Sequence record: MK250019.1
Length of the DNA: 64,000 nt
Strand: one strand, 5' to 3'
Below, piece by piece: positions 1 through 64,000 of this stretch. The position numbers and the translations under genes are program-made. The first letter of the stretch is position 1. Every line of letters begins with the position of its first letter. The notes below the pieces were generated by a model. That model ran no database searches and had not been told where the DNA came from. It saw only the letters and a list, made by a program, of their open reading frames with translations.

Positions 1-1624
1 GTTCTTGAAGTTTATCTTCATCTGGTACAGAATTCATATCTTTATCGATTTGTGATTTCATCTTATCAATTGCTTTCTTAACATCTTTACGTGCTTGTTC
101 ACGTGCTGCTTTTTCTGTAGGAGACATTTGACCAGAATTTCTACCAGTTTTTGAATTTCCCATAGAACCTTGAGATGATTGGCTCATTTCACCGCTTTGA
201 CCAGATTGTCTATCTTGTGAATCACCAGAATCATTTCCAGATTGTCCTTGATTATCACCATCATCATTTCCTGAATTTCCATATTCATCTGAATTTTCAG
301 AATCATTATTACCAGATTGTGAATCATTTCCAGATTGAGAATCATCATCACCTTGTTCATCAGAATCTGTTCCTGAACCTTTACCCATAGCTTTATCTAA
401 TTCTTTCTGTATCTCATCATTATATGCATCTTGATACTCAGAAGATTTATCACTATTATCTGGCATATCATCCATACCATAATCACTCATAGTATCTGGA
501 TCTGCTGCACTTAAATCTGTATCATCATATGAACCACTTCCTTGACCTTGTTGCCCATCAGATTGATTATTTTGATTACCTGATTGATTCTGTGATCCTT
601 GATTTCCAGATTGTTGTTGAGATGAATCACTCTGCTGACCTTGTGAACCACCTTGACTTTGTGATTGGCTATTATCACCTTGCTGACCACTCTGACCTTG
701 TTGCTGACTTTGTGAAGACTGACTATCACCAGATTGTCCTTGTTGTCCAGATTGCTGTTGAGAATTATTTACCGGATTTTGATTAATTGGTTGTTGTGGT
801 GTAGAAACTTTATTATAGAAATAAGCATCAAAAATAATTTGCCATGGTTCCATTCTAAATCTATCATCAAAAATTCCATCACATTCTTCTGTTGCTCCAG
901 CAAAATATTTTGGAATTTGTTTTTCAAGATCTCGATTTATCTCAGCATCCATTGCAATATTTGCTAATTGATGATTCTTTCCACCTTGTGTTTCTGTTTT
1001 TCTTTCTGCTTGTTCTCTGTGTCTATATATCTGATGATATGCTTCATGACAAATAACATAAAGAACTAATCTAGCCATTGTAATAACTCTATCAGATTGA
1101 GACATACGTTTACCTTGAGACATTAATTCCTTTACTTGTCCTTTCCCTTTATATAAAAGTTGTTCAGCAAATACAGGATTAAATGCTATACGTACTCCAT
1201 CTGATGCAGCTGTATCAATATTAAATGACCACAAAATAGGTTTATTAAATCGACCTAAAATTGGTCCTAATTCTCTGGTTGATGCAGCTTGAGTTTTTGC
1301 CATTTCACAGAAAGATGCAATTTCAGCAGGAATAATTTCTTCTTCTGTTTGTTCTCCTGTTATCGCGTCAGTAATCTTCACTTTAACTGGCACACGCATT
1401 TTAGATACAGGAATAGAATATCCCATATCTTTCATTGTAGCACCTTTATATAACTTTCGCAAATCTAAGCTTTTCTGTTTCATAAGTCTTCCCCATAAAC
1501 CAGCTAATTCACGTTGGTTCTCTTCAGCAGACTTCATTTTAACACCCATTGTATTCTGTACGGTGTTTTTAGAATAAGCTTCGTATACTCGAGTTTTATT
1601 AGTTTTTAACTTTACCTTTACCAT
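1..1624 (-). CDS. DUF2201-type putative metallopeptidase-domain protein (likely VWA-associated), runs off the left edge
   Basis: Open frame from ATG at 1624 to the window edge. It contains TAASDGVRIAFNP, HEAYH (HEXXH) and LANIAMDAEIN, then a long G/Q/S/N/D low-complexity linker. It lies next to a MoxR-like ATPase. Confidence 0.8.
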   Translation of the reverse strand, partial: MVKVKLKTNKTRVYEAYSKNTVQNTMGVKMKSAEENQRELAGLWGRLMKQKSLDLRKLYKGATMKDMGYSIPVSKMRVPVKVKITDAITGEQTEEEIIPAEIASFCEMAKTQAASTRELGPILGRFNKPILWSFNIDTAASDGVRIAFNPVFAEQLLYKGKGQVKELMSQGKRMSQSDRVITMARLVLYVICHEAYHQIYRHREQAERKTETQGGKNHQLANIAMDAEINRDLEKQIPKYFAGATEECDGIFDDRFRMEPWQIIFDAYFYNKVSTPQQPINQNPVNNSQQQSGQQGQSGDSQSSQSQQQGQSGQQGDNSQSQSQGGSQGQQSDSSQQQSGNQGSQNQSGNQNNQSDGQQGQGSGSYDDTDLSAADPDTMSDYGMDDMPDNSDKSSEYQDAYNDEIQKELDKAMGKGSGTDSDEQGDDDSQSGNDSQSGNNDSENSDEYGNSGNDDGDNQGQSGNDSGDSQDRQSGQSGEMSQSSQGSMGNSKTGRNSGQMSPTEKAAREQARKDVKKAIDKMKSQIDKDMNSVPDEDKLQE

Positions 1625-1731
1625 TATGTTAGAAGTAAAAAAATCTTTTTAATATTTATTAAAATAAAAAGAGTGAACATAATTCAAATAATTATATTCA
1701 CTCTTAATATATATTGTTTATTTAATGTTTA

Positions 1732-4518
1732 TTATTTTTTCGCTCTACTCTTAACTGCATTACGTGTTTGATTGAAATCAAACTTCTCTGAACGTGCAAG
1801 AATATTTAATGCAGGTAAAATAGGAACTTTAGATTCTTCAATCTGATGAACATGTGCAATCTATTGAAGACTTGGATCTTTCTTTGTACGAGCAGCTTCA
1901 TATGCAGTAAGGGTCTTTCTAACTGCAACCGTATTATAGAATTCTTTACGTAAATCTGAATCAATATTATTACACTTTTCAAATAATGAAGTTCTCATAT
2001 TATGTGCGATAGAACCAATTTCAGTTTGAATTGAAATCTTAGCAATCCATGATGCAAAGTGCGCATATAATTGAGCAACACGTGAATTAAGTAATGAATT
2101 TACTTTATTACGTAATGTATCAATATCTTGTAATTCTGCATCATCAAATAATAAGTTATGTGTCTTACCATTAATATTAAATGAATATTCTTTAATAAGT
2201 TTCTATGCAGCAGATGAAACCTGACTGTCTGATAATGGTTTAGCATTTTCTAATGTTTCTATATCATTCTTTATATCTTCCTCAAGATCTCCAGGATATG
2301 CAGCTAATACCTATAATGGTAATTCTTTTGCAATACTAGAAATACACTTCCATTTAGAGAATTCTGATGTTGCATACATATCAACTGATAATGGTTTCTT
2401 ATCATCATCATCCTAATATTCAGAAGGCATACTACCAGTTTCCCAAATAGTTGTCATTACCTATGGAGTAAAGATCTTTGAATATTCATTATATGAACGC
2501 CATGCCTTCATAACAGGACCTGTAGCAGTTGCACCATTTGTACCAGTATCATCACCAATTTTATCACGCATATTATCTGTAAAATATGTCATAAAAATAT
2601 TATAACGTCCGCGTATACCAATTGAACTATTACCAGTTGGATCCAATTCATCAAGACCACCATGTTCATCAACCCACCAGTCCCAATAATCATCATCAAG
2701 TTCATTTAATGCATCAATTAAAACATTTGGAAGAATTCCACCATAATATTCTTTATATGTATTTCCTTCATCATCTGTTTTTTCTTCTACAGAAGAATCA
2801 ATTAATTTCTAATAATATTCTTTTCCAGAAATACCATCAGGATTCTCTTCAAACAAATCAATTAAAGCATCTTTATAGAATGGTCCAATTGTATTTGCCC
2901 ATGTACGAGGAGTAACCATACGTTTTGTACGTAAAATAATTTCCTGATTAAGAACATCACTAATCTTAGATAAAGAATCATTCTGATCTTCATGTGCTCT
3001 CTTATCTGCCTCTGGATTATCAAGCATATCATCATATCCACCATTTACAATAGTAGAATACCATACATAATCATCTGAAGCTTCAATAAAATCTGTAATA
3101 AATGGTGGTACATTAGCTTCATGTGTCAAAGGATCAACTTCACGTGCCCATTCAATCCATTCAGTCTTTGAAGGAACATATGTATAATGTGTAAAACGGT
3201 TTGTTTGTGCAGCAGTAGGGAAATATCTTCTATCTTCTGATTCTGCTTCATTCTCATCAATAGAACGGTTAGATGCAAGAACAAAACCCCATTTAGATGC
3301 AACAACATAATTATCACCAAATTTATGATCATTAACAATACCCATGATAATATTTTGAACATTAGGTTCAACACGTGAATACTCATCCATAAATACAACA
3401 CCACCTTCAAAAGGATGTCCATTAGCAGATGTAATTTCTCCTGTATTATCAGTTGAAAGGAATCTACATGTATTACAGAAATAATCACGTTTCTTATTCT
3501 CTTCTGGATCTGATGTATTAAGATATACTGGTAACCAAGTCTTAGGTGTATCTGTAAATCCTTCACGTGTATACATTTGTGATTTCTTTTTTGCTGAACC
3601 AGAATCAAGACCCCATCCAATTTCACGGGTAGCATCACGAGGTAATGTCCAGTTTTCTATTGTATAACCAGCAAGCATAATAACTTCAAGATTCAAGTTA
3701 ATTGCTTTATATTTAGCATTAGCCATATCTTTAATAGTTTGCTTAATGATTGCAGTTTTACCAATACCAGGAGCACCCCATATAAGGAATGGAACAACAT
3801 CAGAGTGTCCGCCAAGAGGACCAGAAATTTGTTCACGAATATTAGTCTTAAGCTTAGAAATTAATTGCTTAGAATTAATAGCAACACCAAAATGGCTGAA
3901 CCCATTACCATCTTTAACTGCATCATATGAATATACAGCTTCATTTAATGCTTTATATAATTTTGTTGGTTTATAATATGTTTCATTAACATATTTAATA
4001 GATTCAGAAATAGTTTCATCTGTTGTTCCTGCACGTTTAATAACACGACTCCAGAAATTAACAATATCTCTACGGTCTTTTGCTATACCTTCTGCAAATG
4101 CCTAATCAATAGTCATACCACCAGTACCTGCAGTTTTCTTTAATGATGCAGATGGTGCAAAATAAACACCCTTTGGTAACATACCTTTTGATGCTTTAAT
4201 TGCTAGGTTACCGACATTATTTAATGACCATGAAACAACCTAATTAGCTGCATCATCAACAAGTGCAATAAAACCTCTTACTTTATCAGTAATATATGAA
4301 GCAACTTTCTTTCCGTATTCTTTAATCTTATCAATAAATCCTTCATTAATCAAAATCTTATTCAATGGTATATTATTTTCGACATAATTATCATCGAAAC
4401 GCATTGAACATGTATCATTTGATTCATTAATTGATAAAAGAATACCATTAATCTTATACTATGTACCTTTAACACTATGTACAAGAGTTGCTGGTATATT
4501 CAATCTAGTTTTTACCAT
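1732..4518 (-). CDS. MoxR-like AAA+ ATPase with long N- and C-terminal extensions (928 aa, 9 in-frame TAG)
   Basis: Walker A WGAPGIGKT, Walker B VVFMDE, LASNR and AQTNRF motifs. Track ORFs 2809..3726 and 2461..2646 are in one frame and join by TAG readthrough to TAA at 1732. Confidence 0.85.
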
Positions 4519-4643
4519 ATTTAAAAATCAAAAAAATTATTTTTTATATTTATCTTATGAAAATATATAGTATTATTCAGTTAAATTATTTATTAATAAA
4601 AATAAAAAGGTAAACTATGATTCAACATAATTTACCTTTTTAA

Positions 4644-5075
4644 TTAAACTTTCTTAATATTTTTATGTTTTGAAAGTCCTATATTATCTAAATATTTATA
4701 TAATTCTTTCACTGAATCTCTATGAATTATCTCTAATTCATCGTTAATAAGTGTTATTTCTATACGTGGTTTTTCATATAAAATATTATCTTCAATAATA
4801 TAATTATTTGCTATATTATCTTCGATATATTCTTTCATATACAATTCATTTAATTTTGTCCTTGTTATTTTACCAGAAAATAACTGTTCAAATATATCAT
4901 CTTTATAATATACACATTCAATTTCTACTTTAAATCCATTAAATTTTAATCGCCGTCTCTTAACAGTTCCTTTACGATGAATTAATGTACATACAAAACT
5001 TTCATTAAGAACATCTTTCTTATCAAATATTTTAATAGAAATAACTTTATCTACGTTTATATATTTGTCTATCAT
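4644..5075 (-). CDS. hypothetical protein (143 aa)
   Basis: Intact ORF whose start overlaps the upstream gene's stop by 4 nt. Confidence 0.7.
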   Translation of the reverse strand: MIDKYINVDKVISIKIFDKKDVLNESFVCTLIHRKGTVKRRRLKFNGFKVEIECVYYKDDIFEQLFSGKITRTKLNELYMKEYIEDNIANNYIIEDNILYEKPRIEITLINDELEIIHRDSVKELYKYLDNIGLSKHKNIKKV

Positions 5076-5812
5076 TTATTCCAATTAAATATATTAAATA
5101 AATTATGATTATTAGCATAATTAAAAGCAGAACTATGTTTATTTCTAAATTCTGTTTTATTTTTACATTTTTTCATAATATCTATAACTTCTATATCATT
5201 CCATTTATATTTTAATCCACCAATACTACCTGCATTCATACGATTTAAGATAGTATAATTCATTTCTTTATAATATTCTACCCAATATATTTCTCTTGTA
5301 GATGCTTCATAAACAGATAAATTTGTTTCAAGAATAATCGGTTCTGGTATATTACCATATTTTGTCATAAAATAATTATAAACAGCAGAATTACTATATT
5401 TCCTTTTATGTTGTTCAAAACGTTTTTTTGAATGTGTCAACCCTATATAAATACTATTTGTTAATTTATCTATATATGCATAAATAAAAAACTGTTTATT
5501 TAATAAATGAAATTCTTTACTTTTTGATAACCATGAAAATGTATTAATCCATGCTTTTTCATTTGATAATTTACATAAATAATTATCATGTTCATAAAAA
5601 TCTATATAAGTATTATATTTTTTCGCAATATTATATACTTCATTATATGACCATAAAGAATAATTATTTATTGGTAATACTTTATCTAATAAACCATTAT
5701 TCTTTGTATATGTATATAATGTTCTGTTATGATGACATAAATCTCTTCTATTTTTATATTTAGTTAATAATAATTCTAACTATTCATTTGTATAATTATC
5801 ATATTTTTTCAT
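5072..5812 (-). CDS. GIY-YIG homing endonuclease (246 aa, 1 TAG)
   Basis: FIYAYIDKLTNSIYIGLT..KRFEQH..E..W motif. The frame extends upstream of the track ORF to ATG at 5812 through one TAG and includes W-x-x-x-E-V helical repeats. Confidence 0.8.
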
Positions 5813-5817
5813 AATTT

Positions 5818-6357
5818 TTACTTTTTAAATACATCAATATCATCATCCAAACCTGTACTCATTACTGTCTTTGAACGACCTGAAGAAACTATTGTATACT
5901 CAATATCTGCGGTATTACTAATAAACCACTTTCCTGGATAACGTGCACACAAATCTCTATGCTCTCTTACAATATCTAACATTCGTTCCTGATTCTTCTG
6001 AAACTCTGTTCGCAATACCTCTACACTTTGCATAATATTCTTATAAAGACTTGCATCAAACTGAGGATTTGCTTCAGTAATCCACTTCATCAATGAACCA
6101 TCATTTGCATCATAACGTTCACTCATGATATGTGTGTAAATCTTGTCAAAATCAGATGCATACTTATCACTGATTTGCGCCTGCTGGGCAATAACTTTCC
6201 ACATCTTATCATGACAACCTTCAATCTTTCCACGCTGTGCTTCAGCTTCATTTCTCAATGAAATTTCCTGGTTATTATATGTAAAATACATAGATACACC
6301 AGAGATTACAAAAATACCGATAACCACGGCAATAATAACAATTACAATCTTCTTCAT
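5818..6357 (-). CDS. membrane-anchored LemA-like protein (179 aa)
   Basis: N-terminal hydrophobic helix followed by a helical domain (YNNQEISLRNEAEAQ...YPGKWFI) resembling phage LemA-like proteins. Confidence 0.55.
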   Translation of the reverse strand: MKKIVIVIIAVVIGIFVISGVSMYFTYNNQEISLRNEAEAQRGKIEGCHDKMWKVIAQQAQISDKYASDFDKIYTHIMSERYDANDGSLMKWITEANPQFDASLYKNIMQSVEVLRTEFQKNQERMLDIVREHRDLCARYPGKWFISNTADIEYTIVSSGRSKTVMSTGLDDDIDVFKK

Positions 6358-6375
6358 AAATTATTTAATAAATTA

Positions 6376-6534
6376 TTATTTAGTATTATTTTTATTTAAT
6401 TCATAAACAACAAAATGATGATATTCATCCATTGCTTTTTTTAATTGTGATGCATCAGTAGACAAATACTGAGCAGCAACATACATATTATCTGCTAATT
6501 TTTTTAATTTTTCAAATTTCTCATTTATATTCAT
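6376..6534 (-). CDS. small hypothetical protein (52 aa)
   Basis: ATG..TAA ORF (MNINEKFEKLKKLADNMYVAAQYLSTDASQLKKAMDEYHHFVVYELNKNNTK) filling the gap in a co-oriented gene run. Confidence 0.6.
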   Translation of the reverse strand: MNINEKFEKLKKLADNMYVAAQYLSTDASQLKKAMDEYHHFVVYELNKNNTK

Positions 6535-6544
6535 AACAATGAAA

Positions 6545-6769
6545 TTACATTACTTTTCGATAATATACATTTCCTTCTTCCTCAAACATTTCAATCTGAG
6601 AAACCTCATAATCTGTATATTCATTTCCGTTAGAAAAGTCTGTTAATTTTCCATCTGTAGATTTAATATGTCCAGAAATAGTATTATCTCCACATGGATG
6701 AATTTCATATACACCATTTGTATTCTTTACTTCTGTAATAGTTCTTACAATATCACCAATCATTACCAT
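6545..6769 (-). CDS. hypothetical protein (74 aa)
   Basis: Intact TAG-free ORF in an operon-like run. Confidence 0.65.
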   Translation of the reverse strand: MVMIGDIVRTITEVKNTNGVYEIHPCGDNTISGHIKSTDGKLTDFSNGNEYTDYEVSQIEMFEEEGNVYYRKVM

Positions 6770-6798
6770 ATTAATATTTTTTATTTAATTAAACATTA

Positions 6799-7176
6799 TT
6801 AAAGTTTCTCTACCAATGTATCAAGATTATCTATAGTAATTCCTTGAACATCGAATTCTATTTTATTATCATTAATATTTTTTACAGTTAATACACTATA
6901 ATCATAATAAATCTTATCACCTACTGTAAGTTCAGAAGCTTTAACCATTTTAGATTCACCATAATTATGAGTTTCTCTACGGAATTCATCCATACCTTCA
7001 ATTGTAATTGGACAAATAGCTTCATAATGTTCTAATATCCATTCTTTACTACAATTGCCAGATACAAATTCAGGAGCACCATAGCCTTTTGGCAATCCTA
7101 AATAGTCCTTTACTTTAGACATATTATCTACATATTCTGATGCCTTATACCACTTTATATTATTATTTGTATTCAT
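6799..7176 (-). CDS. hypothetical protein (125 aa)
   Basis: Intact TAG-free ORF directly downstream of a TGTATCTTTG promoter. Confidence 0.75.
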   Translation of the reverse strand: MNTNNNIKWYKASEYVDNMSKVKDYLGLPKGYGAPEFVSGNCSKEWILEHYEAICPITIEGMDEFRRETHNYGESKMVKASELTVGDKIYYDYSVLTVKNINDNKIEFDVQGITIDNLDTLVEKL

Positions 7177-7216
7177 AATCTTTATTTTTTAATTGTTTAT
7201 TATTTCATTAACAATA

Positions 7217-7226
7217 CAAAGATACA
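7217..7226 (-). promoter_or_regulatory. Bacteroidota-type -7 promoter element (TGTATCTTTG)
   Basis: Matches the TAnnTTTG consensus about 40 nt upstream of ATG 7176. The same 10-mer precedes five other gene runs. Confidence 0.75.
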
Positions 7227-7245
7227 CATTTTATTTCAAATAAAA

Positions 7246-7275
7246 AAATCTTGGATAAAAAAATATCCAAGATTT
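7246..7275. terminator. intrinsic terminator hairpin after clpX
   Basis: AAATCTTGGATA / TATCCAAGATTT inverted repeat, with a T-tract on the minus strand. Confidence 0.65.
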
Positions 7276-7299
7276 AAAATGATAATTTAAAAATAATAA

Positions 7300-9507
7300 T
7301 TAATTATATGTATTTTCATACTCCAATAGTTTTTCCTTAGCATATTCTATTGTTATATGAAGTTGTTTTTCATCAGTTGCTGGCATTTTATACATATCAT
7401 CAGATAATAATGCTTCTACAATACCTCTTAAACCTCTTGCACCTAATTTATTCTTTATTGATAATTTAACAATATAATCATATACATCATCATCAATAAT
7501 AAGTTCAATACCATCTAATTCAAATAATTTTTTGAATTGTTTTATAATTGCATTCTTAGGTTCAATCAATATTCTTTTCAAATCTTCTTCTGATAATGGA
7601 TTAAGATATGTAATAATTGGAAGACGTCCAATTAATTCCGGTATTAAACCAAAATTCTTAAAATCTTCAGCATTTGCATATTTAAGAATATTATTATTTT
7701 CTTTATCTTCTATATATTGTTTATTCTCTTCTTTAGATATAAAACCTAATGAAGATTTATTCATACGTCTTTCAATAATTTTATCTAAACCTACAAAAGC
7801 GCCTCCACAAATAAACAAAATATTTTTTGTATCAACTTGAACCATTTTTGCATCAGGATGTTTTCTGCCTCCCTTTGGCGGAACATTTACAACAGTACCT
7901 TCAATAATCTTAAGTAACGCTTGTTGAACACCTTCACCTGAAACATCTCTTGTTATAGACGGATTACCTCCAGACTTTCTTGCAATCTTATCACAATTAC
8001 CAGTAACAGTAACAAAATTATTTTGACGAATCATTATCATACCGCTAGGAACAGTAACACAATATACATCATCAGTAAAATCTTTATATACTTTTAATAA
8101 TTTACTGTGTTGAGACATATATTTTTTATTTTTTATTACACAACAATATGAAATATTATATCCTTTTTTATATCTATTATGAATAGAACAACTCATACCA
8201 GAAGTATGAACAATAGTTTGTATAAATAACATTTCATCTAATTTAGAACTTGTAAAATATATATTATCCTTATAATAATTTAATAATCCATCCCAATATC
8301 TTAATTCATTTAAGAATAATTTCTTTTGTCTTATAGATGCGGTTATTAAACAATCTAGACATAATGTTTTCTTTCCATCCTTAAAAAATGGCATATTAGA
8401 TATATCACCAAAATAAAAATTATGGTAACTATTTTTTTCATTAAATGTATATGTATATTTTATATGTAAATTATTTAATATTTCATTTAATCTATTATAT
8501 TTTCGTTCTTTTTTAACGGTTAAATAACCATATTTACCATTTTTTATACAACCATCTGCAGCAAATGCCACTATAAATTTTAACATATCATCAGATATAT
8601 CTATATCATTTCCGTCAAAAATACCTGTAACCGGGAAATCATATCCTTGATTTAATGATTTTTCTGCAATTACTTTTTTAATTATATATTTGTCTCTGTA
8701 TTTGCCATGACTAATAACAACTCTATTATGATTTGGTGTAGATGTATGTATTATTTGACCTGTTTTTGAATTTTGCAATGATAATAATCCATTTAAACAC
8801 TTATGCTTTACTATCCTTTCAGAATTTACTAATGACATTGTGCTATCACTATTCCATTGCATTATCTTTGTAGAATCTGTTAAATCTTTAAAAGGAATAA
8901 AACCATTTTCTGTCATTACTTCAGTATTTCCATCAAAACATTCATCTAAAAAGACTATGCCATGTTCTGCTTTCTTAATATCATAATCACATGCTTGAAG
9001 AAGTCTTGTAATAGAAGTTTCTACATCATCACCTACATAACCTGCTTCTGTAATTGAATTGCAATCTACTATGCTAATAGGCACATCTAACATTTTTGCA
9101 ATTGATTTCACTAATAACGTTTTTCCAACACCAGTTTCCCCACAAAGTATGCAATTTGACTTCTCAATTTCAACATCATCAAATCCTTTTTGCTTTATTC
9201 GTTTATAATGGTTATAAACTGCAACTGCTAATCTTTGTTTTGCTTTATCTTGTCCAATAACATATTGATCTAGAAATTCTTTAATCTCTGTAGGTTTCTT
9301 TACATCATCTTTATGAAATTCATCTTCTGGTATAAAATTTGTATTATGATTAATTATACTAAGATTCATATTGTATATTTGATCACAACACTCATTACAT
9401 ATACTACCAAATTCACCATTAAATAATAATGCAACATCTTTTTTTGTTTTACCACAAAATGAACATTTGTTTTCTTTATTTGTATCTTTATCTTTCTTAA
9501 CTGCCAT
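7300..9507 (-). CDS. clpX: ClpX ATP-dependent protease ATPase subunit containing an intein (735 aa precursor, about 420 aa mature)
   Basis: Zn-binding CSFCGK...ICNECC, Walker [33 protein letters not shown] and IPELIGRLP. Confidence 0.95.
7996..8940 (-). mobile_element. intein (315 aa) with LAGLIDADG-type endonuclease domain, inserted in ClpX Walker B
   Basis: Begins [10 protein letters not shown] right after GIVFLDE and ends VYCVTVPSG...VTGN before Cys(+1)-DKIARK. Internal motifs [11 protein letters not shown] and NELRYWDG. Confidence 0.92.
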
Positions 9508-9548
9508 AATTAAAAACTAAAACTTAAATAACTATAATAACAACATAT

Positions 9549-9577
9549 ATTATAGTCAAAAATATGTTAATTGTTTA
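9549..9577 (-). promoter_or_regulatory. class II promoter (TAAACA-N17-TATAAT) upstream of clpX
   Basis: Exact 17-nt spacer, with the same architecture at about 12 intergenic sites. Confidence 0.55.
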
Positions 9578-9619
9578 TTCTATAAATAAAATAATAAAAC
9601 TAATCTAATAATTAAATAT

Positions 9620-9817
9620 ATGAAAAATAATAAAAAGTCTCCTATTAAAAATAAAAATATAAAAGGAAAAATAGGTTCTGAAGGCGGTTATTATATTGAT
9701 AACTGTCCTGTTTTAATTCCTAAAGAAAATATTAAATTTTTTACTGCAATGCAAAAAGCATGTTCAGTCAATCCATATGGAAATTATGGAAATGCATATA
9801 ATAAGAAATTATTGTAA
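9620..9817 (+). CDS. small basic hypothetical protein (65 aa)
   Basis: ATG..TAA ORF preceded by TATAAATA (9581) and followed by a bidirectional terminator. Confidence 0.55.
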   Translation: MKNNKKSPIKNKNIKGKIGSEGGYYIDNCPVLIPKENIKFFTAMQKACSVNPYGNYGNAYNKKLL

Positions 9818-9818
9818 T

Positions 9819-9865
9819 AAAAAAGAAGATATAAGTTTTTCAAAATTAACTTATATCTTCTTTTT
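9819..9865. terminator. bidirectional intrinsic terminator between convergent genes
   Basis: AAAAAGAAGATATAAGTT / AACTTATATCTTCTTTTT inverted repeat. Confidence 0.75.
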
Positions 9866-9886
9866 ATTTTATATATTAATTTATAA

Positions 9887-10435
9887 TTAAAATTTTAAAC
9901 CATTCATCATTTCAAAAACCTTAATCTTATTATTAATTCCATAAATAATATTATCAATAGTTGAAATAGTATCTTTCATATATTTACAAAAATTATCTAA
10001 TAAATCTACTGATTCTTTTTCTGCTGACAACTGAGATTCTATTTGTAAATTAATAGCACTTTCATTTGTATAACGAATACCAGAAGATCCTGATTTCAAA
10101 GCTAAATATATACTTGATGCTTTTGTTTTATAATCTCTTGTTTGTTTACTTAAAATTTTTGCTGTTCCATAAAATAAATCTATTGCTTCTTGTCTTTTCA
10201 AATAAACTTCATTCATTAATCCATCTATAGATTTAAGATCTTTCATACGTTCATTAAGAGACTTTATAATATCAGTCCATTTATCCTGTAAATTTGTTAA
10301 TGAATTTTCCAAAGAATTCTGCTGTTGTGTATTTGTTTGTACAGATGTATTATTAACACCAGAATTATTTTGAATTGAATTATTATCTATATTATTTATT
10401 GTATTATTATCTTGCTGTGTATTTTCTTCATTCAT
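9887..10435 (-). CDS. helical protein, possibly a UvsY-like recombination mediator (182 aa)
   Basis: The C-terminus (LLDNFCKYMKDTISTIDNIIYGINNKIKVFEMMNG) has the pattern of T4-like UvsY C-termini. The N-terminus is N/Q low-complexity. Confidence 0.45.
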   Translation of the reverse strand: MNEENTQQDNNTINNIDNNSIQNNSGVNNTSVQTNTQQQNSLENSLTNLQDKWTDIIKSLNERMKDLKSIDGLMNEVYLKRQEAIDLFYGTAKILSKQTRDYKTKASSIYLALKSGSSGIRYTNESAINLQIESQLSAEKESVDLLDNFCKYMKDTISTIDNIIYGINNKIKVFEMMNGLKF

Positions 10436-10460
10436 ATAATTAAAGAACTATTCTTTATAC

Positions 10461-10489
10461 ATTATATATATAATAAAAAATAAAGTCTT
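10461..10489 (-). promoter_or_regulatory. class II promoter (AAGACT-N17-TATAAT)
   Basis: Exact 17-nt spacer; the -10 ends 26 nt upstream of ATG 10435. Confidence 0.65.
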
Positions 10490-10683
10490 AAATGAATAAT
10501 TTAATTAAAATCATATTTTAAAAATAATTTCAATCTCTAAAAGGAAATACCTTCTGAAAAAGAAAGAATNNNNNNNNNNNNNNNNNNNNNNNNNNNNNNN
10601 NNNNNNNNNNNNNNNNNNNNNNGTTAAATAAAATTTTTATTTAATTTTTAAATATCTATCATTACCTTAATATCTTAATATTA

Positions 10684-10712
10684 ATTATACTTGAGTTTTG
10701 TGAAAAAGTCTA
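10684..10712 (-). promoter_or_regulatory. class II promoter (TAGACT-N17-TATAAT) facing the N-gap at 10570-10622
   Basis: Exact 17-nt spacer. The -35 side is duplicated at about 10989, next to the second N-gap. Confidence 0.55.
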
Positions 10713-11070
10713 CATTTTTGTGAAAAAAGTTTAATAAAAATTAAAAATAATTTATAACTAATTAATAATCAATAATATTTATATGATAATTTATACAAAT
10801 TCTAAATAATATAATAAAAAATACTTACATTTCCGAAAGACTTACCTTACTAAATTCTATTAAATTAAATAAATAGAATAAAAATTAAATTAAAATTATA
10901 AATTTATAAATTAAATTTTTTCATATATTATATATAGATCTATCACAANNNNNNNNNNNNNNNNNNNNNNNNNNNNGGGCTTTTGAGAAAAAGTCTACAT
11001 TTTTGAGAAATATTTTTAATAAATTCTAAAAATAATTTATAAGTAATTGAAAATCAAATAATTTAGATAT

Positions 11071-11841
11071 ATGAGCATTAGCAAAAATAATACAAAACAA
11101 GTAAAAACAGGTGTAGTTGAATCAATAGATGATCCTACATGTTCTGGACGTGTGAAAGTGAGAGTTGCAGGATTACATGATAACATAGCAACAGAGAATT
11201 TACCATGGTGTAATTATGCTGGTTCTGGTATGTTTTCAGGATCAGGTGGTGGTTAGATTTCAATACCACGTGTAGGAACAAAAGTAAGAGTAAGATTTGC
11301 ATAGGATGATGTCAATGCTATGGAATGGTATGGTACAAATTCAATAGATAGAAAATTATCAGAAGAAATTGCTTCAGATTATGAAGGTTCTTAGGTTCTT
11401 CTTTATGATTCTGAATATGATTTGTCTATCAAGTTTCAACCTGGTTCTGGATTGGCATTTTATTATAAAGGTTCATATATGCAAATGACACCTGATAATA
11501 CTATAACTATTCATTATGGACCTGATGAAACAACAGGTGTTTAGATTTAGTTAACAGATGGAAAGGTTTATATATAGGCACCATAGCAGATTAATATAAC
11601 ATCTGGCAATGAAGTTAATATTGAAGGGAAGATTATAACTTTAAATGGAACATCTGCTGTTCGTATAAAAGGAACAACACCGAATACATGTGCTGTTAAT
11701 GCGACACAACTTATGACATTGTTATAGACAATGGCAACAAATATAGATACAAAATTAGGATAGTCAAAATCTGGTATTTGCGCTGCTACTGTTTCCGGTT
11801 CTAAAGAGAAAATAATGAATCAACATATCCTTTATATTTAA
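11071..11841 (+). CDS. baseplate central spike/hub, T4 gp5 N-terminal OB-fold-like (256 aa, 9 TAG)
   Basis: GVVESIDDPTCSGRVKVRVAGLHD...LPWC...G*ISIPRVGTKVRV followed by beta-helix-like repeats. Continuous with TAG readthrough to TAA at 11839. Confidence 0.85.
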
Positions 11842-12015
11842 TAATGTACGTGTACATTATATAGTATTAGAATGAGATATTTTCATTGTTACAGTATAAG
11901 TATACTGGATCAAGAAAAACATTAAAAAATTGAGAGATTTCTTATGTTTTTCTTATGTTTTTGAAGAAAAAATATAAGTTTTTTGAGATATTATTTTTTA
12001 TTATGGAAAAATATG

Positions 12016-12025
12016 TGTATCTTTG
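12016..12025 (+). promoter_or_regulatory. Bacteroidota-type -7 promoter element (TGTATCTTTG)
   Basis: TAnnTTTG consensus about 48 nt upstream of ATG 12073. Confidence 0.75.
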
Positions 12026-12072
12026 TATTGTGATTAAAAAATAAAAGATATAACAATTAAAAAATAAAAAAT

Positions 12073-12723
12073 ATGAGTACAATTAAAGATATTTTCGTTG
12101 GTAAGAAAACACGTAATTCAATCTATACAGCAGATGCTATTAAGAATCTGCTTGTGAAGATTGCATGTGGTAAGACAAAGTATAATCTTACTACAAAGAC
12201 AGGTAAGAAGTGCTTCTACAATGAAGTTTATCATGCAATGGGCAAGTATTTCATGTTGGATATTGTGAATAAGAATCTGAAAGAATTCGGTATTGGTTCT
12301 GAAGAATCACTTGCAACAGCATTTATTGATAATAAAGAATTTCTTATTAATGAATGTAAGTTGAATCTTTCAGGTTTGGTTATTGAATCAAAATTTGAAA
12401 AGAAGGCAAAGGCATACATTAAGAAGTATGGAAATGGAATTGTACCGCCAACTGATGATAATGAATCTAAACTTTCAGATTTGGAACGTTGTGTTGTTGT
12501 ACGAACAAAGTATGGTACACATGACCCGTTGATGTATACTATTAAAGGTGCATTAACAACAGATATTGCAGATAGTGTGAAAGCTATGTATGCATATGAA
12601 TCAGGTTGTAATTATTATGAGGCTCGACCAATTCTTTATACTACATGGATTAATCTTCCAGATGAATATAAAAATGCATCTCGTCCATGTGAAGAGGATG
12701 ATTTGAAGAACGTAAATGAGTAA
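12073..12723 (+). CDS. hypothetical early protein (216 aa)
   Basis: Intact TAG-free ORF behind a host-type promoter. Confidence 0.8.
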   Translation: MSTIKDIFVGKKTRNSIYTADAIKNLLVKIACGKTKYNLTTKTGKKCFYNEVYHAMGKYFMLDIVNKNLKEFGIGSEESLATAFIDNKEFLINECKLNLSGLVIESKFEKKAKAYIKKYGNGIVPPTDDNESKLSDLERCVVVRTKYGTHDPLMYTIKGALTTDIADSVKAMYAYESGCNYYEARPILYTTWINLPDEYKNASRPCEEDDLKNVNE

Positions 12724-12731
12724 TATAAAAC

Positions 12732-12776
12732 AAAAAGAAATGTTTAGAATATAAATATCTAAACATTTCTTTTTTT
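12732..12776 (+). terminator. intrinsic terminator
   Basis: AAAAAGAAATGTTTAGA / TCTAAACATTTCTTTTT inverted repeat with a T-tract. Confidence 0.7.
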
Positions 12777-12782
12777 ATTAAT

Positions 12783-13313
12783 ATGACAGATAGAAAGTAT
12801 ATTAAATATGTAATTGATGAAGTTGTATTCAGAGAATTTCCAGATGAAGTTACATTGGCATTAAATATATCAGGTTGTCCAAATAATTGTCCTGGTTGTC
12901 ATTCATCATATTTAGCAAATGATATAGGTACTGAATTAACAGAAGATGTATTGGATAAACTAATTAATGATAATAAAGGTATTACATGTATAGGTTTTAT
13001 GGGCGGTGATAATAATCCTAAAGAAGTTGTAAGATTATCTATGTATGTTAAAGAAAAATATCCAAATTTACATACAGGTTGGTATTCTGGTAGGGAAGTA
13101 TTTCCATTACATCATGGCACTTTTGATTATATTAAATTAGGACCATGGAAAGAAGAATGTGGACCGTTAACATCAAAGACTACAAATCAGGTTATGTATA
13201 TGAAGGTAGATGGTGGTATAGATAATCCAATATTTGTTGATATTACAAAGAAAGCATTTCAGTCAGCAAAACCATGGGAAACTGATTATTTGGAGAATAA
13301 TGACAATGTGTAA
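12783..13313 (+). CDS. nrdG: anaerobic ribonucleotide reductase activating protein (radical SAM)
   Basis: VVFREFPDEVTLALNISGCPNNCPGCHS (CxxxCxxC), CIGFMGGD, DYIKLGPW and KTTNQ. Confidence 0.9.
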   Translation: MTDRKYIKYVIDEVVFREFPDEVTLALNISGCPNNCPGCHSSYLANDIGTELTEDVLDKLINDNKGITCIGFMGGDNNPKEVVRLSMYVKEKYPNLHTGWYSGREVFPLHHGTFDYIKLGPWKEECGPLTSKTTNQVMYMKVDGGIDNPIFVDITKKAFQSAKPWETDYLENNDNV

Positions 13314-13557
13314 AAATGAAAGGTAAATGTTACAAATTACATATAGTTTTGAGTAAATTAACAGATCTAGATCAGAAAATGATCCATTTTTATGCTGAAA
13401 AGCATGTTTTTTGAAAACAATTAGATAAATAAAATGTAAGATAGTTAAAGAATTTGATTATAGATAGTTATTAAAATAAATTACAAATATATAAAGAAAT
13501 TAAAAAACGGTTTTCACAAACAGTTTTCTAAAATTAAAAATAAATTAAATTTACGTT

Positions 13558-13662
13558 ATGAGAACAATTATGAACGCAGTTAAGAATGCTTGGACAGCAT
13601 ACTGTAATGGTAATTACGAAATGAATAAGGCAGTTTATGAAGCAGGACTTATTCTTATGTAA
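13558..13662 (+). CDS. small peptide (34 aa) MRTIMNAVKNAWTAYCNGNYEMNKAVYEAGLILM
   Basis: ORF has locally higher GC and is preceded by a 17-mer shared with the next small ORF. Confidence 0.55.
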   Translation: MRTIMNAVKNAWTAYCNGNYEMNKAVYEAGLILM

Positions 13663-13729
13663 TTTAAAAAATTGATAGTTAAAAAAGATAGTTAGAAAAA
13701 TTTTAAAATTAAATTTACGTTAGTTGATT

Positions 13730-13876
13730 ATGAAAAGATTTTTTAGTTTATTGAAGCGTGCTGGTAAAGCATACTGCAAAGCATATACAGAAGCTAACAC
13801 TATTGATTTAGGCAATGGTAAAGTTGCATATATTGGCGGTACTTGTGGCAATATGGGCGTTGTATATGTAGCTTAA
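13730..13876 (+). CDS. small peptide (48 aa) MKRFFSLLKRAGKAYCKAYTEANTIDLGNGKVAYIGGTCGNMGVVYVA
   Basis: Has the same upstream 17-mer (AAATTAAATTTACGTTA) and shares an AYC motif with the previous peptide. Confidence 0.6.
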   Translation: MKRFFSLLKRAGKAYCKAYTEANTIDLGNGKVAYIGGTCGNMGVVYVA

Positions 13877-14125
13877 TTTTTTAAGCAAAGATGAAGTATT
13901 TTTATTGACACACATTCAAATGAGCAATACGGCTCATTTGATTCGGTTATGGTTGGATTCCATATAAATAGTAAAATTATTTAGTGTTTTGTGATGTATT
14001 CATCTTTATTTTTAGAAAGTTATTTAATCCTTAATGGATATTCATATAATATGAATGATGATATGATTTAGGAATATTATAATCATATCAATAGTAATAT
14101 AAAAGAGGAAATAGTTTAATGTTAA

Positions 14126-14154
14126 AAAACTATTTCCTCTTTTTTTAATATAAT
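14126..14154 (+). promoter_or_regulatory. class II promoter (AAAACT-N17-TATAAT) upstream of sbcD, overlapping a terminator hairpin
   Basis: Exact 17-nt spacer, about 34 nt before ATG 14188. Confidence 0.55.
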
Positions 14155-14187
14155 AAACATAATAAAAAGTAATAGATTACTTAAATA

Positions 14188-15306
14188 ATGACAACAACAA
14201 AAAATATAATTTAGATTAAAGCAAGTAAATGTATTTTTCTTGCTGATATTCATTTAGGTGTAAGATCTGCATCAGAAGAATGGCAAGAAAATATTTCATC
14301 ATATTTTTATAATTGGTTTATTCCATATATAAAATCATTAGTGGAAAAAGATCCTACTTATTTTTTAGCAATTTTAGGTGATGTATATGATGATAGAAAA
14401 TCTATTGATATTAATGTAAATGATTTAGCAATAGATATATTTGAAATTTTAGGATCTATATTACCAGTTTATATTATAAACGGAAATCATGATCTATCTA
14501 AAAGAACAAACAAAGGAAATACATCATTAAGAAATTTAGATAATATTCCAAATGTTACAGTTATAAAAGAACCGACATTAATTAAGATTAAACCATCAAC
14601 TAAGATATTATCAAATATTATAGCAATACCATATTTGGGTTCACATGAAGAAGAAAATAAAGTATTACTTGAATATTCTGGTAAAGCAAATTATGCATGG
14701 ATGCATACAGATATTTCGCAAATGAAATTTGATAATGGTATGACTATTATCGGTGCAGTTGATTCAAAAATATTTAAAGGAAAAATATTATCAGGACATA
14801 TTCATAAACGTCAGGAATTAGGTAATGTTATTTATGTAGGTTCTCCATATCAGTTAAGAAGATCAGATATAGGAAATACAAAAGGAGTTTATACAGTAAA
14901 TTTTACTAATAACGAATTATTATTTGAAGAAAATAATTATAGTCCAATATTTCATAAAATAAAGGTAGAAGATTTTCTGAAACTAAGTGTTAAAGAAAGA
15001 GATGAATTTCTTAATAATAATTATAATGATATTCTTATAGAAGAATCTGATTTGAGAAAATATAAATCAGGAACAATATATGATATGGCAAATCTTTCTA
15101 ATGCAAAGAGAGTGCAAATTATTGTTAATAAATCTCATCATGATTTGGATAATATAGATAATGAAGAATATAAAGAATTATCTATTGAAGAACTTATCAA
15201 TGAATCAATTTCACAATTAGATGTTGATGATGAAACAAAAGGCAGATTAAAGAATATCAGTAGAGACAGATTAAAACAAGCAGAAAATGAATTAAATGAA
15301 GTTTAA
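14188..15306 (+). CDS. SbcD/Mre11 (gp47-like) recombination nuclease (372 aa, one TAG at codon 9)
   Basis: Metallophosphoesterase motifs ADIHLG, LGDVYD, GNHD and GHIH. The N-terminal DIH motif lies upstream of the track ORF. Confidence 0.92.
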
Positions 15307-15367
15307 TTATAAATAAATTATCACAAATTATTAAGTTTGTGTTAAAATTAATTAAACTAATTTTTAA

Positions 15368-15583
15368 ATGGATACTATAACATTTATAACAATATATTTT
15401 TTAATAGGATTAATAACATATATATACTTTATTACTTTAGTTAATAAAGCTGAATTAACTTTAGAATGTAAAATAAAGATATTCTTAATTTCAATTTTGG
15501 CAAGTCCATTAGTTATTCTATTAGAATTGTTTGTTTTAATTTTAAATAGAACACGTAATTTAAATGAAGATAGAGAAGATTGA
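15368..15583 (+). CDS. small membrane protein (71 aa)
   Basis: Two hydrophobic segments; overlaps the sbcC start. Confidence 0.6.
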   Translation: MDTITFITIYFLIGLITYIYFITLVNKAELTLECKIKIFLISILASPLVILLELFVLILNRTRNLNEDRED

Positions 15584-17240
15584 ATTTCGTAATTTATTTT
15601 CATATGGTGAATAGGTATAGGAAATAAATTATGATGATACGGGAAAACTTATACTTTTAAAAGGTTAGAGTGGGGCAGGTAAATCTGCAATTCTTTCATT
15701 ACCATGTTTATTATTATATGGAAAAATAGAAAAAGTTCCAAAAACTTCTATTGCAAATAGAATTAATAAAAATGGTTGGATGAGAGGAACAATTAAACAG
15801 GGGTAGCATACATATGTAATAGAAAGAAAGTTTTCTCCAAATGGTGTAACAGTATTTAAAGATAATGAAAATATTGAAAATTATGGAACAAAAGATGCAT
15901 AGTCATTTATTGATTCAGAAATTATAGATATTCCATAGGCAACATATTCAAACATGATTTCAATTTCAATGAAGTCATTTAAATCATTTCTTAAAATGTC
16001 ACCAGCAGATAGAAAACAGATTATAGACAGAGTTTTTGATTTGGAAATTATCAATGTTGTTTTTGAAAATCTTAAAAAAGATATGAGAGAATTAGGTTCT
16101 TCTATAAATGCAGATAATTCTACCATATTTTCTTTAAACCAAACTATATAGAATGCAAATAATGAATTAATTCAAATTCAGCAGAAAATATAGTCGAAAG
16201 AAAGTAAAGATAAGATTGAAGAAAATAATAATAAAATTTAGGAAGATAATCAGAAACTTAAAACATTAAATGATGGTTATAATCAATATGTATAGAAACA
16301 GCAAGAAATAACAAATCAATTTAATTCTATTAAAAATTAGCAGATTGAAAATTCTGTTAATATACGATAGATTCAAGAAAAGATTAATCTTTTTAAATAG
16401 GAAAAATGCCCTACATGCGGATGTTCTTTTTCATCTGAACAATTTAATGAATTAAGAGAAAATCTTAATAAGTTAATGCAAGATAAAATGAATATTGATA
16501 CATAGTTACAAGGTTAGATGAAAACACTTACAGATAACAGTAAAATTGTATCAGATTATCTTAATAAAATCGCGTCTGCTGTAACGAAAATCAATTAGAG
16601 TATAAATGCATTAAATTCAGAAAATCTTGTGATACAGGAGAAATTAAAGTCTAATTCTGAATATAAAGCTGTACAAAATATTATTGAAAAAACTACTGAT
16701 TAGTTAAATGTAATTAAAAAGAATATTGAAGATAAAAATCAATAGATGTTAGATTTACAGAATTTATCTTTAGTATATTCAATAGATGGTGTAAAACAAA
16801 AAGTTATTAATAATTATTTGCCTTTATTAAATAAAGAAATTGAGGATAATTTAATATAGTTGAATATTCCATATGGATTGGAATTTGACAGTAAATTTGA
16901 TCCGCATCTTAAAGATTTAGGTAATGAATTAGATCCAGTTACATTAAGTGATGGAGAAATGACAAGAGTTGATATAGTTGTTTTATGTAGTTTATTTAAA
17001 TTACTTAAAAGACGATACCCATCAATTAATACATTTACATTAGATGAAGTTATTTCTACATTGGACAATTCAAATTCAGGGGCAGTATTGGAATTTTTAA
17101 AGAATTTTGCAAAAGATAATAAATTGAATTGTTTTGTAGTATCACATACAGATTTATACTTGGAAAATTTTGATGAAATAATAGAAGTTGAAAAACATAA
17201 CGGATTTTCAAGATTTACTGTTATGTTAACATCACAATAA
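15564..17240 (+). CDS. SbcC/Rad50 (gp46-like) ATPase (558 aa, about 19 TAG)
   Basis: MKIEKIEFRNLFSYG, Walker A G*SGAGKS, Zn-hook CPTC, signature LSDGE, Walker B FTLDE and VVSH. Three track ORFs lie in one frame. Confidence 0.92.
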
Positions 17241-17243
17241 TTT

Positions 17244-17274
17244 AAAGGATACTAATTCATTTAGTATCCTTTTT
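17244..17274 (+). terminator. intrinsic terminator
   Basis: AAAGGATACTAA / TTAGTATCCTTT plus a T-tract. Confidence 0.7.
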
Positions 17275-17317
17275 GCTTATTAATAAAACTTTATATATTT
17301 TACATTATATAAACTAT

Positions 17318-18448
17318 ATGGATAACAGTAATAATATATTTGACACATCATCATTAACGATTAAAAAAATGTCGGATGATGATTTTTACATGGAAACTAC
17401 ATCAAAGTTACAGGAAATTCTTCAACATGAATTTAGAGGAATTCCTTATAAGCAACAAATAAAGAAAACTATTGATGGACTTAATTTCGCATGTCCGTTT
17501 TGTGGTGATTCTGCAACAGATATACGAAAAAAACGAGCACATTTTATACTTAAAGGAAATTGGGCAGGAAATTTTAAATGTTTTAATTGCGGAAAATTTA
17601 TGAAAATTCATAATTTCTTTAAGTCATTCGATGTGCCTATGTCATTATCTGCCATTACTTATGTAAATGAACATGTAACTAATATACCATCATATAATGC
17701 AAATTCAACTGAAATTACATCAGAAGTATTAGATAAAACATCTGTTATTCAATATTCTGTTAAAAAAGATTATATAAAAAAATATTTAAATCTTTTAGAA
17801 ATTAATGATGTTAATGCAAAACCAGGGTATCTTTATTTAGTAAATAGATGTCAATTTAATTTTGATAATTTTTTGTATGATCCAAAAGGACAATATATTG
17901 TTATTTTAAATTTAGTTGATAATGATAAGGTATTCGGTATTCAGATTAGAGATATAACAGGTAAGAAAAAAGCTAAATATCTTACAATGTCATTATCAAA
18001 AATTCATCATAAAATATTAAAAGATAATATAGAAATACCAGTAAATGTAGAAGCATTATCAACTGTATTTAATATATTTAATATTGATATTTACAGACCT
18101 GTATTAGTAACAGAAGGACCGTTTGATGCATTCCTTCTGCCTAATTGTATCGCAACATCAGGTGCATCTAAATCTATTGGTATTGATTTACCATTTTGGT
18201 TTGTATATGATTCAGATAAGACAGGAAATGAACATGCGATGAAAATGTTACAGGAAGGATATAATGTTTTTATGTGGGAAAAACTAAAGAAAGATTTAGG
18301 ATTACCAGATAAAAATCCATATTCATCAAATAAATTAAAATGGGATATTAATGATGTAATTAAATGGTGTAGAGATAATAATTATAAACAAACTATATAT
18401 TGGTCTAAATATTTTTCTAATGATATGTTAGATGGATTAGACATTTAA
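17318..18448 (+). CDS. DNA primase (T4 gp61-like)
   Basis: Zn-finger CPFCGDS...CFNC and TOPRIM VTEGPFDA...DSD. The ATG at 17318 is preferred over the TTG at 17273. Confidence 0.88.
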   Translation: MDNSNNIFDTSSLTIKKMSDDDFYMETTSKLQEILQHEFRGIPYKQQIKKTIDGLNFACPFCGDSATDIRKKRAHFILKGNWAGNFKCFNCGKFMKIHNFFKSFDVPMSLSAITYVNEHVTNIPSYNANSTEITSEVLDKTSVIQYSVKKDYIKKYLNLLEINDVNAKPGYLYLVNRCQFNFDNFLYDPKGQYIVILNLVDNDKVFGIQIRDITGKKKAKYLTMSLSKIHHKILKDNIEIPVNVEALSTVFNIFNIDIYRPVLVTEGPFDAFLLPNCIATSGASKSIGIDLPFWFVYDSDKTGNEHAMKMLQEGYNVFMWEKLKKDLGLPDKNPYSSNKLKWDINDVIKWCRDNNYKQTIYWSKYFSNDMLDGLDI

Positions 18449-18493
18449 TAGAATGTGTTATATAAAGTATATAATAATATTAATTTAAAAGTT

Positions 18494-19432
18494 ATGGCAA
18501 AAATGAAGCAAAATCTTTCTGATATTTTTTCAGGAGTTAATAAAGAATTATTGAATTCTACAAAGGATAAGTTTAACAAATTGTCAAGTGTAGAAAAGAA
18601 GAAAGTACTTGATAATACAAATAAACTTATGGAGACATTCTGTGATATTTGTGGTGTTGAAAATAAGTATCATTTGACAGAGGAAATGTTTGATGATGCA
18701 AAAGAAAAGTGTAAGGAAACTACAAAAAATATCAAAGATTCTATTAAGGAATCAAAGGATAATCTTGCAGAAATTGCGCGTGATACATTGAATAAATTGG
18801 GTATTTCTGATGAGTTTATTAAGTCATGTAAGGTTGATAATGATAAGATTTATATTGATGTTCAAATGCCGGTAGATTCAGATATTAATGATATTGATTT
18901 GAATATTGATAATGATGGTGTATCATATGATCAGCAGGCAGAGGAACCACATAATGTACCAAAGTTTACTAGAAAGAATAAAGTAAAGAATAAGAAAGTT
19001 CGTCTTAGTAATAAGATTAAATTTAGAGATAATCATCCTGTTGTTGGGACAGAACAGATTGCAGATGATACTACACATATTCTTAATAGACTTAAGGCAG
19101 AAGCAAAAGAGAATGAAGTAAATGAACCAAAGATTAATTTGGATGATATTAAGCAGATTCTTATTGATAAGATTGAAGCTATTCTTGAAGATGAAAATAC
19201 ACATGCTTATACAGTTTATCCACGTGAAGGTGATGTACCAGCATCTGTACAGGTAACACTTGATGATGTATGTGGTTGCGTACGAGAACATCTTAATATT
19301 CTTACAGATGTTGCAGATGCAATTAAGGATAAGTACGGTTTTCCAGAAGTATATGTACATATGATGGAAAACGATGATACTTATAATGATAATACAGTTT
19401 CTGTAGGAATTATATGTATGTTGGAAGATTAA
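18494..19432 (+). CDS. hypothetical protein (312 aa)
   Basis: TAG-free ORF. TAGACA-N17-TATAAA at 18438-18466 precedes ATG 18494. Confidence 0.8.
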   Translation: MAKMKQNLSDIFSGVNKELLNSTKDKFNKLSSVEKKKVLDNTNKLMETFCDICGVENKYHLTEEMFDDAKEKCKETTKNIKDSIKESKDNLAEIARDTLNKLGISDEFIKSCKVDNDKIYIDVQMPVDSDINDIDLNIDNDGVSYDQQAEEPHNVPKFTRKNKVKNKKVRLSNKIKFRDNHPVVGTEQIADDTTHILNRLKAEAKENEVNEPKINLDDIKQILIDKIEAILEDENTHAYTVYPREGDVPASVQVTLDDVCGCVREHLNILTDVADAIKDKYGFPEVYVHMMENDDTYNDNTVSVGIICMLED

Positions 19433-19468
19433 TTATTTTTCATAATTATATTTTTAATTTTGTATTTT

Positions 19469-19507
19469 AATGCTAATCTATTATTGCTAATAGATTAGCA
19501 TTTTTTA
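19469..19507 (+). terminator. intrinsic terminator
   Basis: AATGCTAATCTATT / AATAGATTAGCATT plus a T-tract. Confidence 0.7.
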
Positions 19508-19617
19508 TTTATGTTTTTGATTATAAATATAAAAAATAATTTTTATCTAAATCAAAATTATATGTAATTATTGATAAGATAAATAATAAAAAGAAAATTT
19601 ATTTAATAAAACATAAT

Positions 19618-22600
19618 ATGGGAAAAATTTCTATTGACTTATCTACTATAAAATCAGCAGGTATTTATACTATAGAAATCGATAACTCACAACGTGAGGT
19701 AACAAATCCTACTTCACTTCGTTTGTTACCTGGTTTTAATAATAAAGGTCCTTTCAACCGTCCAGTATTTATGCAGTATGAATCTGAACGTCAGAAGATC
19801 TTTGGAGATATTGATAGTAAGCTTGAGTAGAAAGGTTGTTTCTTTAATAGAATGGCATAGACAATGCTTAAGAACGGTCCTATATTGGCTCTTAATTTGT
19901 TAAAAGTTGATGATTCAATTGATGGTCCAGACCAGGTAAACTATGCTACAATGTCATTAGATTCATGTAAGCCAAATCCTAAAGTTACAAGCGCAGGAAA
20001 AACTTATGGTGAATATGATTATCAGGCAGCAACAATTAATAATAAGTTATATGGTTCAAAACAGGGTGATGTAATTCCTTATGTAGGTAAAACACCATAT
20101 GCAAGTTTGTTTGACCGTGCACGTTTCTGGATTCCTTCTAAGAATAATCTTCAGGCAGTTGCAGCTAACGGCTTATTGAGTAATGATCAGGGTTCATATG
20201 AACATACTAATTTACTTAATTTTGCAAATACAGGTACTGATGAAATTTCAATTCTTGTTTATAAACCAGAAAATGTTACAGGTTATAATGTAACTGCAAA
20301 AGAATGGTGGGGTGGTGATGAAAACATTCCTTATGGATGGATTCGTCCATCTGATTATATTTCAGATTACTTTATCCGCGTTGTTGCAATTAAAGGTAAT
20401 TGGACAAATTATCCAGTTCTTGCAAGTGATCCTATTTGGAGTAAGTATTTCGATAAGAATGGTGTAATTAAGAATAAAGTTTCATCATTATGTTCAGCAG
20501 AAGGCGTAACATTTATCGGTTCTTGGACAGGTTCAATTATTCCTGACTTTGTTGATAAACAAGGTAATTATATGTATATTGAATCAAAGGTAAATGCAAA
20601 TACAGAACGTACTGGTCTTTTGATGTCTGTAAATGAAGATGCTCTTCAGGTTATTTCATATGACAAGAATGGTGTTGATATTGAAACAGGTAATGAAAAC
20701 GGTACAGGTACATGGGTATTTGATTTTGATGGAAATAAACAAGCAGAATCAGAACTCGGTGAAAGTTCAATTAATGAATCTGGTTATCTTGTTGATATGG
20801 TTGGACATAATTTACAAAATGGTATTTATGCAGATAACTATTATTTAAATCTTGCCCATCCATTGTCAAATGAACAAAAACTTCCAGATGAGTCTGTTTT
20901 ATGTTATACATATTATTTCCAGAAAACACAGGCTAGTTGTACAAAAGATTTAAATGCATGGTGTATGTCATTTAATGGTAGAGATACATTATCAACAGAA
21001 GATGATGTAGTTCCTGCAGCAAAAATCAGAGTGCTTTATTGTAAAAATCAATCAATTGATACAAAGAAATTTGTAAAGGCATATTCAGTATATAATGCAG
21101 AAACAAATCAACCTGTTAAAGCAAATAATTCTAAATATGGTGCAAACTTCTATATTATGGAAGAATATAATGTTGATGAAAAGAAATCATCATTATCTGC
21201 AGAACTTTAGAACTGTTTAACAAAACCTCTTACTGATTTAACTAATGAATCTGGAAAGAAAACATTAGAGGTGATAACTACAAAACTTAAGGCATTACCT
21301 GTATATGCTCAACCTAATTTAAAGGTTTCATATAATATAAAGGATGTTGTATATAAACTTGATAATAAAAATAAGTTTACTACACAACAAGCAACAGTCG
21401 CAGATGTAATTTCAAAGGATGCAAAATATCTTTATATTAAAGAAGTACCTGTAACATCTGATACAAATGATAACTATGTATATGAGGATAAGACTATGTA
21501 TTATGGTACATACGCAATTCCTACGGTACCAGTTTCTAAAGCAACATCTGATACTGATAATACAAATGATAAGGTAGAAGTTAAGTTATTCTCTGTAATA
21601 GCTGGAACTAAAACAAATTCATATGCAATTATCCATGATTTGGGAACAATTACTACTACAACTGCAACTAATAAGTTAATTCCTGTTGAAATTACAAATT
21701 ATAAGGATTCAAAAGCAGATACAGGTACTAGTGCAAAAGCTCAAGGATTTACATTCAGCTATGGTGGAAATGATTACTTTGTCAGAGGTATCAGCGCAAT
21801 ACCACAAGCAGGAGGTATTTATACAGCTATGTATAAACTTGTTAATTCTGATACCCCAACTTATTTCGGTGTAAACTTCATGTCTTATAACTATATTACA
21901 GAACATGTAAGTGAAGTTATTACAAATGCATATAATGCATATTACTTTAATGGATATAAGAATACTTCAAGTGTTGCAGCAGCAGTTAATTTACAAACTA
22001 CTGATTTATATGATGAAGGTACATGTCCAGTAACAGATACAAATTTAAATTCATTCATTATTACTAATGAAACAGAAGCAAATAATATATCTGTAGGCGA
22101 TTATGTAAATAATATTTCATTCTATAATAATGTTGGTGAAGCAGAAAAATATAATTTGATTCCTGGTATTACACGAGTTATTACAAAGGTATTCGTTAAT
22201 GTTGATGCTCGTAATGAATTCTATTATAAGGGTTCTAAATATCATATTAATATTGGAGCACTTGGTGATGGTAATTTAATTGAAACAACTGCAGGTAAGA
22301 GAGGATTCTATTTGTTCACAACATTAGATCCTGTTTATATCAGTGATACTAATTATGTTGTTCGTCAGAAACCAATTACAGATGATAGTATTTCACATAA
22401 TTTGAAGTTTATCCCTCTTAAAGGTTTGCATATTTCAGCAAAACACCGTCCAGGATTTGATGAATATGGAAAACTTGATATTGAAGGTGGTATTGAAAAG
22501 ATTTACTCAATGCTTCAGGATGATGGAATTCATAGAGGTCTTTGTAATCCTAATATGGTTGATTACCGCTATATCGTTGACTCAATGTCATATGGTTTAA

Positions 22601-23469
22601 CAAATGAAATGGGTGGTAAAAAATATCTTTCTATTCTTGCAATGGATCGTATGAAAACAACCGCATTACTTAATCTTCCATCTAAGAGACAGTTTGAACT
22701 TTCAGTTGATCCTTGTTTCTGTGATACATATGATCAAGGTGTTTATACAAAACCTTCATTTGATACTAAATATATACCACAAGGTGGTAATACAGACATG
22801 TACTCAACTACAATGTTTAGCTTACCTACTGAAGATGATGGTTCTAAGTTTGCTGCTGCATTCTGGCCTCACTTGGTATATAATGTAAATGGACGTAAGA
22901 TAAATGTACCACCAGCAGCTGATGTTTGTGATGTTCTTATTCGCAAATTTAATGGTGGCGATCCTTATGTAATTGCAGCTAATAGAAATGGTATCATCAA
23001 AAACTCTGATGTTGTTGGTATTGAATTCAATGCAGATACAACAGATAGAGATTATCTTGAACCATTCGGTGTTAATACTATTATTCAGGAAGGTAATAAT
23101 ATCCTTATTTACGGCAATCAAACATGTTATCAGAATACCAAGAGTGACTTCAATAAGTTACATGTTCGTGAGAACCTTAATACTCTTGAAATTGCATGTG
23201 AAGATGTACTTAAGAGATATAACTTCTTATATAATACACCTGCTGTTCGTGCTTCAGTTGTTACTGCACTTACACCAATTCTTGAAACAATGAAATTGTC
23301 TAACGCAATTGAAAGTTATGAGATTATTTGTGATGAGTCAAACAACACACCGGACATCATAGCTGAAGATTATGGAATAGTCGACATCAGCGTGATAGTA
23401 TCTCACGGAATGGAACGTATTGTTCAAAGAATCACTTTGAATCGTAGAGATACATTACAAGACAGATAA
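19618..23469 (+). CDS. contractile tail sheath protein with large insertion domains (1283 aa, 3 TAG)
   Basis: N-terminal SAGIYTIEID...GFNNKGPFNRPV and C-terminal KLHVRENL...YNTPAVR...YEIICDESNNTPDII sheath motifs. Three track ORFs join in one frame. Confidence 0.92.
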
Positions 23470-23491
23470 TTTTTATAATAATATAATAATT

Positions 23492-23528
23492 AAATAGGTT
23501 AGAATTCTGAATTCTAACCTATTTTTTT
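23492..23528 (+). terminator. intrinsic terminator after the sheath gene
   Basis: AAATAGGTTAGAATT / AATTCTAACCTATTT plus a T-tract. Confidence 0.8.
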
Positions 23529-23598
23529 ATTTTTAATATTTTTATATAACTTTTTCCATAATTTAGTATATAATATACAAATATTAATTTTTGTAAAT

Positions 23599-25416
23599 AT
23601 GAATGATGATTTAATAATACAAAAATTCATAACAGATAAAAATAAGATTAATTCACATTATAAACAAATTATAAATAAGAATCAAGAAATTAAAAATTAT
23701 TTAGATAATCGTTATAAAGATGGTAATGATGATTATTGTGAAACATTATATAGGATTCAACATCATATAGAAAAACATCCTGTATGTCCAAATTGTGGAA
23801 AATATGTTAGATATATAAATGGTACAGGATATAGAAAATCATGTTCAGTAAGTTGTAGTAAAAATTATATTAAAGAATTTAATAGTGATGAAATTACAGA
23901 TAATATAATTAAAAATGATTATTTAATAGATAATAAAATAAACACAAATAAATTACAAATAAAATATATTAAAGAACATGGATATGAAAATTATCTTTTA
24001 AATAGATATACAGATTCTACAAATTTTAGTGAAATAATTTATAGAATATGTAATAATGTAAATGAGAAACCACTGTGTAAAGAATGTGGTAAACCTACTA
24101 GATTCTTAAATTTAATAAGTGGTTATGATGATGTATGTTCAGATCGTTGTAGAAATATTTCGTTATTACCAGAAATAACAGATGATTATATTAAATCATT
24201 AGATAAGAAAGGAGGTTTATTTAAATATACATGGTATGGACATGATAAAGTAGAGCAATATTTAAAGAATAAATTTAAAGATGAATATAGATCGTATGAT
24301 GAAGCAATTTATATGATTTTAGAAAATAAGAAACACTTGCCAAAATGTCCTGTTTGCGGAAAAATACTTTTATTTAAAAAAGGTAGATCACAATTTAATA
24401 GTAGATTTATGAAATACTGTTCTATTGAATGTCAATCAATAGGAAGGCGAACAAAAACTATTAATAAGATTAAAAAATTAACAGGATTTAATATTGAATT
24501 AACAAATGATAATCAATATAAATTTATTAATGTTTGTGATATACATAAAGAATTTATTTTAACATATGATTAGTTTCATAACAGATGTTCATCAACAAGA
24601 TATATGTATAGTGTTTTATGTCCTATATGTAATCCTGAACGAAATCCTCAAACATCAATAGAAACTATTATGAAGGATATATTAGATAAGTTAAATATTG
24701 AATATATACAGCATGATAGGAAATTAATTGGTCCTAAAGAATTAGATTTTTATTTAAATAATTATAAAATAGCAATAGAATGTAACGGAACATATTGGCA
24801 TAGTTTATAGAAGAAAGATAAAGATTATCACATTAATAAATTTAATATATGTAGAGATAAAGGAATACAATTAATATCATTTTGGGAATATGATATTAAA
24901 CATAATGAAAGTTTTATTACTAATATTTTAAAAATATATTCAAATAATATTGAACATAATTATACAGATAATTTTAATTACGAAATTAAATGTATAGACA
25001 ATAAGGAATATAAAAATTTTATTAATTTATATAGTTTACATAGGAATGATAAAAGAGTAAATTTAAAATTGGGATTATATATAGAAAATAAGTTAATTTA
25101 TACATTTGGTTTAAATGAAAATAAAACAAATATTCATATATTAAAAATTGTTTCAAGATTTAATTATTACATTAAAGATGTAGTAAAATACATTATTGAC
25201 TATTTAGATACAGATAAAGACATTATTATTGATGTTAATAATGATATAGGTGATATTTATAATATAAAGAAATACTGTTGTTATTATAAAAATATAGATT
25301 CATATGAAGATTTTGTTATACGAAAAGATGATACAGCTTTAGCAAAAAAGAATGATAAATTTGTAGTAAGATGTTATAATTCAGGAATAACTGAATTTAA
25401 AGTAAAACTTTTGTGA
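23599..25416 (+). CDS. Hef-like / PD-(D/E)XK homing endonuclease with three zinc-ribbon repeats (605 aa, 2 TAG)
   Basis: Repeats of P.CxxCGK...F/Y...CS..C and the nuclease motif ELDFYL..YKIAIECNGTYWHS. A class II promoter lies at 23546-23574. Confidence 0.8.
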
Positions 25417-25459
25417 TTTAATTATCTATAATAATTAATAATAGATATAAGTTAGAAAT

Positions 25460-25804
25460 ATGGATAGAGAAAAGGAGTGTAAGGAAATTATATGCAGGTA
25501 TAGTACAGATATTAACAAGAGTATAAATCATGTTTTGGAAAATATATATAATGCAGGTTGGCATGATGGCAGACATGCAGAACGTGATAAGTGGAGTAAA
25601 TGTGAATATCTTATAATTGCACCTGATAAAATGGATAAAATTGCTAAGATATTGGATAATCCTCCTTGTAAGAATTGTGAGTTTAGTACAACAGAAAGAT
25701 TAACGGGATGTTTAGCTGTTCCACAGAAGTGTGAAAAATATCAAGAATATTCTTTATTATGTGAATTAATAAAATATTTTAAAACATGTTCTTATAAATC
25801 ATAA
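25460..25804 (+). CDS. hypothetical Cys-rich protein (114 aa)
   Basis: Intact ORF with AAAACT-N17-TATAAT at 25404-25432. Confidence 0.7.
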   Translation: MDREKECKEIICRYSTDINKSINHVLENIYNAGWHDGRHAERDKWSKCEYLIIAPDKMDKIAKILDNPPCKNCEFSTTERLTGCLAVPQKCEKYQEYSLLCELIKYFKTCSYKS

Positions 25805-25870
25805 GACTTTATTTAGGAATTTGATTATAATATGTAGATAAACTAAAAATATATACATAATAACTATCAA

Positions 25871-26026
25871 ATGAAAACAAAAATGAAACAGGTTAATAAG
25901 TTGGATAATTCTGTGAAGTTGCCATGGACTATCTATAAAGGATTTAGTGTAAATCCAAGTAAAAATGAAAATAATGCAGTTAACGAGAAGTTAAATGAAA
26001 ATAATATACCAGGTATATGGTATTAA
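25871..26026 (+). CDS. small hypothetical protein (51 aa)
   Basis: ATG..TAA ORF between an AAGACT-N17-TATAAT promoter (25803-25831) and a terminator (26032-26073). Confidence 0.6.
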   Translation: MKTKMKQVNKLDNSVKLPWTIYKGFSVNPSKNENNAVNEKLNENNIPGIWY

Positions 26027-26124
26027 TATATAAAAAGTCTGAATTATAAGTGTAATATAATTCAGACTTTTTATTTTATTTATTTCGTAAAATAAATATT
26101 GTAATAAATTATTTTAATTTAATT

Positions 26125-27744
26125 ATGAGTTAGAACTTATATGAAACATTAATAAATGGAATATCATATGCTGTATAGAAATCTTTAAATGAGATGACAA
26201 GATTAGCAGTATAGAGAACAATTGATAAGAAATTATGGTTAAGTGTTGCATCAACATGTTCAAGAAATAAATCAACTGAAGCGAAGAATATTAGACCTAT
26301 TGGTTCAGATAAAGAAAATTTATTGAATAGATATGTTGCTGCTCTTATAATTATGCGAAAACCTTGTCCAGAAACAGAAGATGATATTGATACATTAAAG
26401 ACATTTAAATTAGTTGCTAAACGTTATTTACAATTAGGCGGAACATTATAGGAAATATAGGATTTATACAATAAAAACACAGGTAAAACAAGAATTATAC
26501 CACAAGGAACAGAAAAGAAACCTATATAGAAAAAAGAAGAATATACTGATAAATCAGTATCAACCGATAATATTGTTAAAAATGAACTAGCATAGAAAGA
26601 TTCATATGGTGGAATGGGATTATTTGACGATGATGACATATTTGGTGATGATACAGATGATATATCAAATTCAGAATTAACATAGAAGATTGTTGGTTTA
26701 GATATAAATGCAGATTTAACAACTGTTCTTATTCAACAATTAGGAAATAAACCAAGAGGTTGGAAATTTTATAAACATACAAATGATGAGTATGAGAAAT
26801 ATATGACGATAGATTGTTCGCCTGATTATGAATGGAGATATAAGAAATATGTAAAAGACGTAATGAAAGTAATCAAACAAAAGAATTGGACATGTTATTA
26901 GGTTACTACACCAACTAATTGGCAAATATCATCATTTAAAATAGAAAATCTTACAGATACTTTGGTTCGAGGTTAGATGCAAAAATATTTTGATTTTTAT
27001 AATAATAAGAAAGAACAAAACAAATAGAAATCGCCAGAAGAGATTACTAAAATGATTGATGAACGAATGCAGGTTTATAGATAGTTTGTTAAAGATAGAA
27101 AAAGGCAGGTTAATGCTATAAATAATGATTATGTAAAGAAATTGTTTGAAGAAGATGAATCTGTATATAGAGTTTATTTATCACCTGATACAGGTGTAAT
27201 GTTACTTGTTAAACGAGAAATGGAAGGAATGTCAGAAGATAGTTATAATTATATTTTAACATTTACAGGTAATGTAAATTATAATAATGATTTAAGAGAT
27301 AAGGATTATAATAAGAAATTAAAAGAAAGGGCAAAAGTACAAGCAAAGAGAAAATAGACATTTTTAAAGATGTTACATAAGTATTGTGGTTTAGGTCCAA
27401 GTTTTAGTTATACTGTATTATTTGATGATGACAATTATCCATATATGGTTGAAACATGTAGACTAGGTAATGCAGAAGGTGTATATAGAATATTATAGAA
27501 ACGTTTTTATAATCATGGTGAATATTTTTCATTATATGTACGGACACCTGAACATACAGAACCTGATTCTATTCATGAATTAGTTTAGAATAAAGAACAT
27601 TATCATGTTGAATTAGTAAGATTTATATATGGTGAAAATAAAGGTAAATATCCACAAGTTTTACCGGACGATAATTATTACATAATGTTTAAACCTACTG
27701 AATAGGGTAAAGCACGAATAGATTATATGATTAATAATAAGTAA
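26125..27744 (+). CDS. hypothetical, probably virion-associated protein (539 aa, about 16 TAG, first at codon 3)
   Basis: Continuous frame only with TAG readthrough. Upstream ATAAATAT, downstream terminator (27757-27796). Confidence 0.8.
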
Positions 27745-27877
27745 TTTAAATACATTAAATTGGTTAGTAATATTTCGATGTTACTAACCAATTTTTAATT
27801 ATATTTTATCTGATAGTGAAATAAATCAAATATATACAAAAATATTTGAAGACATATAGTAGATTTAAAAATATTTG

Positions 27878-27887
27878 TGTATCTTTG
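27878..27887 (+). promoter_or_regulatory. Bacteroidota-type -7 promoter element (TGTATCTTTG)
   Basis: TAnnTTTG consensus about 38 nt upstream of ATG 27925. Confidence 0.75.
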
Positions 27888-27924
27888 AACAGACAAATTA
27901 AAGGTATTTACATATAAAAACTAT

Positions 27925-28374
27925 ATGGAAAAAAATTATTGGGGATTAACACATCCGTTTACAACTGAAAGATGTGTGCAACGTCTCATAACAGAATATA
28001 ATAAACATAAGAATTTGATTATTGCATTTGATTTTGATAATACTGTATTTGATTATCATAAAGAAGGAAATCAATATGAATATGATGATGTTATTGACTT
28101 ACTTAAATATTGTTATGATTTAGGTATGACACTTGTATTGTATACATGTGAAGAAAATATAGATAAGATAAAATGGAAAATAAATTGGTGTAAAGAATAT
28201 ATGGGATTTACACCACATTATGTAAATAAATCACCTGTATTGAAACAATCTTATAAGAATGGTAAAATATATTATAACATTCTTTTAGATGACCGTGCGG
28301 GATTATTTGAAGCATATTCTATATTAATTGATGTTGTTTCTTATATAGAAAAAGATAAAGGTTTAATTAAATAA
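27925..28374 (+). CDS. HAD-superfamily hydrolase-like protein
   Basis: IAFDFDNTV (DxDxT) and ILLDDRAG motifs. Confidence 0.7.
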   Translation: MEKNYWGLTHPFTTERCVQRLITEYNKHKNLIIAFDFDNTVFDYHKEGNQYEYDDVIDLLKYCYDLGMTLVLYTCEENIDKIKWKINWCKEYMGFTPHYVNKSPVLKQSYKNGKIYYNILLDDRAGLFEAYSILIDVVSYIEKDKGLIK

Positions 28375-28385
28375 TTTAGAAAAGT

Positions 28386-29258
28386 ATGAAAAATATTAAT
28401 CTTCTTGATAGTTATAATTCAGAAGTGAAGTATGAACTTACTACATTTCCGGATGGTGAACCACATATTAAGTTCCTTGATGATATTGATCGAAAGGATT
28501 CTTATAATGTAGTATGTAGAATTACAAATCCTACAGAATTGTTTGTAGTTATGCAGGTTGGACATATTTTGAAGCGACAAGGCGTATTGTTTAATCTCAC
28601 TATTTTGTATCTCATGTCTATGCGAATGGATAGAGTTATTAATTTCAATGAGGCATTTACATTGGAAATTGTTGCAAATATGATTAACAGTTTCGATGCT
28701 GAGCATGTGTACATTTTTGAAGCACATTCTGACCGTACATTTAAATTGATTAAGAATTCAGAACCTTATTATGCACTTAATATGAATAGTGATTATAATA
28801 AGATGCGTGAAGATTTGTATGAATCTGAGAATTCTGTTATTTGTTATCCAGATCATGGAGCATATGAGCGTTACAGTAAGGATTTCTATCCTACATCTGC
28901 ATATCTTTATATGAATAAGGTTCGAGACCTTGAGAATAAGGGTGTTATTAAGTCTATGGAAATTTCTGAAATTCATCTTCCATTTATGACTGAAGATGAA
29001 GTAAAGCAGATTACCATTATTGATGATTTGTGTGATGGCGGCGGTACTTTCTGTTGGGCTGCTAATATTCTTCGTGACCGATTTGGGAATGATGTAAAGC
29101 TTAATATCTTTATTAAGCATCTTGTAAATCCTGTAGGTCTTGAGAAACTTATCAATTCATTTGATAATGTTTATATTACAGATTCTTATAAGGATTGGGA
29201 ATCTAAAGTAATTATTTTAAATGCACAAAAGAAAGTACATATTATTCATTTAACATAA
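28386..29258 (+). CDS. prs: ribose-phosphate pyrophosphokinase (Prs)-like protein
   Basis: TFPDGEPHIK, YLMSMRMDR, FEAHS, ICYPDHGA and PRPP-binding IIDDLCDGGGTF. Confidence 0.88.
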   Translation: MKNINLLDSYNSEVKYELTTFPDGEPHIKFLDDIDRKDSYNVVCRITNPTELFVVMQVGHILKRQGVLFNLTILYLMSMRMDRVINFNEAFTLEIVANMINSFDAEHVYIFEAHSDRTFKLIKNSEPYYALNMNSDYNKMREDLYESENSVICYPDHGAYERYSKDFYPTSAYLYMNKVRDLENKGVIKSMEISEIHLPFMTEDEVKQITIIDDLCDGGGTFCWAANILRDRFGNDVKLNIFIKHLVNPVGLEKLINSFDNVYITDSYKDWESKVIILNAQKKVHIIHLT

Positions 29259-29353
29259 TTTAAATTTTATAGTCTGAATAATTTTATTATAAAGTTGTTC
29301 AGACTTTTTTATTTTTTATTATATAACAATATATAACGAAAAAATTATTATAC

Positions 29354-29950
29354 ATGGAAAAGAATTTTAATAATGAAATTGATGAGATGGATGATGTTTT
29401 GAATCCAGATGAAATAATTGATGATACTAGTTCAGATATTAATGAGGACGATATTGTCACAGATGAGGATGATAATGAATATGTATCAAAGGAGTATGCA
29501 GATAAACTTATTTCAGAATTGAAAACAGCAAAAGAAGATGCTGATACATGGAAGAATAAGTATATGTATGCATTATCTGATTTTGAAACATATAAGAGAA
29601 ATTCGCAGAAGGATAAGCAGAATATTTTGAAATATGGTAATGAAAAAGTAATTAAGGATATTCTACCTATTATCGATGATTTTGATAGAGCATTTATGCA
29701 TATGGATGCAGAAACAAAAGATGGTGTTATGCTTATCTATAAGAATTTTATTTCTGTATTAGAGAAACATGACGTTACTATTATTCCAGCAGAACCAGGT
29801 GATAAATTTAATGAGAATATTCATGAAGCAATTTCTGTGGTTCCTGCTATGGAAGATGAGCAGAAAGGTACAATTGCAGATTGTGTAACAAAGGGATATA
29901 TGTTACTTGATAAAGTTATCAGATATTCTAAAGTAATTGTATTTAATTAA
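29354..29950 (+). CDS. grpE: GrpE nucleotide exchange factor
   Basis: ALSDFETYKR...ILPIIDDFDRA...FNENIHEAI...KGYMLLDKVIRYSKV. Confidence 0.92.
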   Translation: MEKNFNNEIDEMDDVLNPDEIIDDTSSDINEDDIVTDEDDNEYVSKEYADKLISELKTAKEDADTWKNKYMYALSDFETYKRNSQKDKQNILKYGNEKVIKDILPIIDDFDRAFMHMDAETKDGVMLIYKNFISVLEKHDVTIIPAEPGDKFNENIHEAISVVPAMEDEQKGTIADCVTKGYMLLDKVIRYSKVIVFN

Positions 29951-30195
29951 AATAGAATATCATCATTATAGTTATATGAAGTATTAAATATATCATCAAT
30001 ATTTAATTGTTGAAATTGCTTCTACTATATACTCATATCAAAATCAAATCTATTTTCAGATTTATTATATTTTGCTATTGTTTTATCAAAATCAAATTGA
30101 TTATCAGTATCAAATATTGATCTGAGTATATAGTTTTTACCATTATGACGTAACGTTTTAACAAATTCTCTATTAGTTGGATATTTTCTATTCAT
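29947..30195 (-). CDS. small hypothetical protein (82 aa, tandem TAG TAG)
   Basis: ATG at 30195 is open to TAA at 29947 with TAG readthrough. It is convergent with grpE and shares its TTAA stop. Confidence 0.5.
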
Positions 30196-30293
30196 ATTAA
30201 TTATATATTAATTATAATATATTTATTTTAATGTTAATGAATATTAAATTAATAACAAACTTAAATAGATATTTTCATATTTGATAAAAAAGT

Positions 30294-30303
30294 TGTATCT
30301 TTG
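30294..30303 (+). promoter_or_regulatory. Bacteroidota-type -7 promoter element (TGTATCTTTG)
   Basis: TATCTTTGCA, about 39 nt upstream of ATG 30342. Confidence 0.78.
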
Positions 30304-30341
30304 CAGTGTTATTGATTAAGAATTAAATAATATATATAATT

Positions 30342-30872
30342 ATGGAAGAAATTACAGCAAAGACAGTTAATTGGTTTGATATTAAGGATGAGGTAAAAAT
30401 CATTAAGGAAGAAACGACTTCAAAGCGTATTAAACCTATTAAAATGGTAATGCGTCATAAGAATAATGTTAATACACTGGATGGTTCTATTAATGTAAAT
30501 CATGCAATTTGCAAGAAGGTTACTGCAAAGAATATTGAACCATTTGAAAGCGTACTTGTACATAATCCAAATGATAGAGTAAAATATCATTGTGATGGAG
30601 GCCTTTTCAATGGTAAGACTATTTGTGTGAAGTGCCGTTCTAATGCATATAATGTAAGCGGTAATTTTACATTTACTGAAGATGATTTGTCAGCGGATAT
30701 GATTGCTGTGTATTACTATGATTTAGCTTCAAATCTTGGTCATTGGTTCATTTGTGATAGAAGTCGTTTGAGAAAGAATAAGATGAAGAGATCACAAAAC
30801 ATTTATATTTGTCATCAGGATTACATTAAGGAACATGCATGGTGTGAATATACAGTAACGTTTGATAGATAA
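30342..30872 (+). CDS. hypothetical early protein (176 aa)
   Basis: Intact TAG-free ORF behind a host-type promoter. Confidence 0.8.
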   Translation: MEEITAKTVNWFDIKDEVKIIKEETTSKRIKPIKMVMRHKNNVNTLDGSINVNHAICKKVTAKNIEPFESVLVHNPNDRVKYHCDGGLFNGKTICVKCRSNAYNVSGNFTFTEDDLSADMIAVYYYDLASNLGHWFICDRSRLRKNKMKRSQNIYICHQDYIKEHAWCEYTVTFDR

Positions 30873-30968
30873 TTTAAATTTTTTGAAAAAAAGTTTTCAA
30901 AATTACAGACTTTTGAAAAAAATTTAGATATATATAATATATAGTAAAATAAAATAAGTAAAGAGATT

Positions 30969-31097
30969 ATGAAAACTTTAAATATGACATATGGTATGCA
31001 TCCTGTTTGTGGTATGGTTCACATGTTCCCATGTGGAGGCGGTCGACCTATGTCTATACTTGAGTGTTTAAAGTTTTCTTGTATGTTGCAATCATAA
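30969..31097 (+). CDS. small Cys/Met-rich peptide (42 aa)
   Basis: ORF lies between a CAGACT-N17-TATATA promoter-like site (30906) and a strong terminator (31126-31173). Confidence 0.5.
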   Translation: MKTLNMTYGMHPVCGMVHMFPCGGGRPMSILECLKFSCMLQS

Positions 31098-31125
31098 CCG
31101 GTTAACTCAACATATATACAAATTT

Positions 31126-31173
31126 AACCTCAAGTAGAAAATTGATCAAAATTCTACTTGAGGTTTTTCTTTT
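31126..31173 (+). terminator. intrinsic terminator
   Basis: AACCTCAAGTAGAA / TTCTACTTGAGGTT plus a T-tract. Confidence 0.75.
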
Positions 31174-31176
31174 TAT

Positions 31177-31249
31177 GGTCCGTCTGGTGTAATTGGTAAC
31201 ATGGCAGATTGTGGTTCTGCAGTACAGGGTTCGAGTCCCTAACGTGACC
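31177..31249 (+). tRNA. trnH: tRNA-His(GTG) with irregular acceptor stem
   Basis: G-1, D-arm GTGT/ACAT, anticodon arm GCAGA-TTGTGGT-TCTGC, T-loop TTCGAGT and discriminator C. The acceptor pairs only with a bulge. Confidence 0.8.
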
Positions 31250-31318
31250 CAATTTAATTTTTAAGTAAACTATTAATATAGTTCTTAATATAATTATAAG
31301 AATATTTTATATTAATAT

Positions 31319-32320
31319 ATGGAAATTAAATAGTTTACAGATGATGCATTAAAACATGTATTTGAAATATGTACATCAACAATGAATATATTGGAATTAT
31401 TAGGTTATGAACCATATAAAATAAGAGGATAGAAATGTAAAGAAATATTAAAAATATATGCTAATTAGATTGGTGTCAATATAGAAGATTATAAATCAAA
31501 TAATATAAAATTTAGGATATATAATGAATTACATCCTGTATGTAAAACATGTGGTAAGGGCTTAACATATTTTCAATATAAGCAAAAATAGGAATTTTGT
31601 TGTTCATCATGTGCAGCAACTTATAATAATAAACATAGGATATTATCAAAAAATATACTTAAAAAATTTTCATAGGAACAAAACATAGAAGAACTATAGT
31701 CTAGAAAACGAAATTATGTATTAAATACAGAGTTAATTAAACAAGGTAAAATCTTAAATGATAAAAATATTACATATAAAGAACATTATATAGATATAAC
31801 CAAACTTGGCGTACATATATGTCAAGTATGCGGAAATACATTTATACCTTCAATTACAGTAAAGGGAAATATATCTAAGTCTACTACATGTTCTGATATA
31901 TGTCATAAATAGTTAGTAAGTGAAAAATCAAAATAGGCACTTTAGAAACTTATTAATGACGGTCGGCATAAAGGCTGGATGTCTAGAAATATTACAAGTT
32001 ATCCAGAAAATTTTTGGATTAATGTATTAAATAATAATCATATAGTTTTTACATGTGAATTTAAAGTAAAAAAACGTTGTGGATATTATTATTTCTTGGA
32101 TTTTTTTATAGAGCATAATGGATATAAAATTGATTTAGAAATAGATGGACAACAACATAAGTATAGGAAAGAACATGATATTAAGAGAGATGAATATCTT
32201 ACATCATTAAATTATATCGTTTATAGGATTGAGTGGAATACTATAAATACGGAAAATGGAAAATTATTGATGAAAGAAAAAATTGATAATTTTTTAAATT
32301 GGTTTAATAATTTAGAGTAA
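31319..32320 (+). CDS. zinc-ribbon + DUF559/Vsr-like PD-(D/E)XK endonuclease inside the tRNA array (333 aa, about 9 TAG)
   Basis: CKTCGK...FCCSSCAA, CQVCG...CSDIC and YFLDF...LEIDGQQH...DIKRDEYL..L.Y.VYRIEW. A TAAACT-N17-TATAAT promoter lies at 31266. Confidence 0.82.
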
Positions 32321-32336
32321 AATTATTAAATTATAT

Positions 32337-32410
32337 ATGGTAGTAGTTCAATTGGTAGAATGCTAGTTTTGGGAACTAGTGGTTTGCGGGATCGTGCCCC
32401 GCCTACCATA
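32337..32410 (+). tRNA. trnP: tRNA-Pro(TGG)
   Basis: Acceptor ATGGTAG/CTACCAT and anticodon arm CTAGT-TTTGGGA-ACTAG. The T-loop ATCGTGC is atypical. Confidence 0.85.
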
Positions 32411-32528
32411 CAGAATCGATAAATCTGATATTATCCTTACGTAATTAATCAGATTTAAAACTTTAGATAGTAAGGTATCTATATAATGGAAGTTCACGCC
32501 TAAGGGAAGATTTATACATTATAATTTT

Positions 32529-32603
32529 ACTCTGTTAGCTCAATTGGATTAGAGTAATTCGCTACGAACGAATAGGTTAGGAGTTCGATTCTCTTACAGA
32601 GTA
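32529..32603 (+). tRNA. trnR: tRNA-Arg(ACG)
   Basis: Acceptor ACTCTGT/ACAGAGT, anticodon arm ATTCG-CTACGAA-CGAAT and T-loop TTCGATT. Confidence 0.92.
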
Positions 32604-32610
32604 CAAATAT

Positions 32611-32683
32611 ATCTCTATAGTTTAAGTGAATAAAATAGGATTTTCCTAAATTCCAGTTACTGGTTTGATTCCAGTTAGAGATA
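32611..32683 (+). tRNA. trnR: tRNA-Arg(CCT), slightly degenerate
   Basis: Acceptor ATCTCTA/TAGAGAT. Anticodon loop TTCCTAA sits in a stem with one T-T mismatch. T-loop is TTTGATT. Confidence 0.72.
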
Positions 32684-32749
32684 CATTAATTATTTTGATA
32701 AAAAATAAGAGAAATATATAGACTTTTATTTGATTTCAACATATACATT

Positions 32750-33215
32750 ATGTTAATTGGATGAACAGTTAATAATTAATAATTAATAATAAAAATACTA
32801 TTAAAATGTGGGGTTTTGAGTGCCCATCATTTAAAGAGTTTCGAGAAGAAGACATTGTATGTAAAAGCATTAAGTTTCATTTAGCTGATGAAATGTAGTC
32901 AAGCGTGATGGTATCGATGTACATGGGTCCATCCGTATAACTTCGGGGAATCATAAGCATTAATCTTGGAGAGTACAGTTTTTAGTCTGAAATGACGAAT
33001 TTTCCTACTGGTTGCTCAATATGACATTAAGAGTCGGAGATAATTATTTGTAAGTTCCACAATTACAAGAGGAAAATGGAATTAAGTTGTCGGAATAACG
33101 TGATTATTCTATGTGTGAGTAAGAGAATGAAAGTAGCATTATATGTATGGTGTACGTATGCATATAGAAACAAAGCAAATAATAGCCCTTAGAGAATTTG
33201 CCGAGAAAAGGACAT
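32750..33215 (+). ncRNA. candidate large structured non-coding RNA
   Basis: GC-elevated tract lacking any convincing ORF, with several hairpins and a nested helix. A TAGACT-N17-TATACA promoter-like site lies just upstream (32719). Confidence 0.4.
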
Positions 33216-33233
33216 TAATAGTATTTATAATTT

Positions 33234-33392
33234 GCGGGTATAGCACAATGGTTAGTGTGTCGGTCTTCCATACAAGAATAAACTTGTAAAATTAAACTAT
33301 ATGCTAATAATAAATGTGGTATTATAAAATAAGAGTTCGAATCTCTTGCATATAGCAAACCGAAAATGTCGGTTCGATTCCGATTACCCGCT
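33234..33392 (+). tRNA. trnG: tRNA-Gly(TCC) interrupted by an approximately 87-nt intron after position 37
   Basis: 5' exon GCGGGTA..TCGGT-CTTCCA. The 3' exon A-ACCGA..GTCGG-TTCGATT-CCGAT-TACCCGC-T gives a canonical cloverleaf once 33271-33357 is removed. Confidence 0.88.
33297..33356 (+). ncRNA. D-armless tRNA-like element nested in the tRNA-Gly intron (TGT pseudo-anticodon)
   Basis: CTATATGC/GCATATAG acceptor-like stem, ATAATA-AATGTGG-TATTAT hairpin and AAGAG-TTCGAAT-CTCTT T-arm. Confidence 0.6.
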
Positions 33393-33692
33393 CAAAGATA
33401 AAATTAGGTATACATAGTTTTGTATCGAAGCTTTATATTACCATTAGTTGTAATATTCAAATCGTTCGTTGACATGGTTATTCCGTGATGTTAGTAGTAA
33501 GTTATAATTAATTTATAGCAAACGGAATATTAATAAAAACGTACTCGGCGTTTAAGTTGAATGTACCACGCTGCCCGTATTGTTGACATTTAATTAAGTA
33601 TTTAATTAAGTTGAAACATATGTTTAAAAAACTTATGGTACCACGAGTGTTTTCTACGTCGTTTCACTCATTTTTTGGATATAATAATATAT

Positions 33693-33826
33693 GAGAGTCA
33701 TAACAGCAAATTTAGTTCTATTGTTTATTGGGATAACATAAGACTCTTGAATCAATTATATTATGGGAGATATTACAGCAAATTATTATTTAGGATCATA
33801 CTTTTAATATGAAATTCTTGTCTCCT
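33693..33826 (+). repeat. two tandem approximately 60-nt stem-closed elements sharing ACAGCAAATT
   Basis: GAGAGTC-ATAACAGCAAATT...GACTCTT (33693-33748) and GGAGAT-ATTACAGCAAATT...GTCTCC (33766-33825). Confidence 0.6.
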
Positions 33827-33834
33827 GTTTATTT

Positions 33835-33914
33835 GGGTAAATGCCTGAGTGGTCGAAGGGAATGATCTGCAAAATCATTATTATACGTCGTGTGTTCGAA
33901 TCACACTTTACCCT
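33835..33914 (+). tRNA. trnC: tRNA-Cys(GCA) with extended variable region
   Basis: Acceptor GGGTAAA/TTTACCC, discriminator T, anticodon arm ATGAT-CTGCAAA-ATCAT and T-arm GTGTG-TTCGAAT-CACAC. Confidence 0.88.
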
Positions 33915-34241
33915 CTAATATAAAATATTTCCGTGGTATACAGCACGTAAAAAGAGGTTGACTTGTATATTCTATAGACCTACTGTATAATAATATATAT
34001 GATGTATATGTGAAACACCATGTTCTATTAAGAGTTCATTAACTGAGGTTAATTTTGAATTGCACTGATATTAGATGCATAATATATAATGAATATAACG
34101 ACGGTACTGTGAAATGACTATTATTTTTAGTTGCTTGGAAACGGCGTACGAAGTTTTTATAATAGTGGAAGTAATGATAAAACAGTTAAATGTAAATCTT
34201 TCTGAGACAATGGGGACAACTTGTAGTAAGAGAGTATTTTT

Positions 34242-34345
34242 GTTGATATAGTTTAATGGGAAAACACCCAAATCCCAGGGATAAGAGATAATACTTTGAA
34301 ATAGGTATTAGAAGATTTTAGATGGTTCGATTCCATTTATCAACT
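34242..34345 (+). ncRNA. tRNA-like RNA with canonical acceptor/D/T arms and an aberrant, expanded anticodon region
   Basis: GTTGATA/TATCAAC acceptor, GTTT-AATGGGA-AAAC D-arm and GATGG-TTCGATT-CCATT T-arm. No canonical 5-bp/7-nt anticodon arm is present. Confidence 0.65.
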
Positions 34346-34355
34346 CAAATTAATG

Positions 34356-34475
34356 AAGTGTGTAGTTTAATTGGTAAAATATCCTTTGAATAGGACTGTG
34401 CGCAGATAGAACATAATGTTAGTCATATTAATCGCATTATTGATAATGATGTTGGTTCGATTCCAACGACACTTC
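34356..34475 (+). ncRNA. tRNA-like RNA with canonical D/T arms, truncated anticodon hairpin and long insert
   Basis: AAGTGT/ACACTT acceptor, GTTT-AATTGGTA-AAAT D-arm, TCCT-TTGAAT-AGGA hairpin, a 50-60-nt insert and GTTGG-TTCGATT-CCAAC T-arm. Confidence 0.65.
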
Positions 34476-34761
34476 CTAATAAATAAAAAGATCTCGGTAA
34501 TTAGATAAAACATTATATGAGTGAAGCAACTCACCATAACTGCAGATAAATGAGTGAGGGACATAAGAGTGTATGAAGAAAGATGGACTATGGACACCAC
34601 CATATAATTGCGTTTTCAATAATAGTAAAGTAAACTTTAGTATAAGTTCCATTAACGCTAAAATAGAAACATTGTTATTGAAGTCTACTATGCGTGCGAT
34701 GGTTGAATGAAACCATTGTAGTTCTAAGGCATTGTAAAACGTTTTATTTATTAATTTTTAT

Positions 34762-34835
34762 GGCGAGATAGCTTAGTTGGTCAGAGCGCAGGATTCATAT
34801 CCCTGAGGTCGTGTGTTCAAATCACACTTTCGCTA
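34762..34835 (+). tRNA. trnM: tRNA-Met/Ile2 (CAT)
   Basis: Acceptor GGCGAGA/TTTCGCT, anticodon loop TTCATAT and T-arm GTGTG-TTCAAAT-CACAC. Confidence 0.9.
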
Positions 34836-34862
34836 CTATTATTTTTTGATTGTTTATTTTTA

Positions 34863-34898
34863 TAAGAGGTATATCATTTTTTGGTATATCTCTTTTTT
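34863..34898 (+). terminator. intrinsic terminator closing the tRNA array
   Basis: AAGAGGTATATCA / TGGTATATCTCTT plus a T-tract. Confidence 0.7.
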
Positions 34899-34913
34899 AT
34901 TTAGGAAATAATG

Positions 34914-34923
34914 TGTATCTTTG
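34914..34923 (+). promoter_or_regulatory. Bacteroidota-type -7 promoter element (TGTATCTTTG)
   Basis: TAnnTTTG consensus about 28 nt upstream of ATG 34951. Confidence 0.72.
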
Positions 34924-34950
34924 AATTGTTATTAATAAAATAGTAATAAA

Positions 34951-35430
34951 ATGAAGAAATATAAAGTATATCAACTTCGTAGAGAAAACGAAAATATAAT
35001 TGATGATTATCATGAATCATATGATGCAAAAATGAAAGTTATTGCAGAATATGAGATTTCATCTGATAGAAATGATCCAGTTATTATATCAGAAGATATA
35101 TGACATATGTGTAATGTTCATTGTTGGGATCATACATGGTCTGATGGACAAGTTGTTAAACGAGATGATATTACATTAACACCTACATCTGATTTTGATG
35201 GATTTGTTAATAGTGATATTGTAGTTGAAACTGTAAATGGATTATATCTAGCAGAATCATGTGGATTTATGAAGGTGGATTCATTGAATTATGCTATGCA
35301 TAGAATTACTGTAAGATTCCCATTTATCTCTTATTATGATATAAGAAATAAAGAAGATTTTAATGAAGATTTACTTCGTGATATTCGTAATGAAATTCAG
35401 AAAGAATATCAGAAGAGAATTGAAGAGTAA
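34951..35430 (+). pseudogene. hypothetical gene with an in-frame TGA at 35101 (nonsense allele, sequencing error, or two coupled ORFs)
   Basis: ATG 34951 and track ORF 35107 are in the same frame, separated by TGA-CAT. Confidence 0.5.
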
Positions 35431-35468
35431 TAATAAACAAATATAAACAATTAAAAAGTAATATAATT

Positions 35469-36311
35469 ATGGCATGTAATAGTTTTTTAAATTCAGTTAT
35501 TAGAGGATTTGGTAGTCAGATTGGTAGAGATTCTGCTAAGGTTCTTACAAATTCTATGTATGGTAATGCACATGCAACACCATATAGAAATACTTCAAGT
35601 GAAATTGAAGTAGATTTGAATTCTCATTATGAGAAATTAACAGATGCGGATATTGCTTTATTAAATTCATCTAATATTAATGAATGGTGTAATACATATA
35701 GTTGCACATATCAGCGTGTTGGTAGTAATAGAATTAATTATATTAAATATTGTTTTATTTGGTTTGTATTAATTGGTTTAAATTTATTAGGTTTTATAAT
35801 TGCTTTATATAAAGGTTATAAACATTATAATCTAAAAAAGAAGATGAATCAAGAACAATATATAATTGAGCACCCATTTATTGAAGAATATAATGTAATT
35901 GATAATCGAACAAAAACAGGATTTAAAACGAATAAAAGAAAGAATGTAGAATATTATACATTAGATGTATATGAAAATTCAACAGAAGACTATATTAAGA
36001 AAGAAAAAAAGTTAGGTCTAATTTATTTTATTATTTCTATTTTTGCATTATCTGTATTTATTTTACCGTCAAATAGTGATGCTAATAATATAGATAATAT
36101 TAATACAACAGAACTTATAGATACAACCGTTGTCGATACAACAGTTGTTGATACATCAAAAGTTAATAATGATATTGAAGTAGAAAATTCTCAAAAAACG
36201 AATGTGAAATATAATGATAATTCTATTCGTTGTAAAGCTATTACACATAAAGGTACAAGATGTTCACGTAAAAATCAATATGATGGATATTGTTGGCAAC
36301 ATAGAAAATAA
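35469..36311 (+). CDS. membrane protein (2 TM regions) with C-terminal Cys motif CKAITHKGTRCSRK...CWQH
   Basis: Intact TAG-free ORF with hydrophobic segments and a C-terminal Zn-ribbon-like motif (DUF5763-like). Confidence 0.72.
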   Translation: MACNSFLNSVIRGFGSQIGRDSAKVLTNSMYGNAHATPYRNTSSEIEVDLNSHYEKLTDADIALLNSSNINEWCNTYSCTYQRVGSNRINYIKYCFIWFVLIGLNLLGFIIALYKGYKHYNLKKKMNQEQYIIEHPFIEEYNVIDNRTKTGFKTNKRKNVEYYTLDVYENSTEDYIKKEKKLGLIYFIISIFALSVFILPSNSDANNIDNINTTELIDTTVVDTTVVDTSKVNNDIEVENSQKTNVKYNDNSIRCKAITHKGTRCSRKNQYDGYCWQHRK

Positions 36312-36358
36312 TTTTTTGAAAATTTTTCCTAGAATATTTTTTTATTTGGAATAAAACA

Positions 36359-36368
36359 TGTATCTTTG
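36359..36368 (+). promoter_or_regulatory. Bacteroidota-type -7 promoter element (TGTATCTTTG)
   Basis: TAnnTTTG consensus about 47 nt upstream of ATG 36415. Confidence 0.75.
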
Positions 36369-36414
36369 TAATGTAAATAATAAACAAATAATAAACAATT
36401 AAAAAATAAAGATT

Positions 36415-36861
36415 ATGAATACAACAGTTAAGATTTCTCCAGCACAGGTTTTCCCAGTAGCTAACAAGATTCGTGCAGCAAAGCACATCTCTATGAAGGA
36501 AGCATACGCAGAAGCAAAGGCACAGCTTATTGCAGAAGCAGAGAATGCAGTGAAGACTGCAGAGGCAGTAGTTGAAACACCTACTAATGTAGTTGAGACA
36601 CCAGCTAATATGAAGTTGCATACAGAGTTGGTAGAGAAGATGAAGAACGGAAACGTTAAGTTTGTATTCTTCAATAACAAGGGTAAGAAGATTACAACTA
36701 CCGGTACTCTTGATATGTCAAAGGTTCCTACAAACCGTGATGTTCAGGGTCGTAAGACTGCAAAGGATGAGAATACTCAGGTATTCTATGATGTTCGACA
36801 TGGTGTATACCGCTCTTATCAGAAGGATAAGTTGGTAGAGATTATTTCAAAGAAGAAGTAA
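36415..36861 (+). CDS. SH3-fold (WYL_2/DUF2693-like) early protein
   Basis: MKNGNVKFVFFNNKGKKITTTGTL...QVFYDVRHGVYRSY pattern and highly biased codons. Confidence 0.7.
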   Translation: MNTTVKISPAQVFPVANKIRAAKHISMKEAYAEAKAQLIAEAENAVKTAEAVVETPTNVVETPANMKLHTELVEKMKNGNVKFVFFNNKGKKITTTGTLDMSKVPTNRDVQGRKTAKDENTQVFYDVRHGVYRSYQKDKLVEIISKKK

Positions 36862-36905
36862 AATGTCTTATATATGTTAAAGAATAATGGTGAGTTTCTT
36901 GTAAG

Positions 36906-36934
36906 TAGACAATTCACCATTATTCTTATATAAT
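36906..36934 (+). promoter_or_regulatory. class II promoter (TAGACA-N17-TATAAT) about 330 nt upstream of the lysin
   Basis: Exact 17-nt spacer with near-consensus hexamers. Confidence 0.62.
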
Positions 36935-37266
36935 ATATAAATCAATTCGAATAAATATAGAAGTGATTTTATTTAATATGTGAATTGATAATTTGTGAAA
37001 CATGTGTCTGACGGAAAGCACATGTATTTTTCGTGCAATGTTCAATTTTAATTAATTTTAATTTTGATAGGTTAAAGGAGTAAACCTATAAGCGCGGAAT
37101 AATAAAGTCGTATTGAAAATCAAATTTTGATTCCATAAAAGTTGGAATATGGTTTTTGAAGGCTAAGATGAAGTTATAAAGAATCTAACACACCACATAT
37201 GTGATATATGTATATGTTATTTCTTTTTCATCGAATAATAAAAAATAACATAGAAACAATTAATTT

Positions 37267-37866
37267 ATGAAGAAAAAAGTGATATTAAAGAAAATTTTAT
37301 TATTTACGCTATTGTTTTTATTACCTTTCATATCAATAAATGCTGCAACTATTGATAGTAATAATAATGCGTATGAAGAAGTAAATGCAAAGACAACAGT
37401 AGTTAAACATACAAAGTCTAGTATTGAAAATTCGTTAGTTGATGAGGCTAGAACATATATCAAGTCGTTATATCCTGGTTGTCCAGATATAATTCCTAGT
37501 TATATTGTAAAAGCAGGTTTAGCAAATAATATTGATATTTGTTTTATGCTTGCTCAAACACAGTTAGAAACTACCTTTGGCAAGGCAGGTGTAGGAAGAA
37601 CGTGTTCAAGACGTTCATTATTTGGTATCGAGAAAAGATACTATAAAACATATAAAGAAGCAATTAATGCGTATGTAGACGTATTGACTTCAAATTATTT
37701 AGTAAAGGGCCGTACAGAACAACATTTGTTAAATAATTATGTTAATAAAAACGGTCATCGTTATGCTGGTAATCCTAAGTATGAATATTATCTTAAGAAA
37801 CATTATAATACAATTGCATCTACAACAAAAATAAAGCAATTGCAACGCCAGTACAAGAGATTATAA
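37267..37866 (+). CDS. GH73 glucosaminidase-like peptidoglycan hydrolase with N-terminal signal peptide
   Basis: FMLAQTQLETTFG, LFG and YAGNPKY motifs. Basic-hydrophobic N-terminus MKKKVILKKILLFTLLFLLPFISINA. Confidence 0.8.
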   Translation: MKKKVILKKILLFTLLFLLPFISINAATIDSNNNAYEEVNAKTTVVKHTKSSIENSLVDEARTYIKSLYPGCPDIIPSYIVKAGLANNIDICFMLAQTQLETTFGKAGVGRTCSRRSLFGIEKRYYKTYKEAINAYVDVLTSNYLVKGRTEQHLLNNYVNKNGHRYAGNPKYEYYLKKHYNTIASTTKIKQLQRQYKRL

Positions 37867-37929
37867 TTTTGAGTAATCTCAAATCTTCTCGCAAATCAAT
37901 TTATATACATATTAAATATTAGTTATATT

Positions 37930-37968
37930 AAGGGGATCCATGTTACGTTTACATGGATCCCCTTTTTT
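37930..37968 (+). terminator. strong intrinsic terminator
   Basis: AAGGGGATCCATG / CATGGATCCCCTT plus a T-tract. Confidence 0.88.
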
Positions 37969-38000
37969 GATAAATATAATAAAGAATTTTTATTAAACAT

Positions 38001-39377
38001 ATGGCTTTATATTTAAACAATGCACAATATGGCTCAGGTAATCAATCTTCTCAAGATACACTAATACATAGTTATAATAAATCTTTTTTTTCAGATTATA
38101 ATCATGCAAAGACGGTGTTATTATAGAAAGTTATGAAACCAGGTGAAGTAACATTTGCTTATTATTATGATTCAAAAGTACCTTATGGATAGAATGTTAT
38201 TTTTGCAGTTGGACCATTATCTGATGCAGGCTGTAATACTATATTTAAAAATGCTGATGATATTGACAGTGTAAAAGACGTATTAGATGAAACTATTGCA
38301 GATATAAATGCAAGTGTATCTAATATGGAAACTAAAGTTGATGGAATCATTGAAGAATGCAAAACACCTTTATTAACAAAAATAGAAAAAAACATCAATG
38401 ATATAGATGATATAAAAAGAGATATATCTACAATTAAATCTGATATAGTTAATACTAATGATACATTAACAAGTAAGATTAATCAAGTAAATAATCAATT
38501 AACTGCATAGATGTCTCAAGATAAAACAAACCTTATTAATAAGATTAATGATACGTCAAATGATATAGTTAAATATATTGATAATACATCTAATGCTATT
38601 ATTAATTATATTAATAGATCAGTTTCTCTTGCAGTAGGAAATGTAACTACTGATTATACATAGAAAAATGATGATACATCAATGACATTGGGTAATGCAA
38701 TTTCTACATTAAAATTAAATTTAGAATAGTCTATTTCTGATTTATCTGGTAAACATGATGGAGATATTACCGGTTTATAGAGAATAATTGATGAAGCAAA
38801 AGGTAAAGTAACAGAAAATACAACGACATTATCACAGTATATACAATAGAATAATAGTTTTGTAAGAAAGTTAAATACAAGTATTAATAATGTAAATAAT
38901 GCATTAGATGAACGTATTACTAATCTCAGATAGGATTTTGAAACATTGGAAATACCTAAAAAAATTCATGACTTATCAACAAGGATTGCTACTGTAACAA
39001 CTCAATCAAATGTAGATCATGAAAAACTTAAGGCTATTGATAATTTAGAAAGTAGATTATCCAAATGTGAAGGTCGATATGAAAAACATTTCGAGATGGA
39101 TATGGTTCAGTTAAATGGAAATATAAAAGATATAAATACATCTATTTCAAATATTATTAAAAGTATTGACAATATTAAGATAAAAACTGGTACCAGTGAA
39201 GGAACTGTATAGGATAAGTTTGATAATATAAGTAGTCAACTTTTTAATATAAGTGAACGTTTATCAAAGATAGATTCATCTATTAATGCACTTGAAACAA
39301 AATTTGCTGGAAATGAAACATATCATAATGAATTGTTAAATGAATTATCTTCATATAAAAATTCATTAGATTATTAA
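38001..39377 (+). CDS. coiled-coil structural protein, paralogue family member 1 (458 aa)
   Basis: Continuous with TAG readthrough. N-domain PGEVTFAYYYD...FAVG followed by heptad/hendecad repeats. Confidence 0.8.
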
Positions 39378-39401
39378 TAAAAATTAAAAATATATTATAT
39401 T

Positions 39402-41957
39402 ATGGAATATAAAAGTCCGTTATTAAATTAGATAATTTCTATATTAGACAAACGTTCTGAAGCTGGTGAAAAAAGAATTAAGAAGACAGAAGATTATGTT
39501 AAGAGTTATGATACATCTATTACTCGTCATATAAACAAATAGGTTGAAGAACTTAATACATCTATAAAAACAGCAACAGATAAAGTAATAGGAGATTTAA
39601 ATACAAGTATTAATAATACTGTTGATACCATATCACATGATATTTTGAGTGTTTCAACAAACCTTAAAACCGCCATTGAATAGATTTACTATAATATTAA
39701 TACATCTATTAATGGCGGTAAAACTGATACATCTATATATCTTATTGGTTTAAAAAATGAATTAGAAAGAAAGATAAATGATGTTGACTAGAAGTATAAA
39801 ATTGCTGATAGTTAGTTATCAAGTACGTTAAGTTAGAATATAAAAGATGTATCAACTAAATTAACACAGAAAGTTAATATAATTGATACAAAATATGATA
39901 CAAGTATTTCTAACTTATCATAGAAGCATGATAGTTCATTTATATAGGTTACTAATTTAATTTCTAGTTAGGGAACTTCAATTGGTAATAAAATTACAAG
40001 AGATATTAGTACAGCTAAATAGGAATTAAATTCTAATATATCTACCATATAGAGTAATTTAAATGGTAAAATTGATAATACAAATACTTCTATTAATTTA
40101 TAGTTTGATAGAGTTGCTAGAAAATTAGAACATTAGAATACTTCAATAGATGATATATCAATACGCTTAAATACGACGTCAAGAGCAATAGTAAAAGCAT
40201 TAAATACATCAGCTAATGATTTATATAATATTACAGATGATATATCTACAAAATTAAAAAGTTCATTAAACTAGGTAAAAATAGATATAACAGGAAAATA
40301 TGATGCAGAGATTAGAAAGTTAAATACATCTATTAGAAATTTAGATCTTGATACTACTAACTCATTAAGTACATTAAATACATCTGTAACAACATTAGAA
40401 ACAAATTAGAAAAAATTAAATACATCATTAGCTAGTTTACGAGAATCATTTGATAAATTAGTTGATACTGAAGATGTTAATGGTGTTATAGATACATTCA
40501 GAGAAGTTGAAGATTTTTTATCTAATATATCAGATGAAAAAACATTAACTGGTATGTTATCTGAGTTAAAAACTGGAATAGATTCACACATTGATGCAAG
40601 TATTAAAGATATATCAAATGCAATTGATAATGTTAAAGAAGAAATAGGAACAAATATTAATAATAGAGTTAATGCGTTAGAAACAACACTTAATACAACT
40701 GTAAATACAAAACTTACAGAAATTAATTCATCTATTAATGATATTAGTACACGTTTAAAATAGTCAATAACCGATCAATAGACATATGTATCTACAGAAA
40801 TTGGTAAAATAAATTCATCAATAAAAGATTTAAATACAACAATTAAATAGAATGTTGATACATCTTTAAAAGCAATTCAATCTAAATTAGATTCATCATT
40901 AAAAACAGTTTCAGATTCATTAACTTCAACAACAAGTAGAGTTGCAAAATTAGAATTAAATAACGTAACTGCTGCAAAGGTAACAACCGGTACAAATACA
41001 AAATTATGGAATGATACAACTGACAGTATAAATGAAGATTCATATGTTATTAACAAATAGGTATTAACAACTAAAGAAAATAATGTTGAAAAAACATATG
41101 AATAGAAATTAGTAAACAGTAATATTATAAAAGAAATTAATAAATCTGAAAAAGCAGTTGCATCTAATTTATTAACTGTTAATAATAATATTGCTTCTAT
41201 TAATACAAAATTAAGTAATATTAATTCAAGTATTGGTAATATATTAAATTCTTCATATATAAACAAGAAGAATAAGTATACAACAAACGGATTTAATACA
41301 ATAGGTGGTTGTTTAGATTTTATTATTAATGATATGTATTATACTGCACCTGCAGCTGTAAATGTAACATATACAGTAACACCTACATCATTTATTAGAG
41401 GTAAGAATACAAGTGTTACATTTAAATATACTGTTAATAATTATCCTAATAATATATAGAGTATTACATATAATGGTGCTACAAAAACAGAAAGAACATT
41501 TACAGAAACAATTACAGTAAGTAATTCTGTATCAAGAGCATTATCTGTAGTTTCTAACTATGTTGACAGTAAGGATGCTAGACCAACATCATTTAATAAA
41601 ACATTAACAGTATATGCTAATTTAGAATTATATGTTTGGACATCAACATCAACATCATTTAATAAAGCATATACATCTGCTAATATGCCAGCTGGATATA
41701 CTACATATACATATAATTCAGGTAATTATAGTATAAATGTAAATAATGGTACTGCAGCAAAATATATATTCTTTGTTTCAGATAAGAATTTAGTTGAATC
41801 AAAATTCTTTGTATATGAACATGGTGGTGCACCAACATTAGGTGGTGGTATTACAAATTTAGGAACAATAACAATATAGAAGTATGATGTTGCATAGACA
41901 TATTACTTATATAGATCTAATAATGTCCTTAATGGTAATTGGGACATTAAATTTTAA
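39402..41957 (+). CDS. coiled-coil fibre-like protein with beta-rich C-terminal domain (851 aa)
   Basis: Continuous with TAG readthrough. Repeated LNTSI/DTSI motifs and a Thr/Val-rich Ig-like C-terminus. Confidence 0.78.
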
Positions 41958-41991
41958 CAATAAATAATAAAACTAATTAGTATAATTTTAT

Positions 41992-44900
41992 ATGGCTATA
42001 AAACTTCCAGATACGCTGAGAACTGCAAATGATACCTATCCTATTGCAGTCTCAGAAGAAATAAAAGGTGGTATTCGTGGAGTTTAGACAGTAGAAGATT
42101 TGAGTAGAATAAATAATGCTTTGATTTCTAATGGTATGTTAGTATGGGTAGAAAAATCAAAGAGTTATTACAAATATACAAATGGAACATGGTCTATATT
42201 ATCTGCTTCTGCTTCTGGAACTCCATTACTTACAACTGCATAGATAACAGCATTAAAAAATCAAGGAGTTTTACCTGATAATTACATTTGGATACGTTCT
42301 AAAGATGATATTGATTTAGAATAGGAAGGTGTTGTAAATAAAACATATACAACATCAAAGAATGGTAGTTATGTTGATATATTATTTCAAGCAATAAGAT
42401 AGTTACAGACAGAAGTTGCTAAAATGAGAAATACATTTAAATATGGAATGTATTCTTGTACAAATAAAGAAATGGCAGTTTCTAATGTTGTTAATGAAAT
42501 GGTTGCAACACCTGCAGATGAGCCACTATGGGCAATAGAAGAAGATGGATTATCTTATGTATATGCAATAGATTTTAATTCTGCTGATATTGATTTAAAA
42601 GATCCATTAAAGCAAATAAGAAATGTAAATAACTCATATTATGAAATAAATGGTGATTTATCTGACAAGAAAATTTATTTTGATCATACATTTTCTGGTG
42701 ATATTAAAGATATTGATGAGGATTTAACTGGTTCTACATTGGAAGCATTAGAGGACCCAAAAGAATTTGCATATTTAACAGTAACTAATAAGCGTGAAGG
42801 AAACAAATCATACTTATTAGATTTTTCTGTTCTTATCGAACCATAGAAACATGAGTCGATAAAAGATAATTCACAACGTAAGTCAATTGATAATATTAAT
42901 TTTGGAAATTTATTACCAAATTACGTAGAAACTGTAAATATAATGTTATTATTAAATAGAAAGCAATTTAAAAAAGATAATTGGTATGGAAATAATTATT
43001 TATATGTTTCAATATCAGATTATTATACAAATAACGTTATTGTTTAGGGATACTATAATAAAGATGATGGTAAACTTTATAAAAATATACAAGATTTAGG
43101 AGATCAATATTTCTTTAGTAGATTTTATTTCGGTAAATTAAATTTAAATAAATTAGCATTTTATTCACGTTATCAAGATTTTACAAAATTTATTAATGAA
43201 ACAGATAAAGTTGTTAAACCAAATATTCCTAATGATAGTGATTATAGATATAAAGTTGCACATATTACAATTCGTTCTGTTTCTGATGAAGCAGAATTAA
43301 CAGAAATAAAGCAATACCTTCCTAATAATGAATTAATATGGGAAGAAAAAAATAGTGTTTTATGGATAAAATCAAACGATAAGGTAGTACAAATTGGTAG
43401 TACAAGTAATTCAAATAATAATGGAAATCAAAATAATAATAAAGATAGTATGACACAAGAAGAATTAATAAAAGCTCTTAAAGAAATGGGCATTGTTTAT
43501 GATTCAAATAATGGATTAGAATTAGAATAGGCTAAAGTAGAAGATATTACTTTTATTAATTCTAATTTAACTGATAAGTATATATATTCAATAGATTCGG
43601 AAGGTAATTTACATTCTACTATTGAACCAAAGACAACTTTAAAAGAACGAGTTGCAAATAAAGAATTATATAAATCATCAAAGCCTGGTGCAACATTTAA
43701 ACCAAGAGGATTTGTAGCAAATCTTGTTTCTGATAATCCTACATCAGCAGGTTCACTTTTAAATGATTCTGATAGAATTCATATTTCACAATTTTATGCA
43801 CCATTATCTACAGATATTGAAGAAGGAAAAATTGGTTGTTCTCATGCATTTATCGAATTAAGTAATACATCAACAATCGATTTTTAGTTAGATGGTTGCT
43901 ATTTACATTATTTTAGTCTTAGTGACACTGGAGTATCAACATATTATAATCTTCCGTTAAAAGGTGTAATACCTGCCGGTAATACATTTGTTATTCGTGG
44001 TAAAAAATATGCAGATTATAAAAATTCAAATGTATTTATTAAAGTAAATTCATTTGATTTAGAATGGTTTTTTGAAAAAGATGTATTAGCAGATTTAACA
44101 GTTAATACTGCATATAAAGGATATGGATTAGCATTAACATACGGTAATAAAGTAGGAGATGAAGAAATAGCACCACAAATAACATTAGCTCGTGCAAATG
44201 CATCTGGTTCATATGAGTATAGAGATAATTATATTGATGGTATTTTATACTCATATAAAGTTGCAAATATTCCAGAAAATTATAAAACATGGGCAATTTA
44301 TAATTCAGGATATGATGTATTATCAAATAGTCTATTTAGAGAAACATTCTTACTTGATCCTGCTAAACAAGGATTTTAGGCTCTTTGTTCTAATAAAAAA
44401 GACTCATCAAGAGCACGCCATGAAAAATCAACAGACTTTACATTATTATCACTTGCAAATGAATTTATTGAATTCCCTAAATCCGATTCGGTAAAAGCTG
44501 TGTCTGATTATACACCACGTGCATCATTTGAACATAAAACAGTTATTACAGAAAAAAGTAATATCGATTTAAATAAGCCAAATATGATTACATGTGCCTT
44601 TGGTATTAATATGTTAACTACACGTTGTTTCAACTGGATTTCTGGAGGTATATTTGATGAATTTATTTGGATTAGAAAGAAAGGAAGTACAACTGCATGG
44701 AAAGATTGTGCAAGATATGAATCATATACAAGTTCAAAATGTAGTGTTGTAACTGAGCGTTCTACAAGTGAAATTACAAAGAAAACATTTAATGAAAGTG
44801 ATACAGCATAGAAAGAAGCAAAAACATATATTTATGACAGAATAACCGGAATATTCCCTGGTACAACAACAGAATATACTGCACATAAAGTTATTATTAA

Positions 44901-46551
44901 CTTACCAACACCATCACAGGGTACATCAGAATATGAATATTGTGTTGGTCGTGCATTGCTTGATGGAAGCCCAGACCCTGCACACAGTAATGTAAATGAA
45001 CTTTATACATTTACAATGTATGCATCTAAATATATACCACGAATTTATCAAACTTCTGACCAATAGGGATTCCATTGGATTGAATATCAGGTATGGGCTG
45101 GTGCAGCTAAAAAAATAAATGAATATATTAATTCCACTAAAGGTTCTGAATATATGCCAGTATTAGTAAATACAGGTGATATGACACAATCTGGTTCTCG
45201 TATTTCAGAATGGTTTGATTATTATGAAGCTGGTAAATGTTTATTTAATCACCTTGAATAGATGAATGTTGTTGGTAATAATGACTTAGCTAATATAGAT
45301 CCTACATTATTAGGAAATGGTGATGATTCTGGTAAATCTAATTCATTTTATTTCCATGTATTTTACTGTTATGAAGTAGATAATTTTGGTAATACTGCAT
45401 ATCCTATAATTAATAAGAAATACATACCATCTTTATATTATTTCGGAACAAATGATTATCGATTTATAATGGTTAATTCAGAAATTACTGTAAAATGTTG
45501 TTCTGATTGGTATAATTTATCAAATTATAATATATATACTGGTTATACAGTTGGTACAAATAATAATTATAAAACAGAATCATGGACACCAATATATAAT
45601 ATGTTATTTGCAATAATGAATAATTTTACAGGAAAACAATTTATTACTGCATGTCATGAAATGCCATTTACAGTTATTACTAAGGCAAATATTATGTACA
45701 ATAATTCAATAACAGCAAAGCAAAGAAGTGCATCAGGTACATCATTAGTTGGATCACATTTAAATTCAATAACAGCAGAAGATATTGGTTATGGATTTAA
45801 CTGGTTCTCTCGTTTACTTGAATATTTTGCAGGTAAAGGTAAAACAAAATTATGCATCGGAGGACATAAGCATACATATGCTATGACATTCCCTATTAGA
45901 GAAAATTATACTTATATAGAAAACGGTGTAAAAAAAGATTCTAAAACAGCACCAATGCCTATGTCAGCGAACCTTAATAATGCAATTGAAAAATCAGTTA
46001 GTTGGACAAAAAAATATACATATAATGCAACTGATTGTACATTTACTGAAAGTACTTCTGGTACTGATACTGTACATACAAGTAAGTTGCCATATATTAA
46101 TACAAATGTGAAATCAATGATATATAATGGAGCTACTACTATTTCTGGTGCAGCAAAAGCAGCGCATTTATTTTTACCATATTAGTATTTAAATACATTA
46201 ACTACAAGTAATGCAATTACATACTTAATGTGTTAGGCAACAGGTTATAAGTACTCATCAAATAAGGAATTACCTGCATATACATAGGCATTCTCTGAAC
46301 TTATACCATAGACAACAGAAAAAGAAAAACCAGCAGATTCTCAAAAATACCCAATGTTTATAGATATTTTACTTAATAATACAACTATATCATATAAATT
46401 AATAAGTGTTAATAATGTATTTGACAGTAAATATTTATTTACACAACGAACATATGGAACTTCTGCAAGTACATTAAAGTATATAAAAATAAAAGATAAT
46501 ACTTTATATGGAACTTGGTTAGATAATATTACAACATTAAAAACACTTTAA
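41992..46551 (+). CDS. large virion-type protein with lamin-tail-like domain and purple-acid-phosphatase-like metallophosphoesterase (1519 aa)
   Basis: LTD-like FIELSNTSTIDF*LDGCYLHY...LPLKGVIPAGNTFVIRG and phosphoesterase motifs TSDQ, NTGDMTQ, GNND, CHEMPF and GGHKH. Confidence 0.8.
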
Positions 46552-46574
46552 TAAAAATTATATTATGATATAAT

Positions 46575-49500
46575 ATGAAATATAATGGCAAAGATAATTT
46601 TATAACAGATAATGATATTCTTGTTACTTCTGGTGTTGGAAGTAACAAGAATCTTCATACTGTTATTACTGAATAGTAGGATGATATTGATGAATTAAAA
46701 TCAAATGTAAAATGGATCTATAAATATGGCGGTGTAGGTTCTGGTTCTGGTTCTGGTTCTGGATCCGGTTCTGGCGGAAAATGGAAACCAACAATATAGA
46801 TAGGAGGTATATTAGCAGAAACTGGTGTTCCTGTAGATCTTTCTAATAAAATAATAGATAATGTTGCATTAGTTGATATAAATATTGCTATTAGTAATCC
46901 AGGAGCTGGTGGCTACTAGTTTAAAATTTCATATTCATATGATGATGGTACATATCAATCATATCCTGAGTTATTAACAACAACTAATAACTGTAGTTGT
47001 ACATTTACTCTTAAATTAACAAAAAATAGTAAATTTGGTTTAAAAATTTAGGATATTGATAATAATAGTAAAGATTATATTTTTACATATTTTTTATTCG
47101 GTCTTAGTTATAGTATAAAAGCAATGGCATATAATGCTCAAGGTAAATTATATGAATTACCAGATACTAATTATAAACCGAAATCATATCCTAATGGTGT
47201 TGTATATAGATTAGAAATTAATAATTTTGGTGGATTTAATCTTAATTATAATGTTGGTAATACTATAGATTATAAAATTATTTCTATAAATGAGCAAGAT
47301 TATAAATTATATAATAATAATCCAAATAAAGGACCATATTATGATGAAACTAATCATAAGGGAATGATTGATAAATCACAAGTATCTATTAAATTAGACT
47401 ATTTAATAGATAATAAGGTATTATCAAATGAACTTAATTTTGGTACATAGACATTTTTTGCTAATATAATTAATATTTTAAATGGTGTAGCAGATAATCA
47501 TACAATTAGTTCAGAGTATTCTATAGTTCCAGATACAAATGAATATATAATTTGTTTATCAACATCAATAAATGGTAAAATATATAATGATAATACTGAT
47601 ATTACTGACGAAGAAGCAAATAAAGAAGCATTTTATGCAGGTGATAAAGTAACATTTAATTTGAGACCATTTAACTTTCCTACTGAAACAATTCAAGTAA
47701 ATTATGTATTAATTAATTAGAAAAATGGTATTAATATAAGTAGTACACTAAATTTAAACGCTGGTCGTTATACATCTGCTTCTTTTAATATATACACAGG
47801 ATGGACAAAAATTATTATCAATAAAACAATTACTAAATGGTATTATGGTAAATCTGTATAGTCAACTATTAATTGGTATAATGAAGAAGGTGATAAACAA
47901 TCTAAGGCAAGTAATTTAATTTCATCATATGTAAGATTTAATAATTCTATTTCAGATAATATGGTGTCTAATAGTATATTTAAATCTATAAAAATTAATA
48001 ATTATTATGAATTAACAAAAAATATAAATGCATAGGATAAAATTATTGATTTATATGGTACAAGTACATCTTTTGATATTAATACATGTATGCATATTGC
48101 ACTTGGTGTACAATTTTCTTCATCAAATGTAAATGAAAAAATATTAGAGTTAAAAAACTCTAATCATTAGACTATGTTTACATTATACCAATCAAAATGT
48201 GTATTTACAAATGGTGGAGATGCAAAAATATATATTCCAAAAGAAAAATAGTATGCACCTCAAGATTTTGCAAAATATCATTTAATTGATATTTATATAA
48301 AACCAGCAGATCCATATATTTTAACTAATACTGTAGAAGGTAATAAATCGTAGGATTCTTTATATTATATCCAAGATTTAAAAGATAAGATAACTACTGA
48401 AAATAATACGAACCATAATAATGAACTATATTATGCTGAGATTTATATAGATGGTATTACAGATTGTATTACTACAACATTTACAAGTTCATATTCAGAA
48501 CTTAGATATTTATATTTGAAAAATATAAATATCTCATATAATTTAATTGAGTTAAGTAAGTTTAATTCATTAAGATATACATTTAATGATATTGATGCAG
48601 TTTTATATTATTATACATATAAATAGTTATTATCAAAAAATACTTCGATTACATAGAACAATATAAATATGATTTCTAATATATTATCATATGATTATAA
48701 TTCTATTTCTTGTGATTTGAGTAATAAATGTATTGTTAGAAAACATAATTAGTTACGTATAACTAAAGAATTTATAGATACTATTTCTAAATACATAGAA
48801 ATCCCTATTTATATAATAAATGTTAGTCATACACGTGAAAATGATAGTACAACATCTATTTTTTAGTGGTTAAATGGTTCATACGATGAAAATGTAAATA
48901 TATAGTCATGGCCTATAAAGTCATCAAATATTGATGGTGTACATAGTACAGGTATTACATATATTTCACCTACTGACCATTCATCAACAGTAATAAAATT
49001 TCCAAATAAAGATGAATATACATAGGCAATATTTACATTAGATATACAAGGTTCATCTACACGAAGAAACCATGGAAAGAACTTAGATTTAAATTTAGTA
49101 AATAATAATACAACAACAGGAACAAAATTATTATATTCACCTAATTTTGATTCTGCTGATGATAATACATTCTTACCAGAATCTAAATTTACATTAAAAG
49201 CAGATATTGTAGACTCTGGTCATACAAATAATACTGTAATGGGTAAATTTATAAATGATAACACCAAAAAATTCGAAACAAATTCTAAAGGTATGTATAA
49301 GAATTATATTAAGAATTGTTTGGAAGGATTCCCATGTATTGTAATATTAAATATTGATTATGAAGTAGATAACTCTGTACCTGAATATTATTTCTTAGGT
49401 ATATATAACTTTAACTTAGGTCGTGGTTCATATTCAAACTTAGGTTATGTTGATAATTCAATTTTTGATTCAAAATTGGAATCAGTTTCACCAGAAAAAC

Positions 49501-52500
49501 CATTTGAATTTTTTGCGATATAGGAAACAAGTTATGAGTTAAGAACAGATTTCGGATGTGCTGAAATTACTGGTAATAGTCCATAGTTTGACTTCTCCCT
49601 TTGGGATGATACAATATTATATAATTTTGAGGAAGAATCAGGTAATAATTATATGTGGGATGATATTGTTACTAGTTAGCAAGGTGCATTTAAAGAAGCA
49701 TTAAAATATTTTGTTAGAGATGTCGCAATCTCGGGTGGTTATATTTTTAAATATTTAGGTAAAGAAGCAATAGATCATAGTGAATGGACTGGTTGGAATA
49801 AAGTTGGTTGTGTTCCTAATGTAAAAAAACAATATAAACGTAGATCTAGTGATCTTAAAAATATATATTATGATCCAAACATAAAAATTCCGAATGACGA
49901 AAAATGGCAATCTATATTTGAGCGTACAATGAGAGATTCTGAATATCAGGGTTCTCAATCATATGCACGTTTGGATTATGTATCATTAGTTGAATATTAT
50001 ACTATTTGTATGGCTTTTGGACTTGTTGACTCTGTATAGAAAAACTTGAATGTTAAAACATGGACATTAAATAAAAAAGAACGATTAGAAACAGATGTAG
50101 AAGAAAAGAATTTAATTAGATCAAGATTCTATATTTCATTCTATGATATGGATACATGTTTAGGTATAAATAATGATTCACAAGATACAACAACATTCTG
50201 TTTTTCTGATTATTGGAAATCAAATGAAACAGTAAAAAATGACATTCATATATTACAATCTATAACTCAATATAGAGATTATTTTAATGATACTGATAAA
50301 GAATTAGGTGAATATGGTTATGATACACCATCTTCATTCTTATTTGCAATCGCTAAATATGGTACAACAGTATTTAATCAATCAGAGTTAGATCATATAA
50401 GTTATTTAGAGTACTAGACTCCTACATTAGTATGGTTAAAATATAGAGCAGCAAATGCAACTGCATATACAGGAAATAATAAAGAAGGTACAGGTTCGTT
50501 AAGAAGTGCTGATTATTTTATGAATACATATTATAAAAAACATTTGGAAGGCGTTCCGGAATTAATATTTAATTTAAATTATAAAGCAAAGTATATAGTA
50601 TATAATATAGAAGAGTCTTGGGAATTTGATGAATCAAAAAAATCAACTTTTATTGGAACATATACAATAAATCCAAAAACTATTTATACTCAAGGCTTTC
50701 ATATAAATGCAACTAAATTTAGAGGACGTTCTATATATCGTGTTACTGATTGGTTTGATGCTAGATTACATATATTAGACGCATATTTTAATTTACAAGA
50801 TGCAAGAGAATATATTTCAGTAACAGAAGAAGAAAAAGCACTTTAGCCATCATATCCAAATAATAATAATAATGTTGAAGTTACATAGCTTTCTATAAAA
50901 AATAATTCAGAAGTTAGTAGAGCATTTTAGGATGTATTAACATATGCTACAGATATTAACATAAAAACATAGATATTTGGTAATGGTACAGAATCTCCAA
51001 AAATTACATTCCCACCAGAACCTATAACTATATTGGTTCAGGCATAGGATTATACACCATTGTTATTTGATGTCAGTGGTACAATAAAAGCAAAATATTT
51101 ATTACGTAGTGCTGGTAATAAATACCAAATAACATTCCAGAGTTCTGGTAATACAGACTTTGCTTTTTATGGTTCAAATCAATTAACATATATTAGTGAT
51201 GTAACATGGTTTACTCCATCTAGTTTATATATTATATCTGATAACCTTAGAAATATATATGGTAATAGGCCTAATTATAAAGTTAAGATAGTAAGTATTA
51301 AATCACCAGTATTATAGAGTATCGAGTTAATTGGTACAAATTATTCTGGAACATTGGAATTAACAAATCCTACAGAATATATTAACTTATCAACTATTGA
51401 TATTTCAAATAGTTAGATAAATCTTAAATTAACAGATTTAACAGTTCAAGACGTAAATCTTACAAGTGTTTATTGTAGTAAATGTATGATAACAAATTGT
51501 AATAATATTAAAACGTTAAAACTTAATGATTTAACAGTAACAAATGAACTTAGTTTAACTATTAATTATAGTAATGAGATATTATTAAATGAAATTGAAC
51601 CTAAAAATTTTTCAATAACAAATAATTTAAGTAAAGTTAAAGGTAAAGATAATATATTAATTATAGATGGTAGAAAAAACCACAAATTTTAGACGTTAGA
51701 AACATTAACAATACATGGTTTTTCAAAAGTATATATATTTGGTTGCCCAATGTTAAATAAAGTTTCAATTTCTGAAATTAATTCATTATCTATAAATAGT
51801 GACGGATTTGATCCAAATATATATTTAGAAGAATTTGTTGTATGTAATTGCTCAACATCAAATCTTGTTAGCACATTTACTATTAATTCAAATGATTTAA
51901 ATGTTATTGACTTACATGAATTTAGTCATTTAAAACGAGTATGTTTTGATAGAACTTAGAATTTTACATCTGTAATATTACCAAGTACATTAACTTTATA
52001 GGGAAGTGAATTTAGCGGATGTAAATCACTACAATATTTAGATATTCGTGATAAAAATAATGTTAAATCACCTGCTATTACAATTTCGAATTATAATACA
52101 TATAGTTTTTCTTATAGAGGTACAAGTTCTGGAAATACAGGATTTAATACATATACAGCAGAATCTGAGGGTATATTTTACAGATGTATTAAATTTAAAT
52201 TAGAGCGAACAAAAACTGATAATTCTATTACACCTTTACGTGTAAGTACTTCAGTTACATCATTATCAAATTTATTTAATGCAGTTGAATATAAAACTGC
52301 TTATGATATAACATTAGGAAAAATAGCGAATTTTATAGATAATATACCTGTAAATAATAATATTACAAATATAAGTTATATGTGTAATAATTAGTTAGGT
52401 ATAAAACTATTAAAAGATACATTTAAAAGTGATGGTCCAAATAAATCAACATTACACTTAGGTACATTTGGAAAATGTACGAATGTTTCTCATGCATTTA

Positions 52501-55250
52501 CTATAGATGATCCATATATTAACAAATGGATTTGGTATGATAAAAATAAAACACAAGTAATCGGGTGTAATGATTATTATACATTATTTGGACAAGGAAG
52601 TAAAAATATATATATAACTATAGATTGTTTTTATCCAATACTAACAAAAATTACAAAGTTTATAGGAAGTGATTGTATATAGTTAATGGTAATACATCCT
52701 ATATATTCTGGTGCTAATTAGACATTTAATATTAATACTATTCTTACAGATGATAAAAAGAAATAGGAAAAAGAATATGAAAATGCATCAAAATATTCAA
52801 AGAGTATAACATATGTTAGTGATTCAACTAATGCTGGTAATATTATATCTGGAACTGTTTATGCACGTAGTATATTTGTAAATGAAACTAATTCAAATGG
52901 TAACGTTGATACAGAAGATAATGTTTCTGCAATATATCCTACATCATTAACCGATTTTTCTAGTGTTAATTTATGTAGTACAACTGGTTTAACATGGAAT
53001 TTATATGGTTTATTTAGTAAAAAATGGAAAATATAGTATATATCTGCATTCCAATATAATTGTAATATACGAGAACACGCTATAGAATACGAAGATATAT
53101 TAAATAATAAGTTCTTACCATCAACATTAATAAATATAAATAATAGTTTTAATACAGGATTCTCTACTAGAGTTGATTATTCTCGTTTTTTGGATTTTAA
53201 ACAATTATTAACACAATATGAGAAATGGTATAATGATAAAGATAATAAAAATAAAAGAGACTATCAATTCTTTGGAAGTTGTCAAAGTAACAATATGACT
53301 GACACTACATATTTAGCAGGTATGACTTTTGATAAAACAATATCAAAAGGAAACTTCTATGAATGGTTATGTAGAGTTATAGAATCATCATGTCTTAAAT
53401 GTATTAATTTCTTATTTAAAAATACTAATATTATAATATCAAAAGATGCAACAGATGTAAATTTTACCATTGATAAAGCATTTGAAAGCATTGGTTATAA
53501 TAGTAGTTAGCGAAAAAAAATATTAGATAATGCAAATAATAATTAGTTAGTAAATATATATGGTTTATTTTAGAATTTAAGATGTTATAAAGAAGATGAT
53601 TTAAACACACCATTATATATGGATTTTGGAACAGATTTATTTAAGTATCTACCTAATGTTAAAGTAGTTGCTGCCTTATTCTATGGAACTTATTGGAATA
53701 ACCCTATACCTTTTAATTTATTTAATAAAAGATATAAAGTTTCTGATAGATATGGATATATGCCTGTACAAGAAGATAGTGAACTTATAAGAAAGAAGAT
53801 AAAATATGTTTCATACACATATAAATAGGATATTACTTATATATCATCATGCTTTAATAAAACACATTTTAATGCACAAAAAGACGGTGATAAATAGGCA
53901 AATACATTTGATATAAACAATATACCAACGAAGGATGCTGATGGTGAAGTATTAATAAATTATTACCAATTTGTAGATAATGAAAATAATCCACTTGAAA
54001 CTGATAGAGAAAAACATATTATTGATAAAATAATACAATGTTATACAAATGAAACAGGTAGTGAGGAATTATATCTTTATCCATCTTATGAATATACTGA
54101 CACATTAAAGTTACATGGGGCATTCTATATAGGCATATTTGATAAATGTGGTAATACAACTGAATCAACTTATTCACCATAGCAAGTGTTACCATTATCA
54201 GGAACTATAAATAACTATTTAAATAATTTAATTGTTTCTCCAGACTTACTATATGCATGTACATCTAATTGTACAATGGATAATGTTCTTAGTTAGGATG
54301 GTATAACAAAAGATATGTTAACTGGTATTTTACCGAAACATTTTTATAAAAACATAAAAACAATTAATACTGCATCTAATTATTCTGCATTTAAAGATTG
54401 TTTTGTAATTCCAAATTATATAGGTACATATATAGAAACATCAGGAGATATTGTAAAATTAAGATATAATATATACTCATTTATACCTGATGATTTTACA
54501 AATAGTAATATGACAGATTTAAAATATGCATTTAACTTTAAAATGCATTGGCCAAAATAGGGTATTCAAATAGGAAATACATATGAATATGATTTTTATG
54601 TAGTATCTACAACTAATTCATTTGATAGAAATATAACATCATTAAATAATGCATTTCCTACCTCATTTGTAGATGGTGATAAAAACGTAGTAAATACTAG
54701 AAATGTTAATTATAATACATTAAATAGATCTATTCACTTCAATTTATCATGTAGTTATACTACTTCTACATATAATAAAGAAAATAAAGAAAAAATATTT
54801 GGATCATTATCACACGATAATTTAACATATATTGATACATTCAATACAGGAATTAATATGAGTATATTTACACAATTAGATGTAACTAATTTAATTACAA
54901 ATATAAATGTTCTATACGGATATTTTGGTTATATTTTTAATTAGTCATATGACATTTCTAATATGAAGTTATTAAATATTGATGTGAAGAATATGTATTG
55001 TATTACATTAACTAATATAAGTGAATTTCAAGATTATCAATTATCTTGTAATATTGTATTTCCTAAATGTAATTCTGTTAATGAAACAACAAAACGTTTA
55101 TTTAATATTAGTATAGGTAACGGTAAAAAATTCCATACAAATACAAGTATGTTTGGAAATAAAACTAATACAGAAATATATAAAAATATGTATAATACTA
55201 AATTTGAATTTAATAACGTAACAAGACCTATTTATGCTGGTGCTGAATAA
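46575..55250 (+). CDS. giant structural protein with CotH-like kinase domain and leucine-rich repeats (2891 aa)
   Basis: Ten track ORFs lie in one frame, joined by TAG readthrough. CotH-like FTLKADIVDSGHTNN...EGFP...FLGIYNFNLGR...LVDSV*KN...FYDMDTCLG. BspA-like LRR (VILPSTLTFIGSEFSGCKSL). Confidence 0.82.
46737..46776 (+). repeat. GGTTCT hexamer tandem encoding a Gly-Ser linker
   Basis: ggttctggttctggttctggttctggatccggttct in frame. Confidence 0.8.
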
Positions 55251-55258
55251 TATAATTA

Positions 55259-55297
55259 AGAGAGATACAACTGAGATTTGTATCTCTCTTCTTTTTT
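55259..55297 (+). terminator. intrinsic terminator
   Basis: AGAGAGATACAA / TTGTATCTCTCT plus a T-tract. Confidence 0.8.
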
Positions 55298-55329
55298 AAT
55301 AAATATAAAAAGAATTTTAATGAATATAA

Positions 55330-58300
55330 ATGGATAAGAAATGTTCTCAACTCATTATAGGTCAATCAATAATTCATAGTTTTAACCCTAAACCGTTTAA
55401 AAATATGGATACTGCTATTTATGCTCTCAATAACAAAGAATTAAGAGCTGGAGAAATTGCTATAGCATATTATAATGACCCTACTGAAACAAGAGGAATT
55501 GGAGCTATTGTAGCAACTGGTAATATTCTACCTGGAGGAAATCAAATATTCAAGAATACAGCATATACAGATAAACTTATAAAAAACGTTAAAGAATTAA
55601 TCGAATCTAATTCAGTTGATATAAGTGTAATAGAAGAAAACGTAAATAATAATATTGCAGATATTGCTGTTTTAAAAACATAGTTAAAAAAATTAACAGC
55701 AGATACAAATAATAATAATTCTTCAATAGATGATAAATTAAAAGAAATCAATATCATTATTGATAATATGAAAAAGGATGTTTCAAATATTATCGATAAT
55801 ATTAATAAAATTGTTGCTGATGCTTCAAAATCTATTGTTGATACAGCAGCTTCTGTTTCCAAAGATTATTTAGCAGCAGATACTTCATTAAAAAACTATG
55901 TTGATAATGAAAACATAAAAATTAATCAAAAAATTGATAATATTTCATCAAATTTTGATACAAAAGTCGAGGAAATTAGTACCAAAATAAATTCCAATAC
56001 AAGTATACTTGAAAATACAATAAATAATAATTCATCATTAATTTATAATGATATTTCAAAGTTAGATGATAAAGTAAATTCTTATAATACAAGTTTAAAT
56101 ACATCTTTAGCATTTAATGTTTCTACACTTAATTCTCGTATCGATGATAATAAAAATTATGTTGATATACGTGAATCTCTTATTAGAAAATATGTTGATT
56201 CTAAAGATGATCAAATAAACTGGAATATTAATGATACATCAAAACATATTCATTATCGTATTGATGAAGAAGTTCATAAACTTAATGATAGAATAACGCA
56301 GGAACATATTGATATGAATAGAGTTATTGCTGATAATAAAACAGAAGCAAAGCGCTATGCAGATCAAATGTTAACAGAAGCAAAATCATATACAGATGAA
56401 GTAGAAGAATATACTAAAGCTTCTATTAAACAAGCAGAACTTGATTCAAAGAAATATACAGATGATGAAATATCAAATTTAGATAATGAATTATCAGAAT
56501 CTATTCATAATACAAGTTTATATGCAAAAGAATGTTATGATGATGTAAAAAAACATCTTAAATTACAAAATGCATCATTAATTACATATGTAAATGATGA
56601 AATCAGAATGTGTGATGAACGAGTTACTGATAGAGTAAATAGTGTTAAAACATTAGTAGATTCTACAAAAACTCAGTTAAATACGTCTATTAATAAAGTA
56701 TATGAAAATGCATTAAAATATACTAATGACACTAAGAGTGAGATATTAAAACATATATTAATTAATGATATTAAAGTAAGGGAAGATTTTGCAAAAGCTG
56801 ATGCTGCATTAGATAAAAAAATTGATGATACTTCTAAATTATTAGGTGATTATGTTGATAATACGTCAAATGCTATTGTTGACCATATTAAAGATACATC
56901 AAAGTTAATATGGAATTATGTTGATAATACATCTAATGATATTGTTTCATATATTAATAATACATCTAATGATATTGTTTCATATATTAATAATACATCT
57001 AATGCTATTGTCGCATATATAGATAAGCAAGATAATGCATAGAAAGATTATACAGATGCAAAGAAAAAAGAAATAATTAATTTTGTTGAAGACCTTTCTA
57101 ATAATTTTAAAACTTATATTGATACCAGAGATAATGCAACATTAAGTGATGCAAAGATTTATACAAATGGAGAAATTCAAAAAGTTAATAATACAATAAC
57201 AACACTTGATGAAAAAGTAGAAGATTATAATAGAAATACACATGAATTAATTACAAATGTTTCAAATGGAATTATCAATGATTATAAAACAGAAATTAAA
57301 AATGTAATTGATGATGTTTCAAGAAATGATACATGGTTATATAATCATATCGAGAAATATAATACAGATCTTTCTGGTAAAATTGATACCAATAATCAAA
57401 CAGTAACAAAATTACTCAATGACGTTTCTGATGGTCTTTATCAAAAAATTGAGAATACATCAGATTATTTAGAAGAGGTTATTACTGCATTAGAAACAAA
57501 GCATAATGATGAAGTAAAGATAACAAATACTTCTATTATGAATTTTGTTAATTCTTATAATTCAAGTACTGCTACTGCTATTAATGCTCTTAATACAAGT
57601 ATTAATGATTATTGGAAAAATATAACAGATACAATTAATACAAATTTAGGAAATGTAAGTACAGGTGTTTTAGGAAAGATTAATACTATATAGAAAGATT
57701 TATCTACATATATTTAGACAGCTGAAAGTACATTAAATTCATTATATAAAAATGCAGATTCCAGTCTTCTTGGATATATAAATGATCAAGATACAAAACT
57801 TCAAAATAACATTGATGATATTTCTACAAAGATTGTTAATAAGTTTAATACTAAATGTGAAAAATTAAGTAATTTAATTAACACTACCACAACTAATTTA
57901 AATTCATCAATCAATAGTGTTCATGATACATTATTCCAGAAAATAGAAAATACATCTACAGAAATTGTTGATGCATTAAATACATCAATATCTAATATTA
58001 ATATTAAATTAGGTTAGGATAAATCTGAATTAATAACAAAGATTGATGATATTTCCACAAAGATTGTTGATGCGTTAAATGTTTCAATTAATGATATTAA
58101 TAAGTTGCTTAAACAGAAAGATGTAGAGTTAGATAACAAGATTGATACTACATACACCAAAATTATTGGAGAGATGAATGCATCTGATGGTATTTTAAAT
58201 AAACGTATAACCGATCTTGAAACAAAACATGTTAATGAATTAAAGCAAAAAGAAAAAGATCTTACAACATTAATTACTAACACAAAAACAGAATTATCTG

Positions 58301-59943
58301 ATCAACATACAAAAGATAAAAATGCTATTATTACAAAGTATGATAAATTAACATCTGATAATACTACTGCAATTGATAATGTTAGAAAAGATTTTGAAAC
58401 TGCAGATGAAGCAATCCATACAAAATATGATAAGTTATGTAAAGATAATAAAGATGAGTTAATAAGAAAAATTGATGATATTTCTACAAAGATTGTTAAT
58501 GCATTTAATACTTCTATTAGTAATGTATATGATGAATTAAAGTAGGCAGATAGTAATTTAGATATTAAATACAAAGGAATTACAGATGATATTATTACAG
58601 ATTTTAATACATCAATTGGTAAAGTATACAATGAATTAAAGCAAACAGATAGTGATTTATTAAAGAAAATTAATGACGCAAGTAGTTTAATTCCAAAAGC
58701 ATAGGATGGTGCTGTTACAACATATGAAGCATTGAAATATGTATGGAGTGACGGTAATAATGCTTCTGATAAATGTGTTGTTGGTGCAGGTTAGACTAAT
58801 GTTGTTTTAAAAGATAATAAAGTTCAATTTGTTTTAGGTGCATGGAATAATGGGACAACAAAGCTTCGTTATACAGAAATTCCAGAAACAACCACAACAA
58901 ATAATGGTCTTTTATCTATTGATTCTAAATAGAAATATGATAATTATGCAAATGAAATTCAAACTATTAATCAAACTATTACTGAAGTTAAATAGAATTT
59001 AAGAACAGAAACAACTACACGTTAGACTGAAGATCATAAGTTACAAACTAGTATTGATACAATTAATAATACTACAATACCTAATTTACATACAACTATT
59101 ACAACAGAAGTTAATAATAAATATGATCCACAAATTAAGACAATTAACGGTAAGATAACAAGTGAATCTACTACATTACAAGGTAATATAGATAATCTTA
59201 AAACAACATTACAAACTGATTATGACACTAAATTAAGTGAATTGAATACTTCTATTAATAATAAAGTATATAAAGTATTAGATGGTAGAATTACAGATAA
59301 AATAAGTACTGTAAATACAAATTATAAAGCAGAAGATTTACGCTTACAAGGTGAAATAGATAAGATTAATAATACTACTATTGATAAAAAGGTTAATGAT
59401 CTTAAAACAACATTAGAAGATAAGTATGATCCTGAAATAAAGACAATTAAACAAAATATTTCAACTAATCAGTCTGATATTATTGATAAAAAGCTACCAA
59501 GTTTAAAGACTTCTATTGAAACAGATTATAATAAGAAAATAACAGCTGAATCAAATGAACGAAAGATAACAGATTCATCATTAAAAACTGATATTGATTT
59601 ATTAACGAAGTCTGTTAATACCATAAGTAATCTTATCGGAACAGTAGATAAAGATAATAACAAAAATATTATTGAGATGTTTAAAGATGTAAATCAATCT
59701 ATTACAGATATTAAACAATCTATTGCTTAGTTAGATACTCGTATAACATCACTTGAAGCAACAGGTACAACACATCCTGATATTGAAAATAGGCTTAAAG
59801 TTCTCGAATCTAAATATAATTAGATAACAACAATGTCTAGTGATATTACTGATATTAAAGCAAAACTTAATAATATCAATGCTGATCACGAAAACTTATA
59901 TAATGGTGTAAAAACTTATAATGAATCATTAAACTATGATTAA
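55330..59943 (+). CDS. coiled-coil structural protein, paralogue family member 2 (1537 aa)
   Basis: N-domain LRAGEIAIAYYND...VATG and about 1400 aa of coiled coil. Four track ORFs join in one frame. Confidence 0.85.
56924..57010 (+). repeat. 33-bp tandem repeat (11-aa NNTSNDIVSYI), about 2.6 copies
   Basis: AATACATCTAATGATATTGTTTCATATATTAAT repeated in frame. Confidence 0.85.
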
Positions 59944-60030
59944 ATAAATATAATGGTGATATAGAAATGAAAAGCTATATCACCATTTATTGTTTTCAGA
60001 TAAATATAAAAAATATAGATTTTAATATAT

Positions 60031-61695
60031 ATGAATGTTTATGATTTACCTCCTCGCAGACCAGGAGTAAACGCATGTCACCCATGTCCACCTCCACCAC
60101 CAATGCCTCCACATTGTGGTCCTCATCATGGTCCATGTCATGATCCATTCCATGATCCTTGTTGTGAACCTCCACATCATTGTCATCCACCATATTAGAT
60201 AATTAATCATTATAATAAAGTATGTTTTAAAAATTATGATGAAGCAGTTAGTAAATTAAAAGTAAAGAATTTACTTCCTGGTGAAATGGCATTTGCTTAT
60301 TATTTTGATAAAACAGCAGATTATGGAATTAATGCTATTGCTGCAGTTGGCTCAATTAAATTAGGTGGAACTAATATTATCTATGATAATGCAGATAAAG
60401 TTCAACAACTTATGGATAAATTATAGGATACAGTTTCTGCAAATAATGAGAAATTTGATTCTATCAAAACCAAATTAGATATGTTGGATGATATTTCAAC
60501 AAAATTAGATAATATTATTAAAAATGATTCATCTAATTCATCCACTATTACTAGTTCACTTGATGGTATTAAAAAAGATATAGAAAATCTTAAAGATTCT
60601 GATACTTCTATATTCGAAAGACTTGATACTATTGATTCTCAAGTAAACCAGATTGGCGAATATTTAGAAACTCATGAAGAATTTGCGCAGGCATTGGATG
60701 CATCTGTAAAGAAACTTCGTGATGATGTAGATAATCTTGGACTTGATGGAAAACTTAATGAGTTAGATTAGAAGATTGAACAAACAAAGCAAGACATCCT
60801 TACATAGGCTACAGCAGATCATGCTAAACTTAAATCAGACTTTGAAAAGCAAATCAATGATTTATCTACTAATTACTCAAGTAGTCTTGACGATCTTAAA
60901 GTTGCAATCACTGCAGAAATTGAAGCTGCAACAACGCCTATAAAAAATGATATTTATGATTTATAGGTAAAAGACGGTGTATTAGATAAGAAAATTGATG
61001 ATACAAAAGTTGAAACTGTTACAGAATCTAAACAATATACAGATCAAAAAATTGAAGCTACAATGCAAGATATTAATACTTCATTAGGAAAAATGAAGAA
61101 TGATATTCATGATTTATCTGATCTTATTACTGAATCAAAAACTGATTCAACTACTGCACATCAAGAATTAAAAACTTATATTGATAGAATTAAAACAGAT
61201 ATTACTGGTGAAAATACAACTTTTAAAGGCGAAGTTACCGCAGAACTTAATTCTCAAAAGCAATATTTGAAAGATTCCATAGAAGGATTTAAGAGTGAAT
61301 ATACAGCATCAACAAATGATTCTATATAGAGAGAATGTGGAAAAGTATAGGCAAAACTTGAAGAGTTTATTAATACAGCAAATACAAAACATTCTGCAAT
61401 TGAAGCAAAAATTTTAACGATTAACCAAAATTTTGATACATATAAAACAGAAGTAAACGGTCAAGTTGATAATAAGATTGCTAAGTTAAATACAGATATG
61501 AGAAACTATCTTGATAAAGCAATTTCTTAGGATAGAATTCATTATGATGCAATATATGCACGTAAAGATGAAATGCATAAACAAATAAGTGGTGGTAAAG
61601 GTATTGTTATTGAAAATGGAGTAGCAAACCTTACTATTGATGATAATGGTATTTTAACAATTGGTGGTAAACATTATCAGTTAACACAGATTTAA
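60031..61695 (+). CDS. coiled-coil structural protein with His/Cys/Pro-rich N-terminus, paralogue family member 3 (554 aa)
   Basis: CHPCPPPPPMPPHCGPHHGPCHDPFHDPCCEPPHHCHPP, then LLPGEMAFAYYFD...AAVG and coiled coil. Confidence 0.85.
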
Positions 61696-61718
61696 TATTT
61701 TATTAAATAAACAATTAT

Positions 61719-61755
61719 AAAGAGACTATTTTTCGCGAATAGTCTCTTTCTTTTT
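61719..61755 (+). terminator. intrinsic terminator
   Basis: AAGAGACTATT / AATAGTCTCTT plus a T-tract. Confidence 0.8.
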
Positions 61756-61794
61756 AATAATAAATATAAAAAGAAATTTTAAACAAATATAAAC

Positions 61795-64000
61795 ATGGCA
61801 GGATTTATGGATAATAACAAATATGGTCATCATAATGTTCCACCTGTTGGCCTTAATGGATTTAATAAGATATGTTTCACTGATTAGAAAGAAGCAGAAA
61901 ATATGTTGTTAAATAAGGCATTGTTACCAGGTTAGCTTACATTCGCATACTATTATGATAATGATTCAGCTAATAGCGTTAATGTCATGGCAGCAGTCGG
62001 CACATTAAAAGGAGAGAAAGACAATCATATTTTTGTTAGTTATGAAACTATAAATTAGTTAATTGACTCTATAGATGATTCATTAGATGATTATGATACT
62101 AGCTTAATATATATTCGTAAGGAAGTTATGAATAAACTTTCTGTTTTAGAAGATGAATAGACTAAATTATCAAATAAGGTTGATAACATCTTACCAGATA
62201 TGCAACCAAAGTTTGATGAAATATATACAAAGTTAGAATCATTAGAATCAGCAGGAAAAGAATATACTGATACAAAAGTTAATGAATTAACTGAATATGT
62301 TAATTCTTCTGTAATGGAAAAGATTAATAATTATGAAGGCACAATGTCTGATATGATATTAGATGCATCTTCTAAATTAGATAACATGCAGAAGGAATTT
62401 GAATCAAAAGCGAAAGAAATTCTTAACAGAAGTGAAGATGTATATAATACTCTTGATGTTTCTCTTCGTAATTATGTTGATAATGAAATGTTGGGAATGC
62501 AACAGTTTGTTCATTCTGAAACAACACAAGCAGTTATTGACATGAATGCAAAATATGCTGTTTTGAAAAAAGCAGTTGCATCTATAAATGCGTCAGTTAA
62601 TGATGTAGATATTAAACATAACAAAAAGGAAACAGAATTAAATAGAACTATTGTTGAAACAGCAACACAATTAACAGAAGATTTATAGGTTGCTAATGTT
62701 TCACTTATTAATTATATTAATCAATAGTCAGAATTATTTAATAAGAGAATCGATAAGAAGATTGATGAACTTGAATTTAATGTAAAATCTAAAAATATTG
62801 ATTTAACAAATACAGTAGAAGAATATCAGCATAATATTAAAAATGATATTGCTGTATTCAATACATCTATGAGAACTTTTGTTAAATCAAGTCTTGCCAC
62901 AGTTTAGACAGATGTAAATTCAAAGTATTCAGAATTAAAAACATATGTTACATCAAATGATGCATCTTTATTAAATTATGTTAATGCACTTGAAGTTGCA
63001 TAGAAGACATATATCAATAAGCATGATTCTGAAATTAAATCTTGGATTGCAACTGCTAATACTTCTTTATTTAATATTGTACGTTCAACTGATAGTAAGT
63101 TAAAGGATGATATTGATGCAATGGATTCACGTCATCAGGCAATGTATCGTTCAGTAGAATCAAGACTCGATAATCTTATTGATGATATTTCAACAGATCT
63201 TAATATCCTTGTTAATGAATATAATAAGGAAATTAAAAACTTTACACGTAAACATGTAAGCGATCTTGAAAATCAACTTAAAGTTCAAAATGTAAGTCTT
63301 GTAAATTATATTGACGATAAAGCACAGGAAGGGGTTAATGAAACTCGTTTACTCAATGCATCTCTTCGCACACAATTAAAGAATACTGTAAATTTACTTA
63401 ATACAAGTATTAACAATTCAATTCAATATACAGACGATGAAATTTCTAATTTGAAAACATATGTTGATAATGAAAATTCATCTATTATAACTTATGTTGA
63501 TAATCAAGATTCAAAAGTTAAGTTATATGCTGAATTAAAAGATAAAGAAGTAAAAAATTATATTGATGAATTAGAAGAGCAACTTAAGAAATATTCTAAT
63601 GAAGGAGATTCTTCTGTTGTTAATTATATTAAATTAACAAAAGATAATATTGAAGAGTTTGTTAAAAAACAGGATGAAGATACATTAAAGAAAGCATATA
63701 TTCATGATGATGAAATCAGAAATAATATGATTGCAGACTATAATGCATTTGTTCGTAAGCAAAAAGATATTGATGCATCTTTATTAAATTATGTTAAAAA
63801 TACAGATACTTCATTATTTAATTATATTAAGAATAGAGATGAACAAATAAAGAGATGGATTGCTATTGGTGATACGTCAATTTATAATTATTTCAAGTCT
63901 ATTAATACATCATTATTTAATTATGTAACAAAGAAAGATACCGATTTACAGAATACTATTGTAAATACAGGTACAAAGTTACAAAATGATATGGAAGTAT
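61795..64000 (+). CDS. coiled-coil structural protein, paralogue family member 4 (partial, runs off the right edge)
   Basis: LLPG*LTFAYYYD...AAVG N-domain and DASL/NTSL/DTSL repeats. Confidence 0.85.

What the first reader, a model, noticed from the sequence alone, without database searches (positions are those of the whole stretch)
41992..55250. Adjacent giant metallophosphoesterase and CotH-like kinase proteins embedded among Ser-motif fibres: a putative virion phosphorylation module
Seen: a 1519-aa LTD + purple-acid-phosphatase-like protein immediately precedes a 2891-aa CotH-like kinase + LRR protein, and both are TAG-gated. Both enzymes keep their apparent catalytic motifs (TSDQ/GD/GNND/HE/GHKH and DSV*KN...YDMD). 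They are flanked on both sides by Ser-motif-rich fibre genes. Established: CotH is an atypical kinase that phosphorylates serines of spore-coat proteins. Inference: a writer/eraser pair that modifies virion fibres or host-surface molecules during assembly or adsorption. This is my best candidate for an undescribed protein system in the window.
Basis: partly seen in the sequence, partly recalled or inferred. Interest (0 to 1): 0.78.

Follow-up and report, generated by a model that had tools for sequence, protein, structure and literature searches.

The report
Conserved phage phosphoesterase plus CotH-kinase gene pair
Two giant neighbouring genes of a Prevotella megaphage (Lak-A2) encode a purple-acid-phosphatase-like enzyme and a CotH-type kinase with intact active sites; the same pair travels as one unit through crAss-like phages, other huge phages and Bacillus phage G, but its target is unknown and it is probably not the neighbouring fibres.

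Summary
With TAG read as Gln, window 41992-46551 encodes a 1519-aa protein (A) and 46575-55250 a 2891-aa protein (B). The window is essentially Prevotella phage Lak-A2. A's C-terminus folds as a two-domain purple acid phosphatase (Z 22.4 to kidney bean PAP) and carries an invariant variant ligand set (D-Q-Q, GD..Q, GNND, HE, GHKH). B residues 810-1415 fold as a CotH kinase (Z 19.8 to B. cereus CotH), and the catalytic D..N loop and D-x-D are invariant. A then B is adjacent and collinear in 19/19 viral loci, 10/11 further loci, crAss-like phages (already annotated "phosphatase" and "spore coat protein-like"), DAC16-type Bacteroides phages and Bacillus phage G (gp352/gp353). A and B co-diverge (Spearman 0.89), and no other gene is conserved with them. 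The Ser-motif fibres are real but Lak-specific, so they are unlikely to be the conserved substrate. Best reading: a mobile two-gene cassette in the tail-fibre region, made of functionally coupled phospho-enzymes. A is probably trimeric. B has a conserved kinase core inside fast-evolving, LRR-bearing flanks. The cassette probably acts at the virion/host surface or on itself. Virion location and substrate are inferred, not shown. I rate it a new variant of known kinds, of moderate to high interest.

The parts
41992..46551 (+). Gene A: 1519-aa protein (16 TAG=Gln codons) with an N-terminal fibre-like region, an LTD-like Ig domain and a C-terminal PAP-like metallophosphoesterase
   Evidence: more than 1040 relatives; 99% identical to Lak-A2 MK250019.1 at the same coordinates
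41992..42591 (+). A residues 1-200: predicted trimerisation region. The interface lies at residues 1-70 and the conserved coiled-coil around 127-146 (DILF.AIR.LQ.EVAK.RN).
   Evidence: Homotrimer test on the near-identical twin P0153 (3 substitutions in residues 1-330): ipSAE 0.81 against best control 0.00, but pLDDT about 38. Nine of 66 family N-termini hit the collagen trimerisation domain PF20010, best E 2.4e-6. Conserved columns.
43777..44013 (+). A residues 596-674: lamin-tail-domain-like Ig fold (sub-threshold)
   Evidence: Pfam LTD E 7.6e-5, 23.5 bits, below the 34.3 cut-off. PF00932 is on record for many relatives and found in phage G gp352.
44545..45027 (+). A residues about 852-1012: beta-sandwich domain equivalent to the N-terminal domain of plant purple acid phosphatases
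   Evidence: Model m63bb8de6f5bd (pLDDT 89.5). VIA-align Z 22.4, rmsd 3.3 A, 390 of 423 residues of kidney bean PAP aligned across both domains. Pur_ac_phosph_N E 8.6e-13 in the homologue gp352.
45028..46548 (+). A residues about 1013-1519: binuclear metallophosphoesterase catalytic domain plus a C-terminal beta-rich extension. Invariant residues: D1023-Q-Q1025 (Q1025 is a TAG codon at 45064-45066), G-D1063-x-x-Q1066, G-N1096-N-D, H1222-E, G-H1292-K-H1294.
   Evidence: Foldseek against PAPs E 3e-12, PhoD 2e-6, GpdQ. Invariant columns in 60 sequences. Metallophos hit in 54 of 60 members, best 9e-8. Motif mapping through gp352 to wheat PAP 6gja.
46575..55250 (+). Gene B: 2891-aa protein (47 TAG=Gln codons). 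It starts 23 nt after A's stop and holds a conserved CotH-kinase core within fast-evolving flanks.
   Evidence: family of 304 clusters at 50% identity, nearly all 2400-3100 aa; divergence profile
49002..50819 (+). B residues 810-1415: CotH-type atypical kinase domain with large insertions. Catalytic-loop D1152 and N1157 (DSVQKN, nt 50028-50045), metal-binding D1191 and D1193 (YDMD, nt 50145-50153), and the invariant N-lobe K875/D877/D880 (TLKADIVDS).
   Evidence: Model m86d1814a31cc (pLDDT 85.7, pTM 0.90). B. cereus CotH 5jd9: Foldseek prob 0.98; VIA-align Z 19.8, rmsd 3.5 A, 314 of 358 residues aligned, next-best Z 2.2. HHalign to cellular CotH 94.8%, E 4.9e-8, across the catalytic core and to phage G gp353 99.2%. 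Pfam CotH hit in 7 of 58 members. Invariant columns.
50820..55247 (+). B residues 1416-2891: fast-evolving C-terminal region with LRR-like repeats (L..L.I.NC..L pattern), lowest identity around residues 2201-2300
   Evidence: 31-60% identity to other Lak phages, against 70-75% for the kinase core. LRR_5, LRR_RPS2 and LRR_EndoS hits in only 2-3 of 32 family C-termini, best 1.7e-6. LRR_EndoS and LRR_5 in gp353. No direct Pfam hit for the window's own sequence.
46575..49001 (+). B residues 1-809: N-terminal region of unknown fold, with a (GS)n linker at residues 54-68
   Evidence: Only low-complexity Pfam noise; 46-67% identity within Lak. Not folded here.
38001..41957 (+). Context, not part of the conserved module: two coiled-coil fibre-like genes upstream (458 and 851 aa) carrying the [ND]TS[ILV] motif
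55330..63999 (+). Context, not part of the conserved module: three coiled-coil fibre-like genes downstream (1537 aa, 554 aa, and more than 735 aa running off the window end). They share an N-terminal LLPGE..FAYYYD..AVG motif that A and B lack.

Best explanation
A and B form a self-contained two-gene cassette that is exchanged horizontally among tailed phages. It sits in the tail-fibre/spike gene region.

A is a fibre-like, probably trimeric protein. Its C-terminus is a purple-acid-phosphatase-fold binuclear metallophosphoesterase with a family-specific ligand set: Gln replaces the PAP Tyr, and Asn replaces the His of GNH[DE].

B is a giant adhesin-like protein. It has a conserved, catalytically intact CotH-type kinase core embedded in rapidly diversifying LRR-bearing regions.

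Shown here: both folds, invariant catalytic residues, strict A-then-B adjacency, and co-divergence across Lak megaphages, other huge phages using three genetic codes, Crassvirales, DAC16-type Bacteroides phages and Bacillus phage G.

Inferred: the two proteins are made late and are mounted on the virion tail. There B's variable modules bind a host-surface structure, and the two phospho-enzymes act as a coupled pair on one shared phospho-substrate. Only A and B are conserved together, so that substrate is most likely either a host envelope molecule or A/B themselves. CotH autophosphorylates, as cited in PMC7821199. The Lak-specific Ser-motif fibres are a less likely substrate.
For: Folds: A against kidney bean PAP, Z 22.4, 390 of 423 residues aligned (Foldseek E 3e-12). 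B against B. cereus CotH, Z 19.8, 314 of 358 aligned, next-best Z 2.2.

Catalytic residues: invariant in 60 A and 58 B sequences at 33-50% identity. D1152/N1157 and D1191/D1193 align to the cellular CotH D..N and D-x-D; these correspond to B. subtilis D228 and D251, whose mutation abolishes activity.

Coupling: A then B is adjacent on the same strand in 19/19 IMG/VR loci, in 10/11 loci found independently through B, and in cr124_1, crAss002, DAC16 and phage G gp352/gp353. Gaps between the genes are often -4 to +9 nt. Pairwise similarities of A and B correlate at Spearman 0.89. No other gene is conserved with them.

Tail/fibre character: the trimer test gave 0.81 against control 0.00. Collagen trimerisation domain hits occur in 9 of 66 N-termini. 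gp352 has an Mtd_N tail-fibre domain, and gp353 has LamG lectin and LRR domains. A Crassvirales review lists phosphatase domains among tail-spike subunits. B's flanks evolve fast around a conserved core. In Lak the pair lies between fibre-like genes. CotH domains fused to receptor-binding C-type lectins are noted in other phages.
Against: No proteomic, structural or expression data place A or B in any virion. The crAss002 paper has no such data. The phage G paper's text does not mention gp352/gp353 and its supplements are not held. No RNA run was listed.

A's N-terminus is not homologous to the Mtd_N-bearing N-terminus of gp352 (prob 0.08) and lacks the N-terminal motif shared by the neighbouring Lak fibres.

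The trimer prediction rests on a fold with pLDDT about 38, and the tool's calibration used two copies rather than three.

A kinase on the outside of a virion would have little ATP available, from general knowledge. So a surface-acting kinase is mechanistically awkward, and the kinase may act only inside the producer cell.

The window's own sequences miss the Pfam thresholds. The Gln and Asn substitutions in A's site could alter or lower activity.
Confidence: 0.55

Rival explanations
1. One reading: B phosphorylates serines of the neighbouring Ser-motif coiled-coil fibres during assembly, and A erases those marks. This would be a writer/eraser pair acting on virion fibres.
For: Kinase and phosphoesterase are both apparently competent and strictly coupled. 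In Lak the pair is flanked by five genes with 35 copies of [ND]TS[ILV], a motif almost absent elsewhere in the window. CotH is itself a component of the structure it phosphorylates.
Against: The motif-bearing fibres accompany the pair only in Lak. Flanking ORFs in 14 other lineages have zero or one copy of the motif, and only A and B are conserved together. The motif is not basic like the Ser-Lys-Arg repeats of CotB and CotG. An unregulated kinase and phosphatase acting on the same sites would cycle futilely.
Confidence: 0.1
2. A and B are internal virion (cargo) proteins. They are ejected into the host with the DNA and act in the cytoplasm or periplasm at the start of infection: a kinase and a phosphoesterase that take over or disarm host processes, in the way T7 gp0.7 and other phage kinases do.
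For: Both are very large, like known ejected proteins of crAss-like phages (cargo and vRNAP proteins). A kinase needs ATP, which is available inside cells. Heavy TAG use fits late expression followed by packaging.
Against: All accessory domains are of surface or binding type: LTD, LRR, LamG lectin, Mtd_N and collagen trimerisation. B's flanks diversify rapidly, as receptor-binding proteins do. A is predicted to trimerise like a fibre. The pair lies among tail-spike or fibre genes, not next to the crAss cargo/RNAP block. PAP-type enzymes are typically extracytoplasmic, from general knowledge.
Confidence: 0.15
3. A and B are non-virion late enzymes. They work in the infected cell on host envelope precursors or receptors, for example to exclude superinfecting phage, to aid release, or to prevent progeny from sticking to debris.
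For: Both are enzymes with intact sites, nothing places them directly in virions, and ATP is available in the cell.
Against: Sizes of 1500-2900 aa, trimerisation and fibre-like features, and binding repeats are unusual for soluble cytoplasmic enzymes. The position within structural or fibre gene blocks is conserved in unrelated phage backbones.
Confidence: 0.1
4. The enzyme folds are used only as structural or binding scaffolds, as fungal CotH proteins act as invasins, with no catalysis.
For: A lacks two canonical ligands, the Tyr or His of motifs I/II and the His of GNH[DE]. B has large insertions relative to CotH (606 against 358 residues). The window's own sequences miss the Pfam thresholds.
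Against: The remaining metal ligands and the kinase D..N and D-x-D residues are invariant across lineages that are otherwise only 33-45% identical, including Bacillus phage G. This is hard to explain without selection on chemistry. The substituted positions (Gln, Asn) are themselves invariant, which suggests a defined variant site and not decay.
Confidence: 0.07

Closest known systems
Bacillus CotH spore-coat kinase (Pfam PF08757; PDB 5JD9/5JDA)
   Same: Same atypical kinase fold (Z 19.8, 314 of 358 residues aligned). Same catalytic-loop Asp/Asn and D-x-D metal-binding motif. CotH is also an enzyme built into the proteinaceous shell it modifies.
   Different: B's domain is 606 residues with large insertions and lies inside a 2891-aa phage protein with LRR-like repeats. 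The window's sequence does not reach the Pfam model. No CotB/CotG-like basic Ser-repeat substrate is conserved with it. It is always paired with a phosphoesterase, which spore CotH is not.
Plant-type purple acid phosphatases (kidney bean and sweet potato PAP, wheat phytase, lupin PPD1), and PhoD and GpdQ phosphodiesterases
   Same: Two-domain architecture of an N-terminal beta-sandwich plus a metallophosphoesterase core (Z 22.4). The motif Asp, GD, GN, the motif IV His and GHxH are conserved.
   Different: The chromophoric Tyr of GDxxY is an invariant Gln (Q1066). GNH[DE] is GNND. Motif I reads D-Q-Q. The domain is fused to an LTD and a fibre-like N-terminus in a 1519-aa phage protein. The substrate is unknown; the structural neighbours include both mono- and diesterases.
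crAss-like phage 'phosphatase' and 'spore coat protein-like / internalin-like / transferase' genes (cr124_1 gp20/gp19, crAss002 gp19/gp20, IAS virus)
   Same: True homologues of A and B (31-45% and 24-37% identity over the enzyme domains) in the same order and orientation.
   Different: They sit in about 100-kb podoviruses rather than a 541-kb myovirus, and their flanking genes differ. They exist only as product names in GenBank or UniProt, without experimental or comparative treatment that I could find.
Bacillus phage G gp352 (metallophosphoesterase) and gp353
   Same: Same two-gene module. gp352 is LTD + Pur_ac_phosph_N + Metallophos with the same TDQQG / GD..Q / GNND / HE / GHxH signature. 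gp353 is CotH + LRR.
   Different: The host is a Firmicute. gp352 has an Mtd_N tail-fibre N-terminus that is not homologous to A's N-terminus. gp353 adds a LamG lectin domain. Both proteins are smaller (866 and 2055 aa).
Phage CotH-kinase domains fused to DGR-diversified C-type lectins
   Same: A CotH kinase domain joined to a variable target-binding module in a phage protein. A 2021 paper states these are unstudied.
   Different: The binding module here is LRR-type and diversifies by ordinary divergence. I did not look for a DGR. The obligatory phosphoesterase partner has not been reported for those proteins.

Membership tests
CotH kinase family (PF08757) | Match to the Pfam CotH model above its gathering score | tested here: inconclusive
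   The window's own domain gives no hit at E<=0.1. Seven of 58 family members hit, best E 4.7e-8. The phage G homologue gp353 hits at 3e-16, 60.3 bits against a cut-off of 23.8. HHalign of the family to cellular CotH gives 94.8% and to gp353 99.2%.
CotH kinase family (PF08757) | Atypical protein-kinase fold of CotH | tested here: met
   AF2 model pLDDT 85.7. 5jd9: Z 19.8, rmsd 3.5 A, 314 of 358 residues aligned, next-best Z 2.2. Foldseek prob 0.98.
CotH kinase family (PF08757) | Catalytic-loop Asp (B. subtilis D228; D228Q is inactive) followed by Asn | tested here: met
   D1152 and N1157 (DSVQKN) are invariant in 58 sequences. They align to the invariant D..N of cellular CotH. The D228 role is taken from PMC7821199.
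CotH kinase family (PF08757) | Metal-binding Asp (B. subtilis D251; D251A is inactive) in a D-x-D motif, 23 residues after the catalytic Asp in cellular CotH | tested here: met
   D1191 and D1193 (YDMD) are invariant and align to the cellular D-x-D. The spacing is longer in the window (39 residues) because of an insertion.
CotH kinase family (PF08757) | ATP-dependent Ser/Thr (auto)phosphorylation | not testable with these tools
   Needs a kinase assay.
CotH kinase family (PF08757) | Conserved partner substrate with Ser-rich basic repeats (CotB/CotG type) | tested here: not met
   Only A and B are conserved together. The [ND]TS[ILV] fibres are Lak-specific and the motif is not basic.
Purple acid phosphatase / calcineurin-like metallophosphoesterase (PF00149, PF16656) | Two-domain PAP fold (N-terminal beta-sandwich plus beta-alpha-beta-alpha-beta phosphoesterase core) | tested here: met
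   Model pLDDT 89.5. Kidney bean PAP: Z 22.4, rmsd 3.3 A, 390 of 423 residues aligned. Foldseek E 3e-12.
Purple acid phosphatase / calcineurin-like metallophosphoesterase (PF00149, PF16656) | Pfam Metallophos match above the gathering score | tested here: inconclusive
   Window: 16.8 bits, below the 21.5 cut-off (E 0.0097). Fifty-four of 60 relatives have E<0.01, best 9e-8. gp352 scores 49.3 bits, plus Pur_ac_phosph_N at 49.1 bits. HHalign of the family to gp352 gives 99.8%.
Purple acid phosphatase / calcineurin-like metallophosphoesterase (PF00149, PF16656) | Metal-ligand motifs: Asp (motif I), GD, GN, His (motif IV), GHxH | tested here: met
   D1023, D1063, N1096, H1222, H1292 and H1294 are invariant in 60 sequences. 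GNND, H and GHxH map to GNHE, H and GHVH of wheat PAP through gp352.
Purple acid phosphatase / calcineurin-like metallophosphoesterase (PF00149, PF16656) | Tyr ligand of GDxxY (gives the purple Fe(III)-tyrosinate chromophore) and His of GNH[DE] | tested here: not met
   GDMTQ: Q1066 is invariant where PAPs have Tyr. GNND: N1097 is invariant where PAPs have His. A is therefore PAP-fold but not a bona fide purple acid phosphatase. That PAPs have Tyr at this position is established knowledge of the PAP motifs, not tested here beyond the alignment.
Purple acid phosphatase / calcineurin-like metallophosphoesterase (PF00149, PF16656) | Phosphomono- or diesterase activity with a bound dimetal centre | not testable with these tools
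   Needs an enzyme assay and metal analysis.
Kinase/phosphatase 'writer-eraser' pair | Obligate co-occurrence and co-inheritance of the two enzymes | tested here: met
   19/19 viral loci, 10/11 further loci and 4 annotated phages. Spearman 0.89 between A and B similarities.
Kinase/phosphatase 'writer-eraser' pair | A common phospho-substrate on which both act | not testable with these tools
   No conserved third partner was found. The Lak fibres are not conserved with the pair.
Phage tail fibre / tail spike protein | Trimeric N-terminal shaft or attachment region | tested here: inconclusive
   Trimer test ipSAE 0.81 against control 0.00, but pLDDT about 38. PF20010 hits in 9 of 66 relatives. 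No homology to Mtd_N of gp352.
Phage tail fibre / tail spike protein | Presence in purified virions on the tail | not testable with these tools
   No proteomic or EM data were found for any homologue.
Leucine-rich repeat (BspA/internalin type) protein | Match to an LRR model in B's C-terminal part | tested here: inconclusive
   No hit for the window's own segments. LRR_5, LRR_RPS2 and LRR_EndoS hits in 2-3 of 32 family members, best 1.7e-6, and in gp353.

The most novel reading that the evidence does not exclude
The pair is a self-contained, virion-borne phospho-switch. B, a CotH-type kinase built into the tail, phosphorylates itself, A or adjacent tail parts in the ATP-rich producer cell. A's variant PAP-like phosphoesterase removes these phosphates, or cleaves a phosphodiester on the host envelope, when the tail meets its receptor. 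This would arm or trigger adsorption and ejection. It would be a post-translationally regulated infection device shared by crAss-like phages, megaphages and a Bacillus phage.
Probability: 0.12. Interest if true: 0.85.

Novelty: new variant of a known kind. Interest (0 to 1): 0.6.

Why it matters
Both enzyme superfamilies are known, and the crAss-like homologues already carry product names. Nobody appears to have recognised or tested that a CotH-type kinase and a variant PAP-fold phosphoesterase form one obligate, mobile two-gene unit.

The unit is common: more than 1040 A-family proteins and 304 B-family clusters. It occurs in some of the most abundant human-gut phages and crosses phage morphotypes, three genetic codes and two host phyla.

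Phosphorylation chemistry has no established role in phage tails or adsorption. If the pair acts on the host envelope or on the virion itself, that would be a new type of step in infection.

The question is directly testable, because cultured carriers exist: crAss002 on B. xylanisolvens, DAC16-type phages on B. thetaiotaomicron, and phage G.

Tried and rejected
- Direct Pfam and PHROG scans of A and B gave only a weak LTD hit and noise.
- phmmer and profile hmmsearch against PDB sequences were blank for both domains. Only fold comparison and profile-profile methods made the links.
- The search for related loci with the B domain as a single sequence found nothing in viral contigs. The B orthologues were recovered from the flanks of the A hits instead.
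- The window's own assembly is not held, and the nearest record G001 has no Pfam-level CotH match.
I did not send that segment to any other tool afterwards, so B residues 1416-2891 and 1-809 remain unfolded.
- Conserved neighbours: a third family next to the pair in 6 lineages, and the ORFs upstream in L015/L018, have no Pfam or PHROG match.
- The hypothesis that A's N-terminus is an Mtd_N-type tail-fibre domain was rejected (HHalign prob 0.08).
- Literature searches for the pair, for CotH in Crassvirales or Lak, and for gp352/gp353 found nothing. The crAss002 paper contains no proteomics. The phage G paper's supplements are not held.
- No RNA sequencing run was listed for the locus.
- Hits in 'bacterial' genomes are phage-sized MAG contigs, not cellular genes. 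I therefore rejected the idea that the family is also cellular.
- I considered a complex prediction of A with B. I did not run it, because the touching domains are unknown and the single job was better spent on the trimer test.

Full report
**1. What is in the sequence**

Under the standard bacterial code the region 41992-55250 holds only fragments of 307 aa or less.

The recoding is real, and the residue is Gln:
- In standard-code orthologues of A, 40 of the 101 residues aligned to the window's TAG positions are Gln, against a 2.6% background.
- The TAG-encoded Q1025 falls in a D-Q-Q triplet that is invariant in 60 sequences, including standard-code phages.

The window is about 25% G+C. It is 99% identical, at the same coordinates, to Prevotella phage Lak-A2, MK250019.1. 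The Lak description reports a CTA-anticodon suppressor tRNA and RF2. None of the six tRNAs in this window is a suppressor. TAG supplies 39% of A's Gln codons and 52% of B's. It is absent from many small genes but also common in a Rad50-like gene, so it is not restricted to structural genes.

**2. Protein A**

The window's own sequence misses the Pfam thresholds: LTD at 596-674 scores 23.5 bits against a cut-off of 34.3, and Metallophos scores 16.8 bits against 21.5.

The family is large, with more than 1040 proteins. Fifty-four of 60 aligned relatives hit Metallophos, best E 9e-8.

An AlphaFold2 model of residues 840-1519 (pLDDT 89.5, pTM 0.92) matches plant purple acid phosphatases over both of their domains. 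Foldseek gives E 3e-12. VIA-align gives Z 22.4, rmsd 3.3 A, with 390 of 423 residues of kidney bean PAP aligned. PhoD, GpdQ and Rv0805 follow.

The invariant residues are D1023-Q-Q, G-D1063-x-x-Q1066, G-N1096-N-D, H1222-E and G-H1292-K-H1294. Phage G gp352 hits Pur_ac_phosph_N and Metallophos clearly and aligns to the family at 99.8% HHalign probability. Through it, GNND maps onto GNHE, and GHxH onto GHVH, of wheat purple acid phytase.

Six classical ligand positions are therefore kept. The PAP tyrosine is an invariant Gln, and the His of GNH[DE] is an invariant Asn. A is a PAP-fold metallophosphoesterase of a distinct subfamily seen here only in phage sequences, not a bona fide purple acid phosphatase. 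Its structural neighbours include both monoesterases and diesterases, so the chemistry cannot be narrowed further.

The N-terminal 330 residues contain a conserved coiled-coil element. Nine of 66 relatives hit the collagen trimerisation domain. A homotrimer test on the near-identical database twin P0153 scored ipSAE 0.81 against a best control of 0.00. That mark was reached by 21 of 30 solved pairs and 0 of 23 single chains. The runs agreed in at least 44% of contacts, the partner pLDDT was at least 37, and the calibration used two copies rather than three. This supports a trimeric, fibre-like N-terminus but does not show it.

**3. Protein B**

No Pfam CotH or LRR hit is obtained for the window's own sequence. 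An exhaustive HMMER search with residues 780-1420 found 304 clusters at 50% identity, nearly all 2400-3100 aa, with the domain at about residues 750-1400.

A model of residues 810-1415 (pLDDT 85.7, pTM 0.90) has Bacillus cereus CotH kinase as its only meaningful PDB neighbour. Foldseek gives probability 0.98. VIA-align gives Z 19.8, rmsd 3.5 A, with 314 of 358 residues aligned; the next entry scores Z 2.2.

Seven of 58 family members hit Pfam CotH, best E 4.7e-8. I retrieved seven genuine full-length CotH domains from MAGs. Their invariant core is D-x-x-x-x-N followed, 23 residues after the first Asp, by D-x-D. That matches the D228 to D251 spacing of B. subtilis CotH, where D228Q and D251A abolish activity.

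HHalign of the phage family against these domains gives 94.8% probability, E 4.9e-8. It aligns DSVQKN (D1152, N1157) and YDMD (D1191, D1193) to those motifs. Both motifs, and an N-lobe K875-A-D-x-x-D-S element, are invariant in 58 sequences that are otherwise 33-46% identical to the window.

LRRs have only transitive support: 2-3 of 32 family C-termini, and phage G gp353.

**4. The pair is one unit, and it is widespread**

A then B, on the same strand and usually separated by -4 to +9 nt (23 nt in the window), is found in:
- all 19 IMG/VR loci recovered through A, on contigs up to 554 kb, read in the TAG-recoded, TGA-recoded or standard code;
- 10 of 11 loci recovered independently through B that have enough upstream sequence; all of these lie on phage-sized MAG contigs;
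- Crassvirales: cr124_1 gp20 'phosphatase' plus gp19 'spore coat protein-like protein, similar to CotH kinase/internalin', and crAss002 gp19 'phosphatase' plus gp20 'transferase/internalin-J LRR';
- DAC16-type 178-kb Bacteroides thetaiotaomicron phages;
- Bacillus phage G. gp352 is Mtd_N + LTD + Pur_ac_phosph_N + Metallophos, and gp353 is LamG + CotH (3e-16) + LRR. HHalign probabilities are 99.8% for A and 99.2% for B.

Normalised similarities of A and B over 190 lineage pairs correlate at Spearman 0.89; the pairs are not independent. Across 16 lineages no other flanking gene is conserved. An unannotatable third family is adjacent in six of them.

Lak, crAss-like phages and phage G are classified in different virus taxa and, in crAss-like phages and phage G, the pair sits among different neighbouring genes. 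This distribution means the cassette moves horizontally as a unit.

**5. What the context says about function**

In Lak the pair lies between five coiled-coil, fibre-like genes. These carry 35 copies of [ND]-T-S-[ILV], against 1 copy in about 8400 residues of the nine other large proteins scored in the window, A and B included. Four of the five share an N-terminal motif that A and B lack.

These fibres do not travel with the pair. Flanking ORFs in the other 14 lineages examined have zero or one copy of the motif.

Evidence for a tail or host-interface role is indirect but consistent:
- the trimerisation signals in A;
- Mtd_N, LamG and LRR modules in the phage G homologues;
- a Crassvirales review that counts 'phosphatase domains' among the hypervariable tail-spike genes;
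- an earlier remark that phage CotH kinase domains occur fused to DGR-diversified C-type lectins and are unstudied;
- the evolutionary pattern within Lak, where A is 75-97% identical through most of its length and B's kinase core is 70-75%, but B's flanks are only 31-60%.

Evidence against:
- no proteomic, imaging or expression data exist for any homologue;
- A's N-terminus is unrelated to the gp352 N-terminus;
- an externally mounted kinase would have little ATP.

**6. Verdict**

The two refutation criteria that can be tested in silico, degenerate catalytic residues and lack of co-occurrence, were tested and not met.

The 'virion phosphorylation module acting on Ser-motif fibres' reading is only partly supported. 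Functional coupling of a kinase and a phosphoesterase is strongly indicated. The fibres are an unlikely substrate, and virion location is inferred.

My best explanation (confidence 0.55) is a mobile tail-region cassette of two coupled phospho-enzymes that act on a host-envelope molecule or on themselves. The rivals are:
- fibre writer/eraser (0.10);
- ejected intracellular effectors (0.15);
- non-virion late enzymes (0.10);
- catalytically silent scaffolds (0.07).

The components belong to known superfamilies, and the crAss homologues already carry product names. What appears undescribed is the obligate pairing, the variant PAP ligand set, and the breadth of distribution from crAss-like phages to megaphages of two host phyla. 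I classify it as a new variant of known kinds, with interest 0.6.

Noticed in passing
window 31177-34836: Cluster of six tRNA genes (His-GTG, Pro-TGG, Arg-ACG, Arg-CCT, an 81-nt Cys-GCA, Met-CAT). None is a TAG suppressor, so the CTA suppressor reported for Lak phages must lie outside this 64 kb.
   Followed up: partly
window 15564-17240, 26125-27744, 11071-11841, 31319-32320: In-frame TAG is not confined to structural genes. A Rad50/SbcC-like ATPase has 19 TAG codons (46% of its Gln codons), and three other ORFs use TAG for 56-60% of Gln. Many small ORFs (for example 27925-30872 and 35469-37866) have none.
   Followed up: partly
window 38001-39377, 55330-59943, 60031-61695, 61795-63999: Four coiled-coil fibre-like genes share an N-terminal motif (about LLPGE-x-x-FAYYYD ... 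AVG ... IFKN). It is probably a common attachment domain and is absent from A and B. With 39402-41957, these genes carry 35 copies of [ND]-T-S-[ILV].
   Followed up: partly
window 60031-60160: The fibre-like ORF 60031-61695 begins with a Cys/His/Pro-rich stretch (CHPCPPPPPMPPHCGPHHGPCHDPFHDPCCEPPHHCHPPY) that looks like a metal-binding or disulphide-rich cap.
   Followed up: no
loci L001-L019 (IMG/VR): The same A+B module is read in three genetic codes in different huge phages: TAG-recoded (L001-L006, L009), TGA-recoded (L007, L013) and standard (L008, L010-L012, L014-L019).
   Followed up: partly
L006:3952-4956, L009:6568-7656, L022:5444-7237 (DAC16_84), L026:1117-1881, L008:20918-22012, L012:20406-21587: A third protein family (about 250-600 aa, no Pfam or PHROG match) sits directly upstream or downstream of the pair in six lineages. 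It was not found in the Lak window at E 1e-6. In L015 and L018 a 330-aa ORF just upstream resembles part of A.
   Followed up: partly
window 19618-23469 and 23599-25416: An unusually long (1283 aa) tail-sheath-like protein with a weak Phage_sheath_1C hit at its C-terminus, followed by a 605-aa ORF with a weak Vsr-like endonuclease domain.
   Followed up: no
window 42322-42324 (A residue 111): The database twin of A (P0153) has Tyr where the window has a TAG codon. This may be a TAG to TAY change between near-identical Lak strains; the twin's DNA was not examined.
   Followed up: no
Genome-contig loci L025, L027, L028, L030, L031, L033: Phage-sized contigs (up to 400 kb) carrying the module are binned into MAGs labelled Erysipelotrichaceae, Bacilli, Clostridium, Lachnospiraceae and Anaeroplasmataceae. 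These are probably low-GC huge phages mis-binned as bacteria.
   Followed up: no
G003 (Paludibacteraceae MAG; loci L038, L041, L045, L048): One Bacteroidales MAG gives 14 separate Pfam CotH matches, most lying in open frames of 500-2700 aa (a few share one frame). Cellular CotH paralogues are therefore abundant in the host phylum and are a possible source of the phage domain.
   Followed up: no
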